A DNA stretch of 62,700 nt, from NCBI GenBank assembly GCA_032718475.1, contig JAUCBJ010007935.1, positions 1-62,700 on the forward strand, written 5' to 3'. This DNA comes from Nemertoderma westbladi. Taxonomy: Eukaryota; Animalia; Xenacoelomorpha. Shown in pieces: positions 1 through 62,700 of the stretch. The translations under genes and the position numbers were made by a program. The notes beneath the pieces were generated by a model. It was not told where the DNA came from. It made no database searches and saw only the letters and a program-made list of their open reading frames with translations. Within the stretch, counting starts at the first letter, position 1; every line of letters starts with the position of its first letter.

Positions 1-749
1 ACAGAGTATTTTAATGTAAAAGATAATAAAAATAACGGGGCAATTCAGCAAAGGCTTTTACAGACCTCGACTTTTGGTATCGCTACTGCGCTAGCGCTAT
101 TTGAATTTGAATTTGCTATTGAATTTGCGTGGGGTCTTCGTGCAGCATCTGTGTAACTGTCTTGCAGTTATAATAAATTATTTACCCAAAAATTATTAGG
201 CTTGGCATCAGCTGGTTGCTAGGAGACTGCAGGATACATCAGGGGGGTTTGAAATTCAGCAATACCAGTACAATGCAGCAATTAATAATGTGGCCTTGCT
301 GCCTTGGAAAGTGTGGTAGGCCTATTTCACTTTCTTCAGCCATTCCAGATTGCAGAGTTCAGAGTATTCAGTTATTCGCGACTATCATGTACCGGTACTC
401 AAACAACTCCCCACCAAGGCCACCGCCTCGGTCTGTCGCAGTGTCGTTGGCGACCTCGACTTTTGGTATCTTTACTGCGCTAGCGCTACGGGCAAACTGG
501 ACTAACCGATGAGCGAAACCCGAGGACTAAAGAATGCATTGAATTTTTTGTAGTAATTTTTTAAAGTAAAAGTTTGGTTAAATTTTCTTAATTATTTATT
601 TAAATTTCTTAAGTACCGATTTTGGGATAGAATTGCTCAATCCTGGTCCCTCAGATCAGATCAATCCTGCTGACCCTCGTCCTGCGCGATGGCCCCACGA
701 ACGTGTCCTATATGGTGATTATGCTTGTCCTATTTAGATAACACTAAAT

Positions 750-1240
750 AGGAGGGGAGTGTGAATAATCTCGTGTAGGTTTGTCCAGATGGATCACGTA
801 TCAGACGCAGAAACGTTCAATGTCTGTCATTGACCCCTGCTCTCACCAGATCATAAGTGTATTAGGATCGAAACGTAACTGTTTGGCCAGCCAGTAGCTC
901 CGACCAATCAGTGACCAGCTATGGCCAATCAGCATTCAGAAGTTTTGATCCCGATATGCGTGTGTTATAATTCCGATAATGTCTGGGTATAAATGGCGAT
1001 GTTTCGTCAATTTCGGCACCTTCTTGAACCTTCACCCTCTGCCTGCGGAAGCCTCTGACATTTACAACAGTAAAAGTTATTATATTTTTAGCGGCATTTT
1101 TATTTGTAATTTGTATTTCTGCAATTTCTGAACATGTGCACTTAAATACTCTAACTTCTTATTATTGTAATGAAATAATATACTGATTAGTTAGGGCAGT
1201 TCAATTCAGATTCTCACCGGGTAGTGTACGAATTATACTC
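750..1240 (+). mobile_element. Probable 3' end of a Ty3/Gypsy-like element: polypurine tract and LTR remnant
   Basis: Purine tract AGGAGGGGAG (750-759) is directly followed by TGTG at 760. Upstream DNA reads RPARWPHERVLYGDY-stop, resembling the basic RxxRxP..Y.DY C-terminus of Gypsy integrases. CCAAT boxes (~904, ~925) and TATAAA (~988) lie downstream. Right boundary is uncertain. Confidence 0.4.
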
Positions 1241-1261
1241 CATTAATACTCCATATCTCAA

Positions 1262-1480
1262 GAACCTGTGGCCTAGTGGTTGTTGTCTCGGCTTCCACCT
1301 CGAGGTCCCAGGTTCGAATCCGACACCACGCTGATGAGACCCAGTAATGTCGAAACGCGTTAAAAAGTACGCATGTGATGGGATTAGTCCTACAATTGCA
1401 CCAATAAAAGACTAGAGAGCCAGCAAGCTGGCTGGAAGGAGCCCGGGGGGAAGAATCCTAGCCAATACTAAACTAAACAA
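1262..1480 (+). mobile_element. tRNA-derived SINE with an internal hammerhead-like motif
   Basis: Pol III A-box TGGCCTAGTGG (1269-1279) and B-box GGTTCGAATCC (1311-1321), followed at once by CTGATGA-GAC..GTC-GAAA. Ends in a short ACTAA-type tail at ~1468-1480. Confidence 0.65.
1326..1378 (+). ncRNA. Type I hammerhead ribozyme-like motif, cleavage triplet degenerate
   Basis: Stem I CACG/TGTG, core CTGATGA (1331-1337), stem II GAC-ccagtaat-GTC, GAAA (1352-1355), stem III GCGT-taaaaagt-ACGC. The GT of the expected GTH site appears to be missing. Confidence 0.55.
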
Positions 1481-2384
1481 TTGTCTAAATGGTGTGATGA
1501 TACATAGCTGACTTTGTGGCTTGCCCCACATAATAAAAAATGAAACTTTGCTGCCACTAACAACCGAACATTTATAAGAAAATGCCCATGATTCACAACC
1601 AGATAAATAACAAGTTAGATTTACCAGTACAGGTACGGTTACCTTTCTTTTTGAAAACCATTAGATTTAACAATTAATAGAAGTCTAGGTCGCGGCGAAA
1701 AATAATAACGCAAATTAAACAACCATACAATCGGCCTACACACTTTTTTATTATTCGAAATAAATTCGCTAACAGAAAATATCTAAACTAATTTATTTAT
1801 TTACTAATTAATCTAAACGAGAAGGTGAACAATTGTTTCTACACAATTAATTATGACGACTTTTATGGGATATGTAATATTTACTGTTCAATAATAATTT
1901 ACAATCTCCCATTCCAACACATTCCCAGAGAGTAATAATATCATCAATATAACAAACTAAGTGGATTATAATTCGATTTCTTCAGCCAAGTCCGATAGCT
2001 ATTTTTCTGAAATTTATATTGCTAATTTAATTATTTGGCATATTCTGTTTGTGGCGCATAATAATAACATTGTTGACATACAGTCTTTGAACCTTTCAGT
2101 CTTTCTCAGCAGTACTTTGTGGCTCGTCCCACATAATAAAAACTGAAACTTTGCTATGACAACACACCCGGTTCTTTTAAATTTGCGTGATTTGATTTAT
2201 GCTCTCACCACTATTTGTAAGAAATATTAAAACTTATCTTACAGTATGCCAATGTAGTAATGGTATTAAAATATAATTAAATTAATTTACACTATTAATG
2301 CTTCAGCTAAAAAATCGTTTCAGCTAAAAAATCGTATGTAATAAAAAAAATAAGAATATTTTTAATATGTGTATATGTAATATA

Positions 2385-3030
2385 GGTATTACTGCTAAGT
2401 TAGGCAGTAGGCCAGAACGGGCTCCTTAAATACATGCAACTACTGTATTATAGTGTAGGTCAACTATAAAACATTTTGCAATCCACAGTGAGTATCGACT
2501 GCAATAGGACACAACACACTGCTTTGTGTAACTAAAATTCATTCTCCTGATCCACCCCCTACCATAGCAGAGTGAGTAACCTTATTGTAGATATACCCTT
2601 AGGAAGCACTGGGAGAGCAATCAGCTTATGGGGTAATACATTAGAAACCAACAGCTTATGTGTGAGTAAACATTGACTTTCCTTATAGCCTACTAGTAAA
2701 ACTTGGCAACCAATACGTTTTACTATGACTGTGTATAACATATTAAGCCATATTTCATCATGAACACCAGCTGTTATTTTACCATTGCTTTTAATTTCGC
2801 GACAAAACAATGTCAAAAAACTAAATATATCGAATACCACACATAGAATCGATCTGAAATTTTGTAACGCGATTATGAACCTCAAAAGCAATGTACTTGC
2901 AAAATTTCATCAAAATCGCCAGGCAGGAAGTGCCTTAACCTAGATAATTATCAGTCAGTCAGTGTCAGTCAATGTAATGTATCCTGAAGATTCTTACAGT
3001 AAGTATCCCGCTGTAAAGCGGGCTCCTAAT
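2385..3030. mobile_element. Possible Helentron-associated (HINE/DINE-1-like) non-autonomous element
   Basis: AAATTT motifs, a (CAGT)n microsatellite at ~2951-2970 and a GC-rich terminal hairpin CCCGCT-gtaa-AGCGGG (~3007-3022). Boundaries are uncertain. Confidence 0.3.
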
Positions 3031-4056
3031 AAGTTATTTTCGGTAAAATAAACTTATCATTCGAGGTTAAGACCCCTAGATCCCTTCCTACAATAAATGC
3101 ATGATGAGTGATGATCATTCCAGTACACAGTACAGCAGTACCCAGGTCCTGAGGTACCAGACAGCCAGAGTTGGCGAGTACTGCAGTAACCAGTTAGGAA
3201 CACAACGATTTTGTCCTTTTGAACGCCCGATTTTAATGTTTATGAAGCATTGCCCGACATAATCGGGCGTCCCATTTTTATCACAGTAGCAGTAGGTATT
3301 TTGAGTGACAGCGACCTAATATGTGATCTGTACAGCCTAGCTACAGCTCAGAGTAGCCTGGAGCAGTGGAGTGGAACCCAATTGGCTGATTGGCTTAATG
3401 TCTGGCCTGGTTTAAGATGGTGTGAATACCCTTTGCCCTTTGAACTAATGAGGCAGGTATCCAGTGCAGCAGTGCAGGAGGCAGGTGGGTTGAGCTTAGC
3501 TCGTTATTTTACATTTTACCGGCATAGACTTTTTAGCTCTGCTCTACATTAAGGATGAAGCACGCGCCAAACACATAAGCCAAACCAAACTTATTCAGTT
3601 ATATCCGGAAATATGTAATTACTTAATAATTACCGGTAATTAATTAACTTATATTATATTAATTAAGTTAATTATTGTGAATGAATTCACTATAATTAAT
3701 CACATTATTTTATTTATATAGGTCTCAATAAGAAGGTGTACTTCAAAGCTGCCCAAATGTATTAATCTATTAATTTATTTACACGATCGTTGCAGAAATC
3801 CGCATAAATACTTTAATGGACATTGGACATAGTCTCCTACAGTATTAATTTATTTACGCGGTTGAAGTACCAATCCGCGTAAATACCTTAATGGAAGTCA
3901 TGCAATTAACGTTTTTACGTATGGCCGCTGTGGGCCACCGTAGTCACAAAATATAATCTAAAATTTATGAAATTATACATTAAAATGGTCACACAAAATA
4001 TACTGAATAAAAACTGAAAACATTAAACTATCTGGCCAAAGATACATGGCACACGG

Positions 4057-5619
4057 TGTTCGCGCTTTTAGACCTTTAGCAGTTTAACCTGCTAATTTTA
4101 ATTGTCTTTTTGTATATCAATTATTTAATATACTGAAGGTACATCAGCCGAAGCCAGCCTGTGCGCGACCATTCACCCACAGTTAAGGGAGACTGGATTC
4201 GGATGCTTTGATAGTGATTGCAGTGTAGACCTACTGTATTATTCGATTGATCGTTAATATATAATCTCTGACAATATTATTCACTTTCGGGGAAATATTA
4301 ACAGTTCCTTTAGGACGTGGCGCTTTAAGTATAAAACAGAGTTATGACTTATACTAATCACAACTGGATGGCTACTACTAGGATCGGCATGCTGCATTGC
4401 AGCTGCATTTTTAAGAATGCTGTGCCGGCTTGTCAACAAAATTGCACCGCCACAACTCCCTATCACCCATGACATTTGCTATATCATCCGCATCTTTAAG
4501 GCCAGTGTCCTTTAAGATGCGTCTCAAGAAAGTCATGGGCTGTCCACCATGCTTATTCACTCCATCGGGCTGCCAAAGTACAAGATTATGCACTGGCTGG
4601 TCCTCACGGCGAAAGCAATGTCCTGCAAAGTGGAGGCGATTTTGTTCTAGTGTCAAGCTTGGGGGAACCAATGAGACACCTCCAATGTTATATAGTGTCT
4701 GGTTGGAGATGTGTGCATTGTACTTGACACAATGTACCCGCGTAGCATTCTTGTGAATGTGCCATCCAGAGATTTGGTGTCCTCAGCAGTTAGAGTCCAG
4801 CATGGACTCCCGTAGAGGAGTACTGGAACTACTGCTGCTGCTCTAAATAATCGGACCTTAAGTTTCCGATTAATTATTAATTATGATTATTCACTTTCGG
4901 GGAAATATTAACAGTTCCTTTAGGACGTGGCGCTTTAAGTATAAAACAGAGTTATGACTTATACTAATCACAACTGGATGGCTACTGAGTTTCGTAAAAA
5001 GCGCATTCTTTAGGAGATGCCTTATTAACCTTCACACTACTTCACACGACTTCACACTAGTTCACACTACTGCGCACTGATATGCCGACCGTCACTGAAT
5101 TTGATCATATATAAGGAGGATCGCAACTGACACATGTAGGGATTATGAAATAGCATTCAATTCACACAAAAACCACTATAATGTAAGTCGCAGTTGCTAC
5201 CGGTAAACCTGTTCCTCTAACCTTTAGTAATCAAAGAGATTGAGGGTTTTATGATTATTCATCGGTATTCTCCAAATATATCAGCAATATATACCCACAT
5301 AACACAGTAACACCAATTAATAACAGAATCAAATAATGCGGTGAACAGTCAGTATGTGTAGTTGAATCGCGTTGCGTGATGCCGCGATGTGGCGGTGTGC
5401 TGCGTTAATAGTTTTACGTTCCTTTAATCAAAGCCATCTGATGTTTCTGAGGTTTAGGTCAAAGTCTGAAACTTCCACAGAAGTACAGAAGAATCCTAAG
5501 CCGGTGTTCTGGGCTTAGAAAGATACACACTGACTGAATTGCGTGAGTTTCTGTATGCACAAAGTGAAAATCGCTCTGATTGGTCGAGCCGAACAAAGAA
5601 CAAAGAGAGATTCAGGTTC
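4057..5619 (-). repeat. 3' LTR of BEL element 1 (truncated; interrupted by an RTE fragment)
   Basis: Matches 10259-10325 plus 11028-11923 almost base for base. Identity stops at GATTCAGGTTC (5619/11923), where it abuts gag sequence. Confidence 0.9.
4377..4885 (-). mobile_element. 5'-truncated RTE-clade LINE fragment (family B) inserted in the LTR
   Basis: Encodes an RTE C-terminus (RLHFAGHCFRREDQPVHNLVLWQP) and ends in a (TAG)n tail. Near-identical to 51630-52103. Flanked by a 101-bp duplication (4276-4376 / 4886-4986). Confidence 0.9.
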
Positions 5620-8275
5620 AACCATAGAATTCTGGTATTCATGAGACTTACCCAACCAGTCTAGTTGTCTACAGATCTCCTGAATCTCATCGGAAAACTC
5701 TATAATCCCGCTGCTAAGGAACTTTCAGGGTGCTACCAATTTTGCATACAAATACCTAGCTATGTTTGTCCTATTACCATACCTGATGTTTAGTGTATCC
5801 CAAACTTGTCTTAATCCATCTGGATGTCCAATAAACTTAAACGCCATTAACTTGGGAGATCCTTCCAAGCATTCGATGAGGAATCTAAGTTTCTCTCCAT
5901 TAGATAGCACAGAGTTCTGTATGTTATCTTTGTAATATTCATTAAAAGGTAACCATTTCATCTCATCTCCATTGAACTTGACGATCTCTCCCACCTTTAC
6001 TGCTTGACGGGCTTCGGTTCTAGCCATTTGACGCGTAAAACTTTCTTGGGCCATCGTATTATTTAATATCGAGTTATCGGTATATAAATTTCTCGGATTA
6101 TTATCAGGTCTATATGGAATATCATTGTCAACAGGTTTATAATTACCCTTAATAGGGTTTACTATAGGAGTTTCTACTTCACTAGCAGTATAGATGCGTG
6201 TAGGCTCCACACCTTGCGCATGAAATACTTCAGACCTAACAGGTTGACACATTGTTACAGGGGGTGTTGGTATACCCTTTTGTAGATTTACTAACTTATC
6301 GCGTTCTAACGCGATACTCTGCTGAACTTCCTGTAATTTTAACTTACTTTCTCTTACTGTTCCCTTTAACTGTTGAACAGTCCCCTCCAACTCTCGGACC
6401 TGTTGGGAAGAGCAAGCCTGATTCACCTCCATCTGTCCGAGGAGAATATCCATCCCCCGCCGTCGCTCATCCGCCCACTCAACCGCCGAAGCGGGAGCCG
6501 CCAACATAGTAGCGGGTAGACGAGGGACGACGGGCGACAAATTGTTAATGTCTCGCTCGTCGTCCAGGACCGGAGTTGACTGAGGAACTGTCCCACCGGA
6601 TACAGGTAGTTTAGTACTGTGCAAAGGGAATTTAGAGTTCGGTTCTGGAAGTACAGTGGTCTCTATTACAGAGGGAGTGGCTTCGAGAACAGGCCTAATT
6701 ATTTCAGGTTCATCCACTATAGTAGGGAGTCTTTCTACTCTAATAATTTGGTCTGTGGGTTCTGTACTACCTAAGTCTGTGCTAGCTAGTTGCCTTCTCA
6801 CAGCTGGGGGCAAATTAGGCAATTTCTGACGGTGGGGCGTTCTTCTACGCCTACTTAGACGAGATCTATTTCCTCCGCCTTCAGGATCTGTTGTATTGCC
6901 TTCATCAGATGATGTAAATCCCTGTCTTTTGGGAGTAGATCGACTTATCATCTGCCACTGACTAGCTGTTCTCTGTTTATCTATGTAGTCTTGCTTCTCT
7001 TGAAGATTTTCCAACTCTAGTTGGGTGGTCTCTTCAGACGCCCTCCGTTCTGCTTCTGCCACTGCTATCTTTCTTTCCGCTTCTGCCGCTTTTCTTTCCG
7101 CTTCTGCCGCTGCCACTGCCGCTTCTGCCGCTGCCACTGCCGCTTTTCTTTCCACTTCTGCTGCCTTTCTTTCCGCTTCTGCCTCTGCCGCTGCCGCCGC
7201 TGCTGTCTTTCTGTCTTCTATACGTTTTTTCTTTACTTGTTCTTCTTGGACCCTAGCGATGCGGATGCTTTCATCAAATTTAGCTTGGTTCGCAGCTAAC
7301 ATTTCCGCATCTAATGCGTCCAACACAAACTTGGCTCCTTCACTATTAGGGCGAAGTCCAGCCAGCCGTCTCCTCAACTCTTCGTCACCTATAAATCGTT
7401 GATAGTCTGACAGATAGATGTCAATGGCATCCTTCTTCTGAGGTTTCTCTGATGTCGCTTCGCTTTCCACTTGAGAAAAGGTAGCGTCTGTTGATTCTCC
7501 GTGGGTTGAGCGCTCAGCCAGCTGAGATTTCCACTGGGCTGTTCCTTCAACCTTGAAAGACGAGACCTTGAAAGAGTCGAAACAGTTGTTCCTCTAATCG
7601 CTCCAAAGAGCTGAAGAATCCCTGTACATATCCTGCTGCCGACCTCTTCCACACAGCTGGATCACTAGTGTCCTTTGTCACTCCCATCCTGTATAAGTCC
7701 TCCCAGGCGGCTTCCGATAAGTTAAACGGGAGTCCGGGTCCGGGGAAATTCCATTGCGTCTTGACAATAGACTTCAGTTCCTCCTTCGTGTATCCCGCAT
7801 AACTGTCCTTGGTCGATCGCTTACTTCTCGCCCAATCCATTTGATGTTCTTCCACCGCAATCAATACTCTAGTGAGTACGGCTTCAGGAAGAATGAGAAG
7901 TGGATCCGAATAAACTGCATCTGCCATCTTTGCTCCGCGCTCGGGTGTCAACTCTACAGTATCTGAACTACTGGATCTATCGGGTCGCTGAGAAATAAGT
8001 TCTCGGCTCGGGTGTTGCTGTTGTTTAACAGCTGCCTCTTGGTCCCGCTTGACTTGAGCCCGAGTGCCTATGACAGACCTACGGCGCTTCACTAACTTCG
8101 CAAATTGCGAAATTGCTTCTACTAACCTAGGTTCTGACACAACTACTGTAGGGGTTGCCTTTCTTACAGTAGGATGGGTCTCAGACCTCGGTCTGGGATT
8201 CTCTATACTCCTATCTGAGAAACAGACTGTTGTTTCTAGGAGACTATCTGACAGAGTTTGCTTTGTGTCAGCCAT
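5620..8275 (-). pseudogene. BEL/Pao gag (coiled coil plus DUF1759-like domain), frameshifted and truncated
   Basis: ORFs 7547-8275 and 5725-7470 are joined by a frameshift at a short TCTTTCAAGG duplication (~7551-7576). Contains KFNGDEMKWLPF..LSNGEKLRFLIECLEG..WDTLNIRYG. Gag-like frame continues past a TGA at 5725 (KFLSSGIIEFSDEIQEICRQLDWLG) up to the LTR junction. Confidence 0.85.
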
Positions 8276-10258
8276 GTTTGATTGTACAGTTGAATGCCTA
8301 CTACTATAACTACAGTTAACGCAAGTCTAGTAATTAAGTATCAACTGTTAGCCTAGTAATTAATTACCGATATCGTTACTCTATGTAACGTGATATATAT
8401 ACAATATATTAGAATACCGGTATACACTTATAGTATATATAAGTATTATTATGGATCGAATATTAGGGTTCGTCACAGAATACCGGTATATAATTTCAGC
8501 GCAAATATATAGATATATAATAAGCCTAACGTGAATACCGGTATACAGCTTACACTTATAATATATAAGTATAATTATAGACTAGAATTAATTACAGAAT
8601 ACCGGTATATAATTTCAGCTTAAATTTATAGAAATAAATATAATAAGCCTATCGTAAATACCGGTACGTCAATTATTTTAGAATAATTGAATTTCTGAAT
8701 TTTAGGGTTACTTAGTTACTTTACTTTACTTTATTACCGTTATTTAAGCAGTAGTCCAACTGATATTAAGACCTAATTGTTGTATGACAGGCCTACTATT
8801 TTATAAATCGGTTTGAGTTGATTTATAATATATATATACCCGTTTAATGGGTTTTGTTACAATATTTGAAATAAATGTTATTATTTCTGGTAAGGAGTCA
8901 CTACAAAAAGCTGTACGTTCTCAGTGTAGTGCTACTTATTGGACACTAAAACAAATAATTATACTTGCCTAAGTTACTTATTACTACAAATTACGTACAA
9001 TTACGGGGTGAGATTACAATCTCTAAATAAACACAAAAATTACACGGATGAATTTTTAGGGTTAATTTTACAAGAAATCTACAAACCAGCCTAACAAGGG
9101 GTTAGAATTTCTGGTTATTACAACGGACAGGATACTACGGTATTTGAAAATAATAAAGCAGTAGTAAATATATTGCGTTGTCTAGATAAGAAAATACCAC
9201 CGTCTGACGACTTATAGTCTCTAGCTTTACAGCTCTATAAGTACTACGTTATGTACCCGGAGTGTTCCTACCTAGAAGTTAATTACCGCAGCCTACTATA
9301 GCTAACGTGCCTATTAACCACTTTAAAACACAAATATACTGCCTACACACTAATTACCTTCGGAAAGCACTGTACACTAAACCCTAAATTAGGTACAAGT
9401 AGTTATACAACAAATAACCAGCAGTTAAAAATACTTGTACAGCTAAAAGAACCACGTTATCTGCCGGAGTGACCAGAGCATAAAATCACCAGTCTTTACC
9501 TATGCCAAACAGCCCTGATGTAGTACCGGGGTTAATTTAACTATATCGGTATGTATAACAAGCACAATTACTGTAGGAATAAACTTGGGGTGGTGTATGT
9601 TGCGAATAATCACATAAACTCTGAATAATAAATATTACGCTACCCGTACAGACTACACAAACAAAATACAAACCAAATGCTGGCAGACTATTATCAAGCC
9701 TAAATAAACTACAGTATATGCAGACTCCGAAATGGTTAGTTAGTATGCGTTCTAACCGAGTAGTACGACTTATTCTTTCGGGGGGGATTTACCTTACAGC
9801 ACTGGATGCCCCCACGTTCCTAACTAGTACTTTATCGGACATACACTCTACACACACTGCAATCCCTTCAGACTTAACAACAGCCAGACAACAATCCAGC
9901 CTACAAATTATTTATACATTCTGAGCAGGCTTACACGCCTTCTGCAGTTCTGCTCAACATTACACTTACAGATAAATAAAACTGACAGAAACAAGTAAAA
10001 TCCCAATAAAAATCCAGGCGTCCCCGATTAAATATCAAGACCTACCGGTATATAATTATCAAAATCGAATAATACTGCTGTACCTGTAAGTACCGGTTCG
10101 GGCAGTTGGGCTGTTAGGCCTACAGCTTACCATTCTACCGGTACCTTCGACTTTATTGCCTATGGTGCAATAAAGAATCTGAAAATCTATTATTGTTCTT
10201 ACCAGAACAATAGATAAAATATTTATTGCCTACGTGGAATCAAGAGTAAAACTATTAA

Positions 10259-12128
10259 TGTTCGCGCTTTTCGACCTTTAGCAGTTTAACCTGCTAATTT
10301 TAATTGTCTTTTTGTATATCAATTACAGTACAGACCACCAGAAAACGCAGATTTGTACAATTGTGAACACATTTTATCAAATGTGTACCAGTGTAATGTA
10401 ATGTTGTTGAACGGGACAATTGAACATAATTGAATTGGCAACAACCAAAATTTTTTCTCCAAAGGATACAATTGAATACTTTTGAAACGCTTAGTAAGCT
10501 GGAAACTCTCTGTAGTTTACCGCGAACTGTCACTCACTGCAGCTGGAAATGCGATAAGGATTTTGTTTACCTTTATAGTGTGCGGTTAATAGTGTCTAGT
10601 TGGCAGGCCTATCGTTAGTGATGTTAAGGCATCTTCTGGTTTTTCTCTGTGCCCTCTCGGTGTCAGACTAATGGCGCGACATCTCCCTGCACTAAATTAA
10701 TTATTCAATGGTCTAGGTTCCTCAATCCATATACCCATCCGCACTCCCATACACTCCATGAACCTCCATGTGGTCTTGTATGTAGTTCTCTCTCTACCAA
10801 TACAGCCCATGTCCGCAATGTTACGCCCTGGGGGCTCTCTCATCTACCTGATATCAGACATACAGGCGCACCACACACAAAGCCTTTGTCGGTCCCAGCA
10901 AGTTAGCCTCCTGCTGTGTGATCTAGAAGATAACTCGCCATAACCTGCCAATCAGATGACTTGAACAAATGTGTTCACATGTGATCACATTGGATGAAAT
11001 CTGCTTTTTCTGGTGGCCTGTACTGTATTTAATATACTGAAGGTACATCAGCCGAAGCCAGCCTGTGCGCGACCATTCACCCACAGTTAAGGGAGACTGG
11101 ATTCGGATGCTTTGATAGTGATTGCAGTGTAGACCTACTGTATTATTCGATTGATCGTTAATATATAATCTCTGACAATATTATTCACTTTCGGGGAAAT
11201 ATTAACAGTTCCTTTAGGACGTGGCGCTTTAAGTATAAAACAGAGTTATGACTTATACTAATCACAACTGGATGGCTACTGAGTTTCGTAAAAAGCGCAT
11301 TCTTTAGGAGATGCCTTATTAACCTTCACACTACTTCACACGACTTCACACTAGTTCACACTACTGCGCACTGATATGCCGACCGTCACTGAATTTGATC
11401 ATATATAAGGAGGATCGCAACTGACACATGTAGGGATTATGAAATAGCATTCAATTCACACAAAAACCACTATAATGTAAGTCGCAGTTGCTACCGGTAA
11501 ACCTGTTCCTCTAACCTTTAGTAATCAAAGAGATTGAGGGTTTTATGATTATTCATCGGTATTCTCCAAATATATCAGCAATATATACCAACATAACACA
11601 GTAACACCAATTAATAACAGAATCAAATAATGCGGTGAACAGTCAGTATGTGTAGTTGAATCGCGTTGCGTGATGCCGCGATGTGGCGGTGTGCTGCGTT
11701 AATAGTTTTACGTTCCTTTAATCAAAGCCATCTGATGTTTCTGAGGTTTAGGTCAAAGTCTGAAACTTCCACAGAAGTACAGAAGAATCCTAAGCCGGTG
11801 TTCTGGGCTTAGAAAGATACACACTGACTGAATTGCGTGAGTTTCTGTATGCACTGTCCAACACAAAGTGAAAATCGCTCTGATTGGTCGAGCCGAACAA
11901 AGAACAAAGAGAGATTCAGGTTCCGCGTTGGCAGTAAATCAGCTGATAGATTGCGTCATCTGAGTCATCTTTTAGAGTATTAAGCGAATTGCGGCAGAAT
12001 GGCTAGTTATGTCCGCTAAAGCACACTTACAGACATAACGGGTAAAAATGGCTTGTTATGTCCGCTAAAAGCACCTACACGGTACATTGCGGAGAAAATG
12101 ACTGGTTATATCCGCAAAAGCTTTTACA
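10259..12128 (-). repeat. 5' LTR of BEL element 1 (~1.17 kb native plus MITE insertion)
   Basis: Full copy from TGTAAAAG (minus strand, 12128) to ...GCGAACA (10259). Three ~50-bp tandem units with core GTTAT(G/A)TCCGC at ~11990-12120. Confidence 0.88.
10326..11025. mobile_element. Tc1/mariner-type MITE (700 bp)
   Basis: ~29-bp TIRs (CAGTACAGACCACCAGAAAACGCAGATTT and its near reverse complement at 10997-11025) with TA TSD (10324-10325, 11026-11027). The empty site is visible in the sister LTR at ~4122. Confidence 0.9.
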
Positions 12129-12794
12129 CACGGCACAGGCACTCACTATTGGTTAGGCCTACCGATTACCATTAATTGCTTCTTTGCCTAACCTTACACC
12201 CCAGTTACAAATGATGCCTTAAAGGTTAAAGCCCCTCATAAGGAAAGGAAAAGCCCCTGGAGGGTATACACTAAAGCTCAACATTGGATCTCCCTCCAAT
12301 CAAATCAGCCAATTAGTCAAACCAACATCTATTGATATAATAATACAAGCACACACCAGCACACATAATACCCCAGTCTGTAGGTGTGAAAGAAAAGCCA
12401 GGTCACATCTGCCCTCTATTCATTAACCTGACCCAGACATTGGGCGCCAGTAAGTTATACCTTACAAATAGTCAACCCAGCCATAGCCAAGCCATCCCTT
12501 TATAATTAACCTAGATCAGTCTCGCACCTATTACAGTGCTCAGCACTGCACAGGATACCTACTGTCCGACTGTCAATCAATAAACACTCCAAGGACATAA
12601 TCTGGCGTTCCTTTTTCTGTGGACATAATTTGGCGTTCCATTAGGCCTAATTCTGATAATATTTTAAAAGTGAGATAACTTTTCATACCGTAAGCAATTT
12701 TTTTTCTTACGAGGTGAAATGTTATATTTTGCAAGGAATTCAGTTAGTTCATTAGGCTTAATCTGATAATACTGTAATAATCCATAATCAGATA

Positions 12795-14279
12795 ATGGGC
12801 GAATATAGTACTGTCCGGGTCGTTGTGAGAAATAAATCTGGAACAAAGGAAGAGCGGAATGCGACATCATCAGACAGCGAAGAAGAAAAACTAGCTGAGC
12901 TTGTTTTTGGTGTCTCAAGTAAAAAGCGTAAAAGTTTTGAAGATGGAAAGAATTCATCAGTAGTGCATGTAGTGACAAAGAAAAATAAACAATTGGAACT
13001 CCCTTCTCTAGGGTTTACTATCGATGTTGAAGGAACATCATGTTTATTGGGCGATGACGATGGAGTGGGAGATCATTTAAACTGCGAAGAATCGAGTTTA
13101 CCTGAGGGATTCCGATCGGCGGGTGGCCGGAAACCGGTGTGGACTGAGAGCGAACGCTACGCGACAACGACGAGCAAACTCAGACAGGAGTTTGAGGCGG
13201 TTCACGGGAATCCTTCATGGGCGGAGCTGGACGGATCCGAGTCGGAATCCACGGACGCGGAACTGCTGAACGAACCCGGGGGATTCCTAGACGAATCGCG
13301 TCCCGCCCGTCTCCCTAAAGGAATCCTTGACATAAAGAAACACAGCGAGTTGGGCGAGTCCCGCGGGCCCGCTCTCGCTTCGCTCGGTTTCCATCCCGCC
13401 GCGACTATCGCAATGACCGCTACCCGCAACGGCCGTCTCTCTCTGTATCGCGTCGACGAAGAACCCCAACTGATCCAGTCCGTCTTCCTCGACCGATTTT
13501 CTCTCCGTTCCGCAGCGTTCGTCTCCGATGGATCAGCCATAGTCGCCGTTTCTAACTCCGCCAACCTCATGTACAGCTACGACCTTCTCTCCGGTAAATT
13601 CTCACACTTTAATTCAATTCAAAAGGTCCGAAATAAACGAGGCTCGCTTCGCTCGTTCCGCGCGTCCCCCGACGGTAGATGGATCGTCCTCCTTGGGAGC
13701 CATGGATACATCCACGTTGTAGCGAACCCGACCTACGAGTACGTGACCTCCTTCTGTGTCAGTAGCGACGTCGTGGACGTTGGTTTCGCACCCAGCGGGC
13801 AGCTGCTGGTCCTCGGTTCCGAGAACACCGGCTACGTGTACGATGTAGCGGCGCGGCGATGCGTACACACCTTCCTGGACATCGGCGCGTACGGATGGTC
13901 CACCCTCGCCGTATCCTGTGGCAACGTGGCGACCGGCTCTCGCAACGGCGTGGTCAACGTCTACCCGCTCGCTGAATGTCTCAACCAGACGACAGTGACT
14001 CCGACTAAATCCCTCGGGAATCTAACAACCACTGTTTCGAGTTTGCACTTTAATTCCCCCTATGGAGACCTCCTAGTCGCCGCATCCAATGAGGAGACTG
14101 CAGCCTTGCGATTGGTCCAACTCCCTTCCTTACAGGTCTTCTCCAACTTTCCCACCAGATCGTCAACTCTGGGAACTATAACTTGTTTGGGAACTTCCCC
14201 GAATTCCGGGTATATCGGTTTCGGTAATTCCAAGGGTTTCGCTAAACTCTATCGTCTCGGTTACTATAACTCTTATTAG
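12795..14279 (+). CDS. UTP18: U3 snoRNA-associated protein 18 homolog (WD40 repeat, SSU processome), single exon, 494 aa
   Basis: EEEKLAELVFG N-terminal motif, KPVW, KLRQEFEAVHGNPSWA, FHP, GNVATGSRNGVVNVY, NLTTTVSSLHFN, VFSNFP and SPNSGY..GNSKG..LYRL match the recognised UTP18 motif order. Confidence 0.92.
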   Translation: MGEYSTVRVVVRNKSGTKEERNATSSDSEEEKLAELVFGVSSKKRKSFEDGKNSSVVHVVTKKNKQLELPSLGFTIDVEGTSCLLGDDDGVGDHLNCEESSLPEGFRSAGGRKPVWTESERYATTTSKLRQEFEAVHGNPSWAELDGSESESTDAELLNEPGGFLDESRPARLPKGILDIKKHSELGESRGPALASLGFHPAATIAMTATRNGRLSLYRVDEEPQLIQSVFLDRFSLRSAAFVSDGSAIVAVSNSANLMYSYDLLSGKFSHFNSIQKVRNKRGSLRSFRASPDGRWIVLLGSHGYIHVVANPTYEYVTSFCVSSDVVDVGFAPSGQLLVLGSENTGYVYDVAARRCVHTFLDIGAYGWSTLAVSCGNVATGSRNGVVNVYPLAECLNQTTVTPTKSLGNLTTTVSSLHFNSPYGDLLVAASNEETAALRLVQLPSLQVFSNFPTRSSTLGTITCLGTSPNSGYIGFGNSKGFAKLYRLGYYNSY

Positions 14280-14509
14280 GTTCTCATTTTATTATACGGT
14301 TGTGGAATTTATTGATTAATATTCATCCATCTTCTAGACAAATCGCAATATCAGCTGGTTACTCTTAAAAATAGATACCGGTACCGCATACAGACAGATC
14401 AGAGTAAAATGAAAGTAGTTGGTGGTCGACCTACACCGCCAACAGGCCTAAATCATGACGGTACTGGATTTCTACCCGCCGTAAAAACAATTCTCATCCG
14501 TCGCAATAA

Positions 14510-15125
14510 CAATAACTATTTACATACTTGTGTTTAAAGTACCACTTTACAATGAGATGATCCGAGTGGCTTTGTTACACGAACGAACGTTAGTGAATGA
14601 GTGAAAATAAAGCCACGAGGATCAGAACACTGTAAAGTACTTTGCAACAAGTATGTATGTAGTTTTATTCCAAAATTTTAACTTTACGAAATGATTGTAC
14701 ATTTACATTATAAGTGAAGAAACTGCACATATTATATTAGTTGCTGTATAAATAAATGTAAGAATGACATAAATTATGTTATAAATAAGTTAGCTTATAT
14801 TTATGGTGGCATTTGGAGCCATATTATAATAATATAGCTAGGCCCTACTGGTTATTAATAGCTATACACCGACTACCGGTAGGTAATGCAGTAGGCTTAT
14901 CTGGCTGTCAGGCAAATTTCCATCTATTGTTAACGTGGTTACCAATGACGGAGTTAAGTAATGTCCCCTTAGTGGACATTACTTAACCGCGATAACACCA
15001 ATAATACAATACTAAATGTACAGGCCAATACAATGCTGTAATGTCTTCTAAAGTTGTAAACTGCTAAATAACAAATCGCTATTAATACTAACGGCGTTGA
15101 ATAATGTTACAATTTTGGAATAAAA
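14510..15125. mobile_element. Fold-back non-autonomous DNA element
   Basis: Long imperfect palindrome at 14513-14665 (AACTATTTACATACTTGT..GATCCGAGTGGCTTT / AAAGCCACGAGGATC..ACAAGTATGTATGTAGTT) and an inverted pair TTTTATTCCAAAATT (~14663) / AATTTTGGAATAAAA (~15111). A related end occurs at ~55965-55998. Confidence 0.5.
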
Positions 15126-15615
15126 TAGAGTACAACTAGTGATTGATTATCCCTACAGTCGCCTTACATACATTTAAATTTGCATTGATTCAAGTATCAA
15201 ATCGGGTTAATTATAAATAAATTGTAATTTAATGTAGTTTTTTTCTACCACAAAGTAACAATTTTATAGCAAAACATTTTCTTTTATAACATTGGGGGAA
15301 GGTCCTACTATGTTCTGAAATTTTAGAATTTCCTATAATCAAAATCGTATATCACAAATAAAACACTAGTTGTTCAGTGAAGTCGTACCTCCAGCAGAAC
15401 GATACTTCCGAAGTAGATTACATGCTTCACTCACTTCGTGGCTCGCCCCACAATATACTGTACTTACGGATCAGCTGAGATAACAGCTGGGAGTTCCGGT
15501 AACGAGATACATACTGCGGTATGACTTTCTGATGGTACCTGGTTGTTGGTCTTATTTTTACAATATTACGATTTATTATACGTAGTCTACCGACTACAAC
15601 ACAATAAAACCAAAA

Positions 15616-18600
15616 TTTTGGAACCCAGGCTATAATAATGCTGTTTAAACTTGGGTTTTGGAACCCAGGCTATAATAATACTGTTTAAGCTTGGGTTTTG
15701 GAACCCAGGCTATAATAATGCTGTTTAAGCTTGGGTTTTGGAATCCAGGCTATAATAATGCTGTTTAAGCTTGGGTATTGGAACCCAGGCTATAATAATG
15801 CTGTTTAAGCTTGGGTTTTGGAACCCAGGCTATAATAATGCTGTTTAAGCTTGGGTTTTGGAACCCAGGCTATAATAATGCTGTTTAAGCTTGGGTTTTT
15901 GAACCCAGGCTATAATAATGCTGTTTAAGCATGGGTATTGGAACCCAGGCTATAATAATGCTGTTTAAGCTTGGGTTTTGGAACCCAGGCAATAATGCTG
16001 TTTAAGCTTGGGTTTTGGAATCCAGGCTATAATAATGCTGTTTAAGCTTGGGTTTTGGAATCCAGGCTATAATAATGCTGTTTAAGCTTGGGTTTTGGAA
16101 CCCAGACTATAATAATGCTGTTTAAGTTTGGGTTTTGGAACCCAGGCTATAATAATGCTGTTTACGCTTAGGTTTTGGAACCCAGGCTATAATAATGCTG
16201 TTTAAGCTTGGGTTTTGGAACCCAGGCTATAATAATGCTGTTTAAGCTTGGGTTTTGGAACCCAGGCTATAATAATGCTGTTTAAGCTTGGGTTTTGGAA
16301 CCCAGGCTATAATAATGCTGTTTAAGCTTGGGTTTTGGAACCCAGGCTATAATAATGCTGTTTAAACTTGGGTTTTGGAACCCAGGCTATAATAATGCTG
16401 TTTAAACTTGGGTTTTGGAACCCAGGCTATAATAATGCTGTTTACGCTTAGGTTTTGGAACCCAGGCTATAATAATGCTGTTTAAGCTTGGGTTTTGGAA
16501 CCCAAGCTATAATAATGCTGTTTAAGCTTGGGTTTTGGAACCCAGGCTATAATAATGCTGTTTAAGCTTGGGTTTTGGAACCCAGGCTATAATAATGCTG
16601 TTTAAGCTTGGGTTTTGGAACCCAGGCTATAATAATGCTGTTTAAACTTGGGTTTTGGAACCCAGGCTATAATAATGCTGTTTAAACTTGGGTTTTGGAA
16701 CCCAGGCTATAATAATGCTGTTTAAGCTTGGGTTTTTGAACCCAGGCTATAATAATGCTGTTTAAGCTTGGGTTTTGGAACCCAGGCAATAATAATGCTG
16801 TTTAAGCTTTGGTTTTGGAACCCAGGTTATAATAATGCTGTTTAAGCTTGGTTATTGGAATCCAGGCTATAATAATGCTGTTTAAGCTTGGGTTTTGGAA
16901 CCCAGGCTATAATAATGCTGTTTAAACTTGGGTTTTGGAACCCAGGCTATAATAATGCTGTTTAAGCTTGGGTTTTGGAACCCAGGCTATAATAATGCTG
17001 TTTAAGCTTGGGTTTTGGAACCCAGGCTATAATAATGCTGTTTAAGCTTGGGTTTTGGAACCCAGGCTATAATAATGCTGTTTAAGCTTGGGTTTTGGAA
17101 CCCAGGCTATAATAATGCTGTTTAAGCGTGGGTTTTGGAATCCAGGCTATAATAATGCTTTTTAAGCTTGGGTTTTGGAACCCAGGCTATAATAATGCTG
17201 TTTAAGCTTGGGTTTTGGAACCCAGGCTATAATAATGCTGTTTAAGCTTGGGTTTTGGAATCCAGGCTATAATAATGCTGTTTAAGCTTGGGTATTGGAA
17301 CCCAGGCTATAATAATGCTGTTTAAGCTTGGGTTTTGGAACCCAAGCTATAATAATGCTGTTTAAGCTTGGGTATTGGAACCCAGGCTATAATAATGCTG
17401 TTTAAGCTTGGGTTTTGGTACCCAGGCTATATTAATGCTGTTTAAACTTGGGTTTTGGAACCCAGGCTATAATAATGCTGTTTAAGCTTGGGTTTTGGAA
17501 CCCAGGCTATAATAATGCTGTTTAAGCTTGGGTTTTGGAACCCAGGCTATAATAATGCTGTTTAAGCTTGGGTTTTGGAACCCAGGCTATAATAATGCTG
17601 TTTAAGCTTGGGTTTTGGAACCCAGACTATAATAATGCTGTTTAAGCTTGGGTTTTGGAACCCAGGCTATAATAATGCTGTTTAAGCTTGGGTTTTGGAA
17701 CCCAGGCTATAATAATGCTGTTTAAGCTTGGGTTTTGGAACCCAGGCTATAATAATGCTGTTTAAGCTTGGGTTTTGGAACCCAGGCTATAATAATGCTG
17801 TTTAAGCTTGGGTTTTGGAACCCAGGCTATAATAATGCTGTTTAAACTTGGGTATTGGAATCCAGGCTATAATAATGCTGTTTACGCTTAGGTTTTGGAA
17901 CCCAGGCTATAATAATGCTGTTTATGCTTGGGTTTTGGAACCCAGGCTATATTAATGCTGTTTAAACTTGGGTTTTGGAACCCAGGCTATAATAATGCTG
18001 TTTAAGCTTGGGTTTTGGAACCCAGGCTATAATAATGCTGTTTAAGCTTGGGTTTTGGAACCCAGGCTATAATAATGCTGTTTAAGCTTGGGTTTTGGAA
18101 CCCAGGCTATAATAATGCTGTTTAAGCTTGGGTTTTGGAACCCAGGCTATAATAATGCTGTTTAAGCTTGGGTTTTGGAACCCAGACTATAATAATGCTG
18201 TTTAAGCTTGGGTTTTGGAACCCAGGCTATAATAATGCTGTTTAAGCTTGGGTTTTGGAACCCAGGCAATAATAATGCTGTTTAAGCTTGGGTTTTGGAA
18301 TCCAGGCTATAATAATGCTGTTTAAGCTTGGGTTTTGGAACCCAGGCTATAATAATGCTGTTTAAGCTTGGGTTTTGGAACCCAGGCAATAATAATGCTG
18401 TTTAAGCTTGGGTTTTGGAACCCAGGCTATAATAATGCTGTTTAAGCTTGGGTTTTGGAACCCAGACTATAATAATGCTGTTTAAGCTTGGGTTTTGGAA
18501 CCCAGACTATAATAATGCTGTTTAAGCTTGGGTTTTGGAACCCAGGCTATAATAATGCTGTTTAAGCTTGGGTATTGGAATCCAGGCTATAATAATGCTG

Positions 18601-21600
18601 TTTACGCTTAGGTTTTGGAACCCAGGCTATAATAATGCTGTTTATGCTTGGGTTTTGGAACCCAGGCTATATTAATCCTGTTTAAACTTGGGTTTTGGAA
18701 CCCAGGCTATAATAATGCTGTTTAAGCTTGGGTTTTGGAACCCAGGCTATAATAATGCTGTTTAAGCTTGGGTTTTGGAACCCAGGCTATAATAATGCTG
18801 TTTAAGCTTGGGTTTTGGAACCCAGACTATAATAATGCTGTTTAAGCTTGGGTTTTGGAACCCAGGCTATAATAATGCTGTTTAAGCTTGGGTATTGGAA
18901 TCCAGGCTATAATAATGCTGTTTAAGCTTGGGTTTTGGAACCCAGGCTATAATAATGCTGTTTAAGCTTGGGTTTTGGAACCCAGGCTATAATAATGCTG
19001 TTTAAGCTTGGGTTTTGGAACCCAGGCTATAATAATGCTGTTTAAACTTGGGTTTTGGAACCCAGGCTATAATAATGCTGTTTAAACTTGGGTTTTGGAA
19101 CCCAGGCTATAATAATGCTGTTTAAGCTTGGGTTTTGGAACCCAGGCTATAATAATGCTGTTTAAACTTGGGTTTTGGAACCCAGGCTATAATAATGCTG
19201 TTTACGCTTAGGTTTTGGAACCCAGGCTATAATAATGCTGTTTAAGCTTGGGTTTTTGAACCCAGGCTATAATAATGCTGTTTAAACTTGGGTTTTGGAA
19301 CCCAGGCTATAATAATGCTGTTTAAGCTTGGGTTTTGGAACCCAGGCTATAATAATGCTGTTTAAGCTTGGGTTTTGGAACCCAGGCAATAATAATGCTG
19401 TTTAAGCTTGGGTTTTGGAATCCAGGCTATAATAATGCTGTTTAAGCTTGGGTTTTGGAACCCAGGCTATAATAATGCTGTTTAAGCTTGGGTTTTGGAA
19501 CCCAGGCAATAATAATGCTGTTTAAGCTTGGGTTTTGGAACCCAGGCTATAATAATGCTGTTTAAGCTTGGGTTTTGGAACCCAGACTATAATAATGCTG
19601 TTTAAGCTTGGGTTTTGGAACCCAGACTATAATAATGCTGTTTAAGCTTGGGTTTTGGAACCCAGGCTATAATAATGCTGTTTAAGCTTGGGTATTGGAA
19701 TCCAGGCTATAATAATGCTGTTTACGCTTAGGTTTTGGAACCCAGGCTATAATAATGCTGTTTATGCTTGGGTTTTGGAACCCAGGCTATATTAATGCTG
19801 TTTAAACTTGGGTTTTGGAACCCAGGCTATAATAATGCTGTTTAAGCTTGGGTTTTGGAACCCAGGCTATAATAATGCTGTTTAAGCTTGGGTTTTGGAA
19901 CCCAGGCTATAATAATGCTGTTTAAGCTTGGGTTTTGGAACCCAGGCTATAATAATGCTGTTTAAGCTTGGGTTTTGGAACCCAGGCTATAATAATGCTG
20001 TTTAAGCTTGGGTTTTGGAACCCAGGCTATAATAATGCTGTTTAAGCTTGGGTTTTGGAACCCAGGCTATAATAATGCTGTTTAAGCTTGGGTTTTGGAA
20101 CCCAGGCTATAATAATGCTGTTTAAGCTTGGGTTTTGGAACCCAGGCTATAATAATGCTGTTTAAGCTTGGGTTTTGGAACCCAGGCTATAATAATGCTG
20201 TTTAAGCTTGGGTTTTGGAACCCAGGCAATAATAATGCTGTTTAAGCTTGGGTTTTGGAATCCAGGCTATAATAATGCTGTTTAAGCTTGGGTTTTGGAA
20301 CCCAGGCTATAATAATGCTGTTTAAGCTTGGGTTTTGGAACCCAGGCAATAATAATGCTGTTTAAGCTTGGGTTTTGGAACCCAGGCTATAATAATGCTG
20401 TTTAAGCTTGGGTTTTGGAACCCAGACTATAATAATGCTGTTTAAGCTTGGGTTTTGGAACCCAGGCTATAATAATGCTGTTTAAGCTTGGGTTTTGGAA
20501 CCCAGACTATAATAATGCTGTTTAAGCTTGGGTTTTGGAACCCAGGCTATAATAATGCTGTTTAAGCTTGGGTTTTGGAACCCAGGCTATAATAATGCTG
20601 TTTAAGCTTGGGTTTTGGAACCCAGGCTATAATAATGCTGTTTAAGCTTGGGTTTTGGAACCCAGGCTATAATAATGCTGTTTAAGCTTGGGTTTTGGAA
20701 CCCAGGCTATAATAATGCTGTTTAAACTTGGGTATTGGAATCCAGGCTATAATAATGCTGTTTACGCTTAGGTTTTGGAACCCAGGCTATAATAATGCTG
20801 TTTATGCTTGGGTTTTGGAACCCAGGCTATATTAATGCTGTTTAAACTTGGGTTTTGGAACCCAGGCTATAATAATGCTGTTTAAGCTTGGGTTTTGGAA
20901 CCCAGGCTATAATAATGCTGTTTAAGCTTGGGTTTTGGAACCCAGGCTATAATAATGCTGTTTAAGCTTGGGTTTTGGAACCCAGGCTATAATAATGCTG
21001 TTTAAGCTTGGGTTTTGGAACCCAGGCTATAATAATGCTGTTTAAGCTTGGGTTTTGGAACCCAGACTATAATAATGCTGTTTAAGCTTGGGTTTTGGAA
21101 CCCAGGCTATAATAATGCTGTTTAAGCTTGGGTTTTGGAACCCAGGCAATAATAATGCTGTTTAAGCTTGGGTTTTGGAATCCAGGCTATAATAATGCTG
21201 TTTAAGCTTGGGTTTTGGAACCCAGGCTATAATAATGCTGTTTAAGCTTGGGTTTTGGAACCCAGGCAATAATAATGCTGTTTAAGCTTGGGTTTTGGAA
21301 CCCAGGCTATAATAATGCTGTTTAAGCTTGGGTTTTGGAACCCAGACTATAATAATGCTGTTTAAGCTTGGGTTTTGGAACCCAGACTATAATAATGCTG
21401 TTTAAGCTTGGGTTTTGGAACCCAGGCTATAATAATGCTGTTTAAGCTTGGGTATTGGAATCCAGGCTATAATAATGCTGTTTACGCTTAGGTTTTGGAA
21501 CCCAGGCTATAATAATGCTGTTTATGCTTGGGTTTTGGAACCCAGGCTATATTAATGCTGTTTAAACTTGGGTTTTGGAACCCAGGCTATAATAATGCTG

Positions 21601-24600
21601 TTTAAGCTTGGGTTTTGGAACCCAGGCTATAATAATGCTGTTTAAGCTTGGGTTTTGGAACCCAGGCTATAATAATGCTGTTTAAGCTTGGGTTTTGGAA
21701 CCCAGACTATAATAATGCTGTTTAAGCTTGGGTTTTGGAACCCAGGCTATAATAATGCTGTTTAAGCTTGGGTATTGGAATCCAGGCTATAATAATGCTG
21801 TTTAAGCTTGGGTTTTGGAACCCAGGCTATAATAATGCTGTTTAAGCTTGGGTTTTGGAACCCAGGCTATAATAATGCTGTTTAAGCTTGGGTTTTGGAA
21901 CCCAGGCTATAATAATGCTGTTTAAACTTGGGTTTTGGAACCCAGGCTATAATAATGCTGTTTAAACTTGGGTTTTGGAACCCAGGCTATAATAATGCTG
22001 TTTAAGCTTGGGTTTTGGAACCCAGGCTATAATAATGCTGTTTAAGCTTGGGTTTTGGAACCCAGGCTATAATAATGCTGTTTACGCTTAGGTTTTGGAA
22101 CCCAGGCTATAATAATGCTGTTTAAGCTTGGGTTTTGGAACCCAGGCTATAATAATGCTGTTTAAACTTGGGTTTTGGAACCCAGGCTATAATAATGCTG
22201 TTTAAGCTTGGGTTTTGGAACCCAGGCTATAATAATGCTGTTTAAGCTTGGGTTTTGGAACCCAGGCAATAATAATGCTGTTTAAGCTTGGGTTTTGGAA
22301 TCCAGGCTATAATAATGCTGTTTAAGCTTGGGTTTTGGAACCCAGGCTATAATAATGCTGTTTAAGCTTGGGTTTTGGAACCCAGGCAATAATAATGCTG
22401 TTTAAGCTTGGGTTTTGGAACCCAGGCTATAATAATGCTGTTTAAGCTTGGGTTTTGGAACCCAGACTATAATAATGCTGTTTAAGCTTGGGTTTTGGAA
22501 CCCAGACTATAATAATGCTGTTTAAGCTTGGGTTTTGGAACCCAGGCTATAATAATGCTGTTTAAGCTTGGGTATTGGAATCCAGGCTATAATAATGCTG
22601 TTTACGCTTAGGTTTTGGAACCCAGGCTATAATAATGCTGTTTATGCTTGGGTTTTGGAACCCAGGCTATATTAATGCTGTTTAAACTTGGGTTTTGGAA
22701 CCCAGGCTATAATAATGCTGTTTAAGCTTGGGTTTTGGAACCCAGGCTATAATAATGCTGTTTAAGCTTGGGTTTTGGAACCCAGGCTATAATAATGCTG
22801 TTTAAGCTTGGGTTTTGGAACCCAGGCTATAATAATGCTGTTTAAGCTTGGGTTTTGGAACCCAGGCTATAATAATGCTGTTTAAGCTTGGGTTTTGGAA
22901 CCCAGGCTATAATAATGCTGTTTAAGCTTGGGTTTTGGAACCCAGGCTATAATAATGCTGTTTAAGCTTGGGTTTTGGAACCCAGGCTATAATAATGCTG
23001 TTTAAGCTTGGGTTTTGGAACCCAGGCTATAATAATGCTGTTTAAGCTTGGGTTTTGGAACCCAGGCTATAATAATGCTGTTTAAGCTTGGGTTTTGGAA
23101 CCCAGGCAATAATAATGCTGTTTAAGCTTGGGTTTTGGAATCCAGGCTATAATAATGCTGTTTAAGCTTGGGTTTTGGAACCCAGGCTATAATAATGCTG
23201 TTTAAGCTTGGGTTTTGGAACCCAGGCAATAATAATGCTGTTTAAGCTTGGGTTTTGGAACCCAGGCTATAATAATGCTGTTTAAGCTTGGGTTTTGGAA
23301 CCCAGACTATAATAATGCTGTTTAAGCTTGGGTTTTGGAACCCAGGCTATAATAATGCTGTTTAAGCTTGGGTTTTGGAACCCAGGCTATAATAATGCTG
23401 TTTAAGCTTGGGTTTTGGAACCCAGGCTATAATAATGCTGTTTAAGCTTGGGTTTTGGAACCCAGGCTATAATAATGCTGTTTAAGCTTGGGTTTTGGAA
23501 CCCAGGCTATAATAATGCTGTTTAAGCTTGGGTTTTGGAATCCAGGCTATAATAATGCTGTTTAAGCTTGGGTTTTGGAACCCAGGCTATAATAATGCTG
23601 TTTACGCTTAGGTTTTGGAACCCAGGCTATAATAATGCTGTTTACGCTTGTGTTTTGGAATCCAGGCTATAATAATGCTGTTTAAGCTTGGGTTTTGGAA
23701 CCCAGGCTATAATAATGCTGTTTACGCTTATGTTTTGGAACCCAGGCTATAATAATGCTGTTTACGCTTATGTTTTGGAATCCAGGCTATAATAATGCTG
23801 TTTAAACTTGGGTTTTGGAACCCAGGCTATAATAATGCTGTTTAAACTTGGGTTTTGGAACCCAGGCTATAATAATGCTGTTTAAACTTGGGTTTTGGAA
23901 CCCAGGCTATAATAATGCTGTTTAAACTTGGGTTTTGGAACCCAGGCTATAATAATGCTGTTTACGCTTAGGTTTTGGAACCCAGGCTATAATAATGCTG
24001 TTTAAGCTTGGGTTTTGGAACCCAGGCTATAATAATGCTGTTTAAGCTTGGGTTTTGGAACCCAGGCTATAATAATGCTGTTTAAGCTTGGGTTTTGGAA
24101 CCCAGGCTATAATAATGCTGTTTAAGCTTGGGTTTTGGAACCCAGGCTATAATAATGCTGTTTAAGCTTGGGTTTTGGAACCCAGGCTATAATAATGCTG
24201 TTTAAACTTGGGTTTTGGAACCCAGGCTATAATAATGCTGTTTAAGCTTGGGTTTTGGAACCCAGGCTATAATAATGCTGTTTAAGCTTGGGTTTTGGAA
24301 CCCAGGCTATAATAATGCTGTTTAAGCTTGGGTTTTGGAATCCAGGCTATAATAATGCTGTTTAAGCTTGGGTTTTGGAACCCAGGCTATAATAATGCTG
24401 TTTAAGCTTGGGTTTTGGAACCCAGGCAATAATAATGCTGTTTAAGCTTGGGTTTTGGAACCCAGGCTATAATAATGCTGTTTAAGCTTGGGTTTTGGAA
24501 CCCAGACTATAATAATGCTGTTTAAGCTTGGGTTTTGGAACCCAGACTATAATAATGCTGTTTAAGCTTGGGTTTTGGAACCCAGGCTATAATAATGCTG

Positions 24601-27600
24601 TTTAAGCTTGGGTATTGGAATCCAGGCTATAATAATGCTGTTTACGCTTAGGTTTTGGAACCCAGGCTATAATAATGCTGTTTATGCTTGGGTTTTGGAA
24701 CCCAGGCTATATTAATGCTGTTTAAACTTGGGTTTTGGAACCCAGGCTATAATAATGCTGTTTAAGCTTGGGTTTTGGAACCCAGGCTATAATAATGCTG
24801 TTTAAGCTTGGGTTTTGGAACCCAGGCTATAATAATGCTGTTTAAGCTTGGGTTTTGGAACCCAGGCTATAATAATGCTGTTTAAGCTTGGGTTTTGGAA
24901 CCCAGGCTATAATAATGCTGTTTAAGCTTGGGTTTTGGAACCCAGGCTATAATAATGCTGTTTAAGCTTGGGTTTTGGAACCCAGGCTATAATAATGCTG
25001 TTTAAGCTTGGGTTTTGGAACCCAGGCTATAATAATGCTGTTTAAGCTTGGGTTTTGGAACCCAGGCTATAATAATGCTGTTTAAGCTTGGGTTTTGGAA
25101 CCCAGGCTATAATAATGCTGTTTAAGCTTGGGTTTTGGAACCCAGGCAATAATAATGCTGTTTAAGCTTGGGTTTTGGAATCCAGGCTATAATAATGCTG
25201 TTTAAGCTTGGGTTTTGGAACCCAGGCTATAATAATGCTGTTTAAGCTTGGGTTTTGGAACCCAGGCAATAATAATGCTGTTTAAGCTTGGGTTTTGGAA
25301 CCCAGGCTATAATAATGCTGTTTAAGCTTGGGTTTTGGAACCCAGACTATAATAATGCTGTTTAAGCTTGGGTTTTGGAACCCAGGCTATAATAATGCTG
25401 TTTAAGCTTGGGTTTTGGAACCCAGGCTATAATAATGCTGTTTAAGCTTGGGTTTTGGAACCCAGGCTATAATAATGCTGTTTAAGCTTGGGTTTTGGAA
25501 CCCAGGCTATAATAATGCTGTTTAAGCTTGGGTTTTGGAACCCAGGCTATAATAATGCTGTTTAAGCTTGGGTTTTGGAATCCAGGCTATAATAATGCTG
25601 TTTAAGCTTGGGTTTTGGAACCCAGGCTATAATAATGCTGTTTACGCTTAGGTTTTGGAACCCAGGCTATAATAATGCTGTTTACGCTTATGTTTTGGAA
25701 TCCAGGCTATAATAATGCTGTTTAAGCTTGGGTTTTGGAACCCAGGCTATAATAATGCTGTTTACGCTTATGTTTTGGAACCCAGGCTATAATAATGCTG
25801 TTTACGCTTATGTTTTGGAATCCAGGCTATAATAATGCTGTTTAAACTTGGGTTTTGGAACCCAGGCTATAATAATGCTGTTTAAACTTGGGTTTTGGAA
25901 CCCAGGCTATAATAATGCTGTTTAAACTTGGGTTTTGGAACCCAGGCTATAATAATGCTGTTTAAACTTGGGTTTTGGAACCCAGGCTATAATAATGCTG
26001 TTTACGCTTAGGTTTTGGAACCCAGACTATAATAATGCTGTTTAAGCTTGGGTTTTGGAACCCAGGCTATAATAATGCTGTTTAAGCTTGGGTTTTGGAA
26101 CCCAGGCTATAATAATGCTGTTTAAGCTTGGGTTTTGGAACCCAGGCTATAATAATGCTGTTTAAGCTTGGGTTTTGGAACCCAGGCTATAATAATGCTG
26201 TTTAAACTTGGGTTTTGGAACCCAGGCTATAATAATGCTGTTTAAACTTGGGTTTTGGAACCCAGGCTATAATAATGCTGTTTACGCTTAGGTTTTGGAA
26301 CCCAGGCTATAATAATGCTGTTTAAGCTTGGGTTTTGGAACCCAGGCTATAATAATGCTGTTTAAGCTTGGGTTTTGGAACCCAGGCTATAATAATGCTG
26401 TTTAAGCTTGGGTTTTGGAACCCAGGCTATAATAATGCTGTTTAAGCTTGGGTTTTGGAACCCAGGCTATAATAATGCTGTTTAAGCTTGGGTTTTGGAA
26501 CCCAGGCTATAATAATGCTGTTTAAGCTTGGGTTTTGGAACCCAGGCTATAATAATGCTGTTTAAGCTTGGGTTTTGGAACCCAGGCTATAATAATGCTG
26601 TTTAAGCTTGGGTTTTGGAACCCAGGCTATAATAATGCTGTTTAAGCTTGGGTTTTGGAACCCAGGCTATAATAATGCTGTTTAAGCTTGGGTTTTGGAA
26701 CCCAGGCTATAATAATGCTGTTTAAGCTTGGGTTTTGGAACCCAGGCTATAATAATGCTGTTTAAGCTTGGGTTTTGGAACCCAGGCAATAATAATGCTG
26801 TTTAAGCTTGGGTTTTGGAATCCAGGCTATAATAATGCTGTTTAAGCTTGGGTTTTGGAACCCAGGCTATAATAATGCTGTTTAAGCTTGGGTTTTGGAA
26901 CCCAGGCTATAATAATGCTGTTTAAGCTTGGGTTTTGGAACCCAGGCTATAATAATGCTGTTTAAGCTTGGGTTTTGGAACCCAGGCTATAATAATGCTG
27001 TTTAAGCTTGGGTTTTGGAACCCAGGCTATAATAATGCTGTTTAAGCTTGGGTTTTGGAACCCAGGCTATAATAATGCTGTTTAAGCTTGGGTTTTGGAA
27101 CCCAGGCTATAATAATGCTGTTTAAGCTTGGGTTTTGGAACCCAGGCTATAATAATGCTGTTTAAGCTTGGGTTTTGGAATCCAGGCTATAATAATGCTG
27201 TTTAAGCTTGGGTTTTGGAACCCAGGCTATAATAATGCTGTTTACGCTTAGGTTTTGGAACCCAGGCTATAATAATGCTGTTTACGCTTAGGTTTTGGAA
27301 TCCAGGCTATAATAATGCTGTTTAAGCTTGGGTTTTGGAACCCAGGCTATAATAATGCTGTTTAAGCTTGGGTTTTGGAACCCAGGCTATAATAATGCTG
27401 TTTAAACTTGGGTTTTGGAACCCAGGCTATAATAATGCTGTTTAAGCTTGGGTTTTGGAACCCAGGCTATAATAATGCTGTTTACGCTTATGTTTTGGAA
27501 TCCAAGCTATAATAATGCTGTTTAAGCTTGGGTTTTGGAACCCAGGCTATAATAATGCTGTTTAAGCTTGGGTTTTGGAACCCAGGCTATAATAATGCTG

Positions 27601-28958
27601 TTTAAGCTTGGGTTTTGGAACCCAGGCTATAATAATGCTGTTTACGCTTATGTTTTGGAATCCAAGCTATAATAATGCTGTTTAAGCTTGGGTTTTGGAA
27701 CCCAGGCTATAATAATGCTGTTTAAGCTTGGGTTTTGGAACCCAGGCTATAATAATGCTGTTTACGCTTATGTTTTGGAATCCAGGCTATAATAATGCTG
27801 TTTAAGCTTGGGTTTTGGAACCCAGGCTATAATAATGCTGTTTACGCTTATGTTTTGGAACCCAGGCTATAATAATGCTGTTTACGCTTATGTTTTGGAA
27901 TCCAGGCTATAATAATGCTGTTTAAACTTGGGTTTTGGAACCCAGGCTATAATAATGCTGTTTAAACTTGGGTTTTGGAACCCAGGCTATAATAATGCTG
28001 TTTAAACTTGGGTTTTGGAACCCAGGCTATAATAATGCTGTTTAAGCTTGGGTTTTGGAACCCAGGCTATAATAATGCTGTTTACGCTTATGTTTTGGAA
28101 TCCAAGCTATAATAATGCTGTTTAAGCTTGGGTTTTGTAACCCAGGCTATAATAATGCTGTTTAAGCTTGGGTTTTGGAACCCAGGCTATAATAATGCTG
28201 TTTACGCTTATGTTTTGGAATCCAAGCTATAATAATGCTGTTTAAGCTTGGGTTTTGGAACCCAGGCTATAATAATGCTGTTTAAGCTTGGGTTTTGGAA
28301 CCCAGGTTATAATAATGCTGTTTAAGCTTGGGTTTTGGAACCCAGGCTATAATAATGCTGTTTAAGCTTGGGTTTTGGAACCCAGGCTATAATAATGCTG
28401 TTTAAGCTTGGGTTTTGGAATCCAGCAGGCTATAATAATGCTGTTTAAGCTTGGGTATTGGAACCCAGGCTATAATAATGCTGTTTAAGCTTGGGTTTTG
28501 GAACCCAGGCTATAATAATGCTGTTTAAGCTTGGGTTTTGGAACCCAGGCTATAATAATGCTGTTTAAGCTTGGGTTTTGGAACCCAGGCTATAATAATG
28601 CTGTTTAAGCTTGGGTTTTGGAACCCAGGCTATAATAATGCTGTTTAAGCTTGGGTTTTGGAACCCAGGCTATAATAATGCTGTTTAAGCTTGGGTTTTG
28701 GAATCCAGCAGGCTATAATAATGCTGTTTAAGCTTGGGTATTGGAACCCAGGCTATAATAATGCTGTTTAAACTTGGGTTTTGGAACCCAGGCTATAATA
28801 ATGCTGTTTACGCTTGGGTTTTGGAACCCAGGCTATAATAATGCTGTTTAAGCTTGGGTTTTGGAACCCAGGCTATAATAATGCTGTTTAAGCTTGGGTT
28901 TTGGAACCCAGGCTATAATAATGCTGTTTAAGCTTGGGTTTTGGAACCCAGGCTATAA
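15616..28958. repeat. 40-bp satellite array, ~333 monomers
   Basis: Consensus TTTTGGAACCCAGGCTATAATAATGCTGTTTAAGCTTGGG in uninterrupted head-to-tail tandem with recurring point variants. Most monomers carry a HindIII site (AAGCTT). Confidence 0.99.
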
Positions 28959-29221
28959 GTATTGTATAACTATTGTCTAAGTCAAGAAATGTAAGGAAAT
29001 CTCCTAGACATTTTCCCGAAAATTTCCTATTTTATTTTAATAGTAAATATCTACTGAAAAATCCTCGTATTAATTGCATAAAATAGTGTACGATTTGAAC
29101 TAAAATTGTTATTGTGACTTTGTGTTTTGTCAATTTCATTATTAACTAGATCTTCTAAATTGAACGCAATTTCGGAAATTATTACATTTTAACAATTAAT
29201 CAATTTTAACTCTTTCGCAAT

Positions 29222-29700
29222 TTAAGGGGGGGGGGGGGGGGTACACCCCCCTATGGATCTTTTTATAGCTTTCGGAGGATTAAATATGGCCAAAGATTGT
29301 GTTCAAATAACAATTTTCAAATTTGCGTCGCCCTCTACCGGCCACCAGCGAAATTTTTAATATCACTAAAAACACTACTAGTCTCACAGTTTTGGGCGAA
29401 AATTTTCGAAATTTAGTTTTTCTATAAAAAAAATAATAAAAACACCATAGCTACCATAACTACAGTAATAATGTTAACAAAAAAAAGTAAAATTTTTTTA
29501 TTTTCAAAAATGTTCTAGTCAGATATGGGGGGGGGGGGGGGGGGGTAAGATGCTATCATTTCGACGCATCAAAATTCATTCCACTCCAGAGGAATAACAG
29601 CCGATTACTCTCAAAAATAAAACTGTAACCAGTTCTATTGAATTTCGTTTATTATCTTGGTTAGAATAACGTGCCACTGTAACCTGCTCCTTTCCCTAAA
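29222..29700. repeat. Dispersed repeat / DNA-element remnant, related to 52280-52450
   Basis: Both copies start TAAG(G)n and share GC(C/T)GATTAC..CAAAA..AAC..TAACC and TTGGTTAGAATAACGTG..ACTGTAAC segments. Confidence 0.4.
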
Positions 29701-30056
29701 TTGGTAATTTAACATTGAGACGAATTATAAATTTGCTGAAATGTGTTTTGCGTCCAGTTTCCCTCTGTCTCGTTCTAGAAGTCCTTGACTTACCCTACAA
29801 TAGAGCTATCATCAGTGTAGAATACTCGAGAGTCGAGACGTGTTCTAGAAGTTTATTGTTACTAAGTAAGATATTGAGGAATGTTGATTAATGTAGCTGA
29901 CACCCGATATAAATAATATAAATCAAAAAAGTTTTTAGCCAGTAACAGTTTTTATTAATTTAATATCACAGTAAAAATATAATTTATTTGTATAAAGTAA
30001 AATAATTATCACAGTAAAATATTTTTTTATATAAAAAATATATAGGCCTAAAATAA

Positions 30057-30096
30057 ACCGAATGCATTTCGCCCTAATAGCTAGCTCTTCAGCGGT
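30057..30096 (-). ncRNA. Minimal type I hammerhead ribozyme of the Penelope type
   Basis: Minus strand reads ACCG-CTGAAGA-GC(tagctattagg)GC-GAAA-TGCA-TT-CGGT: intact core, stem I ACCG/CGGT and a palindromic ATGCAT stem III. Confidence 0.8.
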
Positions 30097-30291
30097 AAAA
30101 TATTTTAAATGACATCAAATTACTGTGTATAACAGTTATAACATAAGAGGGTCCAATACCAATATCTATGTAAAGTAGTTAAAGTTCCATTGTATCGAAT
30201 GTCTTTGTTGAACCTATTGTTAGGGCTCCTATTGTTGAGGTTCAGATTAGTGGTGATTGGGGATTACCCCTCCTTTTTAACACTTCAATTA

Positions 30292-32676
30292 CTACTACTA
30301 AGTCGAGCGAACTCGGACAGTGGAAGTGAGATCCTTCCAGGCTTCCCGATTCTCCATAGTTGTCGCAATTTCGATTCTCCCAAGTTCAGTATCCCTTTCA
30401 AGTTGATCTATATATGTTATGGCCGGTCGTCCACGACTACGCTCTCCATGAGTTGGTTGCCAGAAAAGTAGATCTCGTATGACCTCGTCGTTACTTCGCC
30501 AGCAGTGCCCACTGAATCTTACTCTGCGTTCACGGAGGGTGGTTGATATAGGTGGTATTGTACCATAAAGCTCGGCATTTGTCATGTGTTGTGGTTGTCT
30601 CCAGCTGATGTTGAGGGCTGCCCTTAGTAGTCTTGTGTAGCAACCATCAATTCGTTGTTTAAGTGATTTAGTCAGTGTCCAGGTCTCACCCCCGTATAAA
30701 AATACACTTTCCACTGTGACTCGAAAGAACTTAGTCTTCAGGTGCCTGGGGAGATCTGATTTCCAGATGGAATCAATTTTTGATAGAGCTACCCAAGCCT
30801 TTGCTTCCCTAACTTCTATGTCCTTTTTGCTACTCTCTATCCATGATCCTAGGTACTGTAAGTCGTCAACCTTCCTTAGTTGATTATTATCAATGGTTGT
30901 CAAGTTTCCATCAACATTAAAAGTCATGAATTCGGTCTTGGTAGCATTTATATGCAATCCAACCTCCTTAGCAGCCCTCTCCACTTTATTCAGTAGAAGC
31001 TGTGCATCTGCTAGCGTATTAGAGAGCAGGGCGATGTCATCCGCAAAGTCAGTGTCTGTGACTGTAGTTGCCGGATATCTACTACTTCTGCGTTCTTGAA
31101 GTGTGAATCCCAGATCTTCACCCTTTGCGGCCGTCCTCATTGCGTAATCCAGTACAATTACAAATAGTAATGGTGCTAATGTGTCACCTTGCAGTACACC
31201 AGCCAGGATTGAGAAAAACTCAGTTTCACCATCTCGTGAGAGTACCTGTGCTTCTGTGTCATAATATAACAATCCAATGCCAGCAACGATTACTTCTGGT
31301 ATTCCATAAGCTCTTAGGATTTCAAGCATTTTACCTCTATGGACGGAGTCGAATGCCTTCTTGAAGTCCACAAAAGTCATGACTGCGGGAAGATTCTTTG
31401 ACTTGATTCCTTCAATCAGTCTCCGTAGTGCAAGTATCTGAGCTATTGTTGATCTACTTGGTCGAAATCCGTTTTGGCTCTTACGCAGTAGTTTCTCTAT
31501 GTGAGGCCTAATCCTATATAGAATCATTTTATTGTATATTTTGGCAGCTACCTCAAGCAGACAGATCCCACGATAGTTTGTTGGTTTACCGAGGTCTCCT
31601 TTCTTGGGGAGAGGCTTTACTTGACCTTTAGTCCAAATTAGTGGAGGCTTTTCCCCTTTTAACATCCGGTTGCAAACATTCAATAATGGTCTGTTTAGCA
31701 CTCCTGTTTTCCATACCTCCGCTGGAATTACATATAATCCACTCGCTTTATTATTGGACATGCTTTTAATGCTTCTTTGGAGTTCGGCAGGTGTGAAGTC
31801 CCCTGTCTCTATAGGTAGTGTCTTGTCATATATTTTCCTTGTAGGGTTGACCTCGATGTTTGGTGGCTGCCCAAGCAAGTTGCTGAAGTGATTTTTCCAC
31901 TTCCCCACACGTTCTTCGGGACTATCGGCTTTGAGACGCCCCTTTGCGCAACTTTTCCGACCAGATACCTCATTCACAGTTTGCCAGGTAAGTCTTGATT
32001 GTTGCTGTATGTGAGCAGTTGTAATTGCTTCAATTTCATCCTATATGCACTTTTCGTGGCTGATGTTGTAGGCCAATTTAAGATCATCCTTAGCTTTCTC
32101 AACCTTGTTAATGTTTTCGGTTGTTGGTTATTCGGTTTTTACTTTGTAGGCTATCTTAAGATCGTCTCTTTTACAAGTAACCTCAGAGTTTTGCCATGGC
32201 ACATACTGTTTTCGTTTCGGTTTCTGGGGGATATGCCTCTTAGCTGATTCCTTGTGGGCTTTTATTATATTCTGGTATATTGAATCGGTGGACTGGTCTT
32301 CATCCATTGACTGGAGTGCTTCAAAGCGGTTTTGAACTTCTACTGTGTAAGCATCCTTTACTGCATTGTCAGTTCTGATTAGTAGTTGATTTGCTTGCTT
32401 GTCCTGGGTTTGTTGGCTCTCAAACTGACTCTGATCTCTGCAGTCACAATTCTGCGGTCCGAACCAATTAGGTTGAACGAGCTGTATGCCTCGCAGTTGA
32501 TCACGCTGTTTCTCCACTTTTTGTTTATAAGGATGTAATCCAGTTGTGCTTTGGTTCCATTAGGGTATTGAAAGGTCCATAGCCTCCCCTTACTCTTTTC
32601 GAATGTGGTGTTTGTTGGTATCAATTCACATTCTTCCATTAGGTCTAAAAGTAAGTACCCATTTCTATTTCTATAC
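30292..32676 (-). mobile_element. RTE-clade non-LTR retrotransposon (family A), 5'-truncated within the AP endonuclease
   Basis: 12-bp TSD ACACTTCAATTA (30280-30291 / 32677-32688) and a (TAG)n tail right after the stop codon. APE remnant (NGYLLLDLMEECEL..WTF..QLDYIL) plus RT. Confidence 0.95.
30298..32676 (-). pseudogene. RTE endonuclease-reverse transcriptase; RT part open (30298-31977), 5' part frameshifted
   Basis: NYRGICLL, QNGFR, FVDFKKAFDSV, GVLQGDTLAPLLF, FADD, YLGS and RVRFSGHCWR motifs. Confidence 0.95.
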
Positions 32677-32756
32677 ACACTTCAATTAAGGCTTAAATAA
32701 GTTTATGAAATGGTCTTCATACGTTAGTAGTAATGGCAAGTCATCAGATGGGCATT

Positions 32757-33286
32757 TGTTCACATTATTTTAATTAGCGTAATCCGAGTTACATATTTTT
32801 TGGATTTATATTTTTATGAATGTGCCAATATCAGTGGTGGGTGTGGGAGCACAAACGACGGGACCGACAGATCCTAAGCGGTCCCCGGTGCGTTGGCTAC
32901 GACTGAGCCTGAAAAGGACTCGGGCGGAGTTTTCGCATTGGGGACTTGCGAAGGATCGACTGACAGGTCTGGAACGGTTCCTGGTTGTTGGCGACGACTG
33001 AGCCTGAAAGGGACTCGGGCGCCGTTCGATAAACCGGGGATTTGTGAAGGGCCGATGACCGGACAGAAAGGAAGGGTTTGACGAGGACTGACTTCCTGGC
33101 GTGGGCTCCACAACTGGCGTTAGTACGAGCCTGAAAAGGACTCGGAAAGTTCCGACAGTTGGGGCTCACAATGGGCTGACAGATCCCTAGTTAAGCCGTA
33201 CCGCTTTCCTGAGGACCGATCCCGTTAGGGTTCGGGAAGGGTGGGATGGACATGCAACAGGGTCGAAAGACAGAGGCTCAGACTTT
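32757..33286 (+). repeat. 5' LTR of BEL element 2 (partial)
   Basis: Aligns with 38648-38746 plus 38973-39402 with scattered substitutions. Lacks ~226 bp present in the 3' LTR and is fused directly to integrase sequence. Confidence 0.88.
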
Positions 33287-33289
33287 GTC

Positions 33290-34159
33290 GTTTGGGATCT
33301 TGTCGTGAATCTCACGCAGCACGCATTTATCAACCCCCTGCGTCGGTTTGTGGCGAATAATGGTTTGTGCCGGCACATATACTCTGACAACGGAACAAAC
33401 TTCGTGGGAGGAGAAAGGGAATTAAGAGAGGCTGTCGACGGATGGTTCACTAACAAAACCGCATCATACGTCTGGAAAGAGCACCACATCCAGTGGCACT
33501 TCCAGAAACCCTTAGCACCCCATACGAGCGGGGTATGGGAAAAGCTCATTGACTTGGTTAAACGGTCCATGCGGATCGCGTTAGGGGATACCCAGGTTAC
33601 TCACGATACCTTACGCACCACATTCTGTGAGATCACGGCTACCCTAAACAACTGCCCAATAGTCCCCATACGTGATGACCCTACCGATCTGGAGCCCCTC
33701 ACCCCCAACCATCTCCTTGGTAGACCCAAGACTCACATACTCCTGGAGGCCATGTTCCAGGATCCCGAAGACATCGCGAAACACACAAGTTGGAAGAAAG
33801 CTCAAGCACTGGCGCCGCATTGGTGGAGAACTTGGTCCCAGGAGTATCTTATAACACTTCGAACAAGGAGGAAATGGAATAACACATACCGGAATATCGC
33901 AATTGGCGACATGGTACTTGTCAAAGAAGACCTTAAAGACCGCGTTCACTGGCCTGTGGCGCGTGTCGTGGAAATATTCCCTAGCAAAGATGGACTTACG
34001 AGAACAGTGACGATACGAACGGCAAAGGGCCACTACCAACGCCCTATCCAGAGGCTTTGCCTTCTCGAAGGCAATGACAGCGGTGACTCCACGAGAGGTG
34101 ATAAGTTCCCTACTCCGGATCCTGCTGCGGACATTGGTGACAATAACAAACCCGTTTAA
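33290..34159 (+). pseudogene. BEL/Pao integrase core (partial) plus DUF5641-like C-terminus
   Basis: AFINPLRRFVA, IYSDNGTNFVG, PHTSGVWE, PLTPNHLL, WWRTWSQEYL..KW, GDMVLVKE..WPVARV..DGLTRTV..RPIQRLCLLE. The first catalytic Asp is lost to the deletion. Confidence 0.93.
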
Positions 34160-34420
34160 CCCTTCCCATCCTGTTGACAAACTCTTTAAATGTGACTTAC
34201 CGACAATGATTATGGACCCCCCTTAAACCAACTGTAACCACGCATGGTATTTGTGTTTCCTCGTGTGTTATGTGGAGTCCAGCGTCACCCTACAGATGTT
34301 TCGACTGACGCAGGGTAGTTTATGTTTTGTTCACCCTGATTTTGGTCATCAGGACCAACTACCTTGGATTATCGGAAATGGGAAAGTTTCGAAGTGGAAT
34401 TCATTGTGTCCATTGCTCGA

Positions 34421-34752
34421 TCGCGTTATTCTGGTGGGTCCCTGGTGCATTCCACATGACTTCGTCGATCGAGCCTTTATGTATCCTGGTTGCGGGGCAT
34501 GTTAAGGATCCATGGTGCATCCACACGACTTCGTCAGCCAGGAAAATGTTTGTCCTGTATTGTTCCCTCTATCGCGTTATTCTGGTGGGTCCCTGGTGCA
34601 TTCCACATGACTTCGTCGATAGAGACTTTATTTTCCTCAGCCACGTTATTCTGGTGGGTCCCTGGTGTATTCCACATGACTTCGTCGGCTGAGCTTTATG
34701 TTTCTGGGAGTGTTATTCTGATGGGTCTCTGGTGCATTCCACATGACTTCAC
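34421..34752 (+). repeat. Five diverged ~70-80-bp tandem units between integrase and the extra ORF
   Basis: Core CGTTATTCTGGTGGGTCCCTGGTGCATTCCACATGACTTCGTC at ~34424, ~34501 (partial), ~34575, ~34644 and ~34712. Confidence 0.9.
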
Positions 34753-35348
34753 TTCCAGCGTTCTATTCATCGTCCATTACGTGTGCAGTTTGGGGTGTAG
34801 GCGGTGTAATGAGTCCAGCTGTAGATCCCAGACTGCCGCGTAACACCCATTCCACAACGGAGAATTCCCAAGGAGATGGTCGAAAGTAGTACGAAATGAT
34901 GAAAGGAAACAGATAACTCTACTATAAAATGAATGATGACACGTACTATTATGATGATGATAATGTGAAAATGTGCATCCCTGGTGTCTTGCGCTCATAA
35001 CTGAATGGTGGCACGTAATATTATGATAATGTTATGATGCGCATCCCTGGTGTCTTGCGCTTATAGCTCAACGATGATAGCCGGGGGGCTATAAACCCAA
35101 TGAAATGTGAAATAAATGAAGAAATGTGAAATAAATGATGAAATGTGAAAGAAATGATGAAATGTGAAATAAATGACTTGAAATTAAATGTGAAATGAAT
35201 AAACTGTAGAAATGAAAAAGACAAAAAAAGGTATAAAATGTAGAAAAGAAAAAGAAGAAAAAAAATGGGATAAAAAAGTTAAAAAAGAAACGGACATAAA
35301 AAGTAAAAAACAAGAAAAAACTGGTTGGATAATAATGAATAGCTATAG

Positions 35349-35716
35349 GGGGCCGTCCAAGTATGACATCTGCACTTTTCCCCAAAATGTTGACCCCCTC
35401 CCTCCCCTAAATCAGATGTCATCAGATAGGCGTTGACCCCCCCCCCACACCCCTCCCCTAAATCAGATTAAAAAAAATTTCGCGTCCTAATCACTGAAAC
35501 ATGGTGACTGGTAACTGAAACAGAAGGTCGTGCTACGGGCCTTCGGGGGCTTCGGCAAGCTATTACTCTTCTGCTATATCTCTTCTAGCACCTATAAATG
35601 AACATGCTGACGTCAGATTTTGGCTGACCTCCTCCCCTCCCCTCATCAGCACGTCATCAGATTTTCCCAACCCCCCCCCCCCCCCTAAAGTGCTGACGTC
35701 ATACTTGGACGGCCCC
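35349..35716. mobile_element. PIF/Harbinger-like MITE nested in BEL element 2
   Basis: ~29-bp TIRs (GGGGCCGTCCAAGTATGACATCTGCACTTT / AAAGTGCTGACGTCATACTTGGACGGCCCC) with 3-bp TSD TAG (35346-35348, 35717-35719). Confidence 0.85.
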
Positions 35717-35885
35717 TAGTAACTGTAAATGCTGAATTTAGCACCAAGAAGATGATAGATACCTATACAACAGTAATATTACCTATATTAAGTAGCAAGA
35801 AAAACAATTCTGCAGTCGCTATAGAATTCAGACTTTCTAGATTTATAGTTAACTGAATTAATTTGTAACGGACGTAATTTACAAT

Positions 35886-38394
35886 ATGGACCCAAATCGC
35901 CAGATTCTCGGCGAATTACGTACAACAATCGATTTATTGGACTATCCACAGCCTGGATCTCCTAGTTTTGATATGAAGTGGAACGCCCTGTTGAACGAGA
36001 ATGTGCGAGTCATTCGTTTCTCTGGGAGGGAGGCCCCAGATACCCGTAACCTGCAGGTGCTCCGGTTGACCGACGCTAGTACGAGCCTGAAAAGGACTTG
36101 GAACTCTGAGGCAATCGGATGAGGAGAGTTGTCATTCTGGGATACGTTCCGGCGAAGCATTTACAAATCCCGGTGTTTAATATACGACAACGAGGGCAAC
36201 GCGACGCTGACTCCGAAGGCAGTTATAATGGCGCGATGTCAGAGTTTCATCGACGATAAGAGTACATATCTCGCACACTGGGGAAACCTGGCGGAATGTA
36301 CGGAGACGCTGCAAGAGGACCGAATGACAGCCATCCAAAATCGGGATGACTATAAAGAAAAATACGGGACGAAAGAGTACGGTTGGTCGCTAATCGTTGT
36401 ACTCGGAACCCTGGACAGGTTGGCAATAGTGTGTTGAATCTTTCCAACACCCCAACAGGAAATACAGGCAGCCGGGGTGATCTGGTTACTACCGTCGGCA
36501 ATCCAGAAGATCCTGTTCGACTTTGATATAATCAAAATCGGGTCAGATATAAAAGCGGACCTCCGAAACGACTACATCAACGCTCCATTCGGAAGGAACC
36601 ATAGAGAGGACATCAGCGCGATCAGCCACTTCATCGACACCCAAACCCTGCTGGCCTGGTTACGGGTCACGGACTTTATGGGAGGGTTTAGAGAGGTGAG
36701 ACGGACCAAAGCCGGTATCAGCTAGCAGTACTAAATGGCAGTTTAGATTTTAAACCACAAAGGTTCCCGGACTACAATAAAATCTACGGCGCTCATCCGT
36801 ATTTAGCGATACGTCATGAGCGGGAAAACCGTTGGAGGGATGTAGAGAGGAAGTGGACGATCCACCAACGCTGGGATAATCCGGAGCGACGGAACTAAAT
36901 TTATGTAATGATGGAGTCGTACAAGGTCGCTAAGTTTATCTGTAAAACCCTCGATAAGCTTATTAGCGCAGTCCCAAACGCTTTCATAGATTACGAATGG
37001 AACGAGGTGATCAACCACGCGTTCAAGGCGGTACAAAATATCCCACCGGGGGATACCAAGACGCTTGAAATAATCGAGGCATGGGATCTGAATGAACCAT
37101 TCGATATCCCAACGATCAACGACCTCCTTGGCGCCGAGGAACCTATAGTGTTGTCTGAAGGAGAGGAGCTATGGAAACACGAAGGTGTCCTGTTATCCAC
37201 ACCGAAATGCCAACATGAACCAGAAGTTACCTATGGATCAGCTGCTAAGCGGATAGCCGCAACTGAGCCTATGATGGACTCGGCCGTAGCTACTCCTCTT
37301 GGCTCCGGTAGTCTGGTGAGGGAATTGGTTACCACTCTCGCGCTCAGCGACTTCGATCGTATGTGCAGGGCGTTATCTCCTTACCCGTTCCCTGGAGGAG
37401 AGGACTGGTCCATGGAAACTCCAAGCACCAGTACCCAGCGGACCCGGTCGGCAATCCAAGTGACGAAGGGACCTAGTATACCACCGACTCCTGGGAACCT
37501 CCTCGGGATTACTTCGGCGAATGTTCTGGCACCCCTTCGCCGACCGGCCATTGCTACCATTCCTACCATTCCACAGGACCCGATGAGGCTCACCCGATGG
37601 TACGCGGAACAGACGGAGTGGATTCACCATCAGAAACGAGCACCTGAAATGCGTCCAGCGGACCATAAGGAGGGATACCGCAGCAAGGCCCAACTCCGCG
37701 ACAGCACGGCGTACCGTGGGCTTCCTATGATGACAATTATTCCCAAGAAGGATAAACGGTTGGAATATTACACCGGCGTGCAGAATCCGACCTTCTTCGG
37801 TCAAGAAATGAAACTCGATGTCTGCAGTAGCTGTAGTTCGGAACAGTGTCCTCGAGGTAAGAAACAAAGAGTAACCGAGCCCTGTTTCCAAATCCTCGGG
37901 ATAGTATATTGCCCATATTGCGCCATCCCGGGCCATGATGTATCGGTTTGCCCAACCATGTACAATGTATGTACAACATGCGGATTCTGTGGGCACACGG
38001 CGAGCCCACGGTGCAATATTAAATGTCCTTCTAAGGATGTTACAGCTACCGGGAACATGGTAATGTTCGAGACGTACGCCAACGTCCACATAAAGATAAA
38101 GCAATTGAGCGCTCAAAACGTTGCATAGGAGATGGCGTGCGGGTATTTCTCGTTCCCCGAACGTTACCCCCTTTACCCTTCCACTACGTGGATCTCCTAC
38201 TTAGCGCCAATCTATTTGGTCCATTTGAGGTGATTATGCGTCTATATTCGTATACGGAAGCGTTTGGAGATGGAGAATGGTTCCAGGCGGCTCGAGCCAC
38301 CGAGCTAGAAAGGAGAATGGATCTCATCGCGATACCTCCCCGAGGAAGGGCTGCCAGGAATGCAGGCGGCGGCACTTCTTGCGTCGGCCAATGA
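35886..38394 (+). pseudogene. Retrotransposon accessory ORF: DEDDy-like 3'-5' exonuclease plus Cys/His zinc-knuckle domain (disrupted)
   Basis: ORFs 35886, 36129 and 36477 share one frame, separated by single TGA stops. A frameshift at ~36720 enters the frame of ORF 36908. ExoI-like LIYDNEG, ExoII-like LPSAIQKILFDFDIIKIGSDIKADL, FIDTQ, ExoIII-like WDNP....*IYVMME, then CPYCAIPGHDVSVC and CTTCGFCGHTASPRC. Confidence 0.65.
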
Positions 38395-38647
38395 CGCCCT
38401 TCTACCCGAATTGGCGATAGACGAAAGTCGACGGGCGAAGAAAAGGAAAGCATATCAAAGTAGGAGATGAAAGACCAGGATATTTATAGACATTTATTCG
38501 AACATTTATTTTTATATATGTACGTAAACTGACTCTAGAACAAATTAATCACGGACTATGCAATAACAAAAATTGGTTTTGTATGGGGAAATGACCTTAC
38601 GCAAACTCGATCTACCGATAGACCTCACGAAGGTAATTTGGGGGGAC

Positions 38648-39977
38648 TGTTCTCGTTATTTTAATTAGCATTACGCGAGTTACATATTTTTTGGATTTAT
38701 ATTTTTATGAATGTGCCAATATCAGTGGTGGGTGCGGGAACACAAAATTTGGGCACATTTGATAAACTGGGGGCGATTTACGGGCGAAACTTGGGGGGAC
38801 AGGGCTGTCAGGGTTGCCTGATAGTTACTATGGGCCTAGACAACCTCCTTCTACTTCGGTAGTTGGTAACCCACTAGGTCTGGGGACATGGACTTCCCTT
38901 AGCGGTCCCTGGCCATCGGTGGCGACTGAGCCTGAAAAGGACTCAGGCGTTGCTTTATGTGCTAGGGATTTGCGACGGGACTGACAAATCCTAAGCGGTC
39001 CCCGGTGCGTTGGCTACGACTGAGCCTGAAAAGGGCTCGGGCAGAGTTTTCGCATTGGGGACTTGCGAAGGATTGACTGACAGGTCTGGAACGGTTCCTG
39101 GTTGTTGGCGACGACTGAGCCTGAAAGAGACTCGGGCGCCGTTAGATAAACCGGGGATTTGTGAAGGGCCGATGACCGGACGGAAAGGAAGGGTTCGACG
39201 AGGACTGACTTCCTGGTGTGGGCTCCATGACTGGCGTTAGAACGAGCCTGAAAAGGACTCGGAAAGTTCCGACAGTTGGGGCTCACAACGGGCTGACAGA
39301 CCCCTAGCTAAGCCGTACCGCTTTCCTGAGGACCGATCCTGTTAGGGTTCGGGAAGGGTGGGACGGACATGCAACAGGGTCGAAAGACAGAGGACCGGAC
39401 TTTACTGGCATACCGACTATTCGGAGCGGGTTCTCGACTCCTATCGTGATTACGAGCCTGAAAAGGACTCGGAAAGCATAGGTAGTTGGGACCCTGTGAC
39501 GCACCGACAGAATCCCGAGCTAAGCCGCGCCGCTTTCCTAATGACTGACCCGTATGGGATCAGGAAGGGTGGAGCGGACAAGCAAAGGATCGACCGACGC
39601 TGACACTACTGTTCCCTGGACTAGGACCGAGGGAAAATGGGGAACATTAGTTAGGTCAAAATCTGAAAGTTAAGCGAACAGTGGGGTAATTAAATAATTT
39701 ACTGTAGGAATTTCATGTTGTGTATTATTGTGAATATTTGGTATATTGGTGCGGGGAAGCCCAAATTATTCTCAATCAGCGTTCAGTATTTCAGAGTTCA
39801 GGTAACTATTAAAGATTAATATCCAACCAATGAAACTCTTTTCTACCCGCAACTCTGCATTTAAGATAACGTCCTTCTCCACTCCCAATAACCGGTGACT
39901 GGCCGGAATATAGTGGTCTGAAAATTCCGCCTCCAGCATCGGCGTTTTCCCCCCTGGTGTCGGGAATAACGGCAACA
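38648..39977 (+). repeat. 3' LTR of BEL element 2 (1330 bp) containing hairpin repeats
   Basis: Starts TGTT directly after the PPT and ends AACA before the TSD. Five copies of GAGCCTGAAAAGGACTC or a single-base variant. Confidence 0.9.
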
Positions 39978-40136
39978 GCATTTAAAAAAGGCATTTTGGT
40001 AAATTTTCCCCTCCCACAATTTTTAATGTGCTTTATACAAATAAATTATATTTTTACTGTGATATTAAATGAATAAAAATTGTTACTAAGTTAGTGACAA
40101 CTTTGCAGCATTCCGTCTAAACCTTCCTATAGGTCG

Positions 40137-40193
40137 CAACGCTTCAAAGAGGTACTTTGCTGACGAGGATATCACCAGAAAGCTGGTAAGTTG
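40137..40193 (+). ncRNA. Candidate type III hammerhead ribozyme (imperfect stem II)
   Basis: GCT-T, stem I CAAAG-aggta-CTTTG, core CTGACGA, GG-atatca-CC, an extra A, then GAAA-GC closing stem III. Confidence 0.4.
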
Positions 40194-42111
40194 ATATAAT
40201 GTAACAACGTTGATAATTACAGTATAATGGCGGAAATCGTCGCAAATACAAAAAGTTTTGTAGTAAATATATAATCACTTAGATATAACACGAGATATAT
40301 TAGTTTGGTATTAAATCTTTCAAGAAATCCTGCCCTGCTCTTTCTCATTAATGTGTGTTTGTCGTTTAGTAGTCGAATATTTTACACCTTGTATGTGACT
40401 TCATATACCATGTTCACCACACGTGTTTAATGTTATTATTTTAACGGAGGTTAATCGTAATTTCAGTATACAGAAAATTCAGCAAAATTCCTTTTAAGTT
40501 CGATTCCAGACTGAAGAATTCAATAAACCTAAAAGTTTACTTTTGTATCGGCAGTTACATACAACTACTATTTATTCTATTGTATTAAATTTGCTGATTT
40601 TTGTTATTGTTATACGTTTTATTCTTCGTATTTTTTTACTGTTTAGTTAGAAATGAGTTATTTTTTTGTCATTTTAGCTTTAGTTACCTGCTTAGAGCTA
40701 TAGACAGACACTACACCGTACAGAATCTTAGCTACACTAACCACACCTTATAGCTTATACACATATTATAGCTTAAGCAATAAGCATTAAGCATAGTATA
40801 CCTTTACGAATTAAATTGTTTATTCAATCCTTGGGTATGTATATATTTACTGTATATATATTCATGTGTAGTATTTATATTATGTTTATTCATTGTTAAT
40901 TGATTAATTAAATTGTATATCTATCCGAAGTATATTCATTTTTATTGTTAATTTATTAATTTTGTATGTGTGTATTATATTTATGGTGCATCGCACCCTC
41001 CTTCTTTGCGATGGTTATATTTTATTCTCTGTAAATAAAAATAAAACTACTACTACTCGTGCTCGTAGTATTGGTAGATTGTATTTATACTGAAATTGAA
41101 CTAATAAATAAATGATTGTTAATCATTAAAGTAGTAGTTACTAACACAGCATACCACCTCCATCTGGTGTATGTACCGTTCCCAGACCAACATAAAGTCC
41201 TCTGCTCATTATACGCTACGAAACCGATTATGCAACGTAATTGATCTTAATCTCGTCAGTCAAATGCTTATAAAATAAATTATTTGAAATACTTAAAGAC
41301 TTTGCTAATACGAGCCATTTTCTCATGCGGACCGTTGTACAGCAGCCCTACTAAATAACATTTATTGTTTGTACTTATATTGCGGTACACAATTAACCCA
41401 GAGAGGTTAGTCACAACTCTCAATAGACTGACTACAATTAATTCTATAGGGATTTTTTTCTATCTACATGGATTAAGTACCCACACATCCCATTGGGAAA
41501 AGGCCAGCTCTTATTATTTGTTCAAGTTCGCTATCTATTTACTAGGCCAAACCTTTATGGAACCATTGTAGTAGACACAACCTACTGTAAAGTACCTTGG
41601 TAATTAATATAATTTGTTGTTATTAATTGTTAAGTTTTTCCGTAATAATTATTTGCTGCATTTTATTTATAAGTTGTTTTTGTATTATATTTTGCAGCAT
41701 AAATTATAGGATAGGCCGTGTACTGTATAATACAATTTAAGATTTCCATTATTGTGAGAAACATTGATTAACTATTTAATAATTGGATGTGTCCTAAACT
41801 TACCGGGATATAACTATTAAAATATGACAGGCCGGTGTAAATTTCACAGATTAATTCGCAATTAATTACATTATTCTGGAATATCAATATTTCGTATCTC
41901 ACCTACTGCTCTTTTTGTTTGACTTATGTTATGCGAATTTATTCTATGAATAAATTAATAAATATATGATCCGGAAAATACATTTTTATAGACTTTTTTG
42001 GTCATTAACAAGATGATATAGAATAAAAAAAATGCGGTTCGTGAATACTTACGAACCGCGAATTTTTTGGTGAGTTTTATGGCTTATGCTTTCAAATATT
42101 ACAAGAATTAC

Positions 42112-42360
42112 CGTTCGCTGGAGGCTATTTATTGTATTTGATATTTACACAACGTTCTGGATCTATTGGTTTGTATGTAGTATGTGTAGCGACGCTATAT
42201 GTAGAGATATTGCATAGGCATATCGTTGTTGCACACGTACTCAAAGCTACCTAAACTATAGTTTAGGACGCTTTGCACTTGCACCTACTCATGAAATAAA
42301 TCATTGGTTCTAGAATGCGGTGTATTTATTAAATCCGAGATAAATAGCCTCCAGCGAACG
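42112..42360. mobile_element. MITE-like inverted-repeat element upstream of the TMC gene
   Basis: Perfect 21-bp inverted repeat CGTTCGCTGGAGGCTATTTAT / ATAAATAGCCTCCAGCGAACG, with a central hairpin CCTAAACTATAGTTTAGG. No clear TSD. Confidence 0.65.
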
Positions 42361-42652
42361 ATTGTTATTTAGTGATTAATTAGTTTTATTATGTAAGTAA
42401 CTACCGGAAAATATTGCTACAGTGTGCTTAATTATATCTGGCTATTAACAATATTATGTATAAAAGAACAATATAGTGATTTTGCTATGTAATATTCTAG
42501 AACAAAGTAGCAAATACTAGTTAGTGAAATAATGGTCAAATGTATGGTTTATGAGGGTTAGGTCAGGTCAGTAAATAATGGTCAAAATGTAGGTTTATGT
42601 TAAACCATTGAACTTATAATAAATGTGTAATTTATATTAATGTGAACTTGTG

Positions 42653-43212
42653 ATGGCATATTCATCGTCGCACCAGGGTGTTACCTTGAGCGACCTAGAT
42701 AAACGGGAGCATTCGCGGAGTAACGCACCTCTACTCGACTTCGAAGAGACGACGATCGGGGGCGCTTACGATGTACGACCTAGGGAAGGGACGAACCGCC
42801 ACGGTAGCGTGTTCCTATACTCACCGGAAGATGGCATCACGGACGAAGGGCAGGAGATCTTAGGGAATCCTGAGCGACTCATCTCGATGCTACCGAGCGC
42901 GTACCAGACGGATACGGTGTGGCGACGGATATCGAGAGAGGATCATCGGATATTCGACGACGTGCAAGGCCGTATGTCACGGAAGCGGAGGGCCTACAAT
43001 AAGTCTCGCAGACGAACCGACGCGGCGGGCAGTTCGTTGCGAGGCGACGGGGCTCCGGTCCGGAAGGTGTCGTCGCGCAACGCCGCCGTCGGGAATCTAT
43101 TAGATCACGTAGACGAAGGGATGGGTGGCGACGCGGGAACGCTGGCGAGAGAGACGACGCTCGATGCGATAAAGAGGCAGAAGTCGATGCGAGACGATCT
43201 GCAGGCAGTACG
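42653..43212 (+). CDS. Transmembrane channel-like (TMC) protein, exon 1
   Basis: ATG at 42653, open and CpG-rich. Phase-2 donor CG|GTTAG at 43213 is compatible with exon 2 and yields DDLQAVR-SIPINMEMRRQIL, resembling the TMC N-terminal helix. Confidence 0.7.
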
Positions 43213-43274
43213 GTTAGCTAATACGAAACAACATAACATACCGGTACACAGCGGGAGGTTTAGTTGTACTTAAA

Positions 43275-43877
43275 TGTGGGGCGAGACACGTAGTCGGCGA
43301 GCCTTGGCATACGGTTCATATAGGGCAAATGGGGCATGTCCGTCTGTCTGTCTGTCTGTCTGGTAAATGTTTGAACGCGAATTTCTCTGCATCGCTGGTT
43401 CGGAATTGAACCAAACTTAGTAGGTAAGTAGTAGAGAGAAAGTTTAGAAAGTTTGTAAAGTTTGGTGAAAAATCATGCATTCTGACGTCAGCTACGACAG
43501 ATTATGTGGTTTTTAGAAAATGTTAAATTTCTCGGGAAGGCCTCATTTTCCTGAGCTGAAATTTTGGTGGCCTGTAGAGAATCATGAAGTCTATCTTTTA
43601 CGAAATTGAAAAGTTAAGACATTTAATTGGGGATCCGCTAGAGACTCAGAAGTAATGACATAGGCCTACCGGTATGGTACTGCTGTACAGTGCTGCACTG
43701 GTAAGTACGAAATTGCAGAATAACAATTTGACACCACCTAGCGGATTAACATATGATTGTATATCGAATGAATACATTTATAGCATGGGATATTGGGTCC
43801 AAACTAGACATGCCCCATTTGCTCTATATGAACCGTATGCCAAGGCTTGCCGACTACGTGCTGCGCGAAGTCCCCAC
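43275..43877. mobile_element. DINE-1/HINE-like (Helentron-associated) or fold-back element in TMC intron 1
   Basis: ~55-bp inverted repeat (43287-43340 / 43807-43860), (GTCT)n microsatellite at 43343-43362, CCAAACTT and GAAATTTTGG motifs. The GTGGGGCGAG.CAC end recurs in reverse at ~1516, ~2118 and ~15437. Confidence 0.6.
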
Positions 43878-44305
43878 GAACGTGTTGTACTTTGGTTGAC
43901 TTTACGAAAACGTATACAAATAAATAATGATCCCTGAAGAACTTTTATGTACTAATTTATTTTGATAGGGATAAAATAGCAAAGTTTAATACATTATTAA
44001 GTAATTTAAACAGGACTTAGGATGATCCAAATCTATAGCAAATGGAGCGGAAAAATTGAATTCGCCACCAGCGGGGAAAAATTCTTTAATAGAAAACTAT
44101 TCAATTAATTCCGTACATAACTTAAAATTCCCCTTTTTAATGCCTAACAAAATGAACATAATTATGGTAATAATGCAATAAAGATATATTTGCGGCGGAT
44201 GTGTGAGAGACACCTAGTTAGGTAGTCGGACGATTTGAAGATAATAATTGTACTTTTAATTTCGAAATTGAGAAATGAGAAATTGAGCAAGATTTTTGAT
44301 TCACA

Positions 44306-44566
44306 ATGAAGGTACTTAGAAGCACCAGATATCCGGAAACTGCATTACAACTTGATTTGGCCACAATTGATATTAATCCACTAAAAAAAGTTATAACAAC
44401 AACTTTCAGTGCCTTGGGTGCTTGGGTCATGGATAGAGAGCAGATAAAACACATAGAAGTTAGGAAAGCAAAGGCTTGGGTAGCTCTATCAAAAATGGAT
44501 ACCATCTGGAAATCAGATCTCTCCAGGCACCTGAAGTCTAAGTTCTTTTTATACGGGGGTGAGTGA
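44306..44566 (+). mobile_element. RTE family A internal fragment(s), degenerate
   Basis: IEVRKAKAWVALSKMDTIWKSDLSRHLKSKFF matches the 30298-31977 protein. Confidence 0.85.
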
Positions 44567-45182
44567 GATCTGAACACTAACGAATTCACTTGAACAACCA
44601 ATAAACCAAACACAATAGAACAGGTTACAGTTTTATTTTTTTAGAGTAATTGGATGGGATTAATTTTTATAGCGTCCAGTTCCCCCCCCACCCCTCCCCC
44701 CTATATCTGCCATGCAGACTGCAGAGGCGTAGCAAGCCCTTCTGGCTCCCAGGGGAATGAAGCTGAGATGCCCCCCCCCCCCCCTTCAATAGTTTTAACT
44801 TTTCTATTATGACGATGATTATGATTATTTTTTCTTAAATATTATATATCTAACAGTTTACTGTAACCATATAAAATCTATTTTACACAAGTTTGATAGA
44901 GTGCACTTATAATGTATAGAATTGCGTTTGAACAGGTATCCGTACAACCGGCTATAATACAATATAGTAGCGATGTTCATCGAAATTTACAAAATATTTC
45001 GATAGATTTTACCGAAATTTTCGTATCAATGATTTTCGATTATTACCAATGTAAAATAGAAAAAAATTTAAATTATTTATTGGTTATATACTAATAGAAA
45101 AATTGTCTTTGTAAAAATAAGATAATATTTAATATTTCAAAAAATTTCTGTGTGTAAAGTGGCACTTTACAATTTGCTGTGG

Positions 45183-45270
45183 GAACGGTTTGTTACACGT
45201 TGGTGGGGGCCTTCGCGCAGCACGAGAACGGTTTGTTACACGTTGGTGGGGGCCTTCGCGCAGCACGAGA
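45183..45270. repeat. 43-bp tandem duplication
   Basis: GAACGGTTTGTTACACGTTGGTGGGGGCCTTCGCGCAGCACGA occurs twice in tandem. Confidence 0.9.
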
Positions 45271-46049
45271 ATCAATTAACCCGAGTAGCTCTAATCCGAG
45301 TAGGCCTACTTGTTTGTATTTACAATACGTGGTATTGTGATTGACAGAGGAACTGTAGGTACGCAAAATTATTAAAAATATTAATAGGTTAATAATTAAT
45401 AGGTAATTTCTATCAAATTTCAAATAAATCTGTTGGTTGGTATATATTTACAATTTGCCCTCTACTGGTCGATAGAGGAACTATAGAAGTATGTTTGTGT
45501 GTCGGTCCTCCAATTTCGAAAATGTTGACAGACCACATGTTTACCAAGTAGGGTTTAATTTCATAAATGGTTGACCGACTTATTTCGGTTTTTATCAAAA
45601 GTCTAAAACTTCTGGTGCCTACTGACAGATTGTCTGATTTTTACCAAACTTCAGATTCTTTCTAAACTTTTGAGGGACTACATCTGTACCGAGTTTGGTT
45701 TAATTTCATCAAGGAATGACCGAGTTATTAGCGATCAATACTTGGACGACGACAGATAACTCGTTAATGGAACCCCTTTGCTATGGCTTCGCTCATTTCG
45801 TGTCTCGTTCCACACATGCAGATATGAGTATTAGAATACTGTATGTTTTGTACCTTTAGCTTTATCCCAAAATTTTAACATTACAAAATTACAGAAAAAA
45901 TAGAATTAAAATAAAAACTGTATTTGAAGATTTTTTGTTTAAAATGTTTGTTATTCTATATAGTGAAAAATTAATCGAAAATCATCTCAAATGAAAAAAA
46001 AATTCGATCGATTATATTATCGACATTATTTTCGATCAATTTTGGAAAA

Positions 46050-46450
46050 CCCTATTATATACCAACTTGAAAACTTGACAAACTGGACTTGAGAGAAACG
46101 AAATTGCGGCTGCTATGGATAATCTGGAAGCCTAGAAGGATCTTATTTCCACTCTCTGAGCTCGCTCGACCTAAGTACAATGTAGTAACGTATGAAAGCA
46201 ATATGACAGGACATTGCAGGATATTTCACCGTGAGGACCAGCCAAAGCATAATCTTGTATAGGCCTACTTTGGCGGCCTCATGGAGTGAATAAGTATGGT
46301 GGACAGCCCATAACTTTCTTGAGTTGTGACGCATCTTAAAGGACACTGGCCTTGAAGATACGGATGATCTAGCAAATATCATGGGTGATAGAGAGTTTTG
46401 GCGTCGCAATTTTGTCGACTAGCCGGCACAGCATTCTTAATATAGTAGTA
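46050..46450 (+). mobile_element. Two adjacent RTE 3'-end fragments (family A 46050-46180; family B 46207-46450)
   Basis: First piece resembles the 3' end of the 30292 element. Second piece matches 51843-52050 and ends in TAGTAGTA. Confidence 0.75.
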
Positions 46451-47395
46451 CGCAATATGAGGCATTGGGTAAAATCTACGAATACTAAAGAATTTTAATA
46501 TTATTATACTTAATTCGATTCGGTTTGCGGTAGTTTCGGGGTTTAGATTGTGTTTTGGTTATTGTATTAGAGATAGGTTATGTATTTTTAATTAATAAAG
46601 TTGTAATTACCAATATACCGATGATATCTCCTGCTCTGGGAGTGATATACGATATATCATTCCCAGAGCAGGTGATTCGAACTCATTGAACACGAAGAGG
46701 GATATCCCGCATGCTAAAATAAAGCGAACCCAATTCCGCCATTTAGTATTTTCCTCTCCATTTTTTTTATACTAATCGTTCTAGAATATGACAAATATTT
46801 TTTATTCCAGAACATTTTTTTGAAAAATACCTGTATTATATTTTAAGCACATTGGAACGATTAAATCAAGTTTTGTGTATGCCTTTTGGCGTGGTGCAAT
46901 GCAGTGACTGTAATTTGTTTTAAGAATAAAAAAACCTGCTACACAAAATGTGGCGTGATGTCTGGAATACGTTATGACTATGGTTAGTGTTAATTATACA
47001 CCGCGTAAGGTTGTTTCGAATTGCGAATTGGAATTGGAATTTAAGTTCGCTATTATATAAAAATGTTCTACAAAATTGTTCAGAACTTTTTATATAATAG
47101 CGAACATGTTAAAAAGTAGGCCTACATAAAATATTAAAAATAATGAAAACTAGCTAGAGGCCTAGTATATCATTTTTGTAACTATAATAAATGTAATTAA
47201 TTAGTGAGACAAGTTCTAAATAATTGTCAAATATCGTAACTGTATATCAATCGGTGTGATATTATACAATATATCAACCGCTAAAAAGAAGTTTGTACAT
47301 GTGATAAACAATATTAATTTGTGTATGTGATTTAAAATCAACTTCATACTTATTCAATTTCTTATAACTCATACATACATAATTCATTTATTTAG

Positions 47396-47554
47396 GTCTA
47401 TTCCAATAAATATGGAAATGCGTCGTCAAATTCTCATCAAACTTAAAGATGCAAGGAAATTGGACGACTCTAGAAAGCATTCCCTGGGTTACCGCATAAC
47501 TAGCTACGATATCATTAAACAAAGAGGAAAGCTTCAACGCAATGTGAAAAATAT
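47396..47554 (+). CDS. TMC protein, exon 2 (absent from the ORF track)
   Basis: TTTAG| acceptor and |GTGAGT donor. 159 nt, phase 2-2, stop-free (SIPINMEMRRQILIKLKDARKL...QRNVKN), joining exons 1 and 3 in frame. Confidence 0.8.
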
Positions 47555-48103
47555 GTGAGTTACAGTAAGTAGGCCTACCTACAACAGACCTGTACATTTG
47601 TCCTATGATGAGTAGAGGAAAGGCACTTTAGGTTGCATGCGATCGATTAGTACAATTTATTGTATCTGTGACTTATTCATCTGCCCATTTGTATCAGACT
47701 AAATCGTTTATAATCACAACAATAAACGAAATCCAAGAATGTACATAGTAGCGTTCAATTGAAAGGAACATTCTTTAGGTTTCTTATTAAGAGAATAAAT
47801 ACCAAACTTACACACTGTCTAGTGGCCTGCAATCAAAACAGACCAAAAATAAAAACAAATGTGAATTACAGAATTTATTTCAAGTAAATATAAAAATTAT
47901 GAGCAGAACCGCATGTTCCTAATAGAAAAGTAGAGAAACTAACTAATAAAGGATTATTTAAAAAAATTATTTAATGTAATTGTGTTAAGTTATACAATTA
48001 ATTATTACTGTATGTAAGTATGTAGTCTGTATTGATTACAGTAATAGGCGTAACAGAATAGGTCTGATGTTTCAAGTAATTATATTTATATGTTTCTTTG
48101 CAG

Positions 48104-50123
48104 ATCATCTTTCCACGATATTTGGAATAAAGAGTTCAAACGCATCGAGAGCGAGTTTGGTCGTGGCGTCCTCACCTACTTCACTTTCCTGCGATGGTTG
48201 CTATACTTTAACATTCCTATTACCATAGTTGCCTTGTGTTTCATCCTGATACCGCAGTTAATATGGTGGGGTATATCCGCTCCCTTTGATATTGGCGTAA
48301 CATCACCAGCGTTCACTGGCCTAGAGTTACTAACAGGCGATGGATACCTCACCAACTCGCTCCTATACATTGGTTTCTACACAAACGAAACCATTTCCCA
48401 TGGAGGCTACTATTACAATATGCCTCAGGCTTATTTCTTCGCTACATTTGGTTACTGTATCTTGTGTTTTGGCCTATTGTTGTGGAGCGCATCGAACTCC
48501 TTCCAGCACAACTACCTGCTCCAGAATGCTGGTCTTTACGGATTTTTTAGCCACAAAGTGTTTTGCAGTTACGATTACAGTATCACCAAAGTTAAAACGA
48601 TACAATGTAAGCGCACTGGGGTGTATTTCGATCTGGGGGAAACGCTATCCGATCTGAGGGCCTCTGCACCAAAGACTTGTTGCCAAATGTTTCAAAAGAT
48701 ATGTTTGAGAATATCGACAAATATATTTATTGCGCTTCTTCTCTTTGGGCTCAATTATGGAATATATCAACTTCTTCGCATAGACTATATTTCGTCCAAA
48801 GATTCACAACATAATTTAAGACTTCTTACAATACCTCTTATTATTTGTGCATGTAATTTTCTGGTCCCCATGATTTTCAATATTATTGGTTACCACGAGA
48901 ACTACTCATCTAGACGTACTAAACTCTACGTGAATACATTTCGGGAAAGTGTACTGCGGATGTCGACTCTGTTGGAGGTGGTTTATTACTGGTTGTTCAC
49001 GAGGGGTTGCGGGTCTGCGGAGGTCCCGGAGGTTGGCGTTTGTCACGACTGCTGGGAGACGGAACTTGGGCAAGAGATTTATCGTTTGGTTATAGTTGAT
49101 TTCGTGGTGTCCGTCCTGTTCGGATCATTTCTAAAGGAATTTTGTAGAAAACTACTATCGAAAATGAGATTAAGTAAAGAACCAGTTTTTGACATTACAA
49201 GCAACGTTCAAGACATAATTTATTCACAAAATTTGTGTTGGTTTGGTTTCTTTTGGTGCCCTCTCTTGCCATTAGTTGGAATTATAAAAATTATACTCAC
49301 GTTTTACATAAAATACTTTAGCGCGCGTTTGAATTGCCGACCTTCGATGCATATGTGGCGGATCGCACAAACCAAGACAGTGCTTATACTATCGCTTACA
49401 TTACAGTACCTAATTCTACTGATGACTCTTTGTTACTCTGTTTACCTCAAATCCGCATCTAAAAATTGCAGTCCATTCCGCAATTTAGGCGTCATATTCG
49501 ATGTTATTCGAAACATACGTGAACAAATAAGCGAGATAAATGACATCATTGCCTTCGTTCTAAACTACATGAGTACACAATATTTCTTTTTCTATTTGAG
49601 TTTGTTCATTTTAATGGCATGCATTTACTTCCGCATGATAAGTTCTGGGAGGCGAAAAATACTTCATATTCTTCGGAACTCAATAGCGACGGAAGGCGGA
49701 ACTAAAAAGTTCCTATTGTCTGTTATACAATACGAATTGAACGAAAAGAAAAATCGACATGCTCGTCGGTTTAATCGAGCGCAACCTTATATTCCCTCGA
49801 ATCTCGCACCGACAACTTCTGGAACAAATACGGTTTACAAATCCGCGCCAAACGTTTCTGCCAAAGAATCCGTAGTTGCGCAGGTTGACGTTCATTCATC
49901 AGCAAATGATTCATTGTTGAGTGGACCCGGACCTAATCGTGGATACGGTACACTCGAATATCCCGATGAAGTCGGAATGTGGGAGGAATTCAAACAACCC
50001 AAAGTGGTTGCAAGTGAAGGACATGTTGGTGCGTCTAAACCTCGTTCAGGAGATTGGAATAATACAGCAGTTTACAATAATGTTCGAATTCGGGCAATGC
50101 AGCACCAAGGAAAAAATAAATAA
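48104..50123 (+). CDS. TMC protein (TMC4-8/TMC7-like), exon 3; spliced product ~912 aa
   Basis: TTTGCAG| acceptor. W..EFKRIESEFGRGVLTYFTFLRWL, CWETELGQEIYRL signature, FDITSNVQDIIYSQ..WFGFFWCPLLP and SKNCSPFR motifs. Multiple hydrophobic helices. Confidence 0.95.
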
Positions 50124-50599
50124 AACTTTACGGATGCTACCTTTTACAGCAAGCACAATGGTAAATACTAACATTATTTGGAAATTAGTTAAATTATTTG
50201 GAAATTGTGTTATTTTATATTTCTAGACCATATGTGGGAAGCTGAATTATGCAAACTTAGTTTTTTTAATAAGTAATCTAAATCATATTAACTAGATTTA
50301 CTATATTTACGATGTACAAACTGAAGAATAATTATTGTAATTCCTTATAAAATTTCCTTATAAATTATATTAATTCAAATAGATCAGCATAATTACAGTA
50401 CTGTCGAAAATCGTACATCGCGAATTTGCATAGATCTGGGATTTCAATTATGAAATATGAATAAGCAATATTTATTGCCATGATTACTCGTTAAGTGATC
50501 TGTCACCAGTCATTAACGACATTTAGAGAACAACTTTATGTTGATCTATGAATGTATATTTGATCGAGACAGTGCCTTTTGATGGGATAATTGAATCAA

Positions 50600-52103
50600 A
50601 TCCTACCGGGGTGACTCAATAATGTAAAGTGTCCATAAGTGGGATCAGCACGATGAAATCAGTGGATATTCTACTTATTGTACATACATAATGCAATACT
50701 CGTTGACACAGATCATCAAATCACCTCTCAGCATCATTACTCATCAATAACGCCTTCGAAGTTCGTTCAATAAAGGCCAGAGTCCTTGGAACGCCGGTGA
50801 TTACCACGTCCGTTGAGCCCGGGAGGGAGAACGAATTCTCCGGATATTGATGCGAAGTGGTTCGAATTCGAAAAGAAAAAAATATTAGCAGGTCTGAATT
50901 GTAAACGAACCATGTGTAATATTATTCTTTATAGAAGTAAAAGTGTCTGAGTCTGTACTCCCGGATATCCCCATTTATGATATCTCCTTCTCTGAAGTGA
51001 AGGCTGCTGCAAAATGCATAGACCAATCGTGCCAGTGGAGTTGATGGTGTCCCCCCTGAGGTCTTTAAAATACCTAAGTGTTTGAAGCTCATTTATCCCA
51101 TCATAGTAGACATGCACAGAACGACAAGAGTCCCACAACAAATGAAAACAAATAAGTTGGTGCCAGTTCTCATGAAGGGCAACCTACACTCTATGGTTCT
51201 TTTCGGGGAATCTCATTGATCTCGACTGCCTCAAAGCTATACAATAGAATTATATTAAATCGCATCAGGGATCCCATTGAGAGACTGCTCCATGGAAATC
51301 AGAATGGGTTCCGTAAAGGTCGAGGGATTTAGAAGAATAATTGAAGAGTTATCGAAAAAAGAAAGACAGGCATCTGTCTGTTATCTTGGGTTGACTTCTT
51401 TAAGGCCCTTTCAGATTACGTTCATTATATGGGATTCCCGATGAAATTATTGCAGCAATCAGATCAGTATACAATGGTTCGACGACATGGTATGCTTGAG
51501 CATGTGAACGACTTCTGTTACCTGCGATCATGGATCCTGAAGTCAGGTGAGGACCTTCGAATACGCAAGGGAAAGGCATGGGCAGCCTTGGATGGACTTT
51601 CCAGGATTTGGAAGTCACATAGAATTCATCGGAAACTTAAGGTCCGATAATTTAGAGCAGCAGTAGTTCCAATACTCCTCTATGGGAGTCCATGCTGGGC
51701 TCTAACTGCTAAGGATACCAAAGCTCTGGATGGCACATTCACAAGCATGCACACATCTCCAACCAGACCCTGTATAACATTGGAGGTGTCTCATTATGGT
51801 TTCACCAAGCTTGACACTAGAACAAAGCCGCCTCCGCCTTGTAGGACATTGCTTTCTCCGTGAGGACCAGCCAGTGCATAATCTTGTGCTTGGCAGCCTC
51901 ATGGAGTGAATAAGCATGGTGGACAGCCCATGACTTTCTTGAGACGCATCTTAAAGGACACTGGCCTTGAAGATGCGGATGATCTAGCAAATGTCATGGG
52001 TGATAGGGAGTTGTGGCGGCGCAATTTTGTCGACAACCCGGCGCAGCATTCGCAATATATATGTAATATATATATATATTGTAGCTGCAATGCAGCTAGT
52101 AGT
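50600..52103 (+). mobile_element. Degenerate RTE-clade LINE (family B) with internal deletions
   Basis: Fragmentary RT motifs (SKLYNRIILNRI, NQNGFRKGR, YGIPDEII, EDLRIRKGKAW, GHCFLREDQP) and a TAGTAGTA tail. Its 3' part matches 4377-4870. 5' boundary is approximate. Confidence 0.85.
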
Positions 52104-55100
52104 ATGTTTTATATTAAAAGTGCTGGAATTTAAAAACTTTGAATCATAAATCTAAAGTAATTGACCTATATCCATTGATTTGTTAGAGGGTTAAGGGTTA
52201 ATTATAATGCATGGTATATACATTTCATTGATTGCAATTAAAATATCATTATACAGGAAAGGGCCATCAGATATCGTTAATAAGGGGGGGGGGGGATTTC
52301 GAGGCAATCGAAAAAATGGACGCAAATTGGCAAAATGGCAGCTGATTACCCCCAAAACTACAACTTTAACCTATTCTTTTGATTTTATTGTTTTGGTTAG
52401 AATAACGTGTAACTGTAACTTGCTACTACGAGATATTAATTAGCCGAGATGGGATTTGCGTCAAGTCCCCCCCCCCCCCCCCCCCCTCCCTGTATTACCG
52501 CTGCCAATAGTTTTTAGAATGCGCGGATCAGTATGGAAGATAAATTCGGCAAAATTTGGAGCCATTAATAATATTTTGGTTATGGACCAAATTTTCCGGA
52601 CATTTTGGTCATGTGCATAATTAGGATTTGGACAAATCTGTCCCAAACAGTATATTAATGGGGCCGAACTAACAGGAAGCCATCCCGCATTTATGCTTGT
52701 GAACAAGTTGAGACTTCCCTGATAAGTAATGAGACACCGTCATATCTTCCAGTTATACCAAACGCTCACATTTCACTGACCCAATAAACTTCCAAACATC
52801 AAGTCAACATCAACCAATCACAATCACGTGACTAAGATAATGTTTAATATTTAATATATCCATCCATTAAAGGCAAAATTAAGTTTAAAGTCGACGGCGG
52901 CAGACCAGAGGAGTACATCCAGTTTAAATGAATGTACAGCAACGAGATTTTAACGAAGTGACTAACGCAAGCAGAATATCTGAAATATCTGCAGATCTTT
53001 ACGGCGAGACCAGCATAACGATAAAGAACAAAATCAATCATAACCCAGACAATGCATGCATGTATTGTGTTTAACTTAATTTGATGCAGAGTTTTCAAGA
53101 ATAGTTTGTAAGAGGGGCACCCGGGGATATCACAATACAGCCAAGTAAAATAACACTAAGTTTTCCATATAAAAAGTGGCGCCTGTAGTGTGTAAGAGCA
53201 GGGCACCCTTGTCATGTCATCCTGTATTTGCAGTTTTACGAGGATCTCACAAGAGCGCTGATAGGGTCACATAATGAAAGATAATTAATTAATTTTGTTT
53301 CCGAAATTAATTTAATTGTGTTACACCGTTACCTTCCGTTTTAATAGACCAACCGATCCGATTCAATAAAATAATCTCTGAAAGGCAGGTTTTTATAAGT
53401 TTTTCCGTTTTCGAATTTTGAAAATACTTTCAACATTACATATTAATTAAAACCTTATTTATTTTTTAATTGAAACATTACGCATTATGAGTTAATTAAA
53501 AGCCATCATGTTTTAACCTTTATCTTTAATAACAAAATAATAATATATTAGCTTCAGGTTTAACTTAACACAAAAAAATTAAGAAAAAAAAAATACGTAA
53601 ATAATAATTAAATCGAAACTGCGCACACAAATGCCAAATAAAGGGTTCATGGTTCTAAAGCAACAAAACAATACAGTTTAGAACATAACAATGTAAACAA
53701 ATTCGGCTTAATATAAGTTCATTCATTAATTGTGATGGGACCTATTTCGCCCAGCATACATTAATAAAAAAAAACTAACTATATTTATTAATAATAATAA
53801 ATGTGTAATAAATGTGTTGTTACCAACTAATCTCGGAAAAAATAACCAACTACATCATGTTTATATCAAGAAGCCACTATTAATTTACAATATACCAAAC
53901 CCATCCAGATACCCTAGATTTCTAAAAGGGTTTTGTTTGGGGGTAGAAATATAAAAATGGGGCTTGGAAATTTTGGGGGGAGACACTAATTACAAATTAA
54001 TAAATAACACGAGCGGCCAAGGCATAAAATAAATAAATAACATGAGTGGGCCTATGCCTAACAATTTTCCCCTGGCGGGTAAACTGGAATAAAGGAAAAA
54101 AAAAACAAATAAATATAATAGATTAAACAATAAAGTAATATAAAATAAATGATGAAAAATACTAGAATTTATTTCCATTCCACAGTATGTATAGGTAACA
54201 CGATGATAGTGATGGGAGTTTACTCGGGAGAGCTGAGAGCGTTACATCGTGTGGAATTGGGTGAGACACAATGTAGACAGAACCATTCGTGTGAGAATAG
54301 GTGAATGTAGGCTTACCATACTGTATACGATGTACCAATTTAACTTAAGAATAAACTTACGTATTACAGTATATGAGAAAAAAGTAGAACATTTTGTTTC
54401 TCAATATTCTCTCAACCCTTTATTAACCTCGCTGAAGCTCGGTAAATAAAATGCCTCGAGAATAATGAAAAAAAGGTTCTAATTTTTTTCCCATGTAATA
54501 AATAATTATTTATTCTTAAATTGTTACTTTTTCGCCCGAATTTAGACCAAAATCTGGAGAAAACATTCAACTTTTTTTCCTGGCGAAAAAAAGTAAAATA
54601 TAATATTTTTGGTGGAATTTCTTAAATTGTATTACCGTTGTACCGGTACCGTAGTTCTACAGCATTGTGCATGTGCAGTATGTAAACCTACGTTATTTAC
54701 AACTGGTAGGTACAAGTCTGTCTGTCTGGTACGTTCGTCTTTACGGTAGAATCGTAGAAACTGTTGAGAATGGCATTCCTGCCATGATCAGGATGCTGCT
54801 GTCCATAATTGTCAAATACCGAAAGTAAAAGATCTCTGAGTAGGCTGAGTTGAGTGTGCAATCTGAACTTGTAGTGTAGGCCTACCAGTACTGCATTTCC
54901 CGTTTAGTTTGCCAGTACCGGTACATTAAATTATTGCCCAATATGCTCTGTTCTGTAGGCGTACCGGTCAGGTAGGTTTTGTAGTTGCAAGGCAGTGATG
55001 TGATTGAGACCTTAAAGGAAGCTGTGGTACCACTACCGGTACTGTACGATGCATGCAGTCAGTCTACCTACAATCTGAACTGAAAACATACCATACTGTA

Positions 55101-57198
55101 GGCCTACGATAGTCTTATTCTTATAACTTTCACTTTCACTCATGTTAGTAAAGGTAACCGGTACCGTAAGCCAACTACTGTATTCACAACACGGCAAACA
55201 GGCATAAATATAATTTCAACATGCAGATTGCAGATACCGGAGTGTTGAAAAATAAATGTGTTATTTTTTCCTAGGACTAAAATAACACTATTTTTAGATA
55301 GGTTATCATTGCGATTGTGTTATTTTTTCCGGGATTGGTTGGTAACAATTACCAATATTATACATCACAAGACTGTACCGGTATAACTTAATGTTATATT
55401 AAAATTTATCCAAAAGAGATGTGGTAAATTGATATATGGTATACCACATACCTTACGTACCATGCACCTATATAAAAAGGAAAAAATCATTTTGTTAAAT
55501 CATACGTTAAATTATATATTTAGAAAAGTATTTTAATTATATAAAAATGAAATTGCAAATTTTTAACATTACTTATCATTCGTACGTACACATATATGTT
55601 CGACCAGATATGATAGATTGTATTATGAAAAAAATAACAATTTCATTACTCTTAAAGAAACGCGGAGCACCAAAAGGGAAGTGATTAAATGCGCACTTGT
55701 TAGAACATTTTATCTTCATAATCATGTCCCTATAGTGTCTCCTTATAAAATTAAATAATTTCTATATATTTCATTGCAAAATATGTAACAAATCAATATA
55801 AAATATAGCTATATCTAAGGAACTGTAATTACAAGATTTAATTTAATATACGTAATTAACTTTTTTTATCATAAATATCAATCAATTACCATCATTTTCA
55901 TGATAAATTATGATATTGCATTAAGCACCTTCACCTTTTAGAGGTAAGGACTATTTTTACAGATTTGTTGCAACAAGTATGCACGTAGTTTTATTTCTAA
56001 ATTTTAAAAGAAAAGAAGATGTTGCTTAAGGTGAAATTTTAAAATATCACATTAGATGTTAAAGTTCGAACTGGCGTTAAATAAAAAGACGTAAATTATT
56101 TAATTCACTTGCATTGCCTGGGCTTTTTGGACAATGAACATACATGTTTACGCAAAATAGTGATTTAAATAAACAGTACTTACTTATTAGATAGAGATTA
56201 GGTCTACGTAAAAATTCTTACACTATTCAACAAAAAGGCAAATCACAGTAATATAAATTAATTGTAAATTCAATAATATAAAAATTTTTAAAATACAAAT
56301 ATTTGAAGAAAACCAAAAACCCTTCAATGACATTTTAAAACAATGTGCGAAAACCGTTGGAAAGGAAATAAAGAAAGGAAATAAATTATCTGTAAAATGT
56401 TTTGATTCTGGAGAATACGATATCCTTGATTTAATATACCAACAATGCACATTACAATAAATACATCTTTATACCCCACTGAATTACTGAATAGGTACCG
56501 GTGTAAAAGGTGTAAATAAATCCCCGTTTAGAATGAACCCCCCCCTCACACGAATACTGCCAAGGAATAAACCTATCATGAAATAACAAAACCAACCAAA
56601 AATAACCACCCACCCTGATACCAGCAGTATAATGTCAACATAATGTTTACATTAATAAAATATTGTTGTTATGTATTTGCTTGGTAGTCATTTCGCCTTT
56701 CCAAATGCCGCATTGCGATATTTTCCATCTTGAAATCGCAGAGCGAAATATTTCCGATATGTCCCTATTGTATATTCCAAATTGTATTGGAGATTTCGGG
56801 TGATAATTATAATTAAACGTTTGGTTTTCAGGGCACTTATAAGAATTTAGTTTTGTTAAAATTAATGACTTTTTGATCAAATTTTAACTGTGTGTTACCA
56901 TCCAAAAAATAATACAAGCTACGTTGTAATTTTTTTAAGAACATTATTCCTAAGAATGAGGCTATTTGGGAAATACTTGTATATTCCCATTTATTTTAGA
57001 ACTCAAATAAATAAAAGTGTGTAAAAACTTAAAAAACAAATATTAATAATCCACCTGTGAAATACATACGCAGCATCAATAGGCAGATTGGTTAATATAA
57101 AAAATACTGATAAAATATAATACACGAAAAATATTAGTAGTTTTTGTTAATTGTAAAACAAATGAAGCATTCTTATTATTGCGCTGTATTGAATGGCT

Positions 57199-60100
57199 TT
57201 AATCAGCTGCCTCTTTAATGTCAATAAGGTAATTACCAATCTTAACTGAGTGACCATGCTTGGCTTTATCCAGAGAATTTGTGTCTATTTGAATGGAATA
57301 AACTCCATCTTCTTTATTTCCACTTATAAAGTTCATGTTATCCGCCACTCGTTGTTCTTCTCTACGATGGATATCGGTTTCTCGACTGAACGATTGCTTG
57401 TAAAGCTCATTCCCTTGCCCAATCGTTGATGATTGTTTATTAAAATTGTTTAGGAATGAATTCACGTGTTCACCTAGTTGTTTTCGCTCACTTGTTTTGT
57501 TCCAGTGAGACGGTAATGTGTTTGGAAGATGATTGACCACATTCCCCTCCATATTCATAACCTGTGTTGGGCAATCTAAGGTCATTGGTTTAATTGTTCG
57601 GTTTGTAAGGTATGGTGGTTTATTTACAGTGTTCGAAGTATTGATGTTAGAAAATTGGCCGGATAAGTTTGGAACGCCTTGATGCATATTATTCGTATTT
57701 GAATTTGCAGGATATGATTTATATTGTCTATCAATAATATTTTTTGAACGCAACAAGGATGACCACTGAGTTTCAGTGAGTGTTTGATAATCTTTGGGGT
57801 GAGATGATGTTGGAATGCCCTGTATTCCTTTTGGGTTAGATATATGACCTGTATTAGTGTCCATTTTCGAAATATCATATGGTTGGGACAAATGAGCCGG
57901 TAGATTGAAATTAGTTTGAACAGGAAATTCATTTGTGTTATATAAGTTTCCATCATTTATATTACTTGCATTTATGAGTTTATTATCATTAATAGCATAA
58001 CTATCTCTTATTATCTTCTCAGGTGTGGTTACCATTGGGACAAAACAAGGTTGTGAGGTAATGACATGTCCAGTTTGATATTTGACTAACTGATTTGGTT
58101 GATTCGACTTTACAAATAAAGGATCTTCAATTGGCAATTTTCGCTTCTTTATCAACTCATTCCGGTTACTTGGCAAGCCATTAAGATTTAATAATGGCGA
58201 ACACTCGCAATTAGGGGGGTGATAGATCTCTTGTTTTTGTTGTGGTCGAATACGGTAGTTGCGCAAGTTGTTGTTTATTGGCGGGTTGCACATTTGATTT
58301 AATGTCCGACTAGATTGATCCAATTGCGGAATCATCGGGTTCAAGTTTGATGAAAATGTTTTACAATGGAAATTATCATTTAAACTATAATCATTGAAAT
58401 AGTTATTGTTATTCATTATGTATTTATCTTGTGCAGCAGCCGTTACTGGTTGCATCGACATGAACTGATCGTTTGGACCAAATTGTCCAAAGGACTGTAT
58501 CGGTGTGTGATTCAGAAATTGTTCATGATGCAAAACATTTGGTTGTATCTGGTGTTGTGGATGAAGTGGCCATGACTGAGGAAGGTAACTGGATTGCTGA
58601 TAGAATATTGGAAGTCTCGGATATGGAATTCCTGCCCCAGGAGATCCGTACATTATTTGTTGAGATTGAAAGTTACTATTTGGGTAAAATTCATTCCTCT
58701 TATCTGGAGGACGAAATTGCATTCCAAACATAGGTGGTCTCTGGGCAGGAACATGTGACCCATTTCGAACCATCGGTTGATAGGAAGTTTGATTATTATC
58801 AATGTTGTTCAAAATTTGCTGGCAATCCTGGCTGTATTGTTGTAAGCAAATGTCATTTTGATTCAGTGTTGTCCTATGCTGGGCATCATAGGGATTGGGA
58901 TGATTTTTCTCATAACACATTCTCAAACTACTATCATTTGTAACAATAGGAAAGCTGTTTATATTATTAATATTATTACACTTGGCTGGTATGGGTTGAA
59001 TTTGTGGCATATGAATTGGCATAAAAGGTTCCATATTTGTATCCAAACAATTTGTTGCCCCATACATAGTTTTGTATGTTTCATTGTTTAAAATAGGCCT
59101 ACTATAATTTGAACCAGAGCTAATAGGCATTGTAGGGATATTTAGCTTCCTCTTTTTCAATTTACATGGTTTTTTTAATTTTGGTCTTTGAGAAATTGAT
59201 TGTATTTTACCAACATTTGTCTTTCTGATATTAGGAGCATCATTTAAGGTTTGCATATTTTCTCCGAAACTGTTAAAACCAAACGCAGTCAAAGGGTCAT
59301 TTTTTGCAAAATTATCTGACCTATGCAATGGAATTACATCGTCAATACAATCGGATTTTGAGGGCATGGGGTTTGATATACATTTTCCATTCAGCGAATT
59401 AATTAGAGACGTTACAGGGTTCGTATTACTGAATTGCATTGAAGTTGAAATTTCATCATATGCTGTAATGGTTTGAGGAATAGCATCAGTTGGTGTTACA
59501 CCTGTATATTTGGAAACATCCAAAGGTATGTTGAGATAATCATATGGCTTTTGTTTCACCATTTGGAAGCTTTTTGTGACATTACTTACAATCATATTTC
59601 TTCTATCAGGGTCACTGCTTTGAGAATTTTTAGCAATATCATGCGCTCCTCTTGCATCAACTAACTGACCCATTTTTTTGAAGCCTTCTGTACCATTTTC
59701 ACACAATGTTGGTAAACATGTAGATATCTCAAGTGATTTTGAAACACTTTCATCAGCATTTGTGTTAGCCTCTATGGAGTTTTCAGTATCGTGTTTATAT
59801 CTTTCCTTACTTTGATCAATACAATTTTTGCTTCCAGTAATTAACGAATCTCTTGCTGTGGTACTTTCATTACCTTTAACACCAGGGCTACTAATATCAG
59901 TTATTGATCCTGCCATTTGAAATGTTGATAACGTTTTGTGCAAATCATTCTCAATTGGGTCCACCGACATATATTCAGGGTTATTAATTTCTACATAATT
60001 GTCAGAGGTGACAGCTTTGCACATGGAGTTTTTATTGGCATCTTCACTAACGAAAGGCCATTTGCTTTTCATGTTTAAAGCCATTGTCTGCAAAGACATT

Positions 60101-62571
60101 TGAGGATTGTTTTCATGATTTGGTAAAGATGTTTTACTGGGATGTAAAGTTGTTGTTGTTTTACCGCTGCTGCTACATTCATAAGTAGATTCTAATTGTT
60201 TCACATATTTGAGTTTTCTAAAATCACTAAAACTTGTGTTAGTTCCAATATTTACATCAAACTGACCCAAGTGGATTTTTGGTTTACTTAAAAGGTAAGA
60301 TTCTTTAGTGTCTTTCTTTGGTTTTCGATTGCTTTTTTTACTTAATGAGTATATATTAGAAACCTTAATAGGTTCCGCTTCATTCGAACAACTGGTTGTT
60401 TGGTTAGTTGTACAGTTGCTTGAAGTACTAACAATTTCACTATAATACCTATATTTTTCAGATGATTCCAGATAGCTGGTTGTTGGTAATGTATTCATAT
60501 TTTCAGAATGTTCGAGACAAGCAACTGATGGCATTTCTATTCCATATGAATCAACATCGTTTGCAATAAATTCATCTTCCACTATGATTTTTTTTATTAC
60601 GCTCATGCTGTCAATTTTGCAATCAATAGGATTACCAATTGAATTCCCTTTATATCCATTAGTATCGCATTCTGTGTCATTAGAAGAAATGTCGATCAAA
60701 TCCCCCATCACACTTGGATCGATCACATACTTACCATTATTGCCACTACAAACCATAGATGTGGTGTCATCACCAACATTTGCTGAATCATTTGATGAAA
60801 CGATATCCAATAAAGTTTCCATTTCTCTGGAATTTATCGAAAAGTTGTTCTCAGCATTGTTATCATCACTAGTACTGTCCTCTTCTGCATGTTTGGAGTA
60901 AGATGTGAGCTGATTTATAGCTCTCTGTATTTCATCCCATTCAGTATCAGAGTCAATATTATCACTTTTGCAGATTTCAGGTGTTACACATACATTTGGG
61001 CATAAATTTGCCGTAGATGTTATATCCCCAACACCAATTCTACTAGTAGTATTGGCTTTAGAACCCAATGATATTTGCTGTGATGATGATGAGCCCTCTT
61101 TTGCCGTAAAGTAATTATTATCAGCATTTTTGTTGCAATTACCCATATGGTTTGTTTGCTTTCCTTGGTTCACTTTATTTTTATTCTTGAGTTGTTTTTT
61201 ATGCTGTAATTTGTAGTTTTTTTGTTCCACTTTCCTTAAAGGCAAAGTTTGATTATGCTGTAGTTTTTGAAGATCATCTGTTTTATGGGATTTAATCATA
61301 AAATTACTGTTTAATTCTGGCGTCAAAGTTTTTATTTCTCTTGTATTTTCTTTATGGTATTTGACAGGATTAGAAATTGATTTGCTTTTCTGCATATTTT
61401 TTCTTAATGTCATTATTCGCCGGAATTTTTTCTGAATATTATTCTTTCTATCATAGTCTGTAGTAAGTAACTGCATTGGAATATTTGTTGTTGTTATTTC
61501 TTTGTCTTTCGATGGAGGAACATTTGTCTGTTGCTTATGTAGTGGATGAACATATGGTCCGGGATCAGTGGCCATTTGATTATCTAAGATTTCTTTCTTA
61601 CTACGACGACTTGCAAACACATTTAGCTTTGCCTTTGGCAATACCTTCAAGGAATTGTTGTTATTCGAAAACTCTGAAGTTTTCTGTACTTTATCAAGCC
61701 TTATGTTATCTGTATTTGTAGTGGGTTTTGAAACTTCTTTACCAGAGAATAAAGTAACAAGCTTATTATTTATAGGCAGCCTAGTAAGCACGGGTCCCAG
61801 TAACATGTTCTCCTTCGCCAAACCCATTGTTTCAAAGGTTTCAATCTTAGCAGAATCTCGCAAAATACTTGCCTTTTCATCATCTTGAACATGATCATGC
61901 GCATGCCCGCTTGTAATATTGTGGGGACTACACTGAATAAATGAAGACAACTTTGTCGATTTTCCAATATGCCATTTCTTTTTGGGCTTCGGCGTTTGGG
62001 TACTGGATTCGTCATTAGCGACAGAGATGCCATTGTCACCACGAGTTTCATCGTGGATGTCCTCAATATTTCTAGAATGCATTGACTCCGATTTTCGATC
62101 GTTGTTTTGCCTAGATTGATGGCTTCTATATGATCGTAATGCGTTGTCATCTTCAGTATCCTCATTTTCGTCAGTGTAAAATGTTGTATCAGATTGAAAA
62201 TTCTCCATTGACGTTTCACCATCTGAATGGTCTGAGTTATATGAATCGCTTGTATTGTTATCATGTCGCCCATGTTCAATCGTTTGCGCATTAAATAATT
62301 CTATTCCTTTGTGACACAGAGAGCTTTCTTGAATTTTTAGTTTTCCTGTTTTATTACTACTTTTTCCCAAGTATTTACTAATGTATAACGACTTCACTTT
62401 CTGTAATTTTGCTCGCTTATGTAAGTATTCAGGAGCTCCGATATCACAATCACTGCCCCGTGATTGTTCGACATGGTATTCCTCTTGGGTTCCCAATTGA
62501 TTCCTAGTATAATCTCCTCCACTGTCTTCTGAACTGCCATCGCTATTAAGTTCATCATATTGACCATTCAT
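57199..62571 (-). CDS. Uncharacterised 1790-aa low-complexity (N/S/T/K-rich; Q/P-rich C-terminal) protein; possibly the large last exon of a longer gene
   Basis: 5.4-kb stop-free frame in AT-rich DNA is far beyond chance. No domain recognised. A possible phase-0 acceptor TTTAACAG| lies 36 nt upstream of the ATG. Confidence 0.75.
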   Translation of the reverse strand: MNGQYDELNSDGSSEDSGGDYTRNQLGTQEEYHVEQSRGSDCDIGAPEYLHKRAKLQKVKSLYISKYLGKSSNKTGKLKIQESSLCHKGIELFNAQTIEHGRHDNNTSDSYNSDHSDGETSMENFQSDTTFYTDENEDTEDDNALRSYRSHQSRQNNDRKSESMHSRNIEDIHDETRGDNGISVANDESSTQTPKPKKKWHIGKSTKLSSFIQCSPHNITSGHAHDHVQDDEKASILRDSAKIETFETMGLAKENMLLGPVLTRLPINNKLVTLFSGKEVSKPTTNTDNIRLDKVQKTSEFSNNNNSLKVLPKAKLNVFASRRSKKEILDNQMATDPGPYVHPLHKQQTNVPPSKDKEITTTNIPMQLLTTDYDRKNNIQKKFRRIMTLRKNMQKSKSISNPVKYHKENTREIKTLTPELNSNFMIKSHKTDDLQKLQHNQTLPLRKVEQKNYKLQHKKQLKNKNKVNQGKQTNHMGNCNKNADNNYFTAKEGSSSSQQISLGSKANTTSRIGVGDITSTANLCPNVCVTPEICKSDNIDSDTEWDEIQRAINQLTSYSKHAEEDSTSDDNNAENNFSINSREMETLLDIVSSNDSANVGDDTTSMVCSGNNGKYVIDPSVMGDLIDISSNDTECDTNGYKGNSIGNPIDCKIDSMSVIKKIIVEDEFIANDVDSYGIEMPSVACLEHSENMNTLPTTSYLESSEKYRYYSEIVSTSSNCTTNQTTSCSNEAEPIKVSNIYSLSKKSNRKPKKDTKESYLLSKPKIHLGQFDVNIGTNTSFSDFRKLKYVKQLESTYECSSSGKTTTTLHPSKTSLPNHENNPQMSLQTMALNMKSKWPFVSEDANKNSMCKAVTSDNYVEINNPEYMSVDPIENDLHKTLSTFQMAGSITDISSPGVKGNESTTARDSLITGSKNCIDQSKERYKHDTENSIEANTNADESVSKSLEISTCLPTLCENGTEGFKKMGQLVDARGAHDIAKNSQSSDPDRRNMIVSNVTKSFQMVKQKPYDYLNIPLDVSKYTGVTPTDAIPQTITAYDEISTSMQFSNTNPVTSLINSLNGKCISNPMPSKSDCIDDVIPLHRSDNFAKNDPLTAFGFNSFGENMQTLNDAPNIRKTNVGKIQSISQRPKLKKPCKLKKRKLNIPTMPISSGSNYSRPILNNETYKTMYGATNCLDTNMEPFMPIHMPQIQPIPAKCNNINNINSFPIVTNDSSLRMCYEKNHPNPYDAQHRTTLNQNDICLQQYSQDCQQILNNIDNNQTSYQPMVRNGSHVPAQRPPMFGMQFRPPDKRNEFYPNSNFQSQQIMYGSPGAGIPYPRLPIFYQQSSYLPQSWPLHPQHQIQPNVLHHEQFLNHTPIQSFGQFGPNDQFMSMQPVTAAAQDKYIMNNNNYFNDYSLNDNFHCKTFSSNLNPMIPQLDQSSRTLNQMCNPPINNNLRNYRIRPQQKQEIYHPPNCECSPLLNLNGLPSNRNELIKKRKLPIEDPLFVKSNQPNQLVKYQTGHVITSQPCFVPMVTTPEKIIRDSYAINDNKLINASNINDGNLYNTNEFPVQTNFNLPAHLSQPYDISKMDTNTGHISNPKGIQGIPTSSHPKDYQTLTETQWSSLLRSKNIIDRQYKSYPANSNTNNMHQGVPNLSGQFSNINTSNTVNKPPYLTNRTIKPMTLDCPTQVMNMEGNVVNHLPNTLPSHWNKTSERKQLGEHVNSFLNNFNKQSSTIGQGNELYKQSFSRETDIHRREEQRVADNMNFISGNKEDGVYSIQIDTNSLDKAKHGHSVKIGNYLIDIKEAAD

Positions 62572-62700
62572 CGTTTTGAAAGTATTATTCCTTGTGCCGT
62601 TGGTATTCTGTTAAATATATTTGTGGAAAACCTAAAAAATTACACCAAATTATAGAATTATTATTGTTTATATTTCTATTTCAGATAAGGGGGGGGGGGG

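Follow-up and report, generated by a model that had tools for sequence, protein, structure and literature searches.

One stretch of DNA from Nemertoderma westbladi (GenBank assembly GCA_032718475.1, contig JAUCBJ010007935.1, positions 1–62,700; hereafter the window, 62,700 nucleotides) was analysed in this study. The evidence supports the presence of a native third gene, one that encodes zinc knuckles and has been maintained by selection, in a family of BEL/Pao-type long terminal repeat (LTR) retrotransposons. Judged from its sequence, this gene, here called the cargo gene, is probably a DEDDy-derived orphan.

The LTR element that carries the cargo gene is 7.2 kb long and spans positions 32,757–39,977, as determined by BLAST self-comparison and by reading of the sequence. 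It represents a BEL/Pao-type LTR retrotransposon, in a copy that is dead and has lost internal sequence. Both LTRs start with TGTT and the 3′ LTR finishes with AACA, and the element is flanked on the forward strand by the target-site duplication GCATT at 32,752–32,756 and 39,978–39,982, the duplication named in the initial annotation. Contigs from three DNA runs (X1–X3; two samples from two studies) were aligned to the window, and in all three runs contigs join position 32,756 to 39,984, which confirms the limits of the element as well as the left duplication. Because both flanks are themselves repeats, this join need not represent an empty allele or a polymorphic insertion. The complete 3′ LTR (38,648–39,977, forward strand) measures 1330 bp, slightly longer than the 0.2–1.2 kb reported for Belpaoviridae (PMC8742986), and is preceded at a distance of one base by a polypurine tract (PPT; 38,640–38,646, forward strand). 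The 5′ LTR survives as a forward-strand remnant recognized by self-BLAST (32,757–33,286), which has no equivalent of 38,747–38,972, ends near the equivalent of ~39,403 and differs from the 3′ LTR at 24 of 512 aligned bases. This remnant abuts the integrase tail directly, the regions encoding gag, protease, reverse transcriptase (RT) and RNase H having been deleted. Lost with them are further features by which Belpaoviridae are recognized, the PR-RT-RH-IN order and a tRNA-Arg/Gly primer site.

With the RT deleted in the present copy, the assignment to BEL/Pao is based on the element ends, that is, two LTRs with TG..CA ends, a target-site duplication and a PPT before the 3′ LTR, together with a BEL-type integrase C-terminus at 33,287–34,159 (forward strand) that contains DUF5641 (PF18701, E 4.6e-30), a domain that we take to be a BEL/Pao marker. 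The integrase identity of this region comes from motifs read by eye, and no Pfam match to rve was obtained in it. Downstream of pol, between the integrase and the cargo gene, imperfect tandem repeats with a 69-bp unit occupy 34,416–34,750 (forward strand), and their copy number varies among contigs (joint from 34,847 back to 34,565). They are followed by a MITE without assigned strand (35,348–35,716), which has terminal inverted repeats of ~20 bp and a TA duplication. Because contigs in all three runs join 35,345 to 35,717 without it, the MITE is a later insertion missing from other copies of the element; its own contig depth is high. Neither the MITE nor the internal deletion appeared in the initial annotation, which had correctly placed the cargo gene between the integrase tail and the PPT and 3′ LTR.

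The cargo gene lies before the 3′ LTR in sense orientation; it is interrupted, extends over at least 746 codons and encodes two zinc knuckles. Its first frame (35,886–36,722, forward strand) comprises 279 codons from an ATG at 35,886 and contains only two stops, at 36,120 and 36,435, compared with 14 and 11 in the other two frames. Its second frame (36,722–38,128, forward strand) continues for 468 codons, with a stop at 36,896 and the TAG at 38,126 (2 stops in 469 codons versus 27 and 25 in the other frames). The breaks reported earlier, namely TGA at 36,120 and 36,435, a frame change near 36,720 and TAA at 36,896, are all where they were said to be, and the reported motifs could likewise all be located (D-x-E at 36,186, Asp at 36,558, FIDTQ at 36,630, W at 36,872, Y-x-x-x-E at 36,902 and the knuckles). 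A fifth open reading frame (ORF) piece, which had brought the gene to ~830 codons, was not recovered: past the TAG at 38,126 each of the three frames contains 2–3 stops in ~114 codons and none is preferred. The longer estimate is thus not confirmed, and the candidate 3′ end at 38,129–38,470 (forward strand; ORF reading) is one of several possibilities. Because only one 19-residue window of the cargo protein reaches a hydropathy of 2.0, which coincides with a predicted strand pair, and because no glycoprotein family matched the protein, the cargo product is not env-like.

Many further copies of the cargo gene are represented in the DNA runs. On 871 bases of the gene we identified 249, 299 and 204 contigs in X1, X2 and X3, respectively, about one third of which (91, 96 and 91) are less than 90% alike; contig depth was not taken as a measure of copy number. 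Among 41 classified differences between copies, which are the best-supported rows rather than a random sample, 23 are synonymous, where changes of these types would be expected to give 11.2 (p ~1e-4), and 23 fall at third positions, where 12.7 would be expected (p 7e-4). These 41 consist of 35 of 40 rows from the 871-base set (the best 40 of 110) and 6 of 10 other cargo rows; five rows that lay in a break codon or adjoined the frame change, one duplicate and three rows in the 3′ end region were dropped. At two of the internal stops nearly all contig depth differs from the present copy, which suggests that both stops are confined to it. The frame change near 36,720 gained no such direct confirmation, as none of the indels in the contigs came up to the 30% threshold there. 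These observations support a multi-copy cargo gene that is real and has been kept by selection.

A 17-nt motif links the cargo gene to the LTRs. Nine copies are present in the window, where 0.01 would be expected, and all lie inside the element: three in the 5′ LTR remnant (32,905, 33,000 and 33,127), five in the 3′ LTR (38,928, 39,022, 39,117, 39,244 and 39,454) and one in the cargo ORF (36,083). The last is part of a forward-strand block of 24 nt (36,080–36,103) that shares 23 of 24 bases with 39,451–39,474 (BLAST E 6.4e-6). Because this motif is common to the gene and the LTRs, we regard the cargo gene as native rather than as a nested insert. The initial annotation had described it as a gene captured by the element; its membership in the LTR family holds in the form of a native third gene, the word captured is an interpretation, and no donor gene was found. 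Each of the six motif copies that were folded as RNA forms the same short stem, closed by a loop that contains GAAA, and in four copies an A is bulged out; z-scores lie between −1.3 and −4.4. Pairing holds in 93% of cells, and C-G, U-G and U-A all occur at one position; the covariation is not above the shuffle control (296/500). No Rfam match was found within the element and no tRNA in the window. The RNA hairpin is therefore treated here as a lead, which a DNA enhancer repeat would fit equally well.

Evidence for a DEDDy exonuclease ancestry comes from the central part of the cargo protein. Two profiles were built from real DEDDy domains, one WRN/EXD-like (123 domains), a type chosen on account of the idea in the initial annotation, and one RNase D-type (31 domains). 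The WRN/EXD-like profile matched cargo residues 202–242 (HMM score 9.8 bits, P 2e-5), a score reached by none of 1000 shuffles and none of 600 six-frame decoys; multiplied by 24,736 Pfam families this P value becomes ~0.5, so that the match would fail a blind library search. The RNase D-type profile did not match the cargo, and 101 of 1000 shuffles scored as high. When eight blocks were scored in order, the cargo reached 37.0 against a mean of −4.0 (sd 7.8) for 400 shuffles, none of which scored as high (z 5.3); 50 real-protein decoys scored at most 14.9 and true members 127–172. The signal is located in a DEDDy-like core at 36,489–36,656 (forward strand), consisting of a helix, strand 4, the ExoII Asp at 36,558 and the FIDTQ strand, and the ExoII Asp block is followed by the strand-5 Asp motif as in DEDDy nucleases. 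The ExoII block scores 17.3 bits (next best −6.8 among 720 positions) and the FIDTQ strand block 13.4 bits (next best 5.7 among 737 positions). The same core was aligned by hhalign with E 0.0013–0.002 and a probability of 13–18%, above all 60 shuffles for one profile, and MAFFT placed Asp 36,558 on the ExoII column in all three modes. Placement by MAFFT of four or more of six columns is non-discriminating, as it was obtained for the real sequence and also for 11 of 40 shuffles.

The outer motifs are less clear. The candidate ExoI motif (36,186–36,194, forward strand), recognized by eye as the sole D-x-E of the first piece and located after hydrophobic residues, was outside the top five of the block scan and was aligned in none of the three MAFFT modes. 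The candidate W and ExoIII Y-x-x-x-E (36,872–36,916, forward strand; W 36,872, Y 36,902 and E 36,914, also by eye) was likewise outside the top five and was placed in one of three MAFFT modes, which is non-discriminating. Its last residue is Glu where the Y-x-x-x-D of the profile has an Asp that is 97% conserved; acidic residues are nevertheless present at all four candidate active-site positions. The motif order that had been called established thus holds for the ExoII and FIDTQ blocks and not for ExoI and ExoIII, and the alignment originally proposed requires insertions of ~50 and ~28 residues in addition to the Glu in ExoIII. Only ~55 residues of the cargo are aligned.

Every library search was blank. 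There was no Pfam match to PF01612 at E≤1 for either frameshift-split piece or at E≤10 for the ExoII piece, and no match for the cargo pieces in Pfam, NCBIfam, PHROGs or PDB sequences. A search of 1.84 billion representatives with the first piece returned no match, nor did word-based searches of the first piece against proteins of 490–2000 aa and of the second piece against proteins of 257–819 aa. No cargo homologue was found in metagenome contigs or among phages and plasmids, where three matches at E 3 were unrelated. The 408-aa ORF had no match in the ESM Atlas, a blank that shows neither novelty nor absence, and BLASTP against Escherichia coli RNase D gave a best E of 0.47. A single-sequence AlphaFold2 model had a pLDDT of 30.7 and retrieved nothing at E≤0.001 with Foldseek, the model being too poor to inform. 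The DEDDy fold proposed earlier therefore stands on its central core in a targeted pairwise test, against blank library searches, and, with the precedent in other LTR elements taken into account, we consider it likely that the cargo product has this fold. Given the fold, the chances that the predicted protein is an active enzyme appear evenly balanced.

Two adjacent zinc knuckles were identified by pattern match at 37,910–38,014 (forward strand). The knuckles, CX2CX4HX4C (37,910–37,951) and CX2CX3GHX5C (37,970–38,014), are six residues apart, and the Pfam family zf-CCHC_4 matches them only at E 5.1. Their spacing is similar to that of the knuckles in retroviral nucleocapsid, and zinc knuckles point to single-stranded RNA. 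We tentatively prefer, at somewhat below an even chance, a reading in which the product would be an RNA-binding DEDDy 3′–5′ exonuclease of WRN/EXD-like type that acts on the RNA of the element and blunts silencing. In such a scheme, a third gene under selection in the env position of a BEL/Pao-type family would be read from a separate (subgenomic) mRNA, and the knuckles would hold its product on the RNA of the element, with the repeated hairpins as a possible docking site. Exposed 3′ ends in the element's own ribonucleoprotein might then be trimmed by the nuclease domain, most plausibly those of small-RNA guides from the host or of element transcripts that are damaged, and silencing would be blunted as a consequence. 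Exonucleases that serve proofreading and immune suppression in viruses, as described in the available part of PMC7968707, provide a precedent.

Several other explanations were weighed against this one. The cargo gene might be real and selected and yet not DEDDy at all; its product would then be an orphan accessory protein with zinc knuckles, in which the ExoII-like stretch has arisen by chance. The blank library searches and the shortness of the aligned segment favor this explanation, but two blocks that are correctly ordered and spaced and that both outscore all others of more than 700 positions by a wide margin, the block score far above shuffles and the precedent in other LTR elements speak against it, and we find it rather unlikely. 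A similarly small chance is given to a product that has retained the DEDDy fold as a non-catalytic RNA-binding adaptor, which would recognize the repeated bulged hairpins of the element's RNA and serve in the export, germ-line transport or packaging of that RNA, or feed back on the mRNA that encodes it. The Glu in ExoIII and the unrecovered ExoI would agree with loss of catalysis, and the confinement of the motif to the element, with one copy in the cargo ORF, and the common stem and GAAA-containing loop of every folded copy would agree with such a target; on the other side are the acidic residues at all four candidate positions, the hairpin covariation at control level and the equally possible DNA enhancer repeat. 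A known case is Drosophila Egalitarian, whose DEDDy domain, according to the available part of bioRxiv 10.1101/2025.08.03.668247, binds RNA stem-loops that have a bulge, among them one from the I factor retrotransposon, and does so with a dispensable active site. Like the cargo product, Egalitarian is a long protein with a DEDDy domain, an analogy drawn from its description; unlike the cargo gene, it is a host gene, and no knuckles are mentioned in that description. Quite unlikely is a Rev/Tat-like accessory system encoded by a BEL/Pao lineage, in which an orphan DEDDy-fold zinc-knuckle protein would bind the GAAA-loop hairpin, present in five LTR copies and a single copy in the mRNA of the protein itself, and would use its nuclease domain to protect or process element RNA against small-RNA silencing.

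An active exonuclease might instead work on DNA, proofreading or trimming cDNA ends before integration in the way that WRN-exo acts on DNA, and the best match is indeed to the WRN/EXD-like rather than the RNase D profile. The zinc knuckles, which in general suggest single-stranded RNA, argue against this possibility. Dada DNA transposons also contain DEDDy domains, proposed in the available portion of PMC3706591 to process 3′ ends; against a role on DNA here, the cargo gene is separate from pol and most BEL/Pao elements replicate without such a gene (PMC8742986), and we consider the DNA substrate improbable. It is more improbable still, to a high degree, that the cargo stands outside the LTR family, either as an independent insertion nested in the element or as a host gene captured on a single occasion. 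No contig covers LTR, integrase and cargo together, which leaves some room for this explanation, but the 24-nt block common to the gene and the LTRs, the synonymous bias among the many diverged copies, a contig of diverged sequence that covers 38,277–38,631 and adjoins the PPT, and the GC and AT skew of the cargo, which match those of the integrase region, all argue for a resident gene. Moreover, none of the best 15 of 84 joints removes the cargo alone.

An RNase D-like domain has reportedly been noticed in a nematode Cer element, although none of the texts consulted here describes one. DEDDy-type ORF3s were described in 2017 in the rotifer LTR elements Juno and Vesta and in Athena/Terminon elements (PMC5408684), where, in the text available, DEDDy exonucleases were called previously unreported in retrotransposons, an account repeated in the available parts of PMC6431247 and PMC5718144. 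Because of this description, the novelty of the cargo gene is lower than the initial annotation had scored it. As in Juno and Vesta, the cargo is a sense third gene between pol and the 3′ LTR in the place of env, and as in rotifer ORF3 it appears DEDDy-like with one altered acidic residue; some rotifer ORF3s have a Cys-His-Cys zinc motif. In rotifers, however, DEDD is changed to DEED (activity is not shown in the accessible text of PMC5408684), whereas here, set against the rotifers by description, the change would affect the fourth residue. The elements that carry rotifer ORF3 belong to lineages other than BEL/Pao, and the present protein, of at least 746 residues, has two nucleocapsid-like knuckles far downstream. 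The synonymous bias observed here also differs from rotifer ORF3, for which no significant departure from neutrality is reported in the same portion of PMC5408684.

Compared with the WRN-exo/EXD2/Mut-7 group of DNA_pol_A_exo1 (PF01612), the ExoII helix-strand-Asp block and the next strand align, whereas PF01612 itself is not matched, ExoI and ExoIII are not recovered and long insertions are required. The layout LTR-(gag-pol)-extra gene-PPT-LTR is shared with env-bearing BEL/Pao elements such as nematode Cer13 and Atlas (PMC8742986 and the available part of PMC9094657), but the extra gene of the present element is not env-like. The ICTV profile of Belpaoviridae includes only gag, pol and env (PMC8742986). 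The word "exonuclease" does not occur in the accessible portions of PMC3118150 and PMC2774666, and those of PMC3985635, PMC9094657 and PMC554778 contain no BEL exonuclease; a limited literature search, which covered few subscription papers and did not match the slash spelling, found no report of a BEL/Pao exonuclease. DEDDy-type third genes are thus already known in LTR retrotransposons, and the putative one described here would have a BEL/Pao-type host for which we found no earlier report.

Beyond gag and pol, and env in some cases, animal LTR retrotransposons are thought to hold little. If BEL/Pao elements have a nuclease-like third gene under selection, what was observed in rotifers would apply to a further major superfamily. 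It then becomes testable whether animal retrotransposons, like arenaviruses and nidoviruses, encode enzymes of their own that counter silencing or process RNA, with the repeated hairpin as a concrete candidate target.

Elsewhere in the window, a second, unrelated BEL-type element lies on the reverse strand at 4057–11,923; it contains a gag-like ORF (5725–7593) with DUF1759 (E 1.5e-6), a 259-aa orphan ORF (7547–8326) just upstream of the gag-like ORF, and near-identical repeats (4122–4376 with 11,026–11,280, and 4886–5619 with 11,180–11,923). A satellite array of 40-bp units, with ~334 overlapping matches that are ~96% alike, extends from 15,474 to ~29,000. Directly to the left of the LTR element is a non-LTR retrotransposon on the reverse strand (30,298–32,681) with a 580-aa RT ORF (RVT_1, E 2.1e-35), to which fragments at 44,357–44,656 are related. 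Because long, uninterrupted, host-like ORFs are present at 12,762–14,279 (forward strand; a WD40 protein, UTP18-like by eye), 48,054–50,123 (forward strand; a TMC channel-like protein, PF07810, E 2.2e-32) and 57,199–62,610 (reverse strand; 1803 aa, low-complexity), the window suggests an intron-poor animal genome.
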